Below are positions 1 to 64,000 of a stretch of 64,000 nucleotides of DNA, piece by piece; the first letter of the stretch is position 1, and every line of letters begins with the position of its first letter. The DNA lies in assembly GCA_963758915.1 (NCBI GenBank), contig CAVWXH010000009.1:160001-224000 (forward strand), in the 5' to 3' direction. The DNA comes from an uncultured Methanomicrobiales archaeon (GTDB lineage: Archaea > Halobacteriota > Methanomicrobia > Methanomicrobiales > Methanospirillaceae). The notes beneath the pieces are model-generated. The model had not been told where the DNA came from. It saw only the letters and a program-made list of their open reading frames with translations, and searched no databases. A program made the translations under genes and the position numbers.

Positions 1-276
1 GCCGGAATCATGCCTGATGAGGTGATGATATATGCCACAACAGAGAAGAAGATCGGAGAAAACGGGCTCATCCAGGCAGTTGAAGCTCTTGGAGGATGCC
101 TCATATTCCTCGATGATGGGACAATAAAGGCGCAGGTGCCGGAATCACCATCTGCGGCAGGCCGTATCGGTCTGCCCGGGGTCGCTGAACCTGCAGCCCT
201 TGCGGTCTCGAGGAAACGGGAGCTTGTTATGAAAAAGAGAGTGTCGGGGAGGGTAACAATTGCCATCGCACGATGA
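1..276 (+). CDS. cbiG: Cobalt-precorrin-5A hydrolase, C-terminal part (5' end outside window)
   Basis: GVAEPAALA...KKR..GRVTIAIAR matches the CbiG C-terminus; first gene of the cbi cluster. Confidence 0.8.
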   Translation, partial: AGIMPDEVMIYATTEKKIGENGLIQAVEALGGCLIFLDDGTIKAQVPESPSAAGRIGLPGVAEPAALAVSRKRELVMKKRVSGRVTIAIAR

Positions 277-277
277 C

Positions 278-1039
278 ATGGGGGCTCTGTATATCGTGGG
301 GACAGGACCGGGATCACCCGGCCAGATGACCGGTGACGCACTGCAGGCGATTGAATCAGCTGAAATTATCATCGGAAATTCATCATATCTCACGGCTCTT
401 GCACCTTTTCTTATCGGAAAAAAAGTCATACAAAGTTCGATGGGAAAAGAAGTCGAACGGGCGCAACAGGCAGTGGAACTTGCCCGCGATCACGTAGTCG
501 CAATGGTCAGCGGGGGGGACCCGGGTGTATACGGGATGGCGAGCATTGTCCTCGAAGTGCTTGAAAGGAGTGGTAGTGTTATCGATGTAACGGTCATCCC
601 GGGGGTGACGGCAGCCAATGCAGCAGCATCGCGGGTCGGGTCCCCGCTTTCGGGCGATTTTTGCGTTATCAGTCTCTCTGATCTCCTGACTCCGCTCCCC
701 GTCATCGAACAGCGACTGACGGCTGCATTCTCGATGGGCGTTCCCGTCGTCCTTTACAACCCGAAAAGCCGGGGAAGGCCCCATAACCTGTCACGGGCAC
801 TTGAAATTGCGAAAGGACATCATGCACCAGGTACGCCGGTGGCGGTTGTAAAAAATGCATACCGGGAGGGCGAGGAAGTAATAATTACCACGCTCGGGGA
901 AGCACCGGATATTGTTGATCTTGTGGATATGCACTCCACCGTTATTATCGGTGGCAGTGAGAGCAGGCTCTGGAGGATGGACGAACATGTCAAAGGAATC
1001 ATCACACCACGGGGATACCATAGAAAATACGTATACTGA
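278..1039 (+). CDS. cbiH: Precorrin-3B C17-methyltransferase
   Basis: LYIVGTGPG, SGGDPGVYGMA, GSPLSGDF, LYNPKS and ITPRGY motifs; ATG 278 directly after the cbiG stop. Confidence 0.92.
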   Translation: MGALYIVGTGPGSPGQMTGDALQAIESAEIIIGNSSYLTALAPFLIGKKVIQSSMGKEVERAQQAVELARDHVVAMVSGGDPGVYGMASIVLEVLERSGSVIDVTVIPGVTAANAAASRVGSPLSGDFCVISLSDLLTPLPVIEQRLTAAFSMGVPVVLYNPKSRGRPHNLSRALEIAKGHHAPGTPVAVVKNAYREGEEVIITTLGEAPDIVDLVDMHSTVIIGGSESRLWRMDEHVKGIITPRGYHRKYVY

Positions 1040-1658
1040 TCTCGGGGCAACAACGAAAGAGGCCTTCGAGATATCTGAAAAGAGCAGAAAACTGGCAAGG
1101 GCTACCATAGGGAATGCCACACCCGAAGACCGCATTAAGCAGCGGTGTTCGGTTGCGGTTGGGGATTTTTCGATGGCTGACCTGATCATGTTCAGGTCTG
1201 ACCCGGTACAGGCGGGCCTCGCTGCACTGGCTGCCGGCGCTCCGGTCATCACCGATATCAGGATGGTACAGGTGGGTATACAGAAAAAAGGGCACCAGAG
1301 CGAGGTGTCCTGTGCACTCGACTTTGATGATGGGGCAAAAGAGCAGGGAATTACGAGGACTTCGAAAGGGTTCCTGAATCTCGGTGACAAGGTCAATGGT
1401 GCAGTAATTGTTATCGGCAATGCCCCGTCTGCACTCCTGACCGTGTGCCGGATGATACGGGAGGGACATATACCTTCGCTCGTCATCGGGACACCGGTCG
1501 GGTTTGTGAACGCCTCTGAATCGAAGGAACTTCTCAGGACCCTCGATATTCCGTCCATTTCCACCGAAGGCCCCCGTGGTGGGACCCCGGTCGCCGTCGC
1601 AGCGATAAACGAGATTATTACCATGTATGCTGAACAACAGGACAGGAAAAAGTCCTGA
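987..1658 (+). CDS. cbiC: Precorrin-8X methylmutase
   Basis: ITDIRMV, VIGNAPSAL, IGTPVGFV, GPRGGTPVAVA; ATG 987 chosen over TTG 912, overlapping the cbiH end. Confidence 0.9.
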   Translation: MSKESSHHGDTIENTYTDLGATTKEAFEISEKSRKLARATIGNATPEDRIKQRCSVAVGDFSMADLIMFRSDPVQAGLAALAAGAPVITDIRMVQVGIQKKGHQSEVSCALDFDDGAKEQGITRTSKGFLNLGDKVNGAVIVIGNAPSALLTVCRMIREGHIPSLVIGTPVGFVNASESKELLRTLDIPSISTEGPRGGTPVAVAAINEIITMYAEQQDRKKS

Positions 1659-1691
1659 TCCCAACAATCAGGGATACACTTTGGGTATGGT

Positions 1692-2771
1692 ATGGAATTT
1701 TCACCCGGCAAATCAGGACAGGTTGTAAACGACCCGGTCAGCGGATTTGAATACCCCCGCGAGTGGGTAACAGGGTGCAGGAAACCGGAGCTCCTGGGAA
1801 TGGTTGCCAGGGGACTTGCCATCCTTACCTCGGACGGCACTATCCTGATGAGGGGCTACACGACAGGTACCACGGCTGCAGCGGCATGCAAGGCTGCAGT
1901 CCTGTCATTACAATCCCCCGTTACTTCGGTGCCAGTAACGACGCCATGTGGCATCGTTGTGGATGTCCCGGTGAATATCAGCCGGAAAGGGGCTGCACAA
2001 TGCGCAAAATATGCCGGGGATTACCCCGGTGATGTCACCGCCGGTATAATATTCGTGGCTGTTGCAGAACAGGCACCCGCAGGGAAGACACTCCATGCCG
2101 GTAAGGGCATTGGACGATTTTCATACGATACACCACGGTACGCGAAGGGTGAACCGGCTATTGGCAAACCTTCGATGCACTGTATTATGGGTTCAGTTGA
2201 GGAGGCCATTGCCATAACAGGACTAACCGGGATACGGATCGAATTGTCGGCACCGGATGGGGAAAAAATTGCAAAAATGACTCTCAATCCCCGCCTGGGT
2301 ATTACCGGGGGCATTTCGGTGCTTGGGACCACCGGTCTTGTTGAACCATGGGATGATCACCTCGAGGAGGCGGTACTGTCGCGGGTACGAAAGGCATCAC
2401 GGGTGGTACTTACGACAGGCCGCACCGGGCTTCGATACGCACGGTTGCAGTTTCCGGGTCACGAGGCGGTCCTTGTCGGCAGTAAAATCGGGTCAGCCCT
2501 CCAGGCTGCAACGGGGGAAGTGATCCTTTTCGGACTCCCTGGCCTGGTCCTGCGTTTCATTAATCCCGGAATCCTCGAAGGTTCGGGGTGCAGGACGGTA
2601 GAAGAACTCATGATGAAGCAGGAATGGACCCCGAGGGTCAGTGATGCCCTTGACCGGTTCAGGGTAAAATACCCGCTCCTGCGGATCGTGCTTATCAGCC
2701 GCGACGGGAAGGTTACCCATGATACAGCCCTCGATCCTGCAGCACCCCGAAGGGGAGGCCCGGGGTCGTGA
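1692..2771 (+). CDS. cbiD: Cobalt-precorrin-5B C1-methyltransferase
   Basis: RGYTTGTTAAAA and TLNPRLGITGGISVLGTTG signatures. Confidence 0.93.
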   Translation: MEFSPGKSGQVVNDPVSGFEYPREWVTGCRKPELLGMVARGLAILTSDGTILMRGYTTGTTAAAACKAAVLSLQSPVTSVPVTTPCGIVVDVPVNISRKGAAQCAKYAGDYPGDVTAGIIFVAVAEQAPAGKTLHAGKGIGRFSYDTPRYAKGEPAIGKPSMHCIMGSVEEAIAITGLTGIRIELSAPDGEKIAKMTLNPRLGITGGISVLGTTGLVEPWDDHLEEAVLSRVRKASRVVLTTGRTGLRYARLQFPGHEAVLVGSKIGSALQAATGEVILFGLPGLVLRFINPGILEGSGCRTVEELMMKQEWTPRVSDALDRFRVKYPLLRIVLISRDGKVTHDTALDPAAPRRGGPGS

Positions 2772-2877
2772 AAAATTCCGGACGGGACACAGCTATGTTT
2801 TCCCCTGTACAGCTCAGTTACGTTGTTCATGCAACAGCCCAAAGTACTGGTATATTTACTACAGGGAGAGTCGGGTC

Positions 2878-3459
2878 ATGAAAATCGTCGGGGTCGGATG
2901 CGGTCCTGGAATGCTTACCGAAATGGCAATCGGGGTAATTTCAGGAGCTGACCTGATTTACGGATCGAAACGGGCCATTGAAACAGTCAGGCCTTTTATC
3001 GGGGAGGGGTGCACGGTCCAGGAGATCAGGGATTACCGGGGACTTGGGACACTCCCGGCCAATGCAGTCGTCCTTTCAACCGGTGACCCGATGCTTGCCG
3101 GACTTGGGTACCTGCCGGGGGAAGTCATTCCGGGGATCTCGTCACTCCAGCTGGCTGCTGCACGGCTCCACCTCTCTCTTACACAGGTATCTGTTGTCGT
3201 GGCGCATGGTCGTGACCACACTCACGCGATCGAAAAAACATTCCTTGAACTTTCCCGGGGAAAGGTTGTTTTTCTTGTCCCCGATCCAAAATTCAGTATT
3301 CCTGACCTGGCAAAAGCCCTTGTCCCCGGTTACCGTGAGATCACCATGGTTGTCCTTGAAAACCTCGGATATCCTGAGGAATGTATTCTCATGGGGACAC
3401 CTGATAACCCGCCACGGACGACATCAGAATTGTTTTCGCTTATAATCGGCGACCTCTGA
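2878..3459 (+). CDS. cbiE: Cobalt-precorrin-7 C5-methyltransferase
   Basis: MKIVGVGCGPG, STGDPMLAG, IPGISS, ENLGYPEE; ATG at 2878. Confidence 0.85.
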   Translation: MKIVGVGCGPGMLTEMAIGVISGADLIYGSKRAIETVRPFIGEGCTVQEIRDYRGLGTLPANAVVLSTGDPMLAGLGYLPGEVIPGISSLQLAAARLHLSLTQVSVVVAHGRDHTHAIEKTFLELSRGKVVFLVPDPKFSIPDLAKALVPGYREITMVVLENLGYPEECILMGTPDNPPRTTSELFSLIIGDL

Positions 3460-4045
3460 CCCCTTTTAGATATTATTATTCCTGGTGCCGGCTCTGCTGA
3501 TGTGGTAAATGGCCGGATTTCCGGTAACAATATCCTGAGGTGACCTGATGTGCAATCAAAGCCTGCGGGTAACTGGTATCCCGGGAATACATTCCTCATT
3601 TCGGGGCGAAACACATATAGGAGGCAGGGTACATATCTAATATTCAATCCGGAGGTAATGAATGGATAAAAAGGTAAAAAGTGATATCAGCCTCATTTGT
3701 TTTATCGCGGGATTTATTCTCGTCCTTTTACAGGACTTAAAGGGCCTTTCCACGATCCAGCTTGGTTTTGCGTGGCCATGGGCGATTATGTTCTATTCCG
3801 GGCTCCTGCTGATCCTGATCGGGTATTATATGCGGGGATAAGAGAGGATTTTTTTCCGGGATTTCCCTTTTACAATAATTGTGAGGGCTCAACCGTTTTT
3901 AAAAACAGCGGTATGATAACGTCCGGAGCTGGGCCAGACTCATGACGGGGACAGGTGGGCAGGAACGGGGACAGGAGCCCGATATCCCCCTCAGCCGGGT
4001 CCATTTTACGAACCTGAAAAAAATACTCTACCCGGTGGTGATGTA

Positions 4046-4432
4046 GTGACAGGAAGCGGTGAAAATTACTTTGTTGTCCACGAACACCACGCAAGGAACC
4101 TTCATTTTGACGTGCGGCTCCAGCGTGACGGCGTGCTGAAGAGCTGGGCGGTTCCAAAAGGCGTACCTCTTGTTCCCGGTGAAAAACACCTGGCCGTCCT
4201 TGTGGAGGACCACCCGCTGGATTACGGCCATTTCGAAGGGATTATCCCGGATGGCGAATATGGTGCCGGAACGGTCTCGATCTGGGATAACGGGCACTAT
4301 GAAACAAAACACTGGGATCACGACAAGATAGAGATCACCTTCCATGGAAAGAGACTGGAGGGGCCGTATGCCCTGGTCAGGTTTAAATCGGCAGGGAAAA
4401 ACAACTGGCTTCTTTTCAGGGCGGGCAGTTGA
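4046..4432 (+). CDS. Stand-alone LigD-type 3'-phosphoesterase (PE) domain protein
   Basis: FVVHEHHA..LHFDVRL, SWAVPKG, VEDHPLDY..FEG.IP.G.YGAG.V.IWD.G. Confidence 0.9.
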   Translation: MTGSGENYFVVHEHHARNLHFDVRLQRDGVLKSWAVPKGVPLVPGEKHLAVLVEDHPLDYGHFEGIIPDGEYGAGTVSIWDNGHYETKHWDHDKIEITFHGKRLEGPYALVRFKSAGKNNWLLFRAGS

Positions 4433-4625
4433 AAAACAATACCTGATTAATCTGAATTGGTCTCTGTTGATATTCTCATTGGAAAAAAGTACATGTATGC
4501 TGATAAGATAGAGGGTTTTCACCCGGAACAGGTCTCAATCCCGTATCATCACATAATGTGTTGGAAAGTTCTGCGGATTTCTCCGGACACCTGAAACTTC
4601 CGGGTATCGTTCATTGAGGGTACTA

Positions 4626-4976
4626 TTACCTACCCATTGCAAGATCGAGAGCAGTCCTCGCACAGGCTTCGGCTTCATGTTGCTGGCCCAGTTTCAGGTG
4701 ACTGATGCTCTTGTTATACCAGATTTCGGAATTGCCCGGGTCTATCTGGATTGCCTGATCATAGCAGGCGATTGCCTGGGTGTATTGTTCCATATCATCC
4801 AGGCATTTGGCCTTGTTCTCCCATGCGGTAACCAGGTTCGGATAGATGCTAATCGCCTTGTCGAAGAACATGAGGGAGTTTGAGTAGTCTCCCTGGTGCA
4901 TATGCTCAGCTCCTTTGCGGCACCAGAATTCGGCATCCTTCCGGACAGTCATCATGTGTGGATCATTGGAATACAT
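4626..4976 (-). CDS. Small TPR protein
   Basis: About three TPR repeats (W..KG/KA, A..xYD.AI.IDP). Confidence 0.85.
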   Translation of the reverse strand: MYSNDPHMMTVRKDAEFWCRKGAEHMHQGDYSNSLMFFDKAISIYPNLVTAWENKAKCLDDMEQYTQAIACYDQAIQIDPGNSEIWYNKSISHLKLGQQHEAEACARTALDLAMGR

Positions 4977-5002
4977 TTTATCTGCCTCCCGTTTTGTTCT
5001 CC

Positions 5003-5362
5003 TTATCTCCCCATTGCAAGGTCTATTGCCCTTTCTGTGCAGTGTAACGATTCACCAGGATTTCCAAGTTTTTGCAGTGTCACACCCTTGTTGAACCAGC
5101 TTTCCGCGTCATACGGATCAATTTCAATGGCCTTGTTATAACACGCTATTGCATCGCCTGATTTCCCAAGCCGGTCAAGGCAGTCACCCTTGTTGTGATA
5201 GGCCATGGCACATGCGGGGGACGATTCAATGACCTTGTCATACAGCTCGACAGCCAGGTCGAAATTTCCGCTGTTCATATGTTCATTTGCCTGTGCATAC
5301 CAGGGACCGGCCTCGACCGGGATCCCTGCCTGAATAACCTGCATAGTTAGTCCGGTTATCAT
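5003..5362 (-). CDS. Small TPR protein, paralog of its neighbour
   Basis: TPR repeats; same C-terminal A-x-DLAMGR as 4626..4976. Confidence 0.85.
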   Translation of the reverse strand: MITGLTMQVIQAGIPVEAGPWYAQANEHMNSGNFDLAVELYDKVIESSPACAMAYHNKGDCLDRLGKSGDAIACYNKAIEIDPYDAESWFNKGVTLQKLGNPGESLHCTERAIDLAMGR

Positions 5363-5541
5363 TTCTTTCTCCTCCTGGCCCTATTTTCCGGGCACAATCA
5401 TGAATAACCGGGGTGTTATTATGAATTTTTGCCACTCACCTTTGCACGGCAGAGGGTGTCAGGATGCTTTTTTTCCTGTTTCTTACCGATGCATCGGCCC
5501 TCATAAACCTGTTAATTTTTTAAAAAATCATAGGAGCCGGT

Positions 5542-6225
5542 TCAGAGCACGTTCAGCGTGACAGGCTGTTCTCTCGTCTGGCCTGCCCCGGTCGCAGTAA
5601 GGACCCCGTTTATTGTGATCCCGGACGGGATGTTCGTCGGGATAGTAAACTGGTACACAGAGGTCTTCGGGAACGGGGGTTGTTCATCGCCGAGTTCGTA
5701 CGTCTGGGAAAAAAAGAGGGCACCTGCCGTTAACGTAAAATGTACCGGTTCAGTCTGACCCTCCCCGCCACCTATACGGAGCGTGTACGAAATCGTCTCA
5801 CCAGGTTTTCCGCTGGCCGATGCCGGGCTTACCGAGAGCGTGAACGGCTGTGGGGCAATAGTGCCGGACGAATCGCCATAGGAAGGTGTGACCGGGATAC
5901 CGGTTACAGCTGGCTGGCCGGAAACAGCGGGGAAAGAAGTCGGATTTTGCGTAAATACTGATGTAAGGGGAGGGGTAGTCGCAGGGACCGGTGGGGAAGT
6001 CGATGACAGGGCTGCTGCAGTTGTGCTTTTAGTCGTCACATAATCCCGGGGTCCGGTTGTTACCGGGTTTGCCAGTGTCACTGCTTCCTGGGTATTGGAT
6101 TTTCCCACTCCGGGGTTGGAGAGAAAGAATATACCTGCGTATACAATAAGCCCAACGAGGAGAATACCTGCGAATAACAGCACGATAAGAATTATTTTAT
6201 TATCTGGATTGACCGGTGGTTCCAT
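5542..6225 (-). CDS. Membrane-anchored protein with Ser/Thr/Pro linker and beta-rich C-terminal domain
   Basis: N-terminal hydrophobic helix, low-complexity linker, Ig-like strand pattern. Confidence 0.7.
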   Translation of the reverse strand: MEPPVNPDNKIILIVLLFAGILLVGLIVYAGIFFLSNPGVGKSNTQEAVTLANPVTTGPRDYVTTKSTTAAALSSTSPPVPATTPPLTSVFTQNPTSFPAVSGQPAVTGIPVTPSYGDSSGTIAPQPFTLSVSPASASGKPGETISYTLRIGGGEGQTEPVHFTLTAGALFFSQTYELGDEQPPFPKTSVYQFTIPTNIPSGITINGVLTATGAGQTREQPVTLNVL

Positions 6226-6338
6226 ACAATCGTTTCCCGATGATGTTCAGGTACTAAGAAGCTGGAACAATAAAAAAAGCAGTCGCCGGGTATCAGGTTC
6301 CAACAGGTCAACCTTTGCCTGGCCCAGTTTCCGCTACC

Positions 6339-7187
6339 CTATGTATGAAACCTGACAGTATTATCTTCAATAGTAACAAATCCCTCCCGGACGAGTGCCA
6401 GAACGATCTCCCCTGTCCGCCCGGGTTGTTCGCCGGTTCGGGTAACAAGGTCATTTATTTTCATTGTGCCTTCCTGTAACAGCAGTTCAAGGACCCGGCC
6501 TCGTAACTGCCGGTCAGATCCTTCAAATGCCGGCTGCCGGTGGTAATGGGTGCTCCTGCGGTTAGGATTAGGGATACGCCGTCCAAGTACTGCGCCGTAG
6601 TCCATCAATGCATAATACCACTCACGCGGGTGCTCACGGTCAAGGGCCCTTGCAACCAGGGGCCGGATTTCCCGGTCTGAAACAGGCGCCTGGTCACTAA
6701 AAAAGCAGTGAATAAACACCCTCCTGATATTTGTCTCGATAAAAACCGCGGGATGATTGAACGCAAAAGCTGCGATTGAACCGGCAGTTGCCTTTCCAAT
6801 ACCGGGAAACCCGGAAAGAACGGCCTCATCATCAGGGATAACACCTGAAAAACCGGAGACTACAAGCCCGGCTATTGTGCGGAGTGCAATTGCTCTCCGG
6901 TTATATCCCATCCCTTTCCAGACCACGAGGACTTCAGCAAGTGTTGCCTCTGCAAGCGAGAATACATCAGGAAATACTGAAATAAACTGGGGATATTTCA
7001 CCGTCACCCGCGGCACCTGTGTCTGCTGGAGCATGATCTCAGATACAAGAATATGGTACGGGTCAGTTGTCTTTCGCCACAGGAGATCATGACGCCCGTT
7101 TCTATGGTAGAAATCCAGGACATTTTCCTGAAAGCGGCAAATATCACGTTCCTTCGGCTGATTTTTTTCCTTTTCAGTACCTTGCAT
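6339..7187 (-). CDS. mutY: MutY-like HhH-GPD adenine glycosylase without the Fe-S motif
   Basis: DPYHILVSEIMLQQTQV, W.GMGYNRRA, FPGIGKATAG, ALMDYGA; start uncertain (7187 or 7247). Confidence 0.8.
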   Translation of the reverse strand: MQGTEKEKNQPKERDICRFQENVLDFYHRNGRHDLLWRKTTDPYHILVSEIMLQQTQVPRVTVKYPQFISVFPDVFSLAEATLAEVLVVWKGMGYNRRAIALRTIAGLVVSGFSGVIPDDEAVLSGFPGIGKATAGSIAAFAFNHPAVFIETNIRRVFIHCFFSDQAPVSDREIRPLVARALDREHPREWYYALMDYGAVLGRRIPNPNRRSTHYHRQPAFEGSDRQLRGRVLELLLQEGTMKINDLVTRTGEQPGRTGEIVLALVREGFVTIEDNTVRFHT

Positions 7188-7282
7188 ATCTGCTCCTGAC
7201 AGCGCATTGTTGCAGGTGGGCCACAACCGTTCTTTTTTGGTCCCCAAAAAAAAGATGGGGGACGGGTAATCAAACCGGTGAA

Positions 7283-7762
7283 TTATGCCCGGGTGTTGCT
7301 GTCCGGTTGCCAGTTGCTGAGGATTGCCATGCTGTTGTAATCCATGTGCCCACTTCGCACGGAAAACATACGCTCAATATACACATGGTCAACCAGGCCG
7401 GGGTTCGAACCTTGCAGCCTGTACCACGTCCCTTCCGAATTAACAATACCACTAATTTCGTACCTTCCTTCGCATGAATCACGGATAACCATTACAGCAA
7501 TATCAGGGTCATACAGGGGGGAGTCCTCTGCTGGCTGGATGATATCCCCGGCAAAATAAATACCCGGGATCCCGTCATCAGCCTGCACCTGCCCGGGTAA
7601 CGGGTAATTGAATAGCGGAGGCAGGTCTTTTTCACCGAAACCGGGAGTACCGTCAGGGAATGGATCACTATGGACAATCGCAGATCCCATGCAACCCGCG
7701 GTGTACACCGTTATTAAAACCAGGACCGCAAGAATCGTAACTCCGGATATTTTTTTATTCAT
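7283..7762 (-). CDS. Hypothetical lipoprotein
   Basis: KK followed by a hydrophobic stretch and a TAGC lipobox. Confidence 0.65.
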   Translation of the reverse strand: MNKKISGVTILAVLVLITVYTAGCMGSAIVHSDPFPDGTPGFGEKDLPPLFNYPLPGQVQADDGIPGIYFAGDIIQPAEDSPLYDPDIAVMVIRDSCEGRYEISGIVNSEGTWYRLQGSNPGLVDHVYIERMFSVRSGHMDYNSMAILSNWQPDSNTRA

Positions 7763-7912
7763 GTTTCCCACCTCCTTTTTCCGTGGTTTGTAGCGGTAGT
7801 AATATGACAGGGAATTAATTGAAAATATCGATCAGGCCAGAAATTAACTTTTGAAGTTAAAAGATTTAAGATCGCCTGCAGGGATTGTCCTGGTTAAATC
7901 CGGGTCCCCGGA

Positions 7913-9697
7913 CTACGTGCGCTTGAAAAGGAGATCAAGCCGTTCCCGTGTGAATGAGATCATCACGGGTCTCCCGTGAGGGCAGGTCCATGGTTCATTT
8001 GTGCGGTAGAGCTGGTCAAGAAGTCTCTGGCACTGGCCAGAGGTGAGCACACTCCCTGCTTTTATCGCTCCATGACATGCAATCGTCCGCGCAAGTTGTT
8101 CGCCGGAGTCGGTCACGTGTTTCCGTGGCAATGAGATGAGGTCCCCTATAATGTCCCGTACCATCTCCCCGTCACCGGGTTTCCCAAGGATTACCGGGAC
8201 CATGCGGACCGCGTAGGTATCCTTCCCAAACTCTTCAAGAGAGAATCCCTTTTCCAGGAGGATCGGGAGGTAATCCCTCAGGATGCCGGATTCCGCAGGA
8301 GACAGGGTAAGTATCGTAGGTACGAGCAGTTCCTGGGCTTCCTGGCCCAGGTCCCGGAATGCGGTTACCTGCTCGTACAGGACCCGCTCATGTGCCGCAT
8401 GCTGGTCGATCAGCAGCAGTTCCCCAGACGGTGCCTGTGCAAGGATATACGCCCCGGCGTACTGGCCGAGATAGATGAAATCCGGCGCCCCATCACCGCT
8501 GCTGGCTGTTCCTTGGAATAGTTCTGACTGCCGCAGCCTCCGGTCTGACAGGAGGACCGCCCCATGTCCGGCCTCGGCAACGACCGGTGCGGGCCTTGCC
8601 CGATGATCATATCCCTGTGAAACGCTACCGGAAGGACCGGACTTCCGAATACTATGAAACCCGTCAGGCACCCGCGGTACAAGGTCGGCCCCTTTCAGCG
8701 CCCGTGAAACAGCCCCGGTAACCATTGCACAGATATCACGTTCGCGGGAGATGTGCACGATGCGTTTTGCGGGGTGGACATTGACATCGATATAGGAAGG
8801 GTCCAGCCCGAGATCCAGAAACGCCACGGGATAGCGGTTGTCAGGGAGCAGGGTGCCGTATCCTGCCCTTACCGCGTCAACGACCGCCCTCGCATACACC
8901 TGCCGGTTGTTGATGCTCACGAAAACCTGGTAGATGTTCTGTCGTGAAAGTGATGGTTTCGATATGTAACCGCTCAGGTTCAGCGGACCCTCCGTTATAG
9001 ACACCGGGATAAGTTCTTCAGCCGCACCACTCCCGTAGAGGGCAACAATGGTATCGAACAAGTCTCCGCTCCCTTCGGTTGAAACCCGTTCATTCCCGTT
9101 ACTGGAGAATAAAAATGCAATCCCGGGATTCGCCACCGCAAACGCCTCCATAACCCGTGTAATTGCGGCAACCTCGGAACCAACAGATTTCTGGAACTTT
9201 TTCCTCGCGGGAGTGTTGAAAAAGAGGTCGCGTACCGTGATGCTCGTTCCGGCAGGGGCCCCTGTCCCGGTTACCTTCTCAATGTCCCCACCCCGGATTA
9301 TTACCTCGGTCGCACTCTCTCCGCCATCCCGTTCCATGGTGACCAGAATAACCTCGGAAACAGCTGCAATACTCGCCAGGGCTTCCCCGCGGAACCCGAG
9401 TGTCCGGCAGCAGTCCAGGTCAGCGATACACTGGATCTTGCTTGTCGCATGCGGGGTAAACGCAATGCAGGCATCTTCCGCCCCCATCCCGCACCCGTTA
9501 TCAGTGATCCTGACAGACGTGATACCTTCGCGGCCAGACTCAAGAAGTACAATTATCCTGGTGGCACCGGCATCGATGGAATTCTCCACCAGCTCCTTGA
9601 CGACAGACGCAGGGCGCTCCACGACCTCGCCCGCAGCAATCTGGTTCACCGTGGCCTGATCAAGGAGCCTGATCCGGGGACTCTGCTTCTCCGCCAT
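7913..9697 (-). CDS. mutL: DNA mismatch repair endonuclease MutL
   Basis: IAAGEVVERPASVVKELVENSIDAG, GFRGEAL, DVNVHP, DQHAAHER, CPHGRP. Confidence 0.97.
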   Translation of the reverse strand: MAEKQSPRIRLLDQATVNQIAAGEVVERPASVVKELVENSIDAGATRIIVLLESGREGITSVRITDNGCGMGAEDACIAFTPHATSKIQCIADLDCCRTLGFRGEALASIAAVSEVILVTMERDGGESATEVIIRGGDIEKVTGTGAPAGTSITVRDLFFNTPARKKFQKSVGSEVAAITRVMEAFAVANPGIAFLFSSNGNERVSTEGSGDLFDTIVALYGSGAAEELIPVSITEGPLNLSGYISKPSLSRQNIYQVFVSINNRQVYARAVVDAVRAGYGTLLPDNRYPVAFLDLGLDPSYIDVNVHPAKRIVHISRERDICAMVTGAVSRALKGADLVPRVPDGFHSIRKSGPSGSVSQGYDHRARPAPVVAEAGHGAVLLSDRRLRQSELFQGTASSGDGAPDFIYLGQYAGAYILAQAPSGELLLIDQHAAHERVLYEQVTAFRDLGQEAQELLVPTILTLSPAESGILRDYLPILLEKGFSLEEFGKDTYAVRMVPVILGKPGDGEMVRDIIGDLISLPRKHVTDSGEQLARTIACHGAIKAGSVLTSGQCQRLLDQLYRTNEPWTCPHGRPVMISFTRERLDLLFKRT

Positions 9698-12469
9698 TTA
9701 CCCGCTCCCCTGCCCGGTACTATCCATGTCCCCATCCCGCTTATCATCCTTGCTGATACCAGCTGAATGCCGGGGCATAGAGGGATTCTCCATATTCCTG
9801 AACTTTTCAGGGCCCCCGGAATTCCCACTTTTAACCCTTTTCTGGAGTTCATTGAGCCACGTGAGTGCTTCAACCGGGGTCATGGTATCTACCGAGAGTC
9901 CCTCTATCTCCAGCAATACGGGGTCTCTTGGAGCCACCGGTGTATCAACGAGGAGCATCTGGGTATACCTCCTTACTTTTCCGCCGGGATTTGTATCCCT
10001 GTCTTCGACATCGTTCATGATCGTGTTCGCACGGGCGATCACTTTTCTCGGGACCCCCGCAATCTGGGCAACATGGATCCCGTAACTCTTATCGGTCGCA
10101 CCAGGGATGATCTTTCTGAGGAATACCACCTCTTTGCCGGTATCCCTTACTGCAAAGTGGTAATTTCTTACCCTGGGGAGGTCGGATTCAATTCCAACGA
10201 TCTCGTGGAAATGCGTGGCAAAAAGTGTCCTCGGGCCGGAACCTCCTTTCCCGTGGAGAAATTCCAGTACCGCTTTTGCGATGCAGAACCCGTCGAGCGT
10301 GGAGGTTCCCCTCCCGATCTCGTCGAGGATTACCAGGCTCTTTTTTGTCACGTTGTTTAAGATATTTGCGAGTTCTATCATCTCGACCATGAAGGTCGAC
10401 TGGCCGGAGGCCAGGTCATCAAAGGCCCCGACCCTGGTAAAAATCCTGTCAACGACCCCGATCTCTGCATAGGACGCGGGGACAAAACTCCCCATCTGGG
10501 CCATGATGGTAATCAGGGCAACGGAGCGCATATAGGTGGATTTCCCAGCCATGTTCGCCCCGGTGATGATCAGTACCTGTTCACCGGCCGCATCAATCAT
10601 GACATCATTTGGGACAAAACCACCGGTCATCCGGTACTCGACAACCGGATGCCGCCCTTCCCGGATAAGGTGACGGTTCCCGGGATCAACCTTCGGCCTT
10701 ACATACTGATATTTGCGGGCGGATTCAGCGAGGGCCGCGAACAGGTCGAGGTGCCCGATACCCTCCGCAGAGGACTGGATTGCCGGCACCACCTCCTGCA
10801 GTTCACGGAGAAGGGCTGAATAGAGGATTGCCTCCCGTGCGAGCAGCCGTTCGTCAGCATTGGCAATACTTGCCTCCTTCTCCCGGAGGGACGGAATGGT
10901 GAACCGTTCACCCGTCGACGTGGTCTGTTTCCTCTCGTAGGATGGCGGGACAAGGCTGAGGTTTGGCTTTGTTACCTCGATATAATACCCGAATACAGAA
11001 TTATAGCCCACTTTTAAGGACTTGATCCCGGTTGTGGCCCGTTCTTCCTGCTGTAGCTGTACAATCCAGTCTTTCCCAGACCCGGACACACCCCTCAGGT
11101 CGTCAAGCTCGCTATCATAGCCTTCCCTGATCACCATGCCATTCTTTACCGTTGCCGGGGGATCGTCCACAATTGCCCGCTGGATGAGGTCAATTGTTGC
11201 ACGATGGTCCATAAGGGACAAGAGTGCATTTCGTATCGCCTGGGGAAGATCATCAGTCCCTGTCTCGATCAGCGACCTGATATCCGGGATTGCCCGGAGC
11301 GACCAGGACAGGGTGAAGAGGTCACGCGGACCTGCGTTTCCATAGGATATCCTGCCGGCAATACGGGAGATGTCACTGCACCGGGATAACAGGTCACGGA
11401 GAGCAGCACGGACGGGTGCATGCGAGGCAAAATAAGCAACCGCATCAAGGCGTGCATTGATCTCTTCATGGTCAAGGAGTGGGTTGGTAAGGCACCGGAC
11501 AAGAAGGCGGCTCCCCATAGGGGTCTTTGTCAGGTCAAGAGTCTTTTTCAGGGTCCCGTCCTCTCCCCCGTCACGGATATTGTTGAGCACCTCGAGGTTC
11601 CGGAGCGTTACGGCGTCGAGCACCATGGTACCGGTGACCGTGCGGTCAGAAATACCCGTGATATGCGGCAGTTCTTTCCCCTGCGTCTCTTTTGCATACG
11701 ATAATGCTCCCCCCAGTGCCCTGACCGCCGATCCCCGGGATAAGAGGCCGAACCCATCAAGCGATGCCACATGAAAATGCGACATCAACACCTCTTTTGC
11801 CCTCTCAAGACCGAATACCTCCTGCTTCCACTGTGTTACAGGGACCCCGCGGTCCCTGATAAGGGTGATCGCCAGGGGGTCAGTGCCCGGTGAAACTATG
11901 CATTCCCCGGGGTGATACTTCGCAATTTCCGCATCAAGTGACTGGAAATGGTTCTCCTTCGGGCATACAGAGTAGAAAAACTCCCCGGTGGTGATATCAA
12001 GAAATGCCGCTGACACGACCCCGGCAGTGCTGTCTTCAGCAACGGCCATGAGATAGGCGGCAGCAGTTGAGGGTACCATTGATGGATCAATCACGGTCCC
12101 GGGTGTAATCACACGGGTGAGCTGCCTTTTTACGATCCCTTTTGACTCTTTCGGGTCACCCACCTGGTCGACAACCGCCACGCGGTAACCCTTCCTGACA
12201 AGGCGCGCGATGTACGCATCGAACGCATGGCACGGAACACCTGCAAGCGGGATTTTTTCTCCGTCTGAACCTTTTGAACGGGAGGTCAGGACGATATCGA
12301 GCTCCCTCGAGACCACCTCTGCATCGGTCCAGAAAGTCTCATAAAAATCGCCGATCTGGAAGAAGAGTATAGAGTCGCCGCACTCTTTCTTGAGCGTATG
12401 ATATTGCTCCATTACGGGAGTAAGGCGTTTTCCGCTGCCTTCATTCCCAGCTCCGGTCTCCTGCGGCAT
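9698..12469 (-). CDS. mutS: DNA mismatch repair protein MutS
   Basis: GDFYE, TGANMAGKST, STFMVEM, DEIGRGTS, ATHFHE, SYGIHVA. Confidence 0.97.
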   Translation of the reverse strand: MPQETGAGNEGSGKRLTPVMEQYHTLKKECGDSILFFQIGDFYETFWTDAEVVSRELDIVLTSRSKGSDGEKIPLAGVPCHAFDAYIARLVRKGYRVAVVDQVGDPKESKGIVKRQLTRVITPGTVIDPSMVPSTAAAYLMAVAEDSTAGVVSAAFLDITTGEFFYSVCPKENHFQSLDAEIAKYHPGECIVSPGTDPLAITLIRDRGVPVTQWKQEVFGLERAKEVLMSHFHVASLDGFGLLSRGSAVRALGGALSYAKETQGKELPHITGISDRTVTGTMVLDAVTLRNLEVLNNIRDGGEDGTLKKTLDLTKTPMGSRLLVRCLTNPLLDHEEINARLDAVAYFASHAPVRAALRDLLSRCSDISRIAGRISYGNAGPRDLFTLSWSLRAIPDIRSLIETGTDDLPQAIRNALLSLMDHRATIDLIQRAIVDDPPATVKNGMVIREGYDSELDDLRGVSGSGKDWIVQLQQEERATTGIKSLKVGYNSVFGYYIEVTKPNLSLVPPSYERKQTTSTGERFTIPSLREKEASIANADERLLAREAILYSALLRELQEVVPAIQSSAEGIGHLDLFAALAESARKYQYVRPKVDPGNRHLIREGRHPVVEYRMTGGFVPNDVMIDAAGEQVLIITGANMAGKSTYMRSVALITIMAQMGSFVPASYAEIGVVDRIFTRVGAFDDLASGQSTFMVEMIELANILNNVTKKSLVILDEIGRGTSTLDGFCIAKAVLEFLHGKGGSGPRTLFATHFHEIVGIESDLPRVRNYHFAVRDTGKEVVFLRKIIPGATDKSYGIHVAQIAGVPRKVIARANTIMNDVEDRDTNPGGKVRRYTQMLLVDTPVAPRDPVLLEIEGLSVDTMTPVEALTWLNELQKRVKSGNSGGPEKFRNMENPSMPRHSAGISKDDKRDGDMDSTGQGSG

Positions 12470-12636
12470 TCTGGTTTACCATTAGGAAAACAGATCGGAA
12501 ATATCTCGCGGTATGAGTACCAGGTTTCCTGAGTCTTCGTCCCCAATCACGGGAACATTCCCCTGGCTGTAACCGGAACATATCATTATCAGTACGAATG
12601 GAAGGTTAATAGCAGTCCAGAAACGATTGTATATAC

Positions 12637-13107
12637 ATGACGGATGGTGGAAAACCACGCATTGCGGTTCTTGAGACGACGATGGGAACTATTTCTATTG
12701 AACTCGACAACAACATGCCAATCACTGCAGGGAATTTTGAAAAGCTCGTAAAAGAGGGATATTATGACGGGGTCATATTCCACCGGATTATCGACGGTTT
12801 TATGGTCCAGGGCGGGGATCCGACCGGTACCGGGTGCGGAGGACCGGGTTATGCAATCCGCGATGAATTTACACCCCCCAGCAAAAACAACCGCGGTACC
12901 ATTTCGATGGCTAATTCCGGACCGAACACAGGGGGGAGCCAGTTTTTCATCAACCTGGTAAATAACAACTTCCTCGACGGCCGCCACCCGGCCTTCGGAA
13001 AGGTCACTTCCGGGATGGACGTGGTGGATAAGCTCGCTAAAGTCCCAAAGGACGCCAGTGACAGGCCAAAAACGACGGTGAAAATAATTAAGGCAACGAT
13101 GCAGTAA
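12637..13107 (+). CDS. Cyclophilin-type peptidyl-prolyl isomerase
   Basis: FHRII.GFMVQGGDPTGTG, SMANSGPNTGGSQFFIN. Confidence 0.95.
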   Translation: MTDGGKPRIAVLETTMGTISIELDNNMPITAGNFEKLVKEGYYDGVIFHRIIDGFMVQGGDPTGTGCGGPGYAIRDEFTPPSKNNRGTISMANSGPNTGGSQFFINLVNNNFLDGRHPAFGKVTSGMDVVDKLAKVPKDASDRPKTTVKIIKATMQ

Positions 13108-13109
13108 GA

Positions 13110-13128
13110 CCTTTTTTTAATTTTTTTT
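13110..13128 (+). terminator. Archaeal oligo-T terminator
   Basis: CCTTTTTTTAATTTTTTTT immediately after the cyclophilin stop. Confidence 0.5.
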
Positions 13129-13304
13129 CACGACACCAGGGTTTCAACTACAGGTAACAGCGCCCCATTACGTCTCCTCATTACGTTATACCTGTGTTCT
13201 ACCAGATCATGCGGGCAGGATATCCCCTCCGGCAATAGTTCATACGTTGCCCCGGCAAAAACCCCTGGGAAATACAGAAATAAGCTCGTGACCAATTGAC
13301 GGGT

Positions 13305-15470
13305 ATGCCGTCCCATGAAAACAAGGGTCCAGCAGGAAAAAAAGGGCCGAAAAACCTGAATCGGCTCTCCGGGGAAAGCAGCCCTTACCTGCTCCAGCAT
13401 GCAGACAACCCGGTTGAATGGTACCCGTGGGGGGATGAGGCATTCCAGCTGGCAAAGATTCAGGACCGTCCGGTTTTCCTCTCGATCGGGTACTCGACGT
13501 GCCACTGGTGTCACGTGATGGCGCATGAATCATTCGGGGACGAGGAAGTGGCCACCCTGCTGAACAGGGCATTTATCTGCATCAAGGTGGACAGGGAAGA
13601 GCGTCCTGACATTGATGCACTCTATATGTCGGTTGCCCAGGCACTCACGGGATCAGGCGGATGGCCGCTCACCATCATTATGACACCCGAAAGAGAACCC
13701 TTTTTTGCAGCGACCTATATCCCGAAGGAGAGCAGGTTCGGGTCGAATGGGCTCCTTGACCTCATACCCGCTATCGAGACCTTCTGGAAAACCCGGCGGA
13801 GCGATATCCGGGAGACGGTAGAAAAGATTACCCGTGCACTTCAACACGGGGAGAGAACGAGAGTGGGTCAGCCAGTGACCGAAACGCTCCTCCATGCCGC
13901 ATACCACGACCTTGCACTGCGGTTCGATGCAAGCAACGGAGGGTTTTCCACTGCACCGAAATTCCCGACACCCCACACCATATCGTTTCTTCTCCGGTAC
14001 TGGAGGAGGACGGGTAAAAAAAATGCACTCGCGATGGTTGAGAAAACACTTCACGCAATGTCATACGGGGGAATTTATGACCATCTCGGGTATGGGTTCC
14101 ACCGGTATTCAACAGACTCACGGTGGCTCGTGCCACATTTTGAGAAAATGCTGTACGACCAGGCATTGCTCGTGACCGCCTATACAGAAGCATACCTCGC
14201 GACAGGTACCAGGTCATTTCGGACAACTGCAGAGGAGTGCCTTACATACCTCCTCCGCGATATGCGTGATCCGGGCGGAGGGTTTTACTCGGCGGAAGAC
14301 GCTGATAGCGAAGGAATTGAAGGGAAATTCTATCTCTGGAAAAAGAAAGAGATCGAGGAGGTGCTTGGCGATGATGCTCCCGGGTTTATCGGCACCTACC
14401 ACGTTAAGCAGGAAGGGAATTTCCTCTCACAGGAGACCGGGCAACGGACGGGAGAGAATATACTGCACCTTACGGACCCTCCGGGACATCCTGAATCAAT
14501 GGTCAGGGTAACGGAAGATGAAGGTATTGCGAGGATTTCCCGTGGACGGGAACACCTTTTCGCCTTCCGGAAGACCAGGGAACCGCCCCTGAAAGATGAC
14601 AAGGTACTGGCTGACTGGAACGGCCTTGTTATCTCGGCTCTTTCTCTTGCTGCGCGCGCATTCGGGGATGACCGGTATCTCGAAGCAGCAACCGGTGCAG
14701 CGGATTTCATTCTCGGGACAATGCGGTCCGGGAACGGGGAGCTCTTCCACCGGTACAGGAATGGGCAGCCGGGCATCCGCGGGGTTGCATCTGATTACGC
14801 TTACCTCTGCGCGGGGCTCCTTGACCTGTATGAACTTACATTTTCACCAGAATACCTGGAGGCCGCGATTGGGATCGAGGCATATTTCACCTGTCATTTC
14901 CTTGACAGCAGGGACGGAGGATATTTCACTTCCCACGAAGACGAGACAGATCTCATCATCCGGCAGAAAGATATCTATGATGGTGCGCTCCCTTCAGTCA
15001 ACTCGGTTGCCATGAAAAATCTTGTACGGCTCGGGCTGATGACAGCCAACACGGATTACCACGCACGGGCATGGGACCTTGCAGGGACCTTCTCAACGCT
15101 CGTTGAGCAGTCACCTGCAGCATATACGGCATTTCTTTCATCCCTCGATTTTGGTCTTGGACCGGCATCCAGCGTGGTAATAGTCGGCGATGACGGGGCT
15201 CCCGGAACGGTTGCCATGAAAGCAGCAATAAATTCCCGGTATTTACCGTCTGTTGTGGCCCTCCATAGGCCTGGAGGGGACGGGCCGTTCGAAATCGACC
15301 GTATATCGGGATTTACAGGGGAAATGAGAGAAACCGGAGGAAAAACTACCGCCTATGTCTGCAAAAACCACGCATGTTCCTATCCGGCTACCGATGCGGA
15401 TATCATGGTCGCGGAACTTGAAAAGATGTATGAACGGCCGGAGAACCAGGACCCCATAAAAAAGGGTTAG
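13305..15470 (+). CDS. Thioredoxin-domain plus alpha/alpha-barrel protein (YyaL/SSP411 family)
   Basis: [52 protein letters not shown]. Confidence 0.93.
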
Positions 15471-15943
15471 AGATTCTTCAGCGCCACAAGGTCTTTCACA
15501 CCGGTAAGTTTCCAGACAAGGGACCGTTCCTCTCTTGCAATTGCTTCAGGCGGGTCAAGCGGGGAATGACCGAGCGCTGCGAGGATATTCATAGAGAGGT
15601 GCTTTTCCTTGATTAAATCGATAAATCGCTGCCTGATAATTTTTTTCTCGATCGAATCATGCACTTCTTCAAGGTACCCCTGCATGGTAACGAAGGTGTA
15701 ACAGGAGAGGTCTTTCGTATATTTTTCCACCTCTACCGAAACATAGGGGCTTTTCCTGAAGTATTCGATCTTCTTCCCGTATTTTGTAGAGATGAAGTAT
15801 ATGAACTGACCGTCAAAAACATAAAGAAACGGGGCGATGTAGGGGTATTTTTCGCCCTGGAATGCAATACGGCTGATATATCCCTCTTCAATCAGGCGGT
15901 CATACTCCTCTTTTTCCATCCTTGGGATCTTTACAATCTCCAT
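15467..15943 (-). CDS. Pyridoxamine 5'-phosphate oxidase-like flavin-binding protein
   Basis: SRIAF..YPYIAP..Y..DG..IYF..GKKI; ATG at 15943. Confidence 0.8.
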
Positions 15944-16159
15944 TCCGATCTTATGTGAATATCCGGCATGTATTGATAAATATTTGTAATTTATTTCCGG
16001 AATAGTACTCTCCATGAGACCACCCGGACAACACCTGAAAAACAACGGGTTATCCCGTTTACGAAGCCGGGATCAGACCGGAACACTGGTTGGACAACTC
16101 CTTACATCAGGCTGCTTTCATTGGAATATTCCAGTTGATAAAAAATGAAATGTACCCGG

Positions 16160-17533
16160 TTATTTTTCCACGGGAAGACCTGCCCCGGACCACCCGGCCA
16201 TGCCACCAAGGATATTTGTTACACGCGGGTAGCCATGAATTGAAAGGAAACTTGCAGCAAGGCAGCCCTTGTACCCCGCATCACAGTAGAGAACAATGTC
16301 TGCGTCCCGCGGCACATCCACGATTCTCCGGGGGAGATCCCCTACATACATATGGTGGTCACCGGGGATATGTCCCGCTTTTTCCCGGTTATGGATATCG
16401 CGGACATCGAGAATGTATAATTCATTGATGGATGACTCAATTGCCGTATGGAGGTCATAAACAGACCATACCCGGTGCCTGTTGAAACGTTCCCCTGCTT
16501 TATACCATCCCGGGAAACCCCCGGCAAGGTACCCTTTCAGGTTATCGTACCCGAGCCTGATAAACTGCCGTATGACAGGTCCCAGGTCGAGATTGAAATC
16601 ATCAACAAGGATGACCGGGGCCTCGTAGTTAAGGAACCAGCCCATGTATGCCGGAAGGCCTTCACGCCAGACAGAGAGGCTCCCATCGATATGCCCTGAT
16701 CCGAAACTGCCGGGGGCCCTGATATCCAGGAGCTGTGCCCCCCTGCCGGCCAGTTCCTTCACATCGTGGTTATTATAGGGGATAAGTTCCGGTAGATGTC
16801 CGATAATCAACGGGCCTTTTTGGTTGACAACTTCCATCGTCCGGAAATACGGGGGGACGTAATGGTGCTCGCTTGTTTTATATTCAATAAAAGCCAGCCG
16901 GTCCTTCTGGAGAAGGGGGTTTGTTTTTTTCTCATATCCGGTTGTGGTCAACGGGTGATCAACAATGTCTGCCCCGCAGACCGACCCTGCTCCATGGGCC
17001 GGGTAGAGCAGGACCGCGTCTCCGAGGGGAAGGATCTTGTTCCAGATACTATCGTAGAGCATGCCGGCTGCCTCTTCACCCTTTCCCCTGCCAAAGAGAT
17101 CGGTCCTGCCGACATCCCCCGCGAACAATGCGTCCCCGGTAAATACCAGGTACGGGTCACCAGAGACTTTCTTATCCCTGACGACAAGCGATATACTGTC
17201 TGGAGTATGACCGGGGGTCTCGAGCACGGAGATTTCGAGGTCCCCGACCATGAAGCTCATCCCCTCTTCAACCCTGGTCCCAAAGGAGAAGGCGGTCACA
17301 GGACCATGATAAATTGCAGCGCCTGAACGTTTTGCAAGCTCACAAGAACCGGTCACGTAGTCTTCATTCCGGTGTGTCTCAAAAATACAGGTGATCTGCT
17401 GATCGAGCCCCCCTGCGATATCGAGGTACACATCGCAGTCCCTGCGTGGGTCAATAACTGCCGCTTTCCTTCCGGACCCGATATAATAAGAGTGGTGGGC
17501 GAGGCCTTCCGAAGTTACCTGTCGTAATATCAT
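16160..17533 (-). CDS. MBL-fold hydrolase fused to two rhodanese domains
   Basis: VIDPRRD, TPGHT, TGDALFAGDVGR.D, PAHGAGSVCG, rhodanese LYCDAG. Confidence 0.9.
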   Translation of the reverse strand: MILRQVTSEGLAHHSYYIGSGRKAAVIDPRRDCDVYLDIAGGLDQQITCIFETHRNEDYVTGSCELAKRSGAAIYHGPVTAFSFGTRVEEGMSFMVGDLEISVLETPGHTPDSISLVVRDKKVSGDPYLVFTGDALFAGDVGRTDLFGRGKGEEAAGMLYDSIWNKILPLGDAVLLYPAHGAGSVCGADIVDHPLTTTGYEKKTNPLLQKDRLAFIEYKTSEHHYVPPYFRTMEVVNQKGPLIIGHLPELIPYNNHDVKELAGRGAQLLDIRAPGSFGSGHIDGSLSVWREGLPAYMGWFLNYEAPVILVDDFNLDLGPVIRQFIRLGYDNLKGYLAGGFPGWYKAGERFNRHRVWSVYDLHTAIESSINELYILDVRDIHNREKAGHIPGDHHMYVGDLPRRIVDVPRDADIVLYCDAGYKGCLAASFLSIHGYPRVTNILGGMAGWSGAGLPVEK

Positions 17534-17694
17534 CCATTTGTCCTCTCTTTCTTTTAGGACGACCGTGTATAATAGTTGTATACAGCACCGTCCCTGCTGG
17601 GACGGGGATACTTCATGGTTCCGGATACCAGCCCTTCCAGAATGGTCATGTGATGCAGGAAGTTACTTATTTTAGCGTGTGAAAAATCCAGACT

Positions 17695-18261
17695 ATGAAA
17701 AAGAACCATGTTCATATTCTCCTGCTCGTTGTTATTCTTGCGATGTTTGGCATGGTTACAGGCTGTACGAATACCATGATTGCTGAACGGACATCGGTTG
17801 ATGGTACCGGGGTTTTGAATCTCCCTGATAAGTTCGGTTCATCCTTGAGAATTACCGGCGATGACGGGCTTATCTATATCCCGTCACCCTTCCCGCACGA
17901 CCACTTCAAAAACAATGACAAGGTCGCATTTTCGGGGAGCCCAATTCCTAACCCCTACTACCCTGTCCAGACAGGAATTCCGGTTGATCTCATCCTTCTG
18001 CGGCAAATATCCGGCGATAACGGGTACATCTATGGTATAGGCAACGTGACCTATATCACCACCGAAGGAGGATTTTATGGGATTGTGGTTGATACCGGGG
18101 GTAAATCTGGTGTCGTACGGTACTTACCGCTTGACCTCGATCCCGAGTTTTCACAGGACGGAATTAGGGTCTCGTTCACTGCATACGGGAGACCTGATGT
18201 AATAACGATTTCTCAATGGGGCCTTCCGATCAATATCGTCAGGATGAAAAAACTCACGTAA
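17695..18261 (+). CDS. Hypothetical lipoprotein with an internal repeat
   Basis: VTGC lipobox; two similar beta-rich halves. Confidence 0.65.
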   Translation: MKKNHVHILLLVVILAMFGMVTGCTNTMIAERTSVDGTGVLNLPDKFGSSLRITGDDGLIYIPSPFPHDHFKNNDKVAFSGSPIPNPYYPVQTGIPVDLILLRQISGDNGYIYGIGNVTYITTEGGFYGIVVDTGGKSGVVRYLPLDLDPEFSQDGIRVSFTAYGRPDVITISQWGLPINIVRMKKLT

Positions 18262-18410
18262 CAGGGACACTACCACTTTTTTTTGGAACGCCACGCCAAT
18301 TGTAATCGTATTCCCATTTTTTATTCGTTCACTGCCACGGTACATCACCGCCGTGGCACAATGGAATCAATTACTTGGTTTGAGGTGATATTCTAAGGCA
18401 GGATAATCAA

Positions 18411-19124
18411 ATGGTGGATGACTATACCCCTGTCAACCGGACGCGCGAGGGGGTCAGCGCGGTTATATTTGACATGGATAATACCCTCTTTGACCTTATT
18501 GGTGCAAAGATGGCAGCCTGTGACACCGTATCAGAGTACCTTGGGAGGGATGATGGCCAGGACCTCTTTGGTTATTTTCTCAGGCCGGACTGGGGATTCG
18601 AGGACTGGCGGAACATACGTGATTACCTCATTGAAAGGGATATTTTTACAATTCCAGGGTATTATGAGGTCTGCAGCCTGTACGAGCAGGAGAAACTGAA
18701 CAATATCAGCGCATATCCCGGGGTCACTGAAGTAGTCCTTGAAATCCGGGAAAAAGGGGTTCCCCTCGGACTGGTTACTGACGCAGATATGTACCATGCA
18801 AGACGCCGGTTAGAGAAAGCCGGTCTTTCCGGTGCATTCGACCACATCATCACCTACGAGATGACCGGGAGAAAAAAACCCGATACCGCACCATTCCGGC
18901 TCGCACTCAGGAAACTTGGCAGCGAAAGTTCTGTGACGGCGATGATTGGTGACAGCCCTCACCGCGACCTGGCACCCGCCCGTGAGGTCGGGATGCAGAC
19001 ATTTTATGCCCGGTATGGCGACCGTTTAGCGGATACACGTGGCGAAGTCCCCGCAGAATATGTACTGAATACGATTCTTGACCTTCCCGGGCTGCTCTAT
19101 CCCCTATTCCGACAACCCTGCTGA
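18411..19124 (+). CDS. HAD-superfamily hydrolase
   Basis: FDMDNTL, KKPD, MIGDS..RD. Confidence 0.9.
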   Translation: MVDDYTPVNRTREGVSAVIFDMDNTLFDLIGAKMAACDTVSEYLGRDDGQDLFGYFLRPDWGFEDWRNIRDYLIERDIFTIPGYYEVCSLYEQEKLNNISAYPGVTEVVLEIREKGVPLGLVTDADMYHARRRLEKAGLSGAFDHIITYEMTGRKKPDTAPFRLALRKLGSESSVTAMIGDSPHRDLAPAREVGMQTFYARYGDRLADTRGEVPAEYVLNTILDLPGLLYPLFRQPC

Positions 19125-19392
19125 ACCCAGCCAAAAAAACAGGGGGAAATGGCACCCGGCAATTTGCTAAGCGAACCGGAGGGCATTCACCGGGTTGATT
19201 TATGGCCGGGCTGCGTACCGTGTCCACATAACAATAAACATTGGTGGCTACAACTAACAATAAACGACAGAATTTCCGGCCGGACTAAGCAGGCACGCGG
19301 ATTGGATTGCTGCACCGCCAGGCTGGCAGAAAAGCGAAAGATAAGCGAAACATTACCAGATACAACGACACCGGTACCCGGCAACAAAGGGG

Positions 19393-20973
19393 ATGAACAT
19401 GGCAGAAGTTCCAGGAAAGATCACCTACATTTCACTCGCCGGAGATGAACATGTCCACCCGGCTTACGAAAGTGCACTGAAACGGGTTAGCAGGGAGTTG
19501 GGGAAACACCACGCGCTGTATATAGGAGGTAAAACAATCGGGGGGAGACCGGAGTTCCCGGTATACTCTCCGATAGACGGTAAGACCCTGATCGGTTCCT
19601 TCCAGGCAGGAGATAGTGAAGATACGGGGAACGCGATCCATGCGGCAAGGAATGCATTCCCGGAATGGAGCAGGGCCAGCTGGAAAGAACGGACACGTAT
19701 CATCAGGCTCGCAGCAGACCATATTGAATCACAGGCATTTGACCTGGCTGCGCTTCTGACGTTGGAAGTAGGAAAAACACGCACCGAGGCTCTTGCCGAG
19801 GTTTTTGAAACCGTTGACCTTCTCCGGTATTATTGTAACCTATATGAAAAAGCAGGAGGCTATATCCTTCAGCTGGAAGCACCACTCACCGGTGAACAGT
19901 CCCTCTCTGTCATGCAGCCCTACGGGGTCTGGGCGGTGATTTCACCGTTCAATTTTCCGATAGCCCTTGCAGCGGGCATGTGCACAGGGGCATTACTAAC
20001 GGGCAATACGGTAGTATTCAAACCAACGAGCGAAGCACCGTTATCCGGGATACAACTTTATAAGTCGTTTATTTCAGGAGGAGTGCCTGATGGGGTCCTG
20101 AACCTTGTTACCGGCCCGGGGGGACCATTTGGAAAAACTGTTGTCTCACACGGGGATGTTGACGGGATCGCGTTCACCGGTTCGAAAAACTCAGGCATGT
20201 GGCTATGGAGAGAATTCACGCAGGGGCAGCGGTACCCAAAGCCACTTATTATTGAGATGGGAGGTAAGAATCCCGTGATCGTCTCAGGAAAGGCTGATCT
20301 TACGAAAGCGGTCGATGGGGTGATACGTTCAGCATTTGGATTTGCCGGCCAGAAATGCAGTGCGACATCGCGTGTGTACGTGCAGGAGGAGGTCTATCTC
20401 CAGTTTATGGAGCATCTGATACAGAGGGTCGGGTCAGTCATTATCGGTGACCCGCGGGAGCGGGAGACTTTTTTCGGACCTTTAATTGACCGTAAGGCAG
20501 TGGATACATTCTCCGCGGCGGTCAGGCAGGTTATCGCAGATGGCGGTACCATCGAAACCGGCGGTGAGGTGCTGACCGGTGCCCTGTATGGAAAAGGTTA
20601 CTATGTCAGACCGGCGGTGGTTACCGGTATCCCGCCCGGTCACCCGCTCCATAACAACGAATTATTCGTCCCGTTCCTTATCGTCACTACCTACCGTACA
20701 TTACAGGAAGCAGTGGGATATGCGAATAAAACAGATTTCGGCCTTACCGCAGGGATCTTCTCGGAAGACACGGGTGAAATAAACTATTTCTTCAGTCATG
20801 TGAAGGCTGGGGTAACATATGCCAACCGTTCCGGGGGTGCTACAACCGGTGCATGGCCGGGTTCCCAATCATTTACCGGCTGGAACGCAAGTGGTTCAAC
20901 CGGCAGGGGGTCAGGGGGCCCCTATTATCTCCTTTCCTTTGTCAGGGAGCAGGCGCAGACAAGGGTTTCATAA
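19393..20973 (+). CDS. Aldehyde dehydrogenase (P5C-dehydrogenase-like)
   Basis: ISPFNFP, FTGS, EMGGKNP, GQKCSA, ELFVP, FGLTAG. Confidence 0.9.
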   Translation: MNMAEVPGKITYISLAGDEHVHPAYESALKRVSRELGKHHALYIGGKTIGGRPEFPVYSPIDGKTLIGSFQAGDSEDTGNAIHAARNAFPEWSRASWKERTRIIRLAADHIESQAFDLAALLTLEVGKTRTEALAEVFETVDLLRYYCNLYEKAGGYILQLEAPLTGEQSLSVMQPYGVWAVISPFNFPIALAAGMCTGALLTGNTVVFKPTSEAPLSGIQLYKSFISGGVPDGVLNLVTGPGGPFGKTVVSHGDVDGIAFTGSKNSGMWLWREFTQGQRYPKPLIIEMGGKNPVIVSGKADLTKAVDGVIRSAFGFAGQKCSATSRVYVQEEVYLQFMEHLIQRVGSVIIGDPRERETFFGPLIDRKAVDTFSAAVRQVIADGGTIETGGEVLTGALYGKGYYVRPAVVTGIPPGHPLHNNELFVPFLIVTTYRTLQEAVGYANKTDFGLTAGIFSEDTGEINYFFSHVKAGVTYANRSGGATTGAWPGSQSFTGWNASGSTGRGSGGPYYLLSFVREQAQTRVS

Positions 20974-20988
20974 TAACCGACTTTTTGA

Positions 20989-21426
20989 CTGGTATGAAAA
21001 ACTCTGCGAGAACCTCATGCCGGCCAACTTTTCATATTCATCTATGAACCGAAGGCTCATAGCACGCTCTGTAGAAACACACATGAACGGGAAATTCACA
21101 CCCGAAACATGACCCTTTCAAAATCTCGTTATATCGGGGTTTCTTAAACTATTTTCATGGGAAATCCTGTGAAACTTAAAAAAGGTTTACAAAACTGCTT
21201 AGACAGGAGGGGGTTTCACCCCCTCCCTGCCCCACCCCCAACAAGATACTCTTTGGGCAGGGTTTACTAAAAACCGATTAAATTAAGAGTTTCTCGGAAT
21301 AGTCTCTATCCCAACCGGGGTCGCCACAGCGGCGGGGCATAGCCCCAGGAGCGTTGGAAAATTAATGAATAGACCGAAACGGTAAGGACATGGGATGGGC
21401 AGAAAGGAACAGACAATTTTGAGGGC
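20989..21426 (+). repeat. Dispersed structured repeat, copy A (full, plus upstream accessory module 20989-21065)
   Basis: GCTCTGTAGAAACACACATGAA...AGACAGGAGGGGGTTTCACCCCCTCCCTGCCCC...GGGCAGGG...ATCCCAACCGGGGTCGCC..GGCGGGGC..GCCCC, colinear with 59037-59377. Confidence 0.9.
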
Positions 21427-21439
21427 TTCCGGAGGTAAT

Positions 21440-22039
21440 TTATTTATCCTTCCGGAAAAATTTCAGCATATCCCGGTTGCTCATGAGGTATCTTGATTTC
21501 CTATCAGGAAAAACTCCTTCTGCTGCGGATTTCACGTCCTCTATTGAATAAAACGCATTCGGCTGGAACTGCCTAATTATTCCGGTCACCCGGCCTGCAT
21601 CCTGCCGTTTGATTACCATGAAGAGGACCTGCACCGGGCCGCTGGAGCCCTCCGCACCGATAACCGTTACGCCGTAATCATGGGCACGTAAATATCCCAC
21701 CATCTCGTTTGCCTCCTGGTTTGTAATTACCCGGACAATTACCGTACCAAGTGATAATTTTTCCTCAATTGCCATTCCGACAAAAGTACCGGTTGCAAAC
21801 CCGGCTCCATAGGCGATATACGACGCGACATTCGTGACATTATTCATCACCTGCCCGATGGCAAGGAGCCAGATAATCACCTCGAAAAACCCGATAACAG
21901 GAGCGATATACTTGAACCCTTTTGATATGAAAATTACCCTTATAGTACCAAGCGTTACGTCACATATACGGGCGAAAAAAATCAGGAGGGGGAGGACGAC
22001 CCATGCAAAAAAGGGGGTTAAGGTAGCAGCGTCGGTCAT
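21440..22039 (-). CDS. DUF2179/DUF5698-type membrane protein
   Basis: IFFARICDVTLGTIR, GFFEVIIW, YGAGFATG, YGVT..AEG. Confidence 0.85.
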   Translation of the reverse strand: MTDAATLTPFFAWVVLPLLIFFARICDVTLGTIRVIFISKGFKYIAPVIGFFEVIIWLLAIGQVMNNVTNVASYIAYGAGFATGTFVGMAIEEKLSLGTVIVRVITNQEANEMVGYLRAHDYGVTVIGAEGSSGPVQVLFMVIKRQDAGRVTGIIRQFQPNAFYSIEDVKSAAEGVFPDRKSRYLMSNRDMLKFFRKDK

Positions 22040-22233
22040 TCCGGGTTTCCACCGTTCATTTCGTATTTACTAATTGTATTCGCTTCTATAACAATCGTGC
22101 CTTGTCCTGCCCCTGGCAGTACAGGATGTACAATTTCAAATCACTAGTCCCTGGTCATCTGACAGATTCCCGAACGAGAAAGAGACCACCTAAATATACC
22201 ACGTAACAGGGAAAAATGGAAGAAGCAGGGGAC

Positions 22234-23085
22234 CTACATTTTTTCCTTGAGAATCTCATCGATCCGTTTCCTGCGGTCAGTGTTGTCCGGCTGATGGGCA
22301 AAAACCCGGTCCTCGTAGGTCGGCATTACCTGTTGATAGAAAAGTCCCAGTGCTATCCTGGCATCACCATTATAGTCCCATTCCCGGGCCTTCCGAAATG
22401 CCATTTCAAATCCGGATGTATCATGGTCTTCCAGGTCATAGAGCCTTTCATTGTAATAATCGGTCATGTTGTTGTACGTCGCACAGATCTGTAGGACATC
22501 AATGAAAGAGAAACCACGGTGCAACAGCCCCTGTTTCACCAGGGACCGTAATTGTTCCATCTTCCTCGTGTAACCACGCGCAACGAACGTCGCACCACTT
22601 GCGAGCATCAGTTCGAGGGGGTTTATCGGGAGTTCTGTTGTGCCGCCGGGCGTTGAGCGCCCCCGGAACCCTAAGGGGGAGGTTGGTGTATACTGGCCGG
22701 TTGTAAGCCCGTATACCCGGTTATTATGAATAATCACGGTAATATCGGCATTCCGTTTCGCAGCAAATATGAGGTGGTCAAGACCTTCGGCATAGCAGTC
22801 CCCGTCCCCGGCACAGCATATGACCTTCAGCCGCGGGTTTGCCAGTTTAATCCCGATTGCAGCCGGGATCGTCCGACCGTGGATAGAATAAAAACTGTTT
22901 ACGTTCAGGTAGTCGGCCATCTTCGCGTGGCAGCCAATCCCGGTCACAAGGACGACATCATCAAGTGACATCCCGGACTGTTCAAGTTCCCCGAGCACGG
23001 ACTTCAATGCAAACTGGAGTGAGAAGTTGCCACATCCCGGGCACCAGGTGTTCTGTGCCGGGGTAATCAGGTTACGCCCGGTCAT
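22234..23085 (-). CDS. 2-oxoacid:ferredoxin oxidoreductase beta subunit
   Basis: WCPGCGN, GIGC, HGR, GDGD, NN.VYGLT.GQ.TPT. Confidence 0.93.
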   Translation of the reverse strand: MTGRNLITPAQNTWCPGCGNFSLQFALKSVLGELEQSGMSLDDVVLVTGIGCHAKMADYLNVNSFYSIHGRTIPAAIGIKLANPRLKVICCAGDGDCYAEGLDHLIFAAKRNADITVIIHNNRVYGLTTGQYTPTSPLGFRGRSTPGGTTELPINPLELMLASGATFVARGYTRKMEQLRSLVKQGLLHRGFSFIDVLQICATYNNMTDYYNERLYDLEDHDTSGFEMAFRKAREWDYNGDARIALGLFYQQVMPTYEDRVFAHQPDNTDRRKRIDEILKEKM

Positions 23086-24746
23086 TTCAACACCTCCATG
23101 ACCCTGCCGCGAAGTTCACCGACCGAAAACGGCCTCCCATCGTATCTGAGCACCTGTTTGTCCACGATAATGCGATGGCTTGCAAGGAGGGAGGCCAGCT
23201 GACCATCCATGTTATCCTCGACAGATACCAGCCGTTTTACACCTGAAAGAGCCTCTTTCATCTGGCGGAGCGGGAACGGGGAGAGAACCACCGGTTGAAT
23301 AACACGAAGTCCAAGCAATCCTGCGACCTCGCAGGCCACCCCTTTATTTGAACCCCATGCCATAAGGGCCACCGGGCTGCTGCGATCCCCATACGTCCTC
23401 ACCGCCTCGAGACGGTCAATCTCTTCCAACAGTCGTGCCCCCTTTTTCACCCTCTTTTCTGCCATGATCACGGAAATTCCCCCATCTTCGGTAGAGAGGC
23501 CTGTCTCGTCATGGGTATAACTGGTTATCTTGACAACCGTGTCGGGTGTACCGGGAAAGGCAGACGGGGAGACTCCCGATCCGGTCAGCCTGTAGCGCCC
23601 ATACGCCGGACCGGTAACCAGCCCTTCACCTGTAATTTCTGGATCAGGGTGAAATTCCCCGAGTTCTTTCCTGTCGAAACTGTAGGTACCTTCATTTAGC
23701 GTTTTATCGCCGAGAATAATGGCAGGGATTTGGTATTTCCACGCAAGTTGCACAGCGAGTGAGGCCCACACAAATGACTCCTCGGCATCACCGGGAGCGA
23801 CAATGAGACGCGGGAACTCCCCTTGTCCTGCATGCAGGACGAAATTGAGCTCGGACTGGCCGGTATACGTTGGAAGGCCGGTACTAGGTCCTGTCCGCTG
23901 CCCGACAATAATGACGACCGGGATCTCAGACTGGCCAGCAAATGAGAGCCCTTCGGTCATCAGGCAGAACCCACCCCCGGATGTCCCGACGGCAGCTTTT
24001 TTCCCGGCATACGCAAATCCGAGCGCCATGATAATAACCCCGATCTCATTTTCCGGGTGAACCACCGTCAGCGGAAGGTGTGGTGCCTGTTCTGCGAGGA
24101 AGTGGAGGAGGTTGGAAGTCGGCGTCATGGGGTATGAGATGTAAGCATCCAAACCACCATTGATAAGGCCAAGGCCCATCGCTTCATTTCCGGTGACGAC
24201 TGGCAGGTGCCCCGGACCGATAACCGGAACGACCCGTTTTGTTTGTGCTACATCATAGGCCTTTCGTGCTACAGAGAGGTTTTTCCCCGTCTCCTTCGGC
24301 AGGTGCCTGCGGAAGACCTCTTCGATCACACTCCATTGTATACCAGCTGTTTTTGCAAAAGCACCGATGATTGCCGAGTTGCCCATGATCAGCGGGGCAT
24401 TTTCTTCATTGAGGATCCCGCTGACAGGAACGGGAGTGCCGGTTGCCCTGGTGGCATTACCAGCATCATATATGATCTCAGTGTCCGGCCGCATCATGCC
24501 GGTATGAACGTCAATGGTATCATTATTCAATGCGAGAAGAAAGTCAGCAGTCTCACGGTGCGCCCCGATTTTATGTTCAGATGCCCTTACGATAGCAAAA
24601 TTATGGCCTCCCTTGATGAGGGAGGGGTAATCAAAATACATATACACCCGGTAACCGAGATGGTTGAACAGGTGGGCAATCGTAAGACCTGCACTGTTGA
24701 TTCCGTCCCCGGCTTTTCCTCCGATCAGGACTGATATGTCGTTCAT
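23082..24746 (-). CDS. 2-oxoacid:ferredoxin oxidoreductase alpha subunit (gamma-alpha fusion)
   Basis: GGKAGDG, YPMTP, TSGGGF.LM.E, QR.GPSTGLPT. Confidence 0.93.
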   Translation of the reverse strand: MNDISVLIGGKAGDGINSAGLTIAHLFNHLGYRVYMYFDYPSLIKGGHNFAIVRASEHKIGAHRETADFLLALNNDTIDVHTGMMRPDTEIIYDAGNATRATGTPVPVSGILNEENAPLIMGNSAIIGAFAKTAGIQWSVIEEVFRRHLPKETGKNLSVARKAYDVAQTKRVVPVIGPGHLPVVTGNEAMGLGLINGGLDAYISYPMTPTSNLLHFLAEQAPHLPLTVVHPENEIGVIIMALGFAYAGKKAAVGTSGGGFCLMTEGLSFAGQSEIPVVIIVGQRTGPSTGLPTYTGQSELNFVLHAGQGEFPRLIVAPGDAEESFVWASLAVQLAWKYQIPAIILGDKTLNEGTYSFDRKELGEFHPDPEITGEGLVTGPAYGRYRLTGSGVSPSAFPGTPDTVVKITSYTHDETGLSTEDGGISVIMAEKRVKKGARLLEEIDRLEAVRTYGDRSSPVALMAWGSNKGVACEVAGLLGLRVIQPVVLSPFPLRQMKEALSGVKRLVSVEDNMDGQLASLLASHRIIVDKQVLRYDGRPFSVGELRGRVMEVLK

Positions 24747-24972
24747 GGTACCTCCCCTTGGCACACGAATGTGTGTCCCTGCGAGAAATTATAGGTTCCT
24801 GACTGTCCGGAGAAACAGGCATAATGTCACCAGGACGTTTCCTGACCAGTCTACATGAATCGGAAAGATGCGCTATGCATATCTAACAAGATAGGGGCAT
24901 CGGTTGTTGATCAGGGCGGCAAATCGCACCATATGGACAGAAAATGCTCTGTTCCCTGATAACGGAAAAAAG

Positions 24973-25251
24973 TTATTTTGGCTTTTTCTGCCGTAATTCC
25001 GAGGCCATTTCGGGGTCCGGTACCCGGATCAGGAACGTCCCATAACAGGGCTTTGTATAGGGTATAATTACGTCGTCCCCGTCAACGGCGATGTAGAGCG
25101 GGGGTACGCCGATAAGATGCTTTTCAAATATCTTGTACCCGGGCAATACCACGAAATGTTCAGGAAAGTGCGACAGGATATATTCCCGACATTCCTTGAA
25201 CGTCGTATCCCGCATTATAATCTCATGTTTCATAGATTCGAGACAACCCAT
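24973..25251 (-). CDS. DUF1894 family protein
   Basis: FKECREYI, PYTKPCYGTF; paired with DUF1890 as is typical in methanogens. Confidence 0.8.
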   Translation of the reverse strand: MGCLESMKHEIIMRDTTFKECREYILSHFPEHFVVLPGYKIFEKHLIGVPPLYIAVDGDDVIIPYTKPCYGTFLIRVPDPEMASELRQKKPK

Positions 25252-25709
25252 GGGAACACCTCGTCAATTTTGGCCTTAAGCGGCATCGGGTTATGCACTG
25301 CATTTACTGCAATTATTTCGGCAGGAAAATCCACCGAGGAGGCCACTTCCTGGTAATGCTCACCAAAGATGATCAGGATTTGGGCGGCCGGGGAAATCGC
25401 CTTTACCGTTGCCGCGTAGGTGAGGCCGGCATCATTATGAATAAACGAAAAACAGTAATGGAAGTCCCGCTTTTTCTCCGCGAGCTGGGCAATACACCGG
25501 TCGATATCAATCACCTCGCCGATATAGTGGCGGTCAGGGTCTGCGACTTCGATATTCGTTCTCGCCGCCCGGTTCCCGGTGATCACCGTGGTTATTCCCT
25601 GCTTGCGGAGCTTACTGGCGAGGTATAATGCCGCACTTGTCTGTATCGGTACCTGCGGGCACCCAAGGAGGAGAAGCGCGTCCCGCGGCCCTGTTTTCGT
25701 ATCCGGCAA
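25230..25709 (-). CDS. DUF1890 family protein
   Basis: LLGCPQVPIQ, ADPDRHY, FIHNDAG, AVHNPMPL. Confidence 0.85.
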   Translation of the reverse strand: MPDTKTGPRDALLLLGCPQVPIQTSAALYLASKLRKQGITTVITGNRAARTNIEVADPDRHYIGEVIDIDRCIAQLAEKKRDFHYCFSFIHNDAGLTYAATVKAISPAAQILIIFGEHYQEVASSVDFPAEIIAVNAVHNPMPLKAKIDEVFPWVVSNL

Positions 25710-25859
25710 TTCGATCTACCTTATGTAAACTAGCGGGCTCCTCTTATTTCAATAGTGCGAGTTATGCCGGCCGGGCAGGGAACATAACGCATATCCCCAT
25801 GTGGCAGACCGTGAATGGTACGATAGGTATAGGGAGTACGATCAGTCGTGCCGTTTTAA

Positions 25860-26201
25860 TCAGCCGGACGGACTATCCTTCGCCAGTTCATCGTTAAGCC
25901 AGGCGAGATAGGGTGGAAATCCCCCTGTGACAGGAATGACAATCATTTCAGGGAGTTCATACGTGTGGAGACGCCGGATGGCATCCATCACCACAGTCTT
26001 TTTTGAATCCATTGTCTTGATAATCAGGAGGGTCTCGGCATCCTCGCAGAATTCCCCTTTCCAATGGTAATATGACGAAATTCCGGTCATGTTCACGCAT
26101 GCAGCAATTCTTTCCCCGACGAGGGCTCGCGCAATGGCCTTCGCATTGTCAGGAGATGCAGTGGAGAGGATAATAACCGGGACATCAGTTGGCTGATTCA
26201 T
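25860..26201 (-). CDS. cutA: Divalent-cation tolerance protein CutA
   Basis: AACVN, SYYHWKG, LIIKT, HTYELPE. Confidence 0.92.
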   Translation of the reverse strand: MNQPTDVPVIILSTASPDNAKAIARALVGERIAACVNMTGISSYYHWKGEFCEDAETLLIIKTMDSKKTVVMDAIRRLHTYELPEMIVIPVTGGFPPYLAWLNDELAKDSPSG

Positions 26202-26524
26202 TTTCTGCTCAATCGTTCATTATGAGCAGCCCGATATATGAACCAGACGGCAGGCACGGAAATAATGTTCCGAAACCATCGAAAAAATCCCTGACTGGCA
26301 GATTTAATGAATGTAGGGTTTCAATCGGAACAAATTATGTACACAGTAAGGACACTCATGTTCGGGTATTGGTGTTTTTACCGTATCAGAGAAAACATCT
26401 AAAAGATTGATACAATCACCGGTCGGGATAACCCGGACCCGGTACTGAAGAGATATTCAGGGAATATTTATCTGGATTCTCTGATAATCATCAAAAATTG
26501 ACCATACACCATTAAGGTATCAGT

Positions 26525-27274
26525 ATGATCGACCATGAGATCAAGGATGCAGTCCGGAAGAGCTGGGACCACTCCTCAGTTATGTATGACAGCTGTCCGG
26601 GCCACGGGATCGGTACAGAGGAAGAGAAAGTCGCATGGAAACAGGAACTGGCCCGGAACATACCAGAATCGCCACAAAGGGTACTCGATATAGGGTGCGG
26701 AACAGCTGTTATGGGCCTTCTGTTTGCTGAGATGGGACACCAGGTTACCGGGGTCGACCTTTCGGAAGCGATGATAGCAAAAGCACGTGAGAAAGCTGAT
26801 GCACAAAACCTTCCGATTGAGCTGAGGACAGGGGATGCCGAACACCTTCCCTTCAGTAACGGATCTTTTGACGTGGTTGTCAACCGGCACCTCGTCTGGA
26901 CACTCCCTCACCCGGAGATTGCCCTGGAGGAATGGAACCGTGTCTTAAAAAAAGGGGGTGTGGTGCTCATCATCGAGGGGATCTGGAAGGATAATAGCGT
27001 TTCAATCCGGGTGAAACGAATATTGAGCGACGGGCTGGCAAAGATTTTTGGTCATACCCATGGCGGCCATTATGATGAAAAACTCAGGAGCCAGCTCCCC
27101 TATGATGGGGGAGTGCCGAAGGAAACAATGGTATCCGACCTGGAGCACGCGGGATTCACTGGCATCTGCTACCGGGATTTAATGTACATCCAGAAGATGC
27201 AGAAACCACAACAGCCGTGGTACCGGAGGTTCGCACCAGGCAAGACATACTATATCCTTGCTGCGACGAAATAG
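26525..27274 (+). CDS. Class I SAM-dependent methyltransferase
   Basis: VLDIGCGT, GVDLS..M, GDAEHLPF..SFD, RVLKKGG. Confidence 0.9.
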   Translation: MIDHEIKDAVRKSWDHSSVMYDSCPGHGIGTEEEKVAWKQELARNIPESPQRVLDIGCGTAVMGLLFAEMGHQVTGVDLSEAMIAKAREKADAQNLPIELRTGDAEHLPFSNGSFDVVVNRHLVWTLPHPEIALEEWNRVLKKGGVVLIIEGIWKDNSVSIRVKRILSDGLAKIFGHTHGGHYDEKLRSQLPYDGGVPKETMVSDLEHAGFTGICYRDLMYIQKMQKPQQPWYRRFAPGKTYYILAATK

Positions 27275-27451
27275 AACTGCATTGGGTTCCTTTGATGGAA
27301 ATTTTAAGTTTTATTCGCTTTTTAGTATATCACCGTTAACAGTGTGTTAAAAAAATTTGTAAATAAACGGATATAAAAAAATGTCCCGGAGACATGACAA
27401 AATCCTTTAAGAGCAGATTAATGAGCGTTCATGTTCAATTATTACAGGACT

Positions 27452-27497
27452 TTGTACGAACAACGAACGTATGTGCTCGCTTTTTGCATACTTTTTT
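27452..27497 (+). repeat. dapL-start/hairpin junction repeat, partial copy (hairpin arm only)
   Basis: TGTACGAACAACGAACGTATGTGCTCGCTTTTTGCATACTTTTT resembles 29153-29196. Confidence 0.8.
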
Positions 27498-27661
27498 TAT
27501 CCCACTCCCTGCCCTACTAAGCCTAATAAGCGGGGCTAAACCGCCGGTGCCTCCTGTCCGCAACCCTTCGGCTTCGCGAAAGGATTTCGCCTGGTGAAAT
27601 CATGGAGCGGAAACCAGGAGGCCAAAAATATATTTAATACCGTTCAACGTGACTACCCAAA

Positions 27662-28402
27662 TTATTCCGCTGTAATCCGGTCATAGAAAACCGCTGCACA
27701 CACTGCACCAACAACGGGCCCGATTATGTAAATGGGGAATAATACCCAGAGGTTCGGTCCACCCAGGGCCCAGTCCATGATATAAGGCCCGAATGTTCTT
27801 GCCGGGTTGAGAGATGCTCCGGCAATATTACCCGTCGCAGTGATCATGCCGGCAACCGTAAGACCAATGATAAGCCCGGCGAACCCTGGCGGGGCCTGCT
27901 TGTCCACCGCCACACCCATGATCACCAGCATCAGAACAAACGTTGCGATAGCCTCTACGAGAATGGCCTGCCCGTACCCGATACCGGGGAACGGAGTGGT
28001 TGCCCCAAGTCCCCCGATTGTAACGGCAGCCATTCCTATCGTCAGGAAAAACAACAGGCTCCCGATGGCAGCCCCGATACACTGGGCAACCACGTATACG
28101 GCTGTGTCACGGGTTGGGAACCGTTTCGTCACCCAGAGCGCAATAGTCACAGCAGGGTTAATATGCGCCCCGGAAACGCGTCCAAGTGAGTAGATAACGG
28201 CTGCAATGACAATACCAAACGTAATCCCGATAGCAAACCAGTCAGCAAGTCCCCCAAGCATACCGATCCCGATGTTGAAACTTGTCGCCGGTTTCAATCC
28301 GTTCGCAAGCATCAGGGTAATTGCCGCGGCCCCTGCACCGAAATACACCAGGAGCATCGTACCGACGCCTTCTGCAATACTGCGGGATGTGAGTGATACC
28401 AT
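27662..28402 (-). CDS. MIP-family channel (aquaporin, AqpM-like)
   Basis: SGAHINPAVT and GASLNPART NPA boxes, six hydrophobic segments; ATG 28402. Confidence 0.93.
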   Translation of the reverse strand: MVSLTSRSIAEGVGTMLLVYFGAGAAAITLMLANGLKPATSFNIGIGMLGGLADWFAIGITFGIVIAAVIYSLGRVSGAHINPAVTIALWVTKRFPTRDTAVYVVAQCIGAAIGSLLFFLTIGMAAVTIGGLGATTPFPGIGYGQAILVEAIATFVLMLVIMGVAVDKQAPPGFAGLIIGLTVAGMITATGNIAGASLNPARTFGPYIMDWALGGPNLWVLFPIYIIGPVVGAVCAAVFYDRITAE

Positions 28403-28614
28403 TACTTTCCATCCCCATAAGCAGCATTGCAGTCCGGGCAGAGCATCCGGGGCATTTTTCCCGGAAGTTTTTTCGAGGGAAGCGGGTAACCCCCCTCCCA
28501 CACATCGATTTCTTTTCTGATCGTATGCTTCATACAGGTCCCCATACCGCAGGCAACACATACAGCCACGGCGTCACTTTCTGTTCCTTCCTTTGCACAA
28601 ACGTAACATTTCAT
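28402..28614 (-). CDS. Cys-rich small protein (DUF2180 family)
   Basis: MKCYVC, CVACGMGTCMKH, LCPDC; TAATG stop/start overlap with the MIP gene. Confidence 0.85.
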   Translation of the reverse strand: MKCYVCAKEGTESDAVAVCVACGMGTCMKHTIRKEIDVWEGGYPLPSKKLPGKMPRMLCPDCNAAYGDGK

Positions 28615-28800
28615 ACTTTTTCACCTGTCTCCATCATCATAATTGACCCACCTTCTCATATCAGAAAAGGCGGTTTTTCATATTCGTGTATAAGAATGGT
28701 ATTTACCATTGAGCAGGATGAACATTTCGAAAAAAATATTGCGCACTTATAAAGGAAATGCTCAATATTCCCTGTTATAGAAAAATATTCAATTATTTGG

Positions 28801-28890
28801 GCTCTGTAGAAACACACATGAACGGGAAGTTCACACCCAAAACATGAAAATGCCCTTTCTACAATTTCTTCATATTGACGTTTGTTCAGG
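28801..28890 (+). repeat. Dispersed structured repeat, copy F (left-end fragment)
   Basis: GCTCTGTAGAAACACACATGAACGGGAAGTTCACACCCAAAACATGAAAATGCCCT resembles 59037-59092. Confidence 0.85.
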
Positions 28891-29079
28891 CAGGGACAAA
28901 TAATATTCCGACAAGTGCGATGATAACAAGAATCGAAACATAATGATTTAAGGATTTATTGGCCTTTGTCAAAGATAGTCCCCCATTATCGATACCTAAG
29001 TCATGGAGTATAATAAATTGTCAGGATATGGCGGGTTCAATGGTTTTTTTCTCACGGATTGTCATTGTTTAAAAATATT

Positions 29080-29250
29080 ACAAGGCAAAAATGACAGTGC
29101 AAGATTACGCTGCCGAAAGGGATGTATCGCATTAAATCAAAATATGTCCCGATGTACGCAAAACGAACGTAGGTGTTCGCTTTTTGCATACTTTTTCATA
29201 CTAATTTTCTTATCGTTTTTTATAGTTTTTTAACATATTACACCGTTCAC
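29080..29250 (+). repeat. dapL-start/hairpin junction repeat, full copy
   Basis: 29107-29165 is identical (59 nt) to 33409-33467, then continues into the hairpin arm shared with 30449-30480. Confidence 0.95.
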
Positions 29251-29344
29251 CGGGATAACAAAAATATTAAAAAAATAACCGATATTTTAAATTTTAATAG
29301 TTAATACAAGTTAATTCACAATTAATCGATGTAAGAGGATCGTT

Positions 29345-30223
29345 ATGGACAAGACACATATTTCAACCCTGGTGATCGCCGTAATGATCTGCCTCCTCGT
29401 GACGGCAGGCTGTACCAGTTCCCCAGGTACCCCGGCACACCCGGTACCGTCACCAGTCAACCCGTAACTCCGGTAGTCAGGGCGCCATCAGCCTGTATCG
29501 TTCAACGCAACCCCTGTCCAGTATGCAAAGGTCAACGGAGTGACGCTGGGATACCGGGAATTCGGAGCAGGTGAACCACTCCTGATGGCCCAGGGATTCG
29601 GGGACACCATTGATGACTGGAATGAGACGTTCATTGGCATCCTCGCCTCGAAATACCATGTATACACCTATGATCACCGGGGAATGGGCTACAGTAGCGA
29701 ATATAACGGGTCACCCACTATTGCACTCTATGCAGATGATGCCGCAAAACTGATTCCTGCACTTGGCTATGACAGCATGAATGTATACGGGGTCTCGATG
29801 GGTTCCTCGGTCTCCCAGCAACTGGTTATCGATCACCCTGAACGCGTACGAAAACTGGTACTGGATTCTGTGACCTACGACATCCGGATACCGGAGACCA
29901 GACTGCTGTACGTCCTCATTGTAACGGAGGGTAACAACCCCAACCAGACCCAGGGCGTTCATCAGGAGTCCCAGGCAAACCTCAACTGGAGCGGGTCCTG
30001 GGACCATCTTTCAGGAATCAATAAGACTGTCATGCTTGTCGTGGGCACCGCGGACGTACTGACTCCACAGAATGTTACGGTCCAGATTGCCGGGCAGATC
30101 AACGGATCGTGGCTCGTGCGGTTCAAGGGACTCCCGCATTTCGGGTCCAAGTATGCACCCGTCCAATACGGGGAGAACGCACTCGATTTCCTCGGCATGA
30201 ATGAGTCCCCGCTGGGAACATGA
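29345..30223 (+). pseudogene. Lipoprotein alpha/beta hydrolase with a disrupted linker
   Basis: ATG 29345 with TAGC lipobox is in frame with the hydrolase (YDHRGMG.S, GVSMG, GLPH), but TAA 29465 and TAG 29474 interrupt the linker. Confidence 0.7.
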
Positions 30224-30360
30224 AATCTTTTATTTTTCGCGGGACCTTTTTGTCCTCCAAAGTTGGGCCTTTTTCCCTATCATGAATGCACAGGCTGATT
30301 AGGCGGATCTGTATACCTACGGCCCCGGTGGATAATGTAAACTTTTTTTTAAAAAACCAA

Positions 30361-30535
30361 TTCACGGCAAAGGTGCCCGGTTCAAAATCACGCTGCCGAA
30401 AGGGATGTATCGCATTAAATCAAAATATGTCCAAATGTACGCAAAACGAACGTACGTGTTCGCTTTTTGCATACTTTTTCTCTACTAATTTTCAGCTCAG
30501 ATTTTCAAGATTTTTTAAAATAGCACACTGTTGAC
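30361..30535 (+). repeat. dapL-start/hairpin junction repeat, full copy
   Basis: 30390-30448 matches 33409-33467 at 57/59, followed by AACGTACGTGTTCGCTTTTTGCATACTTTTTC. Confidence 0.95.
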
Positions 30536-30586
30536 TGTGACAGCCGACTGGATTATTGTCTTTTTAGAATAAATCGGTCTACAAAA

Positions 30587-31333
30587 TCAGGAATTAAGGG
30601 CGGAATAGAGATCAATTATCCTATTAAGTGTTTTCCAGCCTTTATCAGTAATAATATAATCCCCTCGTTCATGTCGCTGAAGGATCATTCCTGTATCGGT
30701 AAGTTTCTTGATGTGGAATAACAGGTTTCCACCACGGAGTCCGGTCACCTGTGAAAGTTCTGAAAAGGTTCGGGTCTGCCCGGTAAGGGATTTCAATATC
30801 TGGAACCGCTGGACATTAGCTACAGGCTCAAGGATATTCCTGACCAGGTCGTCATCAGATATAACGGCACATATTGGATTTTCCTTATTTGAACGTTCAT
30901 AGATCCCAAGCGACTTGATGAGATCAACCTGTTTTTCAAAGAGCCTGCTGACTTCCTGGAAACAGGTATCACAGCGTTCAAAAGGGCCTTTTTTTCTCAT
31001 GCCCTTCAACTGTTCCCGAAACGATATAACGAGATCTTCGCTTACCCGTTCATCTTTGATATGTGTCGCAGAGGCCTGTAAAAACTCCATGAATACTGCA
31101 AAACAACTTTCCTGCATTTTACAATCAGGAACCATGTTTTTCGATAATTCGGTATGTGCTGTATCGACATGGTGGTTCACGAAAAGGTTTGCATAATTGT
31201 TTTTCAGATCGCTTACTACAGCCTGGATGTTCTGTGTGTTCGCATTTTCGATAAAGCGTTTTAATTCATTCCGAAGACCGTTGATTTCGGTTTTTATTTC
31301 ATTTAATTGAGATGCCGATGATGTACCTGCCAT
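30587..31333 (-). CDS. Winged-helix (ArsR-like) regulator with Cys-containing N-terminal domain
   Basis: C-terminal RFQILKSL..TFSELS..TGLRGGNLLFHIKKL..Y.IT.KG. Confidence 0.85.
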   Translation of the reverse strand: MAGTSSASQLNEIKTEINGLRNELKRFIENANTQNIQAVVSDLKNNYANLFVNHHVDTAHTELSKNMVPDCKMQESCFAVFMEFLQASATHIKDERVSEDLVISFREQLKGMRKKGPFERCDTCFQEVSRLFEKQVDLIKSLGIYERSNKENPICAVISDDDLVRNILEPVANVQRFQILKSLTGQTRTFSELSQVTGLRGGNLLFHIKKLTDTGMILQRHERGDYIITDKGWKTLNRIIDLYSALNS

Positions 31334-31472
31334 TCATGCCTCGTTACTCTCATGGTACGTGGTTCAACAATATTACTGTAAAGGTCATGCAACTGTAGTA
31401 ACTTTATTTAGTATATTTTTGTGACGCTCACGTATATATCACAAACCGATCCAGTATGTGTTGGTAAGAACC

Positions 31473-31718
31473 ATGACACAATCTGTAAAAGACCAGCTCC
31501 ATGCGCAAATCACAGGAGCACTCAAAGGCGCAAAATTTCCTATCAAGACCCCAGCAGACCTCATTGCAGCATTTCCAATGGGTGCAGACACAACCTGCCA
31601 GGTAGGGGCTGTGAAGATGACCGCCGGAGAAGCAGGAAAGTTATTGACCGCCAGCGACTTCCCCTTCAAGAGTGCGGATAGCGTTGCTGACACAATTCTT
31701 TCCCGTGCAGGAATGTAA
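31473..31718 (+). CDS. MTH865-family protein
   Basis: GAKFPIKTP.DL..AFP.G..TTC, DFPFKSA; ATG 31473. Confidence 0.85.
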   Translation: MTQSVKDQLHAQITGALKGAKFPIKTPADLIAAFPMGADTTCQVGAVKMTAGEAGKLLTASDFPFKSADSVADTILSRAGM

Positions 31719-31915
31719 TTTAGAGGATAATTATCCTCTCCTGCAATGGCAGGAATTATTTTTGATGAAAATTAAAGGATAGATTCATGCGAAGACGACA
31801 ACCTCTGTGGTGACACAGGGGAGCCTTGAACGATTTTTCATCTGCTAATTTATAAGAGATGCTCGATTCCTTTAGCTCTGATCCCACCGCTGCAACGACG
31901 CTCTTACAGGCCGTT

Positions 31916-32332
31916 TTACGTTGATTTTGTTAGGAACGGGGCGAACATCGGTGCGATCGTGGGCAGGTTGAAGTACTCTCGCCAGAGTGTGATGCGCCCA
32001 TGGTGCACTTCCATCACACCCGTGACGGGCAACTCAACCCAGCCATTTGGGAGGAGGTGCCGATCGAGTCGCTCCATAAATACGACGGGGCCTTGTGCCG
32101 CTTCGCGCAGCACAACAAACTCGTTTTCGAGCGTTGGCGCAAAAAATGGCTCCAGCAAGGCGCGAATACCCGCCGGCCCATAGACCTTGGCCTCGGGCAT
32201 GGGCAGGTTATCGTACTCACAATCATCGGAAACATACGAAAGTGCCGTGTCGTAGTCGAGCGTCGCCATTGCAGCAAAGAATGCCTTGACGACTTCAAGG
32301 GGAGACTGGGGATTCGTCGTAATAGATGTCAT
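31916..32332 (-). CDS. Limonene-1,2-epoxide hydrolase / NTF2-like protein
   Basis: YDNLP, VFMERLD, LPVTGVMEV..G.ITLWREYF. Confidence 0.85.
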   Translation of the reverse strand: MTSITTNPQSPLEVVKAFFAAMATLDYDTALSYVSDDCEYDNLPMPEAKVYGPAGIRALLEPFFAPTLENEFVVLREAAQGPVVFMERLDRHLLPNGWVELPVTGVMEVHHGRITLWREYFNLPTIAPMFAPFLTKST

Positions 32333-32395
32333 AATCAGTATTCTCTCGGTATAGTGATTTAAACAATTCACACCAAATAAACTCAGGGAAGTTTA

Positions 32396-33229
32396 ATGTC
32401 TGACATCGATTTGCTCCAGAAGATCGGTCTTTCTAAATACCAGGCATTAATTTATGCCTGCCTGCTCCGGAAAGGCCCACTTGATGCGAGAATTCTGTCA
32501 GGAGAATCTCATGTTCCTATGGGAAAAATCTATGAAACGCTCTCCCAACTTCTCATAAATGAAATAATTATCGAGCATTCCGGAAGGCCAAAAAAATACG
32601 AAGCCATCATTCCGGAAATTGCGTTTCAAAGAATCTATATGAAATATTATATCGAACACGAAAAACAGCGGGAGGATTTAAAAAATACCATAACTCAACT
32701 CGAACAGGGTTTAGAGAGAAAAACTCAAACATCACCCAATCTTCAGGATTTACAAATTATGTACAGCAATGAAGATATCCTGAATTATTTCATACGGATA
32801 CACAATGAAGCGAAAAAAGAAGTGATATATGTTACTCAGATTCGTTATGGTTCTTTTAATTCAGAACCTGATGAAAGAACATTACATTCATTAATGAACA
32901 ACCTGGTCAGTCTTTTGAAAAGGGGAATTTCTGTAAAAATAATTTACCCCAATTCCCCTTATTTAAATTTCTTTTCTCAAATCGCCTCCTGCATCCAGGA
33001 TGATGATACCCGGCAACTGTACCATGATCTGGTTGAAATCCGGGTTTGCAACACTGAACATAACTTCATACTCGTGGACAAAACAACGTGCATTTTTGAA
33101 CCTGAGGATCAAAGAGATCTCGCCCGGCCTTATGCAATGATCAGGATTCGTGATGCTATCCTGAATTCCCAGCTGAGAGGGGTTTTTCAAGAATTATGGG
33201 AAAATGCCATTCCTATCGGGAATGAATAA
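32396..33229 (+). CDS. TrmB-family transcriptional regulator
   Basis: IGLSKYQALIY..LL, VPMGKIYETL, RPKKY.A..PE. Confidence 0.88.
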   Translation: MSDIDLLQKIGLSKYQALIYACLLRKGPLDARILSGESHVPMGKIYETLSQLLINEIIIEHSGRPKKYEAIIPEIAFQRIYMKYYIEHEKQREDLKNTITQLEQGLERKTQTSPNLQDLQIMYSNEDILNYFIRIHNEAKKEVIYVTQIRYGSFNSEPDERTLHSLMNNLVSLLKRGISVKIIYPNSPYLNFFSQIASCIQDDDTRQLYHDLVEIRVCNTEHNFILVDKTTCIFEPEDQRDLARPYAMIRIRDAILNSQLRGVFQELWENAIPIGNE

Positions 33230-33379
33230 GGTCATGAAACTGTTTTTACATCATTTAATCTCATTTATCTGCTGAATTGATGGATCGTGAAGGAAGGTTA
33301 CTCTCTTTAAGGGAACAGGGAAGCGAACGGTCGACCAGCGGGGTTCAGATAAGATGTCTGCCAAAAGACGGGCACTTTA

Positions 33380-33467
33380 TACACCGCAAAGTTACTCGGT
33401 TCAAGATCACGCTGCCGAAAGGGATGTATCGCATTAAATCAAAATATGTCCCGATGTACGCAAAACG
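33380..33467 (+). promoter_or_regulatory. dapL upstream region and first codons (source copy of the junction repeat)
   Basis: ATTAAAT TATA-like box about 20 nt before ATG 33454; duplicated at 29.1 and 30.4 kb. Confidence 0.65.
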
Positions 33468-34602
33468 TATGGGCCAGCTTCCCCCTTACCTTTTTGCCCG
33501 GATCGATGAGATGAAGGCCGAGAAAATAAGGAGCGGCGTTGATGTCATTGACCTCGGGGTAGGTGACCCTGATCTTCCAACACCACAACATATCGTGGAA
33601 TCTCTCTGCGAGGCTGCACAACACGTGGAAAACCACCATTACCCGAGTTACGCCGGAATGCCACAGTACCGGAGTGCTGTTGCAGACTGGTATAAAACAC
33701 GGTTCGGTGTATCGCTGGACCCGGGCAAAGAAGTACTTGCCCTGATGGGATCAAAAGACGGAATTACACACATTGGCGAGGCCTTCGTCAATCCCGGGGA
33801 CTACGTGCTTGCCCCAAGCCCGGGTTACCCGGGGTACTATACAGGAACACTGTTTTCTGAGGGAAGGGTACATGAGATGCCATTACTCAGGGAGAATAAT
33901 TTTATTCCTGTCCTTTCGGATATCCCGAAGGACGTCCTTAAAACGGCAAAGCTGATGTTCATTAATTACCCGAACAATCCCACTGCAGCGGTGGCTTCAA
34001 CAGATTTCTACCGCGAGGTGGTGGATTTTGCCGGCGAGAACAATATCATTGTTGTTTCTGATAACCCCTACTCGGAAATTGCCTATGACGGGTACCGTGC
34101 ACCATCTTTCCTTGAGGTGAAAGGAGCGATGGATGTCGGGGTCGAGATGCACTCACTCTCAAAGACTTATAACATGACAGGGTGGAGGATCGGTATGGCG
34201 GTAGGTAACGCCGATATCCTTTCGGGGCTTGGCCGTGTCAAGACCAACGTGGATTCCGGCGTGTTCAACGCGGTGCAGCACGCCGCAATCACGGCCCTGT
34301 CAGGCCCGCAGGACTGTGTCAGGGAGGCCTGCGCAGTCTACCAGGAGCGGCGTGACATCCTTGTAAAAGGACTGAACGAAATGGGATATAACGTCCCCGC
34401 CCCAAAAGCTACCTTCTACGTATGGATGCAGGTCGATGACTGCATGAAATTTTCCGCCATGATGCTTGATAAGGCAGGTATTGTCGTCACACCCGGTGTA
34501 GGGTTCGGGCGCTCGGGTGAGGGGTATGTACGGTTTGCACTTACCCGGCCGAAGGAACGCATTATAGAAGCACTTGGCAGGATGAGGGGGCTTTCGGCGT
34601 GA
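33454..34602 (+). CDS. dapL: LL-diaminopimelate aminotransferase
   Basis: LPPYLFA.ID, NYPNNPT, HSLSKTYNMTGWRIG, KTNVDSG; overlaps lysA. Confidence 0.9.
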   Translation: MYAKRMGQLPPYLFARIDEMKAEKIRSGVDVIDLGVGDPDLPTPQHIVESLCEAAQHVENHHYPSYAGMPQYRSAVADWYKTRFGVSLDPGKEVLALMGSKDGITHIGEAFVNPGDYVLAPSPGYPGYYTGTLFSEGRVHEMPLLRENNFIPVLSDIPKDVLKTAKLMFINYPNNPTAAVASTDFYREVVDFAGENNIIVVSDNPYSEIAYDGYRAPSFLEVKGAMDVGVEMHSLSKTYNMTGWRIGMAVGNADILSGLGRVKTNVDSGVFNAVQHAAITALSGPQDCVREACAVYQERRDILVKGLNEMGYNVPAPKATFYVWMQVDDCMKFSAMMLDKAGIVVTPGVGFGRSGEGYVRFALTRPKERIIEALGRMRGLSA

Positions 34603-35891
34603 AACTCCCTCCACACCTATCAGTGCAGGGCGGGCATCTCACCATAGGCCAGCATGACCTGGTGACCCTTGCACAGGAGTATGGGACCCCGCTCTATGTC
34701 ACCGATGAACAACGTATCTGCGACAATTACACGCGGTACCAGAAAGCCCTGGCAACCCTGTACCCGAAATCGAAGGTGCTCTATGCCGCGAAGGCCAACG
34801 GGAACATTTCGCTCCTCCGCGCCCTGGGGAAACTTGGTGCCGGCGCCGATGTTTTCTCTCCCGGGGAACTCGAGCTTGCATTATCAGCAGGAATGAAACC
34901 GGCAGACCTTCTCTTTAACGGGAGTTCAAAGAGCCCTGCGGATCTAGCCCTTGCTGTAACGCATGGTATTACCGTCTCGGTTGACTCGCTTGACGAACTC
35001 CACCAGCTCGATGCTGCTGCCAAAGCAGGCGGGAAAAAAGCGCGGATCTCGTTCCGTGTCAACCCTGCACTCCACATTCCAACCCACCCGAAAATCGCGA
35101 CCGGGGTTGCATCAAGCAAGTTCGGTATTGCCCACGACAAGATCCTGTCCGCTTACAGGGAGGCACTCGCATGCAGCAATGTAGTCCCGGTCGGGGTCCA
35201 CTGCCACATAGGTTCCCAGATCCTCGAGATCGAACCCTTTGTGAAGGCTGCAGAAGTGATGGTAAAGGTCGCAAAAGACCTGACCGCGATAGGTGTAACT
35301 CTTGAATTTATCGACCTTGGCGGTGGTCTCGGCATCCCCTACCACCACGACACCGATCCCGCACCAACCCCTGAGGACTACGCCCGTGCAGTCGTGCCGG
35401 TGTTTGTCGAGGGAATCACCGCGGCAGGTATCAGCCCTGCGCTCTGGGTGGAGCCGGGGAGGTACCTCGTCGCCGATTCTTCGGTACTCCTCACCCGTGT
35501 GAATTCAGTCAAGTTCGCCCACAAAAATTTTGTCAACGTGGACGCAGGATTCAACCTCCTCATCCGTCCGACAATGTACGACTCATACCACGAGGTCATC
35601 GTCGCCAACAAGGCAGCATCTCCGGCAACAGAGACCTATTCGATAGCGGGTCCGATCTGTGAGACAGGGGATATTCTCGCGGCTGACCGGTTACTACCGG
35701 TTGTAGAAGCAGGGGACATAATCGCCGTCCTTGATGCCGGAGCGTACGGGTTTGCAATGGCATCGCAGTACAACTGCCGGCCGAGATGTGCCGAAGTCCT
35801 CGTAAAAGGAAAAGATAAGGCGCTTATGCGGAACAGGGAGACCACGGAGGACATCACCTCAACAATGGTCACACCACCGTGGCAGCAGTAA
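34599..35891 (+). CDS. lysA: Diaminopimelate decarboxylase
   Basis: YAAKAN, HCHIGSQI, GGGLG, EPGRY, GPICETGD, GAYG. Confidence 0.96.
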   Translation: MKLPPHLSVQGGHLTIGQHDLVTLAQEYGTPLYVTDEQRICDNYTRYQKALATLYPKSKVLYAAKANGNISLLRALGKLGAGADVFSPGELELALSAGMKPADLLFNGSSKSPADLALAVTHGITVSVDSLDELHQLDAAAKAGGKKARISFRVNPALHIPTHPKIATGVASSKFGIAHDKILSAYREALACSNVVPVGVHCHIGSQILEIEPFVKAAEVMVKVAKDLTAIGVTLEFIDLGGGLGIPYHHDTDPAPTPEDYARAVVPVFVEGITAAGISPALWVEPGRYLVADSSVLLTRVNSVKFAHKNFVNVDAGFNLLIRPTMYDSYHEVIVANKAASPATETYSIAGPICETGDILAADRLLPVVEAGDIIAVLDAGAYGFAMASQYNCRPRCAEVLVKGKDKALMRNRETTEDITSTMVTPPWQQ

Positions 35892-35907
35892 AAGAGGGAT
35901 CACCCCG

Positions 35908-37239
35908 GTGCAGTTCCACTACGCGCTTGTTGATGACCTGCTCAGCAGGGATGAGTTCGAACGACGTGTAGAAGAGAAAATACGGGATTGCGGGGACCTT
36001 GTCGATGAACTGACCGGTGCAATGCTTGTCGTCGCCGATCTTGGCCGCCAGCATGTAAAGATACATGGCCTGGTGGCAAAATCAAGTCTTTTTTCTTTTT
36101 TCGCAAAAGTAATCGAGAAGGGCGAACCAAAGGAGTTCGACCGCACCGACGGGGAGAAAGGCCTCGTTGCCTCGATCCTTGTCGGGGACGAGACCGGGGA
36201 GACCAGGCTGGTCCTCTGGGACGAGAAAGCCATGGCAGCCCAGGAGATCGAGAAAGGCGACGTGCTTGAGGTCATCGGAAAACCGGGAAAGCGACCGGGT
36301 GACATCATGGCACTGGCCATCAGGAAGGCCACCTGCGAGATCGAATGCAGGAATAACATATCACCACTCAGCACGGCCCCGGCAGAGCGCTTAACGATAG
36401 AGGCCCGGTTGCTTTCGCTGGAGGAGCCCAGGCTTTTCACCCGCCGTGACGGCAGAGGGGGAGAGATGAGGGGGGCAGTCATTGGAGACAGGAACGGAAC
36501 CGCGCGGCTAATCTGCTGGATGCCGGAAATCCTCGATGAGCTGGTACCAGGGACAACACTGCGTATTACCGGTGCGATTGATCGCTCACGCCCTCCTGTG
36601 AGGGAATATAGTGTAGATGAAAAAAGCACGATAGAGCAGATAGAAATGGAGATGGAGGTGCCGATGGACTCCATTGCCGCAGTGGGCGACGATGGTGTTT
36701 ATTCTGTCAGGGGGACCATTTCACGGGTCCTTCCTGCAAGGTCTTTCATCGCGAAGGATGGCTCCCGGTCCCATGTCAGAAATATCATGGTCAGTGATGG
36801 CACAGGTGAAATCAGGGTAGTATTCTGGGGGGAAATGGCAGTGCCGCATTATTTTCAGGGAGATCCCATCACGATTTATAATGCCACGGCACGGGTCGGA
36901 AGAACCGGTGAGCGCGAATTAAGCATCGGGCGGGGGAGCACTATCTCGGTTGAAACCCAGGTATTCGGGCAGCCAATAGAGTTTCAGGGGACCGTCCTGG
37001 CCGACAGGAGAGGTACAGTGATCGATGACGGGACTACCTCTTACCTTATCAAAGGTGAACACCCCCACGGTCGCGAAGTCCGTGTCACCGGTACACTTAC
37101 CGGTCATACTATTACCCCGGAAACCATCGAAGCAGCAGAACTTTCTCCTGAAAAGGTACTCCTGCGGTGCCGCCACCTGAAAGAGCAGATTGACCCGGTA
37201 CGACCAGGCCTGAAGGACCATGCCGGCCACACCCACTGA
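35908..37239 (+). CDS. rpa: Replication protein A (multi-OB-fold ssDNA-binding protein)
   Basis: Repeated GD.TG..R...W OB folds; directly upstream of radA. Confidence 0.85.
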   Translation: MQFHYALVDDLLSRDEFERRVEEKIRDCGDLVDELTGAMLVVADLGRQHVKIHGLVAKSSLFSFFAKVIEKGEPKEFDRTDGEKGLVASILVGDETGETRLVLWDEKAMAAQEIEKGDVLEVIGKPGKRPGDIMALAIRKATCEIECRNNISPLSTAPAERLTIEARLLSLEEPRLFTRRDGRGGEMRGAVIGDRNGTARLICWMPEILDELVPGTTLRITGAIDRSRPPVREYSVDEKSTIEQIEMEMEVPMDSIAAVGDDGVYSVRGTISRVLPARSFIAKDGSRSHVRNIMVSDGTGEIRVVFWGEMAVPHYFQGDPITIYNATARVGRTGERELSIGRGSTISVETQVFGQPIEFQGTVLADRRGTVIDDGTTSYLIKGEHPHGREVRVTGTLTGHTITPETIEAAELSPEKVLLRCRHLKEQIDPVRPGLKDHAGHTH

Positions 37240-37382
37240 TATGCTGCCACGGTACACCGGGGAAACAGTACACGGCAGGAGAATTTCCATCTGACCGGTC
37301 CTCTTCACTTTCACCCTGCGCACATGCCGGATGCATATATGCGAGGGTATATGATGTTCTTTTAGTAAGAGGTAGATAAGAA

Positions 37383-38360
37383 ATGACCACCACAGGTCCA
37401 CTGGAACTTGATGACTTACCCGGCGTTGGACCAACCACCGCCGAAAAACTCCGGGAAGCCGGATTTGTCACCGTTGAAAGCATCGCAACAGCTTCCCCGC
37501 TCGATCTCGCGGAAACCGCGGAGATCGGAGAGTCCGTAGCAAAGAAGATGATTAAGGCCGCCCGCGAACTGGTCAACATTGGCGGTTTTAAAACAGGAAA
37601 GGATGTTTTTGAGCAGCGGAAAGAGATCAGGAAACTGCGTACACGCGTACCCGATCTCGACACCCTCCTTGGCGGGGGACTCGAAACACAGGCAATCACC
37701 GAGATGTATGGTGAATTCGGGTCAGGTAAAAGCCAGATCGTTCACCAGCTCGCGGTCAACGTCCAGCTCCCTGAGTCGGAAGGGGGACTGAACGGAAGCG
37801 CGATCTATATCGATACCGAAAACACGTTCAGGCCGGAACGTATCGAACAGATGGTGAACGGTCTCGAAATTGATAATGCCGATCCGCAGGAGTTCTTAAA
37901 AAATATCCATGTCGCGCGTGCCCACACCTCGGATCACCAGATGCTGCTCATTGATACAGCACGCGAACGTGCTGCCGAGATGAAGGAGTCCGATATGCCG
38001 GTCAGGTTGTTTATCATCGATTCCCTGACCGCCCATTTCCGTGCAGAATATGCTGGCAGGGGGACCCTCGCAACGCGGCAGCAGAAGCTGAACCGTCATA
38101 TGCATGAACTGTTCAAGCTCGTGGACGAGAACAATGCCGTAGCACTTGTGACGAACCAGGTGATGTCGAACCCGGCTGTATTCTTCGGCGACCCGACAAA
38201 GCCGATCGGTGGAAACATCGTTGGCCATACCGCCACGTTCAGGTTATATCTCCGGAAGAGCAAGGGGGGTAAAAGAATTGCCCGCCTCGTGGACAGCCCG
38301 AACCTGCCCGAGGGTGAAGCACCGTTCATGGTTGAAGAGGCAGGTCTCAAGCCGTGCTGA
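37383..38360 (+). CDS. radA: DNA repair and recombination protein RadA
   Basis: LPGVGP Hh[33 protein letters not shown]. Confidence 0.97.
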
Positions 38361-39052
38361 GGGCAATCCTGACAGACGTGGACGGCACCATAACCGATCA
38401 GGGCCGTTACTTACACACCGGGGCTATAGAGGTGATCCGGGATCTCGTTTCACGTGGCGTAGAGGTCGTGCTTGCCAGCGGCAATACAGCGTGCTTCATG
38501 GACGCGCTGTGCCGCATGATAGGCACATCCGGGACCTTTATAGGAGAAAATGGGGGTGTATACCGTGTCGGGTTCCCTGGTGAACTCCATGTCCACGGTG
38601 ATCAGCCAGTCTGTCTCGAGGCATTCGGGGTAATACAGAAGCATTATCATGATTCGGGGGCACCCCTCCAGTTACTAAGCCCCCAGTACCGGTATGCTGA
38701 TGTCGCCTTCTCACGGACGGTCCCTCCTGAAGAGGTGGAAAAACTGCTCGCGGACTATAACGTGCGGGTAATTGATACCGGGTTTGCTATCCATCTCCAG
38801 GTAAAAGGGGTCAACAAGGCTACCGCATTTATGGACCTTTCAAATGACCTAGGGATACCTGCCGGGGAATTTCTCGCTATAGGGGACGCAATAAACGATG
38901 TTGAGATGCTCAAAGCCGCAGGAATAGGGGTCACCGTTGCAAACGGACATCCGGAGGCAAAGGCGGTTGCAGGATACATTGCAAAAAAGAGGTATGGAGA
39001 TGGTTTTATCGAGGCAATGCAGCACTATTCATCTCATTTTCTTGAGAGATAA
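38354..39052 (+). CDS. Phosphoglycolate phosphatase (archaeal HAD, Cof-like)
   Basis: [26 protein letters not shown]. Confidence 0.88.
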
Positions 39053-39285
39053 CGGTCAACGACAATATAGTCCTTGATGTCTTTCACTGCTTCAAAATTT
39101 ATATAGAGTTTATCGCCCTCAAGACGGTACCCTGATGTATCAAAGGACGAATCCGGGTGGATGATAAGATCGATTACCTGTCCTGTCTCATCGTCGACAA
39201 TAATATTTTTGAGGGTCCCGATCACCTTTCCGTCATTGGTCATAATTTTCTTCTTTGAAAGCTGGCGGGCCAGTATATGCGTCAT
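39034..39285 (-). CDS. PRC-barrel domain protein
   Basis: K.IMTNDG..IG.L.NI..D..TG, V.DI.DYIVV. Confidence 0.85.
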   Translation of the reverse strand: MTHILARQLSKKKIMTNDGKVIGTLKNIIVDDETGQVIDLIIHPDSSFDTSGYRLEGDKLYINFEAVKDIKDYIVVDRYLSRK

Positions 39286-39372
39286 AGAAAAAAATGATGA
39301 TATATTAATATTTAAAGATGTTTAAAAACCTCGAGAGATTGTTGAGAGAATCGGTAAAACGGTAAATTTTGT

Positions 39373-39582
39373 CTAGCTGAGGATCTCAGCGGCCATCCTG
39401 ATATCATGCGCTGTAATCGTCTTCCGACTGGCATGCGATGCGAGTTTCAACGCTTCCTTCGCAATTTTCTGGCCATATTGTTCCATCAGGTCTGCAAGCG
39501 CCTCTCCTGCTTCGTTACCGACACGGTCAGCGCCGGCTTTCCGGATAATCCGTATTACCGGGGCAATCGGGATTTCTGTCAT
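39373..39582 (-). CDS. Archaeal histone (HMf family)
   Basis: IPIAPV.RII.KAGA.RV, A.HA.RKTI...DI. Confidence 0.93.
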   Translation of the reverse strand: MTEIPIAPVIRIIRKAGADRVGNEAGEALADLMEQYGQKIAKEALKLASHASRKTITAHDIRMAAEILS

Positions 39583-39963
39583 GGTATCCTGGTACTCCTT
39601 TTTCTCTTCCCGCCTAATGGTAGCAACCGGCTGGGAATCCCCGGGGGGACACCCGTGCTGGCAAAACCGAATCGTTCCTTCTCAGAAGGATTCACTCCAT
39701 GAACCAGGGAGTAAATGACCGGGTATTTATCAGGAAGGTGTAAAATTTGTTTAGGGTAGAGCCATAAATAGATTAGCCAATAGTTTGAGCATCTGAATGT
39801 TATCACCTGCATATTTTCAAAATAACTGTACAGTTCCTGTGTCCCGGGTGGAACAATACCACGTCATATAAGCTCTCCTGAACGAAACGGTCAGGATTTT
39901 ATTTCAGGGACCAGGTGAAAAGGTGCCCTTTAGCAGAAACCGGTTCAACGAACAGTTCTTACC

Positions 39964-40842
39964 TCAAAGCGAAGGGAATACCCGGATGATATCAGACTGA
40001 GTGAGAATACCGATTGGCACGTCCCCTTCAACGACAACCAGGCGGCCAATTTTACGTTCCTTGAACCTTCCAATAACCTCAAAGAGCTGGACATCAGCTG
40101 ACGCTTTCACCACATCAGTTGTCATTACCACATTGACCTTTGTAGTCAGGGGCATCTCATCATCAATTGCTTTTATAACATCCGACAGAGTTATGATCCC
40201 TTCAAGACCCCCGTTTCCAATCACCGGGGCACCATGGATATGGCGGGTATTGAAGAGATGAAGTGCATCACGCAGCGTGGAGTCCGGTGGAAGTGAGAGG
40301 ATCGGTGCACTCATATAATGCCGGATCGATTGTTTCGGGAGTGATATCATCTCCTGGGTGGTAATCAGCAGGGATTGTTCCACCTCGTCTTTCCCATACA
40401 CCTCACCACGGATCAGGAGCTTGTTAACCGGGGTCGGGCCGATCGTAATCTGGTCGCCTATCTCGAAAATTTTTGCACTCCCAATCAGTTTTATTAACGC
40501 ATGACAGATATCCGGGTGACACAGGGTAGTGAAATCAATCTCTGATACCTTTGCCCCCGTTACCGTCTCACCATTCCGGGAGATGCGGACATCATAGTCC
40601 TCATCCGAAATGTCAAGGTCAAGTTCCCGAAAGGCAAGAGCCGTCGGATTATACCCTCCCTTCGGACCGGGAACCCCGTCAACCAGGCCAATCGCTTTAA
40701 GGGATTGCATCTGGTTCCGTATAGTTCCAGGATTCCGTTTTATTATATCAGCGATTTCTTCACCCTTAATTGGATGAGAATGCTTTTGGTAGAGGGAAAT
40801 CAGTGTAATCAGGATGTCTTTCTGAATAAGGGAAAGATCCAT
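39964..40842 (-). CDS. HTH plus CBS-pair protein
   Basis: NPGTIRNQMQSLK..GLV.GVPGPKGGY followed by two CBS domains. Confidence 0.88.
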   Translation of the reverse strand: MDLSLIQKDILITLISLYQKHSHPIKGEEIADIIKRNPGTIRNQMQSLKAIGLVDGVPGPKGGYNPTALAFRELDLDISDEDYDVRISRNGETVTGAKVSEIDFTTLCHPDICHALIKLIGSAKIFEIGDQITIGPTPVNKLLIRGEVYGKDEVEQSLLITTQEMISLPKQSIRHYMSAPILSLPPDSTLRDALHLFNTRHIHGAPVIGNGGLEGIITLSDVIKAIDDEMPLTTKVNVVMTTDVVKASADVQLFEVIGRFKERKIGRLVVVEGDVPIGILTQSDIIRVFPSL

Positions 40843-40888
40843 AATGATTAATCATGGGAGTACCATAAATAGGTTAGGTTGAACTTCT

Positions 40889-41857
40889 GTGGAATTTGAG
40901 AGAATCCCGACTGTACCGACCGCTGACGAAGTCCTTGACAGGTGTTTCCGGCGTGCTGCGGCTAAAATGAAATTAAAAGCGAATAAAGACCGCGCAAATC
41001 AGGATTTCGTACGGGCTGTCAGCCACTCCATTCACGACAGGCTGGTACACGTGATCCAGACATTCCCTGAATTCGAGACCCTCCCCCCGTTTTACCGGGA
41101 GACTGTAGATATCCTGTATGGAATTCCGAGGCTGAAAAAGGCCCTCGGGGCGATTGGCTGGGCCGCCAGGTGGTCCAGGCTTCACGGCCCTGACCTGATA
41201 CTCGAGACCCGGAGAGGAGGGGATCCGCTTGCCGCACGAAAAAAGGCGGTTGCACGGCTTGCGTCAGTAGTCCACCAGATAGATTCCGAACTGCGTTTCT
41301 TAAATGAAGTAAGAAATGTGGTCCGGAAGCTACCCCACGTGGAGGACATTTTTACGGTGGTTATCGCAGGGTACCCGAATGTCGGCAAATCATCATTTAT
41401 CCGGCTGGTTTCCACGGCAGACCCGGAAGTTGCTTCGTACCCGTTTACTACGAAAGGAGTCATCGTAGGACACCGGGTGGACGGGAGAAAACGGATGCAG
41501 TTTATCGATACTCCCGGCGTACTTGACCGGTTGCCTGAGGCGAGAAATCCCATCGAACGGCAGGCGATGGCTGCAATAACCAATATTGCCGATGTTATCC
41601 TGTTCATTCTTGACCCGAGCGAACACTGCGGGTTCCCGCTCGAGGACCAGATGAAACTGTATGAAGAAATTACCACCACCATCGATGTGCCGGTTGTTGC
41701 AGTCGCAAACAAATCTGATATAAAATGTCTGGATGGCTACCCCCTGATGTCAACAGGCCAGAACTCAGGAGTTGACGAGGTCCTTCTTATCCTTATGGAA
41801 TACTGGAGGGAACCAGGGGTGGTTGAAGAGCCAATCCCATACTCCGTCACATACTGA
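40889..41857 (+). CDS. NOG1-family GTPase
   Basis: GYPNVGKSS, YPFTTK, DTPG, NKSD. Confidence 0.93.
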   Translation: MEFERIPTVPTADEVLDRCFRRAAAKMKLKANKDRANQDFVRAVSHSIHDRLVHVIQTFPEFETLPPFYRETVDILYGIPRLKKALGAIGWAARWSRLHGPDLILETRRGGDPLAARKKAVARLASVVHQIDSELRFLNEVRNVVRKLPHVEDIFTVVIAGYPNVGKSSFIRLVSTADPEVASYPFTTKGVIVGHRVDGRKRMQFIDTPGVLDRLPEARNPIERQAMAAITNIADVILFILDPSEHCGFPLEDQMKLYEEITTTIDVPVVAVANKSDIKCLDGYPLMSTGQNSGVDEVLLILMEYWREPGVVEEPIPYSVTY

Positions 41858-41894
41858 AACCGGTAAGAAATCAATAATTTCGGCTTTTATTAAA

Positions 41895-42360
41895 CCCTCT
41901 CAAATCTATCTTGCAGATTGGGAATTCACGCTGGTATGAAAAACTCCACGAACCACCTGAAAGACGACCTTTTTCATACTCATCTATGAGCCAACGGCTC
42001 ATAGCACGCTCTGTTGAAGAGCTATAATAGGCACCCAGAATCCTGATTATTCTGAAATTTATCTTCGCTCCAGGGGCTCATGGCCCGCCGCTTTGGCGAC
42101 CCCGGTTGGGATAGAGACTATTCCCAATACTCTGAATGTAATGAGCCTTCGCCGAAACCCTGCCCGAAGAATATCTGAATGGGGGTGAAGCAGGGAGGCG
42201 GTGAAACCCCCTCCTGTCTACATATTCTCCACTTCTTTTTTAAAATTCTCATAATTTCCCCTGTAAATGCCTGAACGGCCACCAATCTGAAGAAATTTTG
42301 AACGTGGTATTTTCAATCGTTCGGGTGTGAACTTCGCGTTCATCTGTGTTTCAACAAAGA
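41895..42360 (-). repeat. Dispersed structured repeat, copy C (reverse, with a + strand accessory module at 41931-42017)
   Basis: 42066-42360 is the reverse complement of copy A; 41931-42014 matches 20989-21072. Confidence 0.9.
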
Positions 42361-42434
42361 ATAGTATCGATAATTAATTGACTGAGGTGTTATTATACCA
42401 ATATTTTGGAAGGATGGAGACATTATTTCCGGGA

Positions 42435-43337
42435 TCAGATCATCATCCAGCCCCAGCTCCCGCTTATTGCACACCCAATCAAAAAACCGATAATTGCCCC
42501 ACCATTTAGTGGAGGGAGCCCGGCTTGGGGTTTTCCCTTATTTACAAACCAAAGGAGGACTATAAGGCCGGCGAGCGATCCAATAATTGCACCCAATGCC
42601 GGAATATTAATAAATGGCAAACCACCCGGTTTTAAGAACATATTGGCCGAAACAACGAGGATCGCAGGCATAATGAGGTCGCCCATCCCCATGACGAATG
42701 CCCCCCGCTCTCCCTCACTAATCTTGCCAATCCCATCCCTGATATATGAATAGCTGACTTTTTTCGGGATAACGAAGAGAATGGGCGTTTTCATCTCCAT
42801 TACTCCTTCTGCAAGGGTGATCATATGCCGGGTCTTGTAGACCGAGATGGCATCATAAATCGCGAGGAGGACAAGCAGGATTATTACCGGAATAATACCA
42901 AGCGAGATGCCAAAAATTGACGCCGCACCTGCGGCAATAAGTATTCCGAGTGTGTCAATGACATACCATTCCGGATACAGGTACAGGAGAGCAATCGCAA
43001 GCCCGGAAAGTATGAGGGGCATGACCACTGCGATGATCCCGTTACTGGTAAAGAGGGTTACAATGGAGCTGAAAATATAAACAAACGTAAAGAAAATCGA
43101 AACCGCAATAATTGCGACAATAAGTTGTTTATAGCGATATTTCAGCAGTACCAGGAGCACGGCGGTGAATGCAAGGAGTATCGCGATAAAGATCAGGGGA
43201 TTTAACATTGACGAAGGGTCTTCGAAAGCTGTGATTCCTGCCTCTTTCATCGGTAGCGAGAGAAAAATAGCGCCGATTTCCACGAGGACCATCATTACCA
43301 GCATCCCTGCCAGCGGGACCAGCTGTTTCAACTCCAT
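42435..43337 (-). CDS. Presenilin-family intramembrane aspartyl protease
   Basis: YDAISV, MGMGD, AGLPPL. Confidence 0.92.
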   Translation of the reverse strand: MELKQLVPLAGMLVMMVLVEIGAIFLSLPMKEAGITAFEDPSSMLNPLIFIAILLAFTAVLLVLLKYRYKQLIVAIIAVSIFFTFVYIFSSIVTLFTSNGIIAVVMPLILSGLAIALLYLYPEWYVIDTLGILIAAGAASIFGISLGIIPVIILLVLLAIYDAISVYKTRHMITLAEGVMEMKTPILFVIPKKVSYSYIRDGIGKISEGERGAFVMGMGDLIMPAILVVSANMFLKPGGLPFINIPALGAIIGSLAGLIVLLWFVNKGKPQAGLPPLNGGAIIGFLIGCAISGSWGWMMI

Positions 43338-43394
43338 ACCAGAACTCCATTCATCATAGGTAGTTTAATTAGTTGGCCTTCATTATCTAAAAGC

Positions 43395-43709
43395 ATGGAT
43401 ATTCGAGATTACGTGCGCGACATTATTCTGATTATTATCCTCGTAATCGCCACACTCGCACTCGTCACGCGCCTCTGGTATGATAGTACAATTGCCCTGG
43501 GCGCAATGCTGATGATGCTTTCCCTCGGGGGGCTTCTCCTGTCCCAGAGCATCAGGATCCGTTCACTGGAGCGTAGTATCCAGGTGCGTGACAAGGCAAT
43601 CAGGGCGAATCTTGAGGAAATTTCAGCGAAAATGATCCAGAAATACGATGCGAGTGCAGCCCATCTCGATGAGGTCGTCAACGAGTTTGGGAAACGTATC
43701 TACCGGTAG
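43395..43709 (+). CDS. Hypothetical membrane protein (2 TM helices plus coiled coil)
   Basis: Two hydrophobic helices; directly upstream of fen. Confidence 0.7.
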   Translation: MDIRDYVRDIILIIILVIATLALVTRLWYDSTIALGAMLMMLSLGGLLLSQSIRIRSLERSIQVRDKAIRANLEEISAKMIQKYDASAAHLDEVVNEFGKRIYR

Positions 43710-43731
43710 GATAGTAACTCCACAAGGTACC

Positions 43732-44733
43732 ATGGGTGTCGCGTTACGTGATATCATTGCAGACTATAAAGTGCCCCTCGGATGGGAGGCACTCCCCGGA
43801 ATAGCGGCAGTTGACGCCCATAACGCTCTCTACCAGTTCCTTTCAATTATACGCCAGCCTGACGGTACGCCCCTGATGGACACAAAAGGCCGGGTCACAT
43901 CCCATCTTTCCGGTATTCTCTTCAGGAATGCAAATTTCCTTGAACGCGGTATCAGGCCGGTTTATGTTTTCGATGGCCCGCCACCGGATTTTAAACAAAA
44001 GACCATCGAAGAGCGAAGGAGTGCAAGGGTACAGGCTGGAGAGCGCTGGGAGGAGGCGCTTGCAAGGGGCGACACGGAAGAAGCCTATAAGCAGGCGAGG
44101 TCGTCATCAAAAGTCGATCGGGACGTAATTGAAACCTCAAAAGAACTCCTGTCCCTGATGGGGATACCCTGTATCGAGGCACCAAGCGAAGGTGAAGCAC
44201 AGGCTACTCACATGGTTATGCATGGCGATGCATCCTACGTGGTATCGCAGGACTACGATACCCTGCTTTTCGGTGTCCCCATGCTGGTTCGGAACCTCAC
44301 GATAAGCGGTAAACGGAAAATTCACGGGAGGAGTGTCATGTTAAACCCGGAAAAGGTCACCCTGGCGGAGGTTCTGAAAGGACTTGGTATCACCCGCGAG
44401 CAGCTTATCCAGATCGCGGTGCTTATCGGGAACGATTTTAACCCCGGTGTGAAAGGTATCGGCCCGAAGACAGCGCTGAAACTGGTAAAAGAAGGTTCCT
44501 TCGAAAAGACCATGCGTGAAAAGGAGCCGGATTTCGATCCCGGACCGGTTATTGACTTTTTCTTAAACCCGCCTGTCACCAGTGATTATAACCTGGCCTG
44601 GCATCCTCCGGACACGGTTAAGATCGAGGAGATGCTCTGCGGGGAGTATAATTTCTCGGTGGAACGGGTGAGAAAAGCGCTTGAAGGGATTGCAGGGAAA
44701 GCAGGTCAAAAAACACTTGACAAATGGTTTTAG
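43732..44733 (+). CDS. fen: Flap endonuclease 1
   Basis: MGV start, DA.N.LYQFL, EGEAQA, SQDYD, GNDF, GIGPKTA, PIP box QKTLDKWF. Confidence 0.96.
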   Translation: MGVALRDIIADYKVPLGWEALPGIAAVDAHNALYQFLSIIRQPDGTPLMDTKGRVTSHLSGILFRNANFLERGIRPVYVFDGPPPDFKQKTIEERRSARVQAGERWEEALARGDTEEAYKQARSSSKVDRDVIETSKELLSLMGIPCIEAPSEGEAQATHMVMHGDASYVVSQDYDTLLFGVPMLVRNLTISGKRKIHGRSVMLNPEKVTLAEVLKGLGITREQLIQIAVLIGNDFNPGVKGIGPKTALKLVKEGSFEKTMREKEPDFDPGPVIDFFLNPPVTSDYNLAWHPPDTVKIEEMLCGEYNFSVERVRKALEGIAGKAGQKTLDKWF

Positions 44734-44950
44734 AAATATCCCAGATGAGTGGTTCCCTGATGTTTGAGTTCTCGCTGTAATCCTGAATACCACTACATAT
44801 TTTTTCGTCATTGTTGAAATTCAAATGAATGGGAAGTTTAAAACCCGAATATGATAATTTCCGTAGCAAAATCTCCTTATATTGTTATTTGTCTATAAGC
44901 ATTTTCAGGAGAAATGCTTCTCATAAATTAGATAGCCTGAAAATGATTCA

Positions 44951-45110
44951 CGCTCCAGTGGCTCATGGCCCGCCGATTTGGCGACCCCGGTTGGGATGAG
45001 GGAATGGTCTCTACATTTTTTGAATTTTTCAAGAAACCACAATTGAACCCTGCCCAAAGAGTATCTTATTGGGGGTGGGTCAGGGAGGGGGTGAAACCCC
45101 CTCCTGTCTG
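44951..45110 (-). repeat. Dispersed structured repeat, copy D (GC-rich core, reverse)
   Basis: CGCTCC..GCTCATGGCCCGCCG..GGCGACCCCGGTTGGGAT...ACCCTGCCCAAAGAGTATCT..GGGGTGAAACCCCCTCCTGTCT. Confidence 0.9.
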
Positions 45111-45190
45111 CACCTTTTCTTTTTCCTCATTTCATACAACCAAAACAGAATTTTCTTTTTTAAAAAAATAAAGGCCAGATTTAAATTCCA

Positions 45191-45787
45191 TCACTCAATT
45201 TTTCTCCAGGTATGCACAAATCGCTGTGCTGCTGTGAAATGGCCGAACACCCCGAATATTACGAGTAACCACCCGAGTAGCGGCATCCCGAGCACCCCCT
45301 CAGGGAATACCAGTGTCAGGATCCCGGCCACCATGATCAACAGCAGGCGGTCTGCCCGCCCAAGCACCCCGCCATAAAATCTCCCGGCACCTACAGCCTG
45401 GGCCTGGGTCCCGAGATAGGAGGACATGAGGACGCCGGTCAGGGCAAAAATACCAAGCAGCCAGCCGGCATTTCCCCCGCCGATAATTCCGGTGATGATG
45501 AAAATATCTGCATAACGGTCAACCACGTGGTCGAGGAAATCCCCCTTCGGGCTCTGGATATTCATTGCTCGCGCCAGAGCGCCATCCAGTGCATCCAGGC
45601 CCGCATTCAGCGCGACCATAACGACAGCTGCAGCAATATAGTTAAAATAAAAAAATATACCTGCAGCAATTGCTGCGACCAGTGATCCAACGGTCAGAAT
45701 ATTAGGGGTCAGGCCCATTTTCATTGAGGCCGCGATGAAAGGGTTGAACCAGTCCTTAACATGCGGTCTGAAATGGTCAAGGGTCAT
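45191..45787 (-). CDS. CDP-alcohol phosphatidyltransferase
   Basis: DALDGALAR...GDFLDHVVDRYAD. Confidence 0.92.
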   Translation of the reverse strand: MTLDHFRPHVKDWFNPFIAASMKMGLTPNILTVGSLVAAIAAGIFFYFNYIAAAVVMVALNAGLDALDGALARAMNIQSPKGDFLDHVVDRYADIFIITGIIGGGNAGWLLGIFALTGVLMSSYLGTQAQAVGAGRFYGGVLGRADRLLLIMVAGILTLVFPEGVLGMPLLGWLLVIFGVFGHFTAAQRFVHTWRKIE

Positions 45788-46296
45788 ATCATTGGCTCCA
45801 GGTAGTCCGACCAGTCGTTCTTCCCATAAGAGGAAGGTATCTCCCTCCGGATAAACTGCTCTATATGTTCCACGCAGACGGGGATCGCGGCATATGTTGT
45901 TTCAATTTCAAGAATATGCCCTGGCGGATGAATCTCAAGGGCCTCGACAAGAATCACATCGAGCGCTTCGGCTTCAACATTCTCCCGAATTTTCTCCCAC
46001 GGGTATCCCCGCTTCTCCAGCCTTGATTTGAGGATGTCCGGCCTGCAACGGAGAATGATTACAAGGTCACAAGGGAGGAGATGGGCAAGGTGACCTTCAA
46101 CGAACCCTTCGACTGGCGTGAATGATGCAATCCATGCTTCCTCGTCAATAATAACTGTGTCGCGCTGATTATCAGCCTCAATAATAAATTCCCTGGAGGA
46201 TTCTGTCGCATGGACTACACGGTAACCCCGCTTTTCCAGCTCTTCTGCAATCGCAGACTTTCCTGTACCGGGGGTCCCGGATATCCCGTACATCAT
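45784..46296 (-). CDS. Adenylate kinase, AK6/Fap7 family
   Basis: GTPGTGKS, EGH, RGY...KI.ENVEAE. Confidence 0.88.
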   Translation of the reverse strand: MMYGISGTPGTGKSAIAEELEKRGYRVVHATESSREFIIEADNQRDTVIIDEEAWIASFTPVEGFVEGHLAHLLPCDLVIILRCRPDILKSRLEKRGYPWEKIRENVEAEALDVILVEALEIHPPGHILEIETTYAAIPVCVEHIEQFIRREIPSSYGKNDWSDYLEPMI

Positions 46297-47354
46297 GGAT
46301 TCAGGCGCCCGAAGGCATCAATACACATTGTGTTCTCCCAATCGGCCCCGATACTTACACGGACATAATGGTCTTCGAGACCACGGAAACTCCGGCATGA
46401 CCGGGCAAGCACACCCATGCGGGCGAGACGGTCAACTGCATCATCAGATGTGAGCGGGGCAACGTCCACCATAACGAAATTCGCATCCGACGGCATGACA
46501 GGAAAATTCAACCGCCCTGATAATTCCATTCGCCACCGGATTACCCGTGCCCGGGCCCTTTCAACATGTTGTGTATCTGACAGGGCACCCACTGCCGCGG
46601 CAGCCGATACCGCATTGAGGGTGTGTGGTGTGGCAGCACGGAGGTAATAGGGCCGGAACCATTCCGGCACAAAGGCATACCCAACCCTGAGCCCGGCAAG
46701 TGAGTACGCCTTTGAAAAGGTCCTCCCGATGATCAGGTTATCGAAATCCCGGAGTAACGGGAGATAATCCAGGTCTGAAAACTCTACATATGCATTGTCG
46801 AGGAACAGGACACATTCGATCTCCTTCAGGATTCCCCGGATCACTTCCAGGGAGGTCCCGTTTCCTGTCGGGTTATTGGGGGTGCACAGGAACGCCAGCT
46901 TTGCTTCTTCACACGCTTCGATGAACCCGGCAGGCTCAACGGTAAAACCCGGGCCCCTCGGCACTTCGACGACCCCGGCCCCCTGCGCAATGGCAGAAAG
47001 GCGGTAAAACGAGAAAGTAGGGGTGGAAATCGCGACAAGGTCACCTGGCTCCACAAGTGTCCGGATTGTTGTCTCGATGACCCCGTCCATGCCAACGCCG
47101 GTAACGAAGGGGAAATTCCCATGCGCCGCGACAAGGGCGTCATTCAGGGAGACCTGGCGCTCATCAGGGTAGCGGTTCGCGTTGCAAAGTGCTTCGTAAC
47201 CCTTTTCCAGGGCAATTTCTGAAGGGGGATCCGGATTTTCGTTGCTGGCAAGCCTGGCAACCCGATCAAGACCATGTTGTTTCCCGATCTCCGCAGCGTT
47301 CCTGGCAAAGACATAACCCTCGCTCTGGTAGCAACCCCTAACCGATCGCTTCAT
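46293..47354 (-). CDS. hisC: Histidinol-phosphate aminotransferase
   Basis: LASNENP, NRYP, PNNPTG, RTFSKAYSLAGLRVGY. Confidence 0.92.
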   Translation of the reverse strand: MKRSVRGCYQSEGYVFARNAAEIGKQHGLDRVARLASNENPDPPSEIALEKGYEALCNANRYPDERQVSLNDALVAAHGNFPFVTGVGMDGVIETTIRTLVEPGDLVAISTPTFSFYRLSAIAQGAGVVEVPRGPGFTVEPAGFIEACEEAKLAFLCTPNNPTGNGTSLEVIRGILKEIECVLFLDNAYVEFSDLDYLPLLRDFDNLIIGRTFSKAYSLAGLRVGYAFVPEWFRPYYLRAATPHTLNAVSAAAAVGALSDTQHVERARARVIRWRMELSGRLNFPVMPSDANFVMVDVAPLTSDDAVDRLARMGVLARSCRSFRGLEDHYVRVSIGADWENTMCIDAFGRLNP

Positions 47355-48468
47355 TGACCACCTCTATTACGCGATCTATCTCACTGTCGCTGATAACAAG
47401 GGGGGGCATAAGCCGCAGGTTCCCATCCGCAGCACAGTTTACCAGTACACCCTTTCCGGCACAATTGTCCCGGACGGATACACACCGGTCACCGAGAGTC
47501 ATCCCGATCAGGAGGCCGGCAATCCGGGGGTTATGCCCGGAAAGCCCCTTCCTGAACCGTTCTGCCTTTATGGGAATGGACGGCAGAATATCCTCAATGA
47601 TCCCTATCGTTGCAAGCGCCGCTGCACAAGCGAGCGGACCACCTGCAAACGTGCTCCCGTGCTCACTTTTCTGGAACTCGAGACCTTTCCGGGCCACAAG
47701 AGCACCCATTGGAAAACCACTGGCAATTCCTTTTGCAATTGTCACAATATCCGGCGTTACCCGGGAATGCTGGTAGGCAAACCACTTCCCGGTCCTCGCC
47801 ATCCCGGTCTGTACTTCATCGGCGATCATCAGGGTGCCGTGCTCATCGCAGATCTCCCGGACCCCTTCAAGGAAACCTGGTGGTGGAATGATGACCCCTG
47901 CTTCACCCTGGACAGGTTCAACAAGGACGGCTGCTGTAGTATCATCGACTGCCTTTTTCAGTAATTCGAGGTTGCCGTATTCTACAAATGAACATTCAAG
48001 CCCAAGTGGTTCAAACGGCTCACGGATTGCCGGTTTGTGGGTAACCGCAAGTGACCCTATCGTCCTCCCGTGGAACCCGTGCGCAAATGAAACAAATTTT
48101 TTCCTGCCTGTCCGCACACGGGCCAGCTTCAGCGCTCCATCGTTAGCTTCGGCTCCGGAATTGGAGAAAAACGCCTTTTCAAGACCCGAGATCTCGACAA
48201 GTTTCTTCGCAAGCTCTGCCTGGTGGGGAACATAGTACAGGTTGGAGCAGTGGATCAGGTCATGCGCCTGTTCGCAGATCGCCTTCACCACGGCCGGGTG
48301 ACAATGACCGGTGCTGCACACAGCAATCCCTGCAACGCAGTCAATGTACTCCTTTCCGTCTGAGTCCCATACTAATGATCCCGATCCCCGGGTGATCATC
48401 ATGTCCCGGGTAAATGCGGGCATAACGTACTGTGCATCCAGTTCCCTGAAATTGGATGAATTTTTCAT
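47338..48468 (-). CDS. argD: Acetylornithine aminotransferase
   Basis: NSGAEAN, FHGRT, EPVQGEAG, DEVQTG..RTG, AKG. Confidence 0.9.
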   Translation of the reverse strand: MKNSSNFRELDAQYVMPAFTRDMMITRGSGSLVWDSDGKEYIDCVAGIAVCSTGHCHPAVVKAICEQAHDLIHCSNLYYVPHQAELAKKLVEISGLEKAFFSNSGAEANDGALKLARVRTGRKKFVSFAHGFHGRTIGSLAVTHKPAIREPFEPLGLECSFVEYGNLELLKKAVDDTTAAVLVEPVQGEAGVIIPPPGFLEGVREICDEHGTLMIADEVQTGMARTGKWFAYQHSRVTPDIVTIAKGIASGFPMGALVARKGLEFQKSEHGSTFAGGPLACAAALATIGIIEDILPSIPIKAERFRKGLSGHNPRIAGLLIGMTLGDRCVSVRDNCAGKGVLVNCAADGNLRLMPPLVISDSEIDRVIEVVNEAIG

Positions 48469-48590
48469 GTATATCCTTCCTGGTTAGTTATCCTGGTTGT
48501 TCATCTGATTATGTTCCGGTGGAAATAGTATATACCGAATCTTCCTGGCGGGAAAGCCCTGGATGTAAATCCCACCCCATCCCACCCTTT

Positions 48591-49508
48591 TCATTCATAC
48601 TCAATTGTCGCCGGAGGCTTAGGTGTAATGTCATAAACTACCCTTGAAACGCTTCTGATCTGCCCGGTGATCCGGGACTCGATTTTTGCCAGTACCTCGT
48701 ACGGGAGATGGATCGGGTCCGCGGTCATACCATCACGTGAGTTGACCGCACGCACGGCAACTATCCACCCATGGACCCTGTTATCTCCCTTTACCCCGGT
48801 CCCAAGACCCACCACGGCAGCTAAACACTGCCACGGACGGAACTGTTCCACCAGTTCGTCCTCGACAATCCAGTTCGCTTCCCGGACGACCTCAACTTTT
48901 TCAGGGGTAACTTCCCCGATTATCCTGACTGCGAGGCCCGGGCCCGGAAATGGCATCCTGTGCTGGATTTCTGCCGGGAGTCCGAGTGCACCGGCAACAT
49001 CCCGTACCTCGTCCTTGTAAAGGTCACGGAGCGGTTCAATCACGCCTTCAAATTCCATGTGAAGTGGCATACCACCGACATTATGATGGCTCTTGATACC
49101 ACCTTCGCTCTCTATCCGGTCGGGGTAGATCGTCCCCTGCAGGAGCATTTTCGCTCCCGTTAACCTTGCCTCACGTTCGAAAACACGGATGAACTGCTCA
49201 CCAATGGCTTTCCTCTTCGCTTCCGGGTCTGTGATCCCTTTCAGGACTGATAGGAATTCCACCGACGCGTCAACGACCTTGAGGTTCATATCGCCAAACA
49301 GGTGACAGATCCGTTCGGTCTCACCCTTTCTCATGAGCCCGGTATCGACATAAATAGGCACCAGGTTACACCCGATCGCCTTTGCCGCCAGCGCTGCTGC
49401 CACTGAGCTGTCAACCCCGCCTGAAAGGGCCATTACAACGCCCCTGCCGGCCGCAGAATCCCTGATCTCTGTTATTGCCTGATCGATGAATTTTGCTGTA
49501 TTAACCAT
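48591..49508 (-). CDS. guaA: GMP synthase, ATP pyrophosphatase subunit
   Basis: SGGVDSS, QGTIYPD.IES, IKSHHNV, KPPATIE; no glutaminase domain (split archaeal form). Confidence 0.93.
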
Positions 49509-49522
49509 TCATTCACCTGAAT

Positions 49523-51103
49523 TCAGATTTTTTTATTCCTTTCACGGCATGCGTCCACAAACCCGAGGAACGGGGGTGACGGTCGCGTCGGTCGCGACCT
49601 GAACTCCGGATGGAACTGGGTGGCAAAGAAGAACGGGTGTGCCGGCACCTCGAGGATCTCCATCCTGTCCCCCCAGGCCCCTGAAAACACTACACCTGCC
49701 TTTTCGAGCGTTTCTATGGAGCCCGGGTCTACCTCGTACCGGTGGCGGTGACGCTCAGTGGTCTCGTTACTCCCGTAGAGCTTCTTCGCCAGTGTCCCGT
49801 CCTTAATGGTAACCGGGTAGTTCCCAAGTCTCATCGTGCCACCCAGGTTTTTCACGTTCTCCTGCTCGGGAAGTATTGCTATCACGTGCCGGCCTTCACC
49901 GAACTCTTCGCTCGTGGCATCAGTCCACCCGAGCACATTTCGCGAATACTCGACAACCGCCATCTGGAACCCTAGACACAGGCCGAGGAACGGGATACTT
50001 TTTGTCCTTGCATAGGTGATGGCATCGATCTTTCCCTGTATTCCACGCGGCCCGAAACCACCAGGGACCAGGATCCCGTCATATTCCTCAAGGTGTGACG
50101 GTTCGTACCGTTCTGCATCAAGCCAGCCGATCTTCACCTCGGTAGAAAGGGCACGTCCCGCATGTTTGAGTGCTTCCTTAATACTCAGGTAAACGTCCTC
50201 AATTCCATATTTAGAGACGATGGCAACACTTATGCGGCTAGTGTACTCACGGTTCACCAGGCTGTACCAGTCATTGTTCACCGGTCTCTTCTCAAGGCCC
50301 ATGTGCTTCGAAAGGACATCTGCCAGGCCCTCCTTCTCCATCTCCATCGGGACCTGGTAAATGTCCGGGACCGTTGCTGCACTAATCACGCCTGCCTGCG
50401 GGAGGTCACAGAACGCCGAAATCTTACGTTTCGTGTTGGGGCCGATCGGCTGCTCACTCCTTCCGACGATAATATCCGCGTACAGACCAAGTTCACGGAG
50501 TGCCTTGACCGAGTGCTGGGTCGGCTTGGTCTTCATATCACCCATCGAGTCAGCCGGAATAAGGGTGACATGGATAAGAAGGCTGTCTGCTTCAGGTAGC
50601 TCGCCCCGCATCTGCCTGACCGCTTCAAGGAAGGGCATGCTCTCGATGTCGCCCACCGTACCACCCACTTCCACAAGACACATTTCTGCCTGGTCTCCTC
50701 CGTTGATGGCGGTTTCTGCGGCATTCCTGATACAGGTCTTAATCTGTTCAGTTATGTGGGGAATGATCTGCACGGTCTCGCCGAGGAAATCACCCCGGCG
50801 CTCCATTTCGATAACAGTCCGGTAGACTTTACCGGTTGTGATATTGTGGGTTGCACCGAGGTCGATATCGAGGAACCGCTCGTAATTTCCAAGGTCGAGG
50901 TCTACCTCCCCGCCATCGGAGAGGACGAACACCTCGCCGTGCTGACCGGGATTCATCGTGCCGGCGTCGATATTGAGGTACGGGTCAATTTTTACCGCCG
51001 TTACCTTGTATCCACGACTTTTGAGGATGCGTCCAACAGACGCTGCGGTAATCCCTTTTCCAAGCCCGCTCATTACTCCGCCGGTAATAAAAATATACTT
51101 CAC
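49523..51103 (-). CDS. pyrG: CTP synthase
   Basis: [35 protein letters not shown]. Confidence 0.97.
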
Positions 51104-51321
51104 ACTATCCCCCGTTCACCTGTACAGTTATGATTACTCATTATCACTCATTTTATGATAGTTCTATTCCCCTCTGTCACAGGGGACCGGGAAAAAGATG
51201 TATCAGTTGTCCGGTTGCTCCCGTCCGTGCAAAAAAGATTGCGGCCATCTCAAAACCCCTTGTCGGGAGATCTAACCGGATTGCCCCGGGAACCACTAAA
51301 CTATTGGACGGTGGAGAGAGA

Positions 51322-51762
51322 TTACGAAAGACCAGGTTCAGTTTTTTTTACGGTGGATGAAATCGCAAACGAAGCAGAAGAACGGGCGATACTATCCTCC
51401 TGGCCCTCAGGTCGCACATCAGCTTCTGAGAATACCACCCTCCTTCCTTTTTTAATAACACGGCCTTCTGCAACCAGGACCATCCCGGGTCCTGCCCCCC
51501 TCATGAAACTGGTTGATTCTGATATAGTGGCAATGACCTGGTCTTCTTCAAGCAGGGCATAAACAGCAAGCACCATGGCCTCGTCAGCGAGCGCGGTAAA
51601 CATTCCGCCCTGTAAAAAGCCTTCCCCGTTGAGCATATCGTCCCGCACCCTCATGCTGAGCGTGGCCTTCCCATTATCAAGCGAGACCACGTCGATCCCC
51701 ATCAGGCAGAAAAACGGGTTTGCATCCCTCCCTCGATCCCGGATCCTTTCAATATAACTCAT
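51322..51762 (-). CDS. PaaI-family thioesterase
   Basis: NG.G.LQGG...ALADEAM; ATG 51762. Confidence 0.85.
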   Translation of the reverse strand: MSYIERIRDRGRDANPFFCLMGIDVVSLDNGKATLSMRVRDDMLNGEGFLQGGMFTALADEAMVLAVYALLEEDQVIATISESTSFMRGAGPGMVLVAEGRVIKKGRRVVFSEADVRPEGQEDSIARSSASFAISSTVKKTEPGLS

Positions 51763-51807
51763 TTGTTTCCCTTTAATCTTCGCGAGCGATACAATAAGGG
51801 TTTTGCC

Positions 51808-52290
51808 GCTCTGTAGAATCACACATGAACGGAACGTCCACACCAGGGCTATGAACCCCGTTCAGAATTTCCATATATTGGGGTCCGTTTTGTCATTTCC
51901 AATGAAAATCCCATCGACAATTTCATTCTTTATGCCCGACCGCAGGGCGGCCATAGGCGGTTAATATGAAAATCCCCACTGGCAATTTCATGTTGTATGC
52001 TTGTGGCCCTTCGGCATCATACCTGTTTTCATGGGAAATCCTCTCAAATCTATCTTGCAGATTGGTAATTCCAAAATTGTGTCACGCTATCCGGGCTCAT
52101 GGCCCGCCGCTTTGGCGACCCAGGTTGGGATAGAGGATGAACTCACAATCTCCGAAATTTTTAAGGGATTCTACCGTTGAACCCTGCCCGAAGAATATCT
52201 TAATGGGGGTGGGGCAGGGAGGGGGTGAAACCCCCCCGGGTCTGCGTATTTCCTTTTATTTTTTATGACACCGAATGGTTTCAATAAAGC
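51808..52290. repeat. Dispersed structured repeat, composite copy E (forward left part 51808-52040, reverse internally deleted copy 52040-52290)
   Basis: GCTCTGTAGAATCACACATGAACGG left end; 52040-52065 identical to 41896-41921; reverse GC core at 52084-52245. Confidence 0.88.
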
Positions 52291-52348
52291 CGGTTTTCCA
52301 AAAAAAAAATCCTGTGTATTCATCTTCTTGTGTGACAATTCTTTCAGC

Positions 52349-52609
52349 ATGCCGGATAAACCATCAAAGGAGAAAGAGGTGACGGAGTTACTCCGTGACC
52401 TGGTATGGCTGAATGCAGTCATCGCAACCGAATTGATCCAGATCACCGAGAACAGTTCGCAAATTCTGCGAAAGAGCCCGCCTCCGGATTCCTGTCTCCG
52501 TGACCACCAGTCACTCCGTGAAACGGCCCTGCTGATAGCAGAGCGTTGCCGGCCGGGAACTGCCTTAATGGAACACCTTACAAAACACCAGCAGGATAAA
52601 TCTGCGTAA
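52349..52609 (+). CDS. Hypothetical helical protein
   Basis: ATG 52349; protein-like composition (LVWLNAVIATELIQITEN). Confidence 0.6.
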   Translation: MPDKPSKEKEVTELLRDLVWLNAVIATELIQITENSSQILRKSPPPDSCLRDHQSLRETALLIAERCRPGTALMEHLTKHQQDKSA

Positions 52610-52807
52610 TGTATTTGCCATTGCGCCCCGAAACATACAGGTACAACGGTACGGCTGAGTTCGTACCCGGGTGCCTTTGAAAAGCAGTACCCGGGTACAG
52701 CTCCGTTACCACCTGTTACCAGTTACACGGTACCAAGACCGGGCTACATGGAAATATACAGGGCATGATATTGTGAACAAGGTGTGTAAACGGCCTATCT
52801 ATCCGGA

Positions 52808-53536
52808 GTGAGTATACTGGAACAAACAGAGATCAAGGCAGAGATGGCAGCGTGTACCCTTGTTATACCGGCCTATAACGAGGAGGAGCGTATCCATCTC
52901 CTCCTTTCAGATATAACGGGTTCCGACGCAACATTTATTTTTATCTGCGACGGGAACGATAAGACCTCAGAAATAATCCATAATTTTACAACAGCAAATC
53001 CGGATATGCGGATAAGCTGCCTGGAATATCCCGTAAGGCTTGGAAAAGGAAAGGCCATCAGAGAAGGACTTCAAAAAGCAGGCACACCGTTTGCCGGCTA
53101 CATGGATGCGGACGGTTCGACATCAATAGGGGAGATGAATGCCCTTCTTCACGGACTGGGGGATGTGGATGGCGCGATCGGCTCCCGTTACGTTCCCGGG
53201 TCAAAAGTCACCACGCCGCAGGGCATATTCCGGAGGCTTGAGAGCAGGACATTTAATCTTATCATCAGGTTACTCTTTGGCCTGCCGTATAACGACACCC
53301 AGTGCGGGGCGAAAGTCTTTAAATCAGTTCCATTGAAACTTATTCTCCCAAAGGTTACCTCAACCGGGTTCGAATTTGATGTAGAACTGATCTGGCGGAT
53401 GAGAACTACAGGATTTTTGTTAAAGGAACTCCCGATTATCTGGCAGAACCGGGGAGATTCACGGGTAAAGGGCCAGGACGCCTTTTCAATGTTTATGAAC
53501 CTCCTGACACTCAGGTTTGGAAGGGGACATACTTGA
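52808..53536 (+). CDS. GT2 glycosyltransferase (dolichyl-phosphate hexosyltransferase-like)
   Basis: VIPAYNEE, MDADGS, IGSR, DTQCGAK, FEFDVE. Confidence 0.9.
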   Translation: MSILEQTEIKAEMAACTLVIPAYNEEERIHLLLSDITGSDATFIFICDGNDKTSEIIHNFTTANPDMRISCLEYPVRLGKGKAIREGLQKAGTPFAGYMDADGSTSIGEMNALLHGLGDVDGAIGSRYVPGSKVTTPQGIFRRLESRTFNLIIRLLFGLPYNDTQCGAKVFKSVPLKLILPKVTSTGFEFDVELIWRMRTTGFLLKELPIIWQNRGDSRVKGQDAFSMFMNLLTLRFGRGHT

Positions 53537-55341
53537 CTGGTTTAGGCGAGAAAAAACGGCAGGCATTCCAGCTTTTTGAAGACGGGGACTATGATGGGTC
53601 CTATACCACCTGCATGACAATCCTGGGCGGGAGCCAGGAACCACAGGTTGAGGTACTGGCCGCCACCAACCTTTTCTATCTCGGACGCCTCGAAGAGGCG
53701 GAACTACATTTTCGTGACCTTGCAAGGAAAATGCCGGATTCTTCACACGTTCACGGGTTCCTCGGGAAGGTCCTGCGTGAAAAAGGAGATGAAGGGGCTG
53801 TTGCCGAATTTTCCGCTGCTGTGCGTCTGGACCCGGATAACCAGGACGCGCTCCGGAATTACACAAAATGCCTCGTTGATGGCAGGGATTACCGCAGGTC
53901 GCTTCCTGCACAACGACGCCTTGCAGAGCACTCCCGCAGGGAAGACGATTGCAGGGACCTGATTGCTACACTTATTGCCGTGGGAGAGGGTGTTGAAGCG
54001 CTGGACCAGTACCAGAGGTTCCCCTCCCTGAAAGCGAACGCTGACCCGCTCTATATCGATGCCCTCATTGCTGCAGGAGAGTTTGCAAAGGCAGGGGATG
54101 CCGCATCTGCTGAGTTTGAACGCTCGGGAAACAGGGAATTTCTTCGGAAATATCTTGGGGTCCTGTCACGCTGCAATGTCGCACTTGCCCTTTCAGGATA
54201 CCGGGACGCCTGCATGATGGAGGCGGACCATGGTATTGCGAAGGACTATATCAACCTCCTTATTTCAGTCCGCGATAATGATGAGGCACTCAGGATGTGC
54301 AGGGCACTGGTAACGAATGATAAGGATACGGACAGTTCAATACGACTTATTGAATGCAGGCTGCTCGCCGGACTTGGGTTGAAAGAAGAGGCAAGATCAA
54401 CCTACGAAGAACTGATCCGTTCGGGCATCGGGAGTGCAGGGAGTGACGCGTTGCTCCGTGATGCACTCCCGCTCTACCGCGAGTTCCTCCTGACATATTA
54501 CCCGAAAAGTGAGACCATTAAGATATTTACATCGGTCGTATCTCCAGGCGCCAACCCGGTATGCCTGTATGAGACAGGAAATCTCTACGAACAACTGGGG
54601 GATGGTACCGAGGCGCGGGGGTGGTACTACCGGGCATACCGGAGTGATTTCCTTACCGGAGGTCTCGAATATGCAGCGTTCCTGGCCCGCCATAAGGAGT
54701 GGAGGGAGTGCGAAAAAGTGATGCTGTATATCCTTTCCAACATTAAACGGAGCCAGGACATCATCAGGGTAGCACAGGTAACCACAGGAGGTAATCTGAT
54801 TCACCATACCCCGAGGCTCCTGTTCAGGCTTATCGAACGGCTTGAAGAGCGGCGGGACAAGTTACCTGCAGACGGGCTCGAGTTCCTGGCTGTTGCATAC
54901 CTTGTTGCAGGGACAAATGCAATAGGTGAAGGCAATTATTCGGCATGCAAACGCTACTGCCTCCAGGGACTTGATATCCTGCCCGCATATTCAACCTGCA
55001 TTGCAACGGCTGATTTTGTTGCCGTCCTCGGACGCTGCAAGGAGCGGGCGATAGTCGACCTGCCGGTAATGGATGATGCAGAAGGAGCGGCAGGAATTTC
55101 CGTGAGGGAATCGCCACAGGTCAGGATTAGTGGTCTGGAGCCGCAGGAGGAAAAAATCCTCGAGTTCCTGAAATTACACCGCAAGGCCAGCGAAACTGAC
55201 CTTCGAAAACTCCTCGGGACCCGCCGGGTAACGGGGATAATGAACAGGCTGATTGCTAAAAGTGTTGCACAGGGTGTGCGGCACGTTGCAAAAAGAGGAA
55301 GTGGAGAGCAGGGGGAGATCTATGAGTATACGGGAGGGTGA
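53533..55341 (+). CDS. TPR-repeat protein with a putative C-terminal winged helix
   Basis: TPR-like helices (HGFLGKVL..A..LDP.N); C-terminal ILEFL..H.KASE.DLRK...IYEY. Confidence 0.75.
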   Translation: MTGLGEKKRQAFQLFEDGDYDGSYTTCMTILGGSQEPQVEVLAATNLFYLGRLEEAELHFRDLARKMPDSSHVHGFLGKVLREKGDEGAVAEFSAAVRLDPDNQDALRNYTKCLVDGRDYRRSLPAQRRLAEHSRREDDCRDLIATLIAVGEGVEALDQYQRFPSLKANADPLYIDALIAAGEFAKAGDAASAEFERSGNREFLRKYLGVLSRCNVALALSGYRDACMMEADHGIAKDYINLLISVRDNDEALRMCRALVTNDKDTDSSIRLIECRLLAGLGLKEEARSTYEELIRSGIGSAGSDALLRDALPLYREFLLTYYPKSETIKIFTSVVSPGANPVCLYETGNLYEQLGDGTEARGWYYRAYRSDFLTGGLEYAAFLARHKEWRECEKVMLYILSNIKRSQDIIRVAQVTTGGNLIHHTPRLLFRLIERLEERRDKLPADGLEFLAVAYLVAGTNAIGEGNYSACKRYCLQGLDILPAYSTCIATADFVAVLGRCKERAIVDLPVMDDAEGAAGISVRESPQVRISGLEPQEEKILEFLKLHRKASETDLRKLLGTRRVTGIMNRLIAKSVAQGVRHVAKRGSGEQGEIYEYTGG

Positions 55342-55345
55342 TCGG

Positions 55346-56623
55346 ATGGATGAACAGAAACTGGAGAGCCTGAATATCATCAACGCCCTGCGACGCGGGA
55401 CCGTGCCTGCCAGCGGACTTGAACGGATTGCGGTCGGTCTCGACGTGGAAGAGGATGTCATCGCCACGCAGCTGGATTATGTCTCTTCCGGTGGGGGTGA
55501 CCTCAAGTTTATCAGGGGCGATTATGGGAGCGGGAAGACGTTTCTCGTCGCACGGTCACTTGAGATTGCACGTGAAAAAGGATTTGCCACGGCCCATGTT
55601 ATTATCTCTCCCTCTTCCCCCCTCCATAAGCTGAAAGGGATTTACCAGCAGATATGCGGGACCCTGCGGACGAAGGAAGACGAACACGCGTTGAAGACAG
55701 TCATCGACAACTGGCTCTATGCTATCGAGGAGCGAATAATCCAGGTCACCGGGGAAGGAATAGATGAGCAGGGGCTTGAAACAGCGACCGAACGGGAGAT
55801 AGAGTCCGCCCTTGCCGGGATAAGCGAGATGAACTCGTCACTTGCGGCAGCACTCAGGACGTATTACCGGGCGAATAATACCGGTGACTTCCAGCTTGCG
55901 CAGTCTGCGATAGGCTGGCTTTCCGCCGAGCCAAACATCGGCCGCGATTTCAAACAAAAGGCAGCGATAAAAGGGGATATTGACGAGACCGTGGCATTTG
56001 TATTCCTGAAAGGGATTGTAAAGATTATTATCGGGTCTGGATGCCGGGGCCTGGCCGTCGCAATTGATGAAGCAGAGATTACGCAGTCCTCCCCGCGTGC
56101 GACCCGGGAAAAAGGGTATTCCCTGATACGACAGGTGGTTGATTCCCTTGACGGGGGCGAAATGCCCCACTGTTATTTCCTGGTCACCGGAACACCCTCG
56201 CTCTTTGAAGGACCACGCGGATTCCGCTCACTTCCTGCCCTTTTTGACAGGATCAATGTTGTCCAGACCGATAAATTCAGGAACCCGAGGCAACCGCAGA
56301 TCATTCTCTCGCGGTTCAATACAACCAAGCTCGAAAAAGTTGCCCTGAAGGTCTGTGACATCTATTCTGTTGCCTACAAAGAGGTCGACCGGGAGCGGAT
56401 CTCGCACCGGTTTATCAGGGCGATGATCAGCAAGGTGACGGGAAAATTCGGTGGGAGGGTGGATATCATCCCGAGGATTTTCTTAAAGGAATTCGTGGAC
56501 GTTCTCGATAAATGTGAGCTCTACGAAGATTATGACCCGTGGGCTGCCTATGAATTTGACACGGCCCGGTTAAAAGGCGAACTCCGTGAAGAGGAAGAAG
56601 CGGTCATGACGATTGAGTTCTGA
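55346..56623 (+). CDS. BrxD/DUF2791-family P-loop ATPase
   Basis: INALRRGTVP..GLE.IAVG, Walker A GDYGSGKT, Walker B IDEAE, PRIFLKEFVDVLD; GGAGGGTGA RBS before ATG 55346. Confidence 0.85.
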   Translation: MDEQKLESLNIINALRRGTVPASGLERIAVGLDVEEDVIATQLDYVSSGGGDLKFIRGDYGSGKTFLVARSLEIAREKGFATAHVIISPSSPLHKLKGIYQQICGTLRTKEDEHALKTVIDNWLYAIEERIIQVTGEGIDEQGLETATEREIESALAGISEMNSSLAAALRTYYRANNTGDFQLAQSAIGWLSAEPNIGRDFKQKAAIKGDIDETVAFVFLKGIVKIIIGSGCRGLAVAIDEAEITQSSPRATREKGYSLIRQVVDSLDGGEMPHCYFLVTGTPSLFEGPRGFRSLPALFDRINVVQTDKFRNPRQPQIILSRFNTTKLEKVALKVCDIYSVAYKEVDRERISHRFIRAMISKVTGKFGGRVDIIPRIFLKEFVDVLDKCELYEDYDPWAAYEFDTARLKGELREEEEAVMTIEF

Positions 56624-56872
56624 AATCACTAACCGGGGTTGACCGGCATAATATCACCCCGAAGAACAACCTGCCGGAATACCTTTTTTTATTACAATTG
56701 GACAGGCAAACGTAACCATACGAAAAGATTATCGATGCATACCCTTTGGGTAGAGTGCGACACCTGTGCTGGTATGTCTCCCGGTTATCATGGATCGTTG
56801 GATACAACTCCCGTTTTTTTCGGTGAAGAACAATTTATATTAAACAATAATACGTGATAGATAAGATTATTA

Positions 56873-58948
56873 ATGGACCTACGGGCGAAAACACTCATTA
56901 TTTTTGGTGTCGGATTATTGCTTATCCTTGCCGGGTTTACTTTGTATTCCACCTATGTCCTGCAAAAAAGCTACACAGATATTGAACATGCGGAAGTCCG
57001 GCAGGATATTGAACAGGTCAAATTTGCAATCGACAATGAATTATCCACACTTGATTCCACGCTGCTGGACTGGTCCTCCTGGGATGATACCTATTATTTT
57101 GCACAAGGAAACAACTCTGATTACATAGAAGAAAATCTTCCAAAAGAAACATTCCAGACGCTGGACCTCGATTTTCTCCTGATGTTCAGCCGGTCTGGTA
57201 ACCTGATCTATGCCAAAGCGTATGATCAGAATACCGGTGATCTTGAACCGGTCTCTCCTTTCTTGCTCAATAAAATAATTGAGAACTATCCTCTTTTTGG
57301 TTTTGAGTCTCCTGACAGGAGTTCATCTGTACAGGGTATTTTCTTTGCTGATAACCAGCCAAGGTTTGTGGCGGTCCGTCCAATCCTGAAAAACAATGGG
57401 GATGGACCCGCCGAAGGAATCCTGGTAATGGGCCGCAATTTTGATGAAGGCCGGATGGATAAGATGTCAAAATCCACCGGTGTTTCCGTAACTTTGATTG
57501 ATTCAGCCACCCTGTCACAAACCCCGTCAACAGGTCCCATTCGGGACCAGTTTACTACAGAAAATTTCAGGGTAAATTACCCGGACAATTCGGATATAAT
57601 CGAGGGTTACACGCAGTTGAAGCAACTCAGTGTCACCCCTGGCAATTATATTCTGGCGGTGAAAGAACCCCGGGTTATCTACCAGAGCGGGATTTCGACG
57701 ATCTATTCATTCCTGTTCATTGTCCTCCTCGCTGCACTGATCTTTGGAATCCTTGGCTTAATGTTAATCGATCGATTAGTCTTGTCAAGGGTCAGTACCA
57801 TCACGACCGATGTCCAAAAGATTGGATCTGATAAAGAAATCACCAGGATCACCGAAATTGCGGGAGATGATGAATTAACCCAGTTGTCGAGGGCCATTAA
57901 CCAGATGCTCGAAAAGATTTCGCTTGCCCGGTTACGCTACCAGAGTATTGTTGAGGACCAGACCGAACTGATCTGCAGATTCAACCCGGACGGCCGCATC
58001 ACATTCATGAATTCCGCGTTTAAACGTATTATGCCGGGTTTTTGGGAAGATCTGGATACGGTCACGTTTTACGACCTCAATTCACCTTACATCTCCAGGG
58101 AGCGAATGGAAAAAAATTTAAAGACCCTCACACCGCACTCACCAATCGGTGAAGGAGAGCAGGAATTCGCGCTTGAAAGGGGTTACCTTTCAATCTCCTG
58201 GACAATCAGGGCAATTTTCGACTCGGAGGAGATAGTACAGGAATACCAGTTCGTAGGGAGTGATATTACCATGAGAAAACAGGCGGAAACTGCATTACAG
58301 CAGGTTACCAGAAAACTGACGCTATTGAACCAGGTCACGTTTAATGACATCCATAATGCAGTCTTTACACTCAACGGGTACCTCGCGCTCGAAAAAATCC
58401 TTCCTGATGGCGAAATGGTCAACAATTACCATGATATGGAGGTGGAATCTGTCAGGAAGATTGAGAATTCACTGAACTTTGCAAAAAATTACCAGGATCT
58501 GGGCCTGAAACCCCCCGAGTGGCAGAATGTTCACCAGGTATTCGTTATGGGCATTTCGCACCTGGATTTTTCATCCATGCAGCGCATCATTCATCTTGAT
58601 AACCTGGAGATTTATGCAGATTCACTCCTTGAACGGGTTTTTTTCACGCTGGCCGGAAATGTTCTCCGCCATGCAAAAAATGCCACTGAGGTTACCCTTG
58701 GGTATCAGTTTACCGTGGACGGCCTCATGCTGTTTTTCGAGGACAACGGAAAGGGAATACCTGATGCCAATAAGGAAAAGATATTTGAACGGGGATACGG
58801 TGCCCAGCAGGGGATGGAATTGTTCCTGGTACGGGAAATCCTCGGCATTACAGGCATCAAAATACGGGAAACGGGAAAACATGGGTTCGGCGCACGCTTC
58901 GAGATGAATGTACCAAAAACGGCATACCGGTTTACGGATAACAGATAA
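56873..58948 (+). CDS. CHASE4-HAMP-PAS-HATPase sensor kinase-like protein
   Basis: DWSSWDDTY (CHASE4), DELTQL.RAINQM (HAMP), PAS, EDNGKGI/IFERG. Confidence 0.88.
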   Translation: MDLRAKTLIIFGVGLLLILAGFTLYSTYVLQKSYTDIEHAEVRQDIEQVKFAIDNELSTLDSTLLDWSSWDDTYYFAQGNNSDYIEENLPKETFQTLDLDFLLMFSRSGNLIYAKAYDQNTGDLEPVSPFLLNKIIENYPLFGFESPDRSSSVQGIFFADNQPRFVAVRPILKNNGDGPAEGILVMGRNFDEGRMDKMSKSTGVSVTLIDSATLSQTPSTGPIRDQFTTENFRVNYPDNSDIIEGYTQLKQLSVTPGNYILAVKEPRVIYQSGISTIYSFLFIVLLAALIFGILGLMLIDRLVLSRVSTITTDVQKIGSDKEITRITEIAGDDELTQLSRAINQMLEKISLARLRYQSIVEDQTELICRFNPDGRITFMNSAFKRIMPGFWEDLDTVTFYDLNSPYISRERMEKNLKTLTPHSPIGEGEQEFALERGYLSISWTIRAIFDSEEIVQEYQFVGSDITMRKQAETALQQVTRKLTLLNQVTFNDIHNAVFTLNGYLALEKILPDGEMVNNYHDMEVESVRKIENSLNFAKNYQDLGLKPPEWQNVHQVFVMGISHLDFSSMQRIIHLDNLEIYADSLLERVFFTLAGNVLRHAKNATEVTLGYQFTVDGLMLFFEDNGKGIPDANKEKIFERGYGAQQGMELFLVREILGITGIKIRETGKHGFGARFEMNVPKTAYRFTDNR

Positions 58949-59036
58949 CCCCCGGGGTAGATCTCTTCAGATTTCTGCATCGGAAGTTCGCGGTAAATAA
59001 TTTCTTTAAGGAAAGATCCTTTATTCTAAAAAATTG

Positions 59037-59377
59037 GCTCTGTAGAAACACACATGAATGGGATGTTCACACCCAAACCATGAAAATGCCCTCTAAAATC
59101 TCCTTATATTGGTGTTCGTTCAGCCATTTTCATATGAAATCCTTCGGATATAAAAAAGGTAACAGAACTGCATAGACAGGAGGGGGGGTTTCACCCCCTC
59201 CCTGCCCCACCCCCATTAAAGTATTCTTTGGGCAGGGTTTTCATAAATTTCAATAATCCAGGTCATTTGTGACTGGCCCCTATCCCAACAGGGGTCGCTA
59301 CCGCGGCGGGGCGGAGCCCCGGGAGCATGACAAAATACTGGATAAACCTAAAACTCCGTAAATGGATTTGAGAGAGG
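59037..59377 (+). repeat. Dispersed structured repeat, copy B (full)
   Basis: Colinear with 21066-21426 from GCTCTGTAGAAAC to GATTTGAGAGAGG. Confidence 0.9.
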
Positions 59378-59468
59378 TTCAACATCAGCTAAATAATGGG
59401 AAATAATAGAAAAAAATTTGTCCCGGTCTATTACCAGGGACGGGGAAAAAATAATTGTTGGCCGGTAC

Positions 59469-60107
59469 TTATGTCCCGGATTTCATCGTTCCATTCGTTT
59501 TCACAGCACTTGTATTGGCCGTCTGGTTAACTGCCGGAGCAGGAGGTATCAGGACCGCATCGATGACATGGATAACACCGTTATCGGTCTTGATATCAGT
59601 CGTAACAATCTTGGCATTGTTAATGAATACTCCTTCCTTGGTCACATTAACGGTGAGGTTCTGACCCTCGAGGGTCTTGATGGTCTTCATCTTGACAACG
59701 TCATCTGCTACGTACATCCCTGATACCACGTGATATTTCAGGACATCAGTCAGCTGGCTCTTCGGGTCCAGCAGTAATTTTTCCACAGTCCCGTTAGGCA
59801 GTTTTTTGAATGCTGCATCGCTTGGTGCAAAAACGGTAAACGGTCCCTGACCGCTTAATGCGCTGTCAAGATTGGCGGCCTTGAGAGCTGTGACAAGCGT
59901 CGTGAAATTACCATTTGCTACTGCAGTGCTCACAATGGTCTTCATCGGGGGTGTTGTTGTCTGTGCTGCAATGGTAGTCGGTACCGGGGTCGCAATTGTT
60001 GTAGCCTGAGTCGTTGCCGGTGGAGTTGTTGTTGGTGTCGTACATCCGGCGATTAATACACCTGCCAGACAGAAACATATGAATAATAATAGCATCTCTT
60101 TTCTCAT
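59469..60107 (-). CDS. Fasciclin (FAS1) domain lipoprotein
   Basis: IAGC lipobox, Thr/Pro linker, [28 protein letters not shown]. Confidence 0.93.
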
Positions 60108-60282
60108 TTTTTCCAGCTCATGCCCGTAATATGGGTAAAATACTAATAATTAACAAAATATTTATATTTTCTTAAATATCAGTGGGATCGTCTTTCATAA
60201 AGTGAAATAAACGTATTTTCATTCCTGTGAATAATCCATGAACTGTTCTGCTCAAAAGGTCTTATATGCAAATTTGTCGGTC

Positions 60283-60313
60283 CTGTGGAAACACATGAGA
60301 ATGATTTGAGAGG
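60283..60313 (+). repeat. Possible internally deleted repeat copy H (both ends joined)
   Basis: CTGTGGAAACACATGA (left-end-like) followed by GATTTGAGAGG (right-end-like). Confidence 0.4.
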
Positions 60314-60369
60314 TTTCCAACACAGCCGAAAAATTGCAGGGATTTGTTGTTATATTATGAGTTTTGCCG

Positions 60370-61624
60370 TTAAGGGCGTCTACGACGGACCCGTACCGAT
60401 TCCGAGTGGGCAAAGAGCCCTTCAGCGTCTGCGATGGTCTCAACAGCATCCCCGATCAGTTCAATCCCTTCACGGTCGATGATCTGGACGGTCGAGGTCT
60501 TGGTGAAATGCCGGACATCGAGTCCTGAATAGGTCCTGGCATACCCTGCTGTCGGGAGGACATGGTTTGTACCCGATGCAAAGTCCCCGCATGCGACTGC
60601 GGCATTCGGCCCGACAAAAATAGAGCCGGCATGCCTGATCCTTGAAAGGACATGCATGCTGTCAGCAGTCTGGACAGACAGGTGTTCCGGGGCAAGGTAA
60701 TTTACCGCATCGATGGCGTCATCCATGCAGTCAGCAATATAATAGCCCGAATTTTTCAGTGCTTTTTCGATTATCGTCCTGCGGGATGCCGTTTTCATCA
60801 TGGTTTCAACAATTGCCCCTGTCTTTTTCGCGATGCTTTCATCGGTGGTGATCAGGACACAGGCCGCATGGGGGTCATGTTCGGCCTGTGCAAGGATATC
60901 AGCCGCGATGAACTCCGGATCTGCTGTTCCGTCGGCAATAATTGCGATTTCGCTCGGGCCCGCGGGAAAATCTATCTCGGCATGTTCTCTTAAGAGGACT
61001 TTTGCGGCGGTGACATAGACATTTCCCGGGCCAACAATTTTCTGGACAGGTTCAATGGTCTCGGTCCCGAGCGCCATCGCGGCGATTGCCTGGGCCCCGC
61101 CGACCTGGTAGACTTCATCTACCCCGGCGATATCGAGGGCGATTAACGTGGCAGGGTGGACAGGTGGCGGGGAGCAGCAACAGACTGAGGGGACTCCGGC
61201 GACCCTGGCAGGCACGGTACACATCAGTGCGGTTGAGGGGTAGGCCGCCCTTCCGCCAGGCACGTAAGCCCCGATCCGGTCAAGTGCCGTGGTCTTCACC
61301 CCGAGCGTGATACCTGGGGAGACCTGCCTGAGCCAGATGTCCTCAGGCCGTGACATCTCGTGAAAAGATGAAATACGTGCCTCTGCTTCGATGAGGCTCT
61401 CAACAAGCCGGGTTTCGACTTTTTCGTATGCCTCTTCCCGCTCCTCATCGCTGACCAGGAGGTCTGAAAGCACGGATGTTATCGAATTTCTCCGTGAGGT
61501 CGAAAAGGGCCTTGTCCCCGCCTTCCCTGACCATGCGGATAATTTCTTCAACCGGTCCTTTCACCCCGGATATCCCCGATCTCCGCTGTTCCACCCATGT
61601 TTCGATATCGACAGCCTGCCACAT
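60370..61624 (-). pseudogene. hisD: Histidinol dehydrogenase paralog with a +1 frameshift near 61474
   Basis: ATG 61624 gives MWQAVDIETW...KFDNI, homologous to the neighbour's N-terminus; span 1255 nt = 3n+1; the rest has YVPGG, GPGN.YV, AGPSE, AEHD, APEHL, GTNHVLPT. Confidence 0.8.
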
Positions 61625-61794
61625 GTGAGGAGTGGTTCGATGAGAACCAATGTTAAGGTATCGACGGGGTGCACCTCCTAAAATTCCATCGGTTTCTGAT
61701 TATTCGTATTTCCTGGTTCCGGAGATTTTTTTCGGTGAAATCCCTGCCCTGTCCCGAAAATTTAACAACGATTTCTGCGAAAGCTATTCCTACC

Positions 61795-63039
61795 ATGTGG
61801 AAGGAAGTCAGGGTAGATACCTGGATCAATAACCGGACATCGAGCCTCGAGGGCGTCCGTGAGAATGTTACCGATATCATCGGACGGGTCCGGAAAGACG
61901 GGGATGCGGCACTCAGGGCGATGTCCCGGCATGTCGTCCTCGAAGAAGTCGCCGTATCTGAAAAAGAGATTGCTGCGGCATACGATACGGTCGACGGGAA
62001 GGTAGTTGAGAGCCTTGTGAAGGCAGAGGAACGGATCCGGAGGTTCCACGAACTCCAGCGTCCACGAAATCTCTGGCTCGACACGATCGAACCGGGGATT
62101 GTCCTTGGCGTAAAAACGACACCCCTGAACAGGGTCGGCATTTATGTGCCCGGGGGGCGTGCGGCTTACCCGTCAACGGCCCTTATGTGTGCAGTCCCGG
62201 CCAGGGTAGCAGGCGTCCGCGAGATCTGCGCCTGCTCGCCGCCACCGATCAAACCGCTCACGCTGGTCGCCCTTGATATTGCAGGGGTTACTGAAATCTA
62301 CAATGCAGGTGGGGCCCAGGCAATTGCAGCAATGGCATTAGGAACGGAAACGGTAAAACCCGTCCAGAAAATTGTCGGACCAGGGAACGTGTACGTTACC
62401 ATGGCAAAAATGATGCTACGGGACCACGTGGAGATTGACTTCCCCGCCGGCCCGAGCGAGATCGCCGTCATTGCCGATCATACGGCTGACCCTGATTTCA
62501 TCGCGGCTGATATCCTCGCCCAGGCAGAACATGACCCGGATGCGGCCTGCATCCTGATTACGACCGATAAGGCGCTTGCGGAGAAAGTTGGCCTGAAAGT
62601 CGCTGCAATGACAGAAAAAGCACCGAGAAAAGAGATCATTGAGAAAGCGCTCGTCAATTCCGGTTACGTTGTGGTCAGTGACATCGATGAAGCGATTCGC
62701 GTGTCGGACCGGATTGCCCCGGAGCACCTCTCGATACAGACTGCCGATTCACTCTCAATTGTCACCCGCGTGGAAAATGCCGGGGCAATATTTGTCGGGA
62801 AATACTCAGTCGTTGCGAGCGGCGATTATGCCATCGGGACAAACCATGTCCTCCCGACTGCGGGCTACGCGAAACTCTATTCCGGTCTTGATGTAAACCA
62901 TTTCTGTAAGACTGCTTCCGTTGAGATGGTGAGCCCCGAAGGGCTCGAGTCAATCGGTGATATTGTTGAAACGATTGCCGGTGCGGAAGGCCTTTTTGCC
63001 CACGCGGAATCCGTCCGGGTCAGGCGCAGGAAACACTGA
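61795..63039 (+). CDS. hisD: Histidinol dehydrogenase
   Basis: YVPGG, GPGNVYV, AGPSE, QAEHD, APEHL, GDY..GTNHVLPT; ATG 61795. Confidence 0.93.
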   Translation: MWKEVRVDTWINNRTSSLEGVRENVTDIIGRVRKDGDAALRAMSRHVVLEEVAVSEKEIAAAYDTVDGKVVESLVKAEERIRRFHELQRPRNLWLDTIEPGIVLGVKTTPLNRVGIYVPGGRAAYPSTALMCAVPARVAGVREICACSPPPIKPLTLVALDIAGVTEIYNAGGAQAIAAMALGTETVKPVQKIVGPGNVYVTMAKMMLRDHVEIDFPAGPSEIAVIADHTADPDFIAADILAQAEHDPDAACILITTDKALAEKVGLKVAAMTEKAPRKEIIEKALVNSGYVVVSDIDEAIRVSDRIAPEHLSIQTADSLSIVTRVENAGAIFVGKYSVVASGDYAIGTNHVLPTAGYAKLYSGLDVNHFCKTASVEMVSPEGLESIGDIVETIAGAEGLFAHAESVRVRRRKH

Positions 63040-63178
63040 TTTTCCTATCCAATACTTTTTTTTCGGTGATTCATCAGTTGGAACCACCACAATACATTTT
63101 TGTTCGCTAAATCGGGAGAGAATTGTATCCGGTTTAGGTAATTCTTTTCATTTTGAGAAATTTCAACAGTCCAGGAAC

Positions 63179-63228
63179 TATCCCAATTGGGGGCTGCCGC
63201 AGCGGCGGGGGCAATGCCCCCAAGAGCG
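63179..63228 (+). repeat. Dispersed structured repeat, copy G (right hairpin module)
   Basis: TATCCCAATTGGGGGCTGCCGCAGCGGCGGGGGCAATGCCCCCAAGAGCG resembles 21307-21353. Confidence 0.75.
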
Positions 63229-63798
63229 TCTTACTTTCCAATTCTAACTACATTTTTTGAATTGGTTATGAGTCAGAAAAAAATTGTGTGCCGTTTGTTG
63301 ACGAATCACCTTTTTTTATAATACACTGCTGACTGTGTATTGTTATTGTTCTGAGGGGTTCAGGCAGAGTTCAGACCCGGTCGGGACTCCGTATTTACGG
63401 TTAAAAACTCCTCTTCATGCCCGTTCCGCAGTTGGACCAATGGACAACCCCCGGATGTGGTACCCCACCAACATTGTGGTTCACGCACTGGAATGCGTTG
63501 GTATCAATGACCCCTTTGAAAAGGGTGTTTAAGGCTGCAACATCAGCGATCCTGGTCGCACGGGTAGGACCGGACGCCTGACATTTGCAGTCCGGACTTT
63601 AATCTGCCATTTATTTTCACTCCTGCCCCTTTTGAGATTTAGAGAGGTTAAGAAGGGGAATTGGAAAACAGGGGGGGGAAATGTAACCCCGGAACAGCGA
63701 ACTAACAGGGAGAAGACCTGATAGCAACCAGGGGAACATATACCACTCCCCCTTCCAATCAAAAATTAGTGAAGAAGAATGATCCGGAAGAGTTCTCC

Positions 63799-64000
63799 TC
63801 ATTTCTTCATCGTTACAAGATAACTGTTATCAGCGGATTGTTCCCATGTCACATCATATCCCTGGCTGATAAATTGTGAACAGGTATTGTCGACCTGCTC
63901 CCGGGTGGCAAAAAATTTTAGTTCTCCTCCGTTTGCAAGTTTTTTCAACAGTATTTTGAGTTTAATCATCAGGTTTGTACAGGTAAGATCGGTAAAATCG
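63799..64000 (-). CDS. TusA/SirA-like domain protein (5' end outside window; missing from the ORF track)
   Basis: Manual translation DFTDLTCTNLMIKLKILLKKLANGGELKFFATREQ...GYDV...YLVTMKK* fits the TusA pattern. Confidence 0.6.
   Translation of the reverse strand, partial: DFTDLTCTNLMIKLKILLKKLANGGELKFFATREQVDNTCSQFISQGYDVTWEQSADNSYLVTMKK

Follow-up and report, generated by a model that had tools for sequence, protein, structure and literature searches.

What arranged copies of the start of dapL between unrelated genes upstream of dapL in an uncultured Methanomicrobiales archaeon? The window, i.e., the whole stretch of 64,000 nucleotides that was analysed, carries such copies between cutA and the dapL–lysA pair. 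A full copy consists of an upstream part (P), the first dapL codons and an arm, whereas partial copies hold only P with the start or only the arm with the start. A preliminary description made from the sequence had proposed repeated site-specific integration of small circles that restore the dapL start.

Layout of the Locus

The features of the locus in the genome of the window (G000) are listed below.

25860–26201, minus strand: cutA, left conserved flank (Pfam CutA1, 8e-31)
26525–27274, plus strand: SAM-dependent methyltransferase gene (Pfam Methyltransf_11, 6.6e-28)
27452–27504, plus strand: arm-only (attL-like) copy with a degenerate dapL start (TTG...), spacer, right half-site and T-run
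27505–29079: cassette 1, MIP and DUF2180 cargo (Pfam)
27505–27621: 117-nt dispersed repeat of cassette 1
27662–~28400, minus strand: MIP aquaporin-family gene of cassette 1 (Pfam)
28402–28614, minus strand: DUF2180 gene of cassette 1 (Pfam)
28800–28838: 38-nt REP-like element of cassette 1
28889–29048: 160-nt element of cassette 1
29080–29259, plus strand: full copy 1 (attP-like); histidine-kinase tail relic and dapL upstream region to 29151, ATG at 29152, left half-site 29153–29168, spacer 29169–29174, right half-site 29175–29191, then a T-run
29260–30360, plus strand: cassette 2, lipoprotein-type alpha/beta hydrolase gene at 29345–30223 (Pfam)
30361–30543, plus strand: full copy 2 (attP-like), with the arm type paired with the ArsR-like/MTH865 cassette
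30544–31851: cassette 3a, ArsR-like wHTH gene at 30587–31333 (minus) and MTH865 gene at 31458–31718 (plus) (Pfam)
31860–33379: cassette 3b, LEH/SnoaL gene at 31916–32371 (minus) and TrmB-like gene at 32396–33229 (plus) (Pfam)
33380–33467, plus strand: P-only (attR-like) copy; histidine-kinase tail relic, conserved upstream region and dapL codons 1–5
33454–34602, plus strand: dapL, right conserved flank and target gene (TIGR03540, 618.5 bits, cut-off 593.25)
34599–35891, plus strand: lysA, right conserved flank (Pfam); dapL–lysA together occupy 33454–35891

Pfam and TIGR03540 agree with the initial calls for the MIP, DUF2180, alpha/beta hydrolase, ArsR-like, MTH865, LEH/SnoaL, TrmB-like, dapL and lysA genes. 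The first ATG is taken as the dapL start because the TIGR03540 alignment begins at residue 2. The alpha/beta hydrolase gene is a pseudogene in G000, where a −1/+1 frameshift pair breaks it; G003 (289 aa) and G010 (300 aa) have intact versions.

The 59 nt at 33409–33467 recur at 29107–29165 (59/59) and 30390–30448 (57/59), and the internal copies at 29097–29197 and 30380–30480 are 94% identical over 101 nt, the shared arm included. At 27453–27496, the start and arm stand alone and are 91% identical to both internal copies. The coordinates and identities first claimed hold exactly, the spacings of 1700, 1283 and 3019 bp between the copies were reproduced, and the proposed attL-like, attP-like, attP-like, attR-like layout is real, consisting of an arm-only copy, two full copies and a P-only copy.

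A repeat profile built from 11 copies of five genomes extends the unit to approximately 180 nt (29080–29259, 30361–30543, 33380–33478 for P only and 27452–27504 for the arm only). The copies are 85–97% alike over 100–180 nt. The 44-nt core and arm, allowing up to three mismatches, give two matches in the window versus 0.00 expected (100 shuffles). The repeat is not scattered: in the whole 2.38-Mb G000 assembly, the complete unit and the core are confined to the dapL locus, and the other profile matches span positions 3–60 only and are the 3′ ends of histidine-kinase paralogues.

Architecture of the Repeat Unit

Three parts can be distinguished in the unit. The first ~65 nt (P), a remnant of a histidine-kinase 3′ end, contain the conserved dapL upstream region. 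The second part is the core, which consists of inverted half-sites of 15–17 nt with a 6-nt spacer between them (...AAAACGAAC / GTTCGCTTTTT); its left half is dapL codons 1–5, and the host sequence holds no counterpart of the right half-site. The third part is a T-run followed by a cargo-specific arm. The sequence initially called the dapL promoter is not ancestral: distant congeners have an upstream sequence that differs from P, and the left ~60 nt of the repeat correspond to the 3′ terminus of a histidine-kinase ORF.

The arm changes with the cargo that lies right of it, and the left portion of P with the cargo that lies left of it; the arm of full copy 1 is of the type paired with the hydrolase cassette. 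The sequence left of the arm-only copy at 27452–27504 is unrelated to P, and the overall similarity of this flank to P is not above that of shuffles. A separate observation, absent from the preliminary description, is that the arm is an inverted repeat of the dapL start.

The DNA of full copies 1 and 2 has hairpin potential (−9.3 kcal/mol, z −3.07, and −10 kcal/mol, z −3.03, respectively), and the arm-only copy has none (z −0.05). Half-site changes across copies show no compensatory pattern between the left and right halves. The hairpin and T-run of the full copies were flagged by a terminator scan, and a 20-nt block, GCCGAAAGGGATGTATCGCA, is nearly invariant in the 19 copies compared. Both features would suit a duplicated regulatory leader, i.e., a promoter, short leader and terminator (an attenuator or a small RNA) controlling several genes. 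This is very improbable, however, since the next gene lies on the opposite strand in 4 of the 13 full copies (ArsR-like, LEH), no Rfam family matches the repeat, and a leader accounts neither for cassette-wise gain and loss nor for the arm-only and P-only junction forms.

Arrays in Related Genomes

The repeat is present in 8 of the 13 species of the genus, in one subclade. The common order is an arm-only copy, a cassette, a full copy and so on, up to a P-only copy with dapL. The leftmost copy is arm-only in five assemblies (G000, G002, G003, G009 and G012); the leftmost copy found in G006 is full, and visual inspection of G010 revealed only a degenerate arm, located upstream of the hydrolase gene. 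Internal copies are full, and the dapL copy is P-only in the seven genomes whose dapL contig has the repeat; P and the start precede dapL in seven genomes regardless of the neighbouring cassette. In the arm-only copies, similarity starts at TGTACG in four different left contexts: the methyltransferase 3′ flank (orthologous in G000, G002, G009 and G012), cutA (G003), CHAD (G003:C350) and orf127 (G005:C69; degenerate in G009:C25). P-only copies terminate at ...AAAACG or ...GAACG.

At least ten cargo types were found in these species, in cassettes of 0.6–4.6 kb with one to four ordinary genes on either strand. As anticipated, the number and kind of units differ between genomes, with breakpoints at the repeat. 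The alpha/beta-hydrolase cassette occurs in five genomes with differing neighbours. The 3019-bp unit, previously taken as a single cassette, is a fusion of two: ArsR-like/MTH865 is a separate cassette in G006, and LEH/TrmB in G009. Cassettes 3a and 3b are fused in G000 and G012, in G000 without an intervening repeat, and G002:C187 has kept a distal-arm remnant at their junction. The sole transposase, an ISAzo13-family DDE gene, interrupts a kinase gene inside one G003 cassette. The distant congener G007 has an empty site, where cutA lies 110 bp from dapL and the upstream sequence is different.

Because shared cassettes are colinear in every genome, and a reversed order was never seen, part of the variation is differential loss, not repeated capture, and loss from a longer ancestral array explains much of the presence/absence pattern. 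The idea of repeated integration holds in that units vary at the repeat, but part of what it was meant to explain falls to such loss.

A repeat-induced assembly chimera is a negligible possibility. Arrays do break contigs in fragmented MAGs, and those of G009 and G012 were each pieced together from two contigs via an overlap inside the hydrolase gene. However, the same architecture lies inside single contigs of G000, G003 (55.5 kb), G006 (234 kb) and G010 and recurs in at least six independent assemblies, and the contigs of three unrelated metagenome runs together cover every part of the locus; misassembly, an initial concern, can be set aside.

Probable Transfer, Gain and Loss of Cassettes

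Between species, the cassettes are 92–98% identical versus 80–91% for the flanks (96.8–97.6% versus 83–91% in the comparison with G012 and 93.1–93.4% versus 80–86% with G003). Judging by these identities, the excess of cassette over flank similarity reads as cassette transfer between species. Compared with G010, cutA and the methyltransferase gene are 98% and dapL is 89% identical, so the flanks are mosaic.

The MIP and DUF2180 pair is conserved order-wide (40 of 61 genomes). It is located elsewhere in G012, G009, G005, G003 and G004 and only inside the array in G000; cassette 1 at the array is specific to G000. A contig of metagenome run X4 joins position 27492 to 29192 and lacks exactly cassette 1; the two arms joined in it share an exact run of only 20 nt. 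The insertion of cassette 1 is thus polymorphic among present-day populations, and the X4 contig together with the distribution of the gene pair reads as a gain of this cassette.

The ArsR-like/MTH865 cassette (96–99% at the amino acid level) is found at the dapL locus in G000, G012 and G006, and at a second locus in G003:C350 and G009:C25, where it lies behind a copy of the core and arm (degenerate in G009). Three related genomes have a core-and-arm copy at a second, non-dapL locus. The supposed tie of the repeat to dapL is true of the complete unit in G000 but not of the core and arm in these relatives.

These data bear on a scenario in which larger integrase-bearing plasmids or proviruses integrated serially at the dapL start and then lost the integrase and most genes, leaving a static array open to deletion only. 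Tandem integration with later integrase loss is reported for archaeal elements in the relevant part of PMC8371274, and the colinearity of shared cassettes and the hydrolase pseudogene of G000 are in keeping with it. We nevertheless consider this scenario improbable: at least ten cassette types in eight genomes contain no integrase, replication or virion gene, their cargo consists of ordinary host-type genes, including an order-wide core gene pair, and they are just 0.6–4.6 kb long. Moreover, cassettes are closer between species than flanks, and one insertion is polymorphic in present-day populations.

Search for a Recombinase

Genome family searches revealed no tyrosine recombinase, serine recombinase or Y1 transposase on the contig of the window, nor did PF00589 match there. 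Integrase and resolvase families were found neither in the window ORFs nor in 49 ORFs from the relatives' loci, in line with the earlier statement that the window holds no recombinase, which extends to every relative's array. The best match in the genome is XerA (NF040815, 281.9 bits) on a different contig; integron-integrase models reach 95 bits in G000 versus a cut-off of 265 bits. The suggested search for a recombinase co-occurring with the repeat found none that does so cleanly: just four of the seven further genomes with an array contain an orthologue (at least 85%) of a 400-aa integrase, and all that was found in G006 (83% complete) is a XerA-like gene.

No core or arm lies beside the integrase loci examined, in MAGs that may lack plasmids; a marginal arm-like match 4.4 kb from a broken integrase gene (G000:C5, E 0.05 genome-wide) has no G009 counterpart. 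Three viral-contig scans gave no match to a free element bearing the site. An autonomous integrase-bearing element with the same att was likewise not found in the 13 genomes, MAGs that may lack plasmids, or in viral contigs. Assembled contigs gave no sign of a circular junction, an excision product or a pairing of recombinase and site, and the G000 assembly (94% complete) contains no second core-like inverted repeat (up to three substitutions, 4–9-nt spacers). In the part of PMC2958812 on tyrosine-recombinase site searches, arms of 11–15 bp and spacers of 4–10 bp are given, and the core of the unit was counted within this range.

The polymorphisms fail to locate the exchange point within the spacer: in some cases the boundary falls immediately left of the ATG, in others immediately right of the right half-site, a pattern that homologous exchange would produce. 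Homologous recombination only, with no dedicated recombinase, is a possible though doubtful explanation. One cassette with a copy of the dapL 5′ region would have been the starting point, with Campbell-type single crossovers, unequal crossing-over and gene conversion among the 100–180-nt direct repeats, and uptake of DNA from relatives, doing the rest. RadA-type exchange could operate on repeats of this length, and P is preserved at 59/59 and 57/59 within G000 despite differing cargo, as gene conversion would give; the mosaic flanks and the lack of a co-occurring recombinase also agree with this. However, it leaves unexplained why unrelated cargo all keep the right half-site, an inverted repeat of the dapL start, why the arm-only junctions, whose four left contexts are unrelated, all begin at one base, and how a cassette arrived at a second locus that shares only the core and arm.

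Proposed Mechanism

We lean, with some reserve, towards a trans-acting recombinase that integrated integrase-less cassettes at the core, homologous recombination adding losses, so that the locus would be a chromosomal array of small mobile cassettes between dapL and its former upstream region. The layout, the cassette-wise variation at boundaries, the empty site, the excess similarity of cassettes, the two-locus cassette and the lack of a recombinase in cis are what was observed.

A cassette would consist of the right core half, T-run and short arm, then the cargo, then P and the first five dapL codons, i.e., the left core half. In a putative circular intermediate, the joined ends would form a complete core, which could recombine with its counterpart at the dapL start or in any copy already present. 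Such insertion would create a left junction of the arm-only type, with full copies separating the cassettes, and would always leave P and the start before dapL, so that dapL–lysA would stay expressed. The recombinase may be of the tyrosine type, candidates being the host XerA, an unlinked integrase of 400–460 aa, or an enzyme of an unbinned plasmid or virus. P may act as a promoter, and the hairpin and T-run as an insulator or terminator. Homologous recombination between the 100–180-nt direct repeats probably adds deletions and homogenization of copies. The array would then be made of swappable packets that re-supply the promoter and start of a lysine-biosynthesis gene and lack their own mobilizing enzyme.

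Comparison with Known Systems

CALINs are clusters of attC sites lacking an integrase, also reported in archaeal MAGs in the portion of PMC9668308 that treats them. As far as that portion goes, the dapL array resembles integrons and CALINs in that small cassettes of diverse cargo form a row on the chromosome, each delimited by a recombination site able to fold into a hairpin, with strain-variable content and fusion of cassettes on site loss; as in CALINs, the integrase is absent and presumably acts in trans. The variation of cassette number and content with boundaries at the site makes the array integron-like in function, not in membership: an integron has IntI, attI and Pc beside the array, and no IntI is present anywhere near. 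The R″ and R′ boxes of attC sites have the consensus RYYYAAC ... GTTRRRY, and these sites form an imperfect hairpin. Compared by eye, GTTCGCT does not fit GTTRRRY, and the repeat copies are 85–97% alike, whereas attCs are diverse. Unlike integrons, each site of the dapL array carries ~65 nt of kinase gene tail and a putative promoter, the cargo lies on either strand and comprises up to four genes, and the role of attI/Pc as platform falls to the 5′ end of a housekeeping gene.

Archaeal plasmids and viruses integrate in tandem, and some lose the integrase after integration, according to the part of PMC8371274 concerned. One-locus tandem integration and the missing integrase are common to them and the dapL array; however, the elements described in that part are whole replicons with backbone genes, usually at tRNA genes. 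IS elements and MITEs, which have terminal inverted repeats at both ends and short target-site duplications, do not apply, since the unit ends are direct copies.

CIMEs and integrative elements that accrete at a single att site, e.g., fda of Streptococcus thermophilus, are a further comparison. The pertinent section of PMC3146451 describes tandem ssrA islands in Dehalococcoides. Such arrays and the dapL array share tandem units split by att copies, growth beside an existing unit and some units without an integrase that depend on the enzyme of a related element. The junctions also correspond: the TGTACG...AACG core is common to the three forms of copy, arm-only, full and P-only, which have four left and two right contexts. 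However, those arrays include or adjoin an integrase-bearing element with the same att, and the dapL units are far smaller and have an archaeal host.

IMEX are integrase-less elements that exploit host Xer recombinases at dif and integrate in tandem. The dapL units are likewise integrase-less and in tandem, and their core geometry, inverted arms with a 6-nt spacer, is Xer-like, but their target is apparently not dif; mimicry of dif is not supported, as the 94% complete G000 assembly has no second core-like site.

SXT/R391 elements insert in the 5′ end of prfC and replace its start. Insertion in the 5′ end of a protein gene is also described for DusA-associated integrase islands in the corresponding part of PMC4482086. 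Both encode their own integrase beside att and measure tens of kilobases, unlike the dapL cassettes; in both, as in the dapL array, insertion is targeted at the first codons of a housekeeping gene, which receives a new upstream region and start from the element and so keeps its function, and at dapL the replacement start and upstream region are indeed found at the first codons.

Copies of the Repeat in the Window

The 59 nt at 33409–33467, at the start of dapL, are matched 59/59 at 29107–29165 and 57/59 at 30390–30448, as the preliminary description of an integrase-less cassette array had stated. The shared arm, the start-plus-arm copy and the unit sizes that it reported were also recovered: the two internal copies remain alike past the dapL start (94% over 101 nt), 27453–27496 carries start and arm without the promoter part, and the start-to-start distances are 1700, 1283 and 3019 bp. 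The 44-nt core and arm, with up to three mismatches, have two matches in the window, against 0.00 expected from 100 shuffles. Genome-wide scatter of the repeat was looked for by BLAST and profile search of the window's own MAG, G000 (18 contigs, 2.38 Mb; the window corresponds to C9:160001–224000), and the complete unit was found only at the dapL locus. The Rfam search returned no relevant match for the repeat at E up to 1. The gene identities in the window were confirmed. DapL reaches 618.5 bits on TIGR03540, above the cut-off of 593.25, with an alignment that begins at residue 2; the dapL start is thus the first ATG (33454), and the repeated ATGTACGCAAAACG lies in coding sequence.

Anatomy of the Repeat Unit

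Alignment and a profile of 11 copies from five genomes define a unit of ~180 nt with three parts: P, the core, and a T-run with an arm. Full copies resemble attP, the arm-only copy (27452–27504) attL, and the P-only copy at dapL attR. P is ~75 nt long. Translated in frame, its left ~60 nt give ...FKITLPKGMYRIKS, which is the motif found at the C-terminus of HATPase_c histidine kinases. In all four kinase-bearing cassettes the kinase ORF ends within the repeat (576 and 1334 aa in G009, 487 aa in G005, a C-terminal fragment of 335 aa in G003), and the Pfam HATPase_c matches extend to the last 6–9 residues of these ORFs. Scattered profile matches of 24–50 nt elsewhere in the genomes cover only the kinase-tail part of P and are kinase 3′ ends where checked (G005:C266, G000:C3:343146). 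A 20-nt block of P, GCCGAAAGGGATGTATCGCA, is almost invariant across 19 copies, and the conserved block GCCGAAAGGG...TTAAATCA is present within the repeat copies.

The core has the form TGTACGCAAAACGAAC - GTAnGT - GTTCGCTTTTTGCATAC, in which the right half-site is an imperfect inverted repeat of the dapL start, a relation missed in the preliminary description. As single-stranded DNA, the two full copies have folding energies of −9.3 and −10 kcal/mol (z about −3), whereas the arm-only and P-only copies show no folding (z −0.05 and −0.93); no compensatory changes were seen by eye in the hairpin half-sites. A terminator scan flags the hairpin and T-run of both internal copies.

The first ~20 nt of the arm are common to most copies, while the remainder falls into types that track the right-hand cargo: a hydrolase type in four genomes, an ArsR-like type at four loci and a large response-regulator (RR)/PAS kinase type in two genomes. 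The left edge of P tracks the left-hand cargo, being, for example, tacaccgcaaagttac after the TrmB-like gene in G000, G012 and G009. The travelling unit is thus arm–cargo–P.

Arrays in Related Species

Among 61 genomes (G000 and 60 relatives), convincing matches to the repeat are confined to the genus of the window: they were found in G000 and in 7 of the 12 other congeneric species (G001–G012). Three matches in other genera (24–38 nt, E 0.001–0.008) were treated as chance. The core pattern had a single record among genome contigs, from the same genus, and 0 matches in viral contigs; its sole metagenome match, contig L086, lies inside a coding region of an unrelated contig and was also attributed to chance. 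A comparison of the cutA–dapL interval between relatives, which the preliminary description had proposed, revealed variable unit number and content with boundaries at the repeat.

Gene order in the dapL arrays, all oriented with the cutA side on the left; slashes separate cargo and repeat copies (full, arm-only, P)
G000: methyltransferase / arm-only / MIP, DUF2180 / full / hydrolase / full / ArsR-like, MTH865, LEH, TrmB / P-dapL
G012 (two contigs joined via the hydrolase gene): methyltransferase / arm-only / three small ORFs, HXXEE / full / hydrolase / full / ArsR-like, MTH865, LEH, TrmB / P-dapL
G009 (two contigs joined via the hydrolase gene): cutA, ArsR, DGC, ArsP, methyltransferase / arm-only / PAS kinase / full / hydrolase / full / RR-PAS kinase (1334 aa) / full / LEH, TrmB / P-dapL
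G003 (single 55-kb contig): cutA / arm-only / aldo-keto reductase-Fer4 / full / HXXEE / full / hydrolase / full / RR-PAS kinase split by ISAzo13-family transposase / P-dapL
G006 (single 234-kb contig): cutA, DUF475 / full / ArsR-like, MTH865 / full / orf131 / P-dapL
G010: ..., radical SAM / degenerate arm (by eye) / hydrolase / P-dapL

G005 and G002 yielded array fragments, which are consistent with this scheme. In the five other congeneric species no repeat was found. Three of them encode DapL with 78–79% amino acid identity, and dapL was not found in the other two, G004 and G011 (74% and 65% complete). The cutA–dapL gap is 110 bp in G007, and other genes lie in between in G001 and G008. In these three genomes the first codons of dapL are the same (...GTATGCAAAACGTATGGG) and the upstream sequence is different. 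Therefore P, taken in the preliminary description for a copied dapL promoter, is not the ancestral promoter of this gene and arrived with the cassettes. The arm-only copies were considered as old full copies that had diverged, or their left flanks as the ancestral dapL promoter; this was rejected, as local alignments did not exceed shuffles overall, with two borderline cases (3/500 and 5/500 shuffles).

Evidence for Gain, Loss and Exchange of Cassettes

In three relatives, the nucleotide identity of cassettes to those of G000 exceeds that of the housekeeping flanks; no such excess was found in G006 and G010.

Nucleotide identity to G000
G012: cassettes 96.8–97.6%, flanks 83.1–90.8%
G003: cassettes 93.1–93.4%, flanks 79.7–85.6%
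G009: cassettes 93.4–95.5%, flanks 87.2–93.1%

Across the order, 40/61 genomes have a match to the MIP+DUF2180 pair. In G012, G009 and G005 the pair is found at another locus, next to a kinase gene, and G003 and G004 carry it on other contigs; in G000 it is present only in the array, where this cassette (cassette 1) is a gain. At the locus of G000 that corresponds to the native one of relatives (C3:341860–347430), a 1302-aa ORF occupies the place of the pair, and a stretch of ~90 nt matches G009 sequence at the MIP gene end and looks like a remnant of the original copy. At the native locus of G009, a kinase-tail relic is located immediately downstream of MIP.

Contigs of three public metagenome runs (X1, X2, X4) were compared with 26300–34000. 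One assembled contig of X4, with a depth of 4.5 and 84 nt on its shorter side, connects 27492 directly with 29192, omitting the 1699 nt of cassette 1; the arms at the joint share only a 20-nt exact run, so the joint was taken as real sequence. The depth of X4 is 0–2.9 over cassette 1 versus 4.5–19 over most of the rest, and that of X1 is 11.8 on cassette 1 and 0–0.35 on most of the hydrolase cassette. A loose end in X4 before 33405 carries the P left edge found after orf131 in G006. No circular forms were seen among the assembled metagenome contigs, which cannot reveal rare forms.

The 3019-bp unit of G000 has the size initially reported; however, it is not a single cassette but a fusion of two that are separate in other genomes, with no repeat between them. 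Homology to the G006/G003 cassette stops at 31851 and that to the G009 cassette begins at 31860, and G002:C187 retains a distal-arm remnant at the ArsR–MTH865/LEH–TrmB junction.

Shared cassettes never occur in reversed order among genomes: HXXEE precedes the hydrolase in two, and the hydrolase precedes the RR kinase in two, ArsR-like/MTH865 in two and LEH/TrmB in three. Given this colinearity, loss from a longer ancestral array can account for much of the pattern. The leftmost cassette is the only one that varies between genomes (four genomes with known leftmost cargo). The copies preceding the hydrolase in G012, G003 and G009 are identical rightwards from the ATG and different leftwards, and between G000 and X4 the sequence switches immediately right of the right half-site. 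The polymorphisms in the compared sequences do not fix the exchange point to the spacer.

A Second Locus

The ArsR-like/MTH865 pair is single-copy and 96–99% identical across six species. It is part of the dapL array in G000, G012 and G006 and lies beside LEH/TrmB on a short G002 contig. In G003 and G009 it is found at a second locus, flanked on one side by orf127 or a CHAD gene and on the other by a CHASE4 kinase. There it follows a diverged core and arm, and in G003 a diverged P and start come after it. G005 has core and arm at this locus with different cargo. G007 has a homologous pair (61%/78%) without the repeat, which indicates that cargo is drawn from the gene pool of the genus.

Copies at the second locus
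L053 (G003:C350) 4395–6355: core, arm, ArsR-like/MTH865, P and start
L044 (G005:C69): core and arm, different cargo
L130 (G009:C25) 8677–15546: core, arm, ArsR-like/MTH865

Rough mapping of these contigs places one inversion breakpoint at the core: when G009 is compared with G003, a segment that starts at the core and extends past the CHASE4 kinase is inverted with respect to its left neighbours. In G005 the CHAD gene is located across the core, in the opposite orientation. These inversions may have been caused by recombination at the palindromic core.

Other Features of the Locus

The content between cutA and the arm-only copy (26202–26524 and relatives) varies without repeats at the boundaries. 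ArsR, DGC and the ArsP permease precede the methyltransferase in G009 and G010, the permease being frameshifted in G009; G000 has only the methyltransferase, and G003 has neither. The transposase of G003 (L037, G003:C340, 8152–9360; DDE type, 2.7e-145) splits an RR/PAS kinase cassette that is intact in G009. Compared with G012, G003 and G010, the hydrolase gene of G000 (29345–29560) carries two indels, −1 and +1, which lead to in-frame TAA and TAG after the lipoprotein signal; this is either a pseudogene or a pair of assembly errors. Contigs of X2 and X4 differ by indels in this stretch.

A depth spike (115–153, flanks diverse) among metagenome contigs at 28800–28838 was first considered a solitary CRISPR repeat. 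It is instead a 38-nt REP-like element with a short hairpin, present in 61 copies on 16/18 contigs of G000; an inverted copy lies between cutA and DUF475 in the G006 array.

REP-like elements in the window
28800–28838
21066–21103
42323–42352
51808–51832
59036–59074

A structured-looking dispersed repeat of ~117 nt (27505–27621) adjoins the T-run of the arm-only copy; it might be MITE-like or a small RNA. Copies with 85% identity lie at G000:C10:157636–157752 and C4:5307–5423, and it occurs in most species of the genus. A 160-nt element of cassette 1 (28889–29048) has an 86% copy at G000:C3:84926–85085, ~3 kb from a XerA-like gene, and a 79% copy at G010:C172:25724–25877, ~1.3 kb from the XerA-like gene of G010.

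Search for the Recombinase

No integrase, resolvase or Y1 transposase family was detected in 49 ORFs of the relatives' loci or in the ORFs of the window, in agreement with the initial statement that the window lacks a recombinase. Family searches of G000 revealed a XerA-type recombinase (C3, 317 aa; NF040815, 281.9 bits, cut-off 220) and two integrases, one of 400 aa that bears a Zn ribbon at its C-terminus (C18) and one with a frameshift (C5). They revealed no serine recombinase or Y1 transposase. As for an enzyme co-occurring with the repeat, which the preliminary description had suggested seeking, the 400-aa integrase does not qualify: its orthologues (≥85%) occur in only four of the seven other array genomes (G005, G009 and, partial, G002 and G012) and are absent from array-bearing G003, G006 and G010. 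The paralogues of a second integrase family are too many to resolve co-occurrence. The XerA-like gene is the sole recombinase seen in G006 (83% complete).

Mimicry of dif, as in IMEX, is not supported, since no palindrome similar to the core occurs elsewhere in the G000 assembly (94% complete) and the site is therefore probably not an imitation of another genomic site. No core or arm site was found at any of the integrase loci examined, and scans of viral contigs for the repeat site found nothing. An arm-like match on G000:C5 (E 0.05 genome-wide), 4.4 kb from the frameshifted integrase, was considered as a helper element and set aside as uncorroborated; it has no flanking direct repeats and no counterpart at the orthologous integrase locus G009:C18. 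The block at C5:13800–19100 (L088, 7800–13100) consists of ORFs with no Pfam match, ends in this Zn-ribbon-tailed tyrosine integrase and is probably a decayed integrated element.

Proposed Mechanism

The dapL locus is a real, reproducible, lineage-specific cassette array and a distinct variant, for which we infer the mechanism. The long direct repeats must also undergo homologous recombination, which as the sole mechanism is the main rival explanation. We favour site-specific recombination in trans, because the core has the site geometry of tyrosine recombinases (11–15-bp inverted repeats with 4–10-bp spacers are search criteria in PMC2958812), because cassettes whose cargo is unrelated retain a right half-site for which the host has no equivalent, and because one core is common to junction forms in four left and two right contexts. 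A circular arm–cargo–P unit would integrate at the dapL start or at any repeat copy; this would yield exactly the observed layout, with P and a start always left before dapL. Transcription from the P of an internal copy would be halted by the hairpin and T-run of that copy.

Possibly, though we hold this more ambitious picture to be rather doubtful as a whole, the genus possesses a second, non-IntI platform for gene capture. Its cassettes would be made from the host's own genes, such as the order-wide MIP+DUF2180, each carrying a ~180-nt site that would at the same time replace the promoter and start of an essential lysine gene. A recombinase not encoded in the array (the housekeeping XerA or the unlinked Zn-ribbon integrase) would move them from species to species and among two or more chromosomal loci, with the palindromic core also seeding inversions.

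Comparison with Known Systems

No published account of dapL-linked arrays or of the repeat was found in the literature outside supplements. To our knowledge, the gene-cassette platforms described so far are essentially integrons, for which IntI and attC are the defining features. The dapL array behaves like an integron or CALIN but differs in having no intI, attI or Pc and in sites that are not attC-like. Archaeal integrons are described from 75 MAGs with six IntIs, mostly as CALINs (PMC9668308). Whole plasmids and viruses of archaea are reported to integrate in tandem and to lose their integrase (PMC8371274). The array is also similar to CIME/accretion arrays and tandem ssrA islands, but no autonomous partner element was found. 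SXT targets the 5′ end of prfC. This 5′-end-of-gene strategy is common to SXT, to the dusA islands and to the dapL array, which, however, has no cis integrase.

One cassette is a visibly relocated host gene pair, which bears on the unsolved origin of cassettes. If active, the system would be a tractable model for cross-species exchange of small adaptive genes among methanogens, such as those for transporters, regulators, sensor kinases and hydrolases. It would then also provide a defined DNA substrate with which to look for the archaeal recombinase that acts on it, and might serve as a tool for site-specific insertion in methanogens. Compared with integrons, the dapL locus would represent another solution to the same problem, in an archaeon: the recombination site includes a promoter and gene start, no enzyme is encoded in cis, and each insertion would keep the essential operon expressed.
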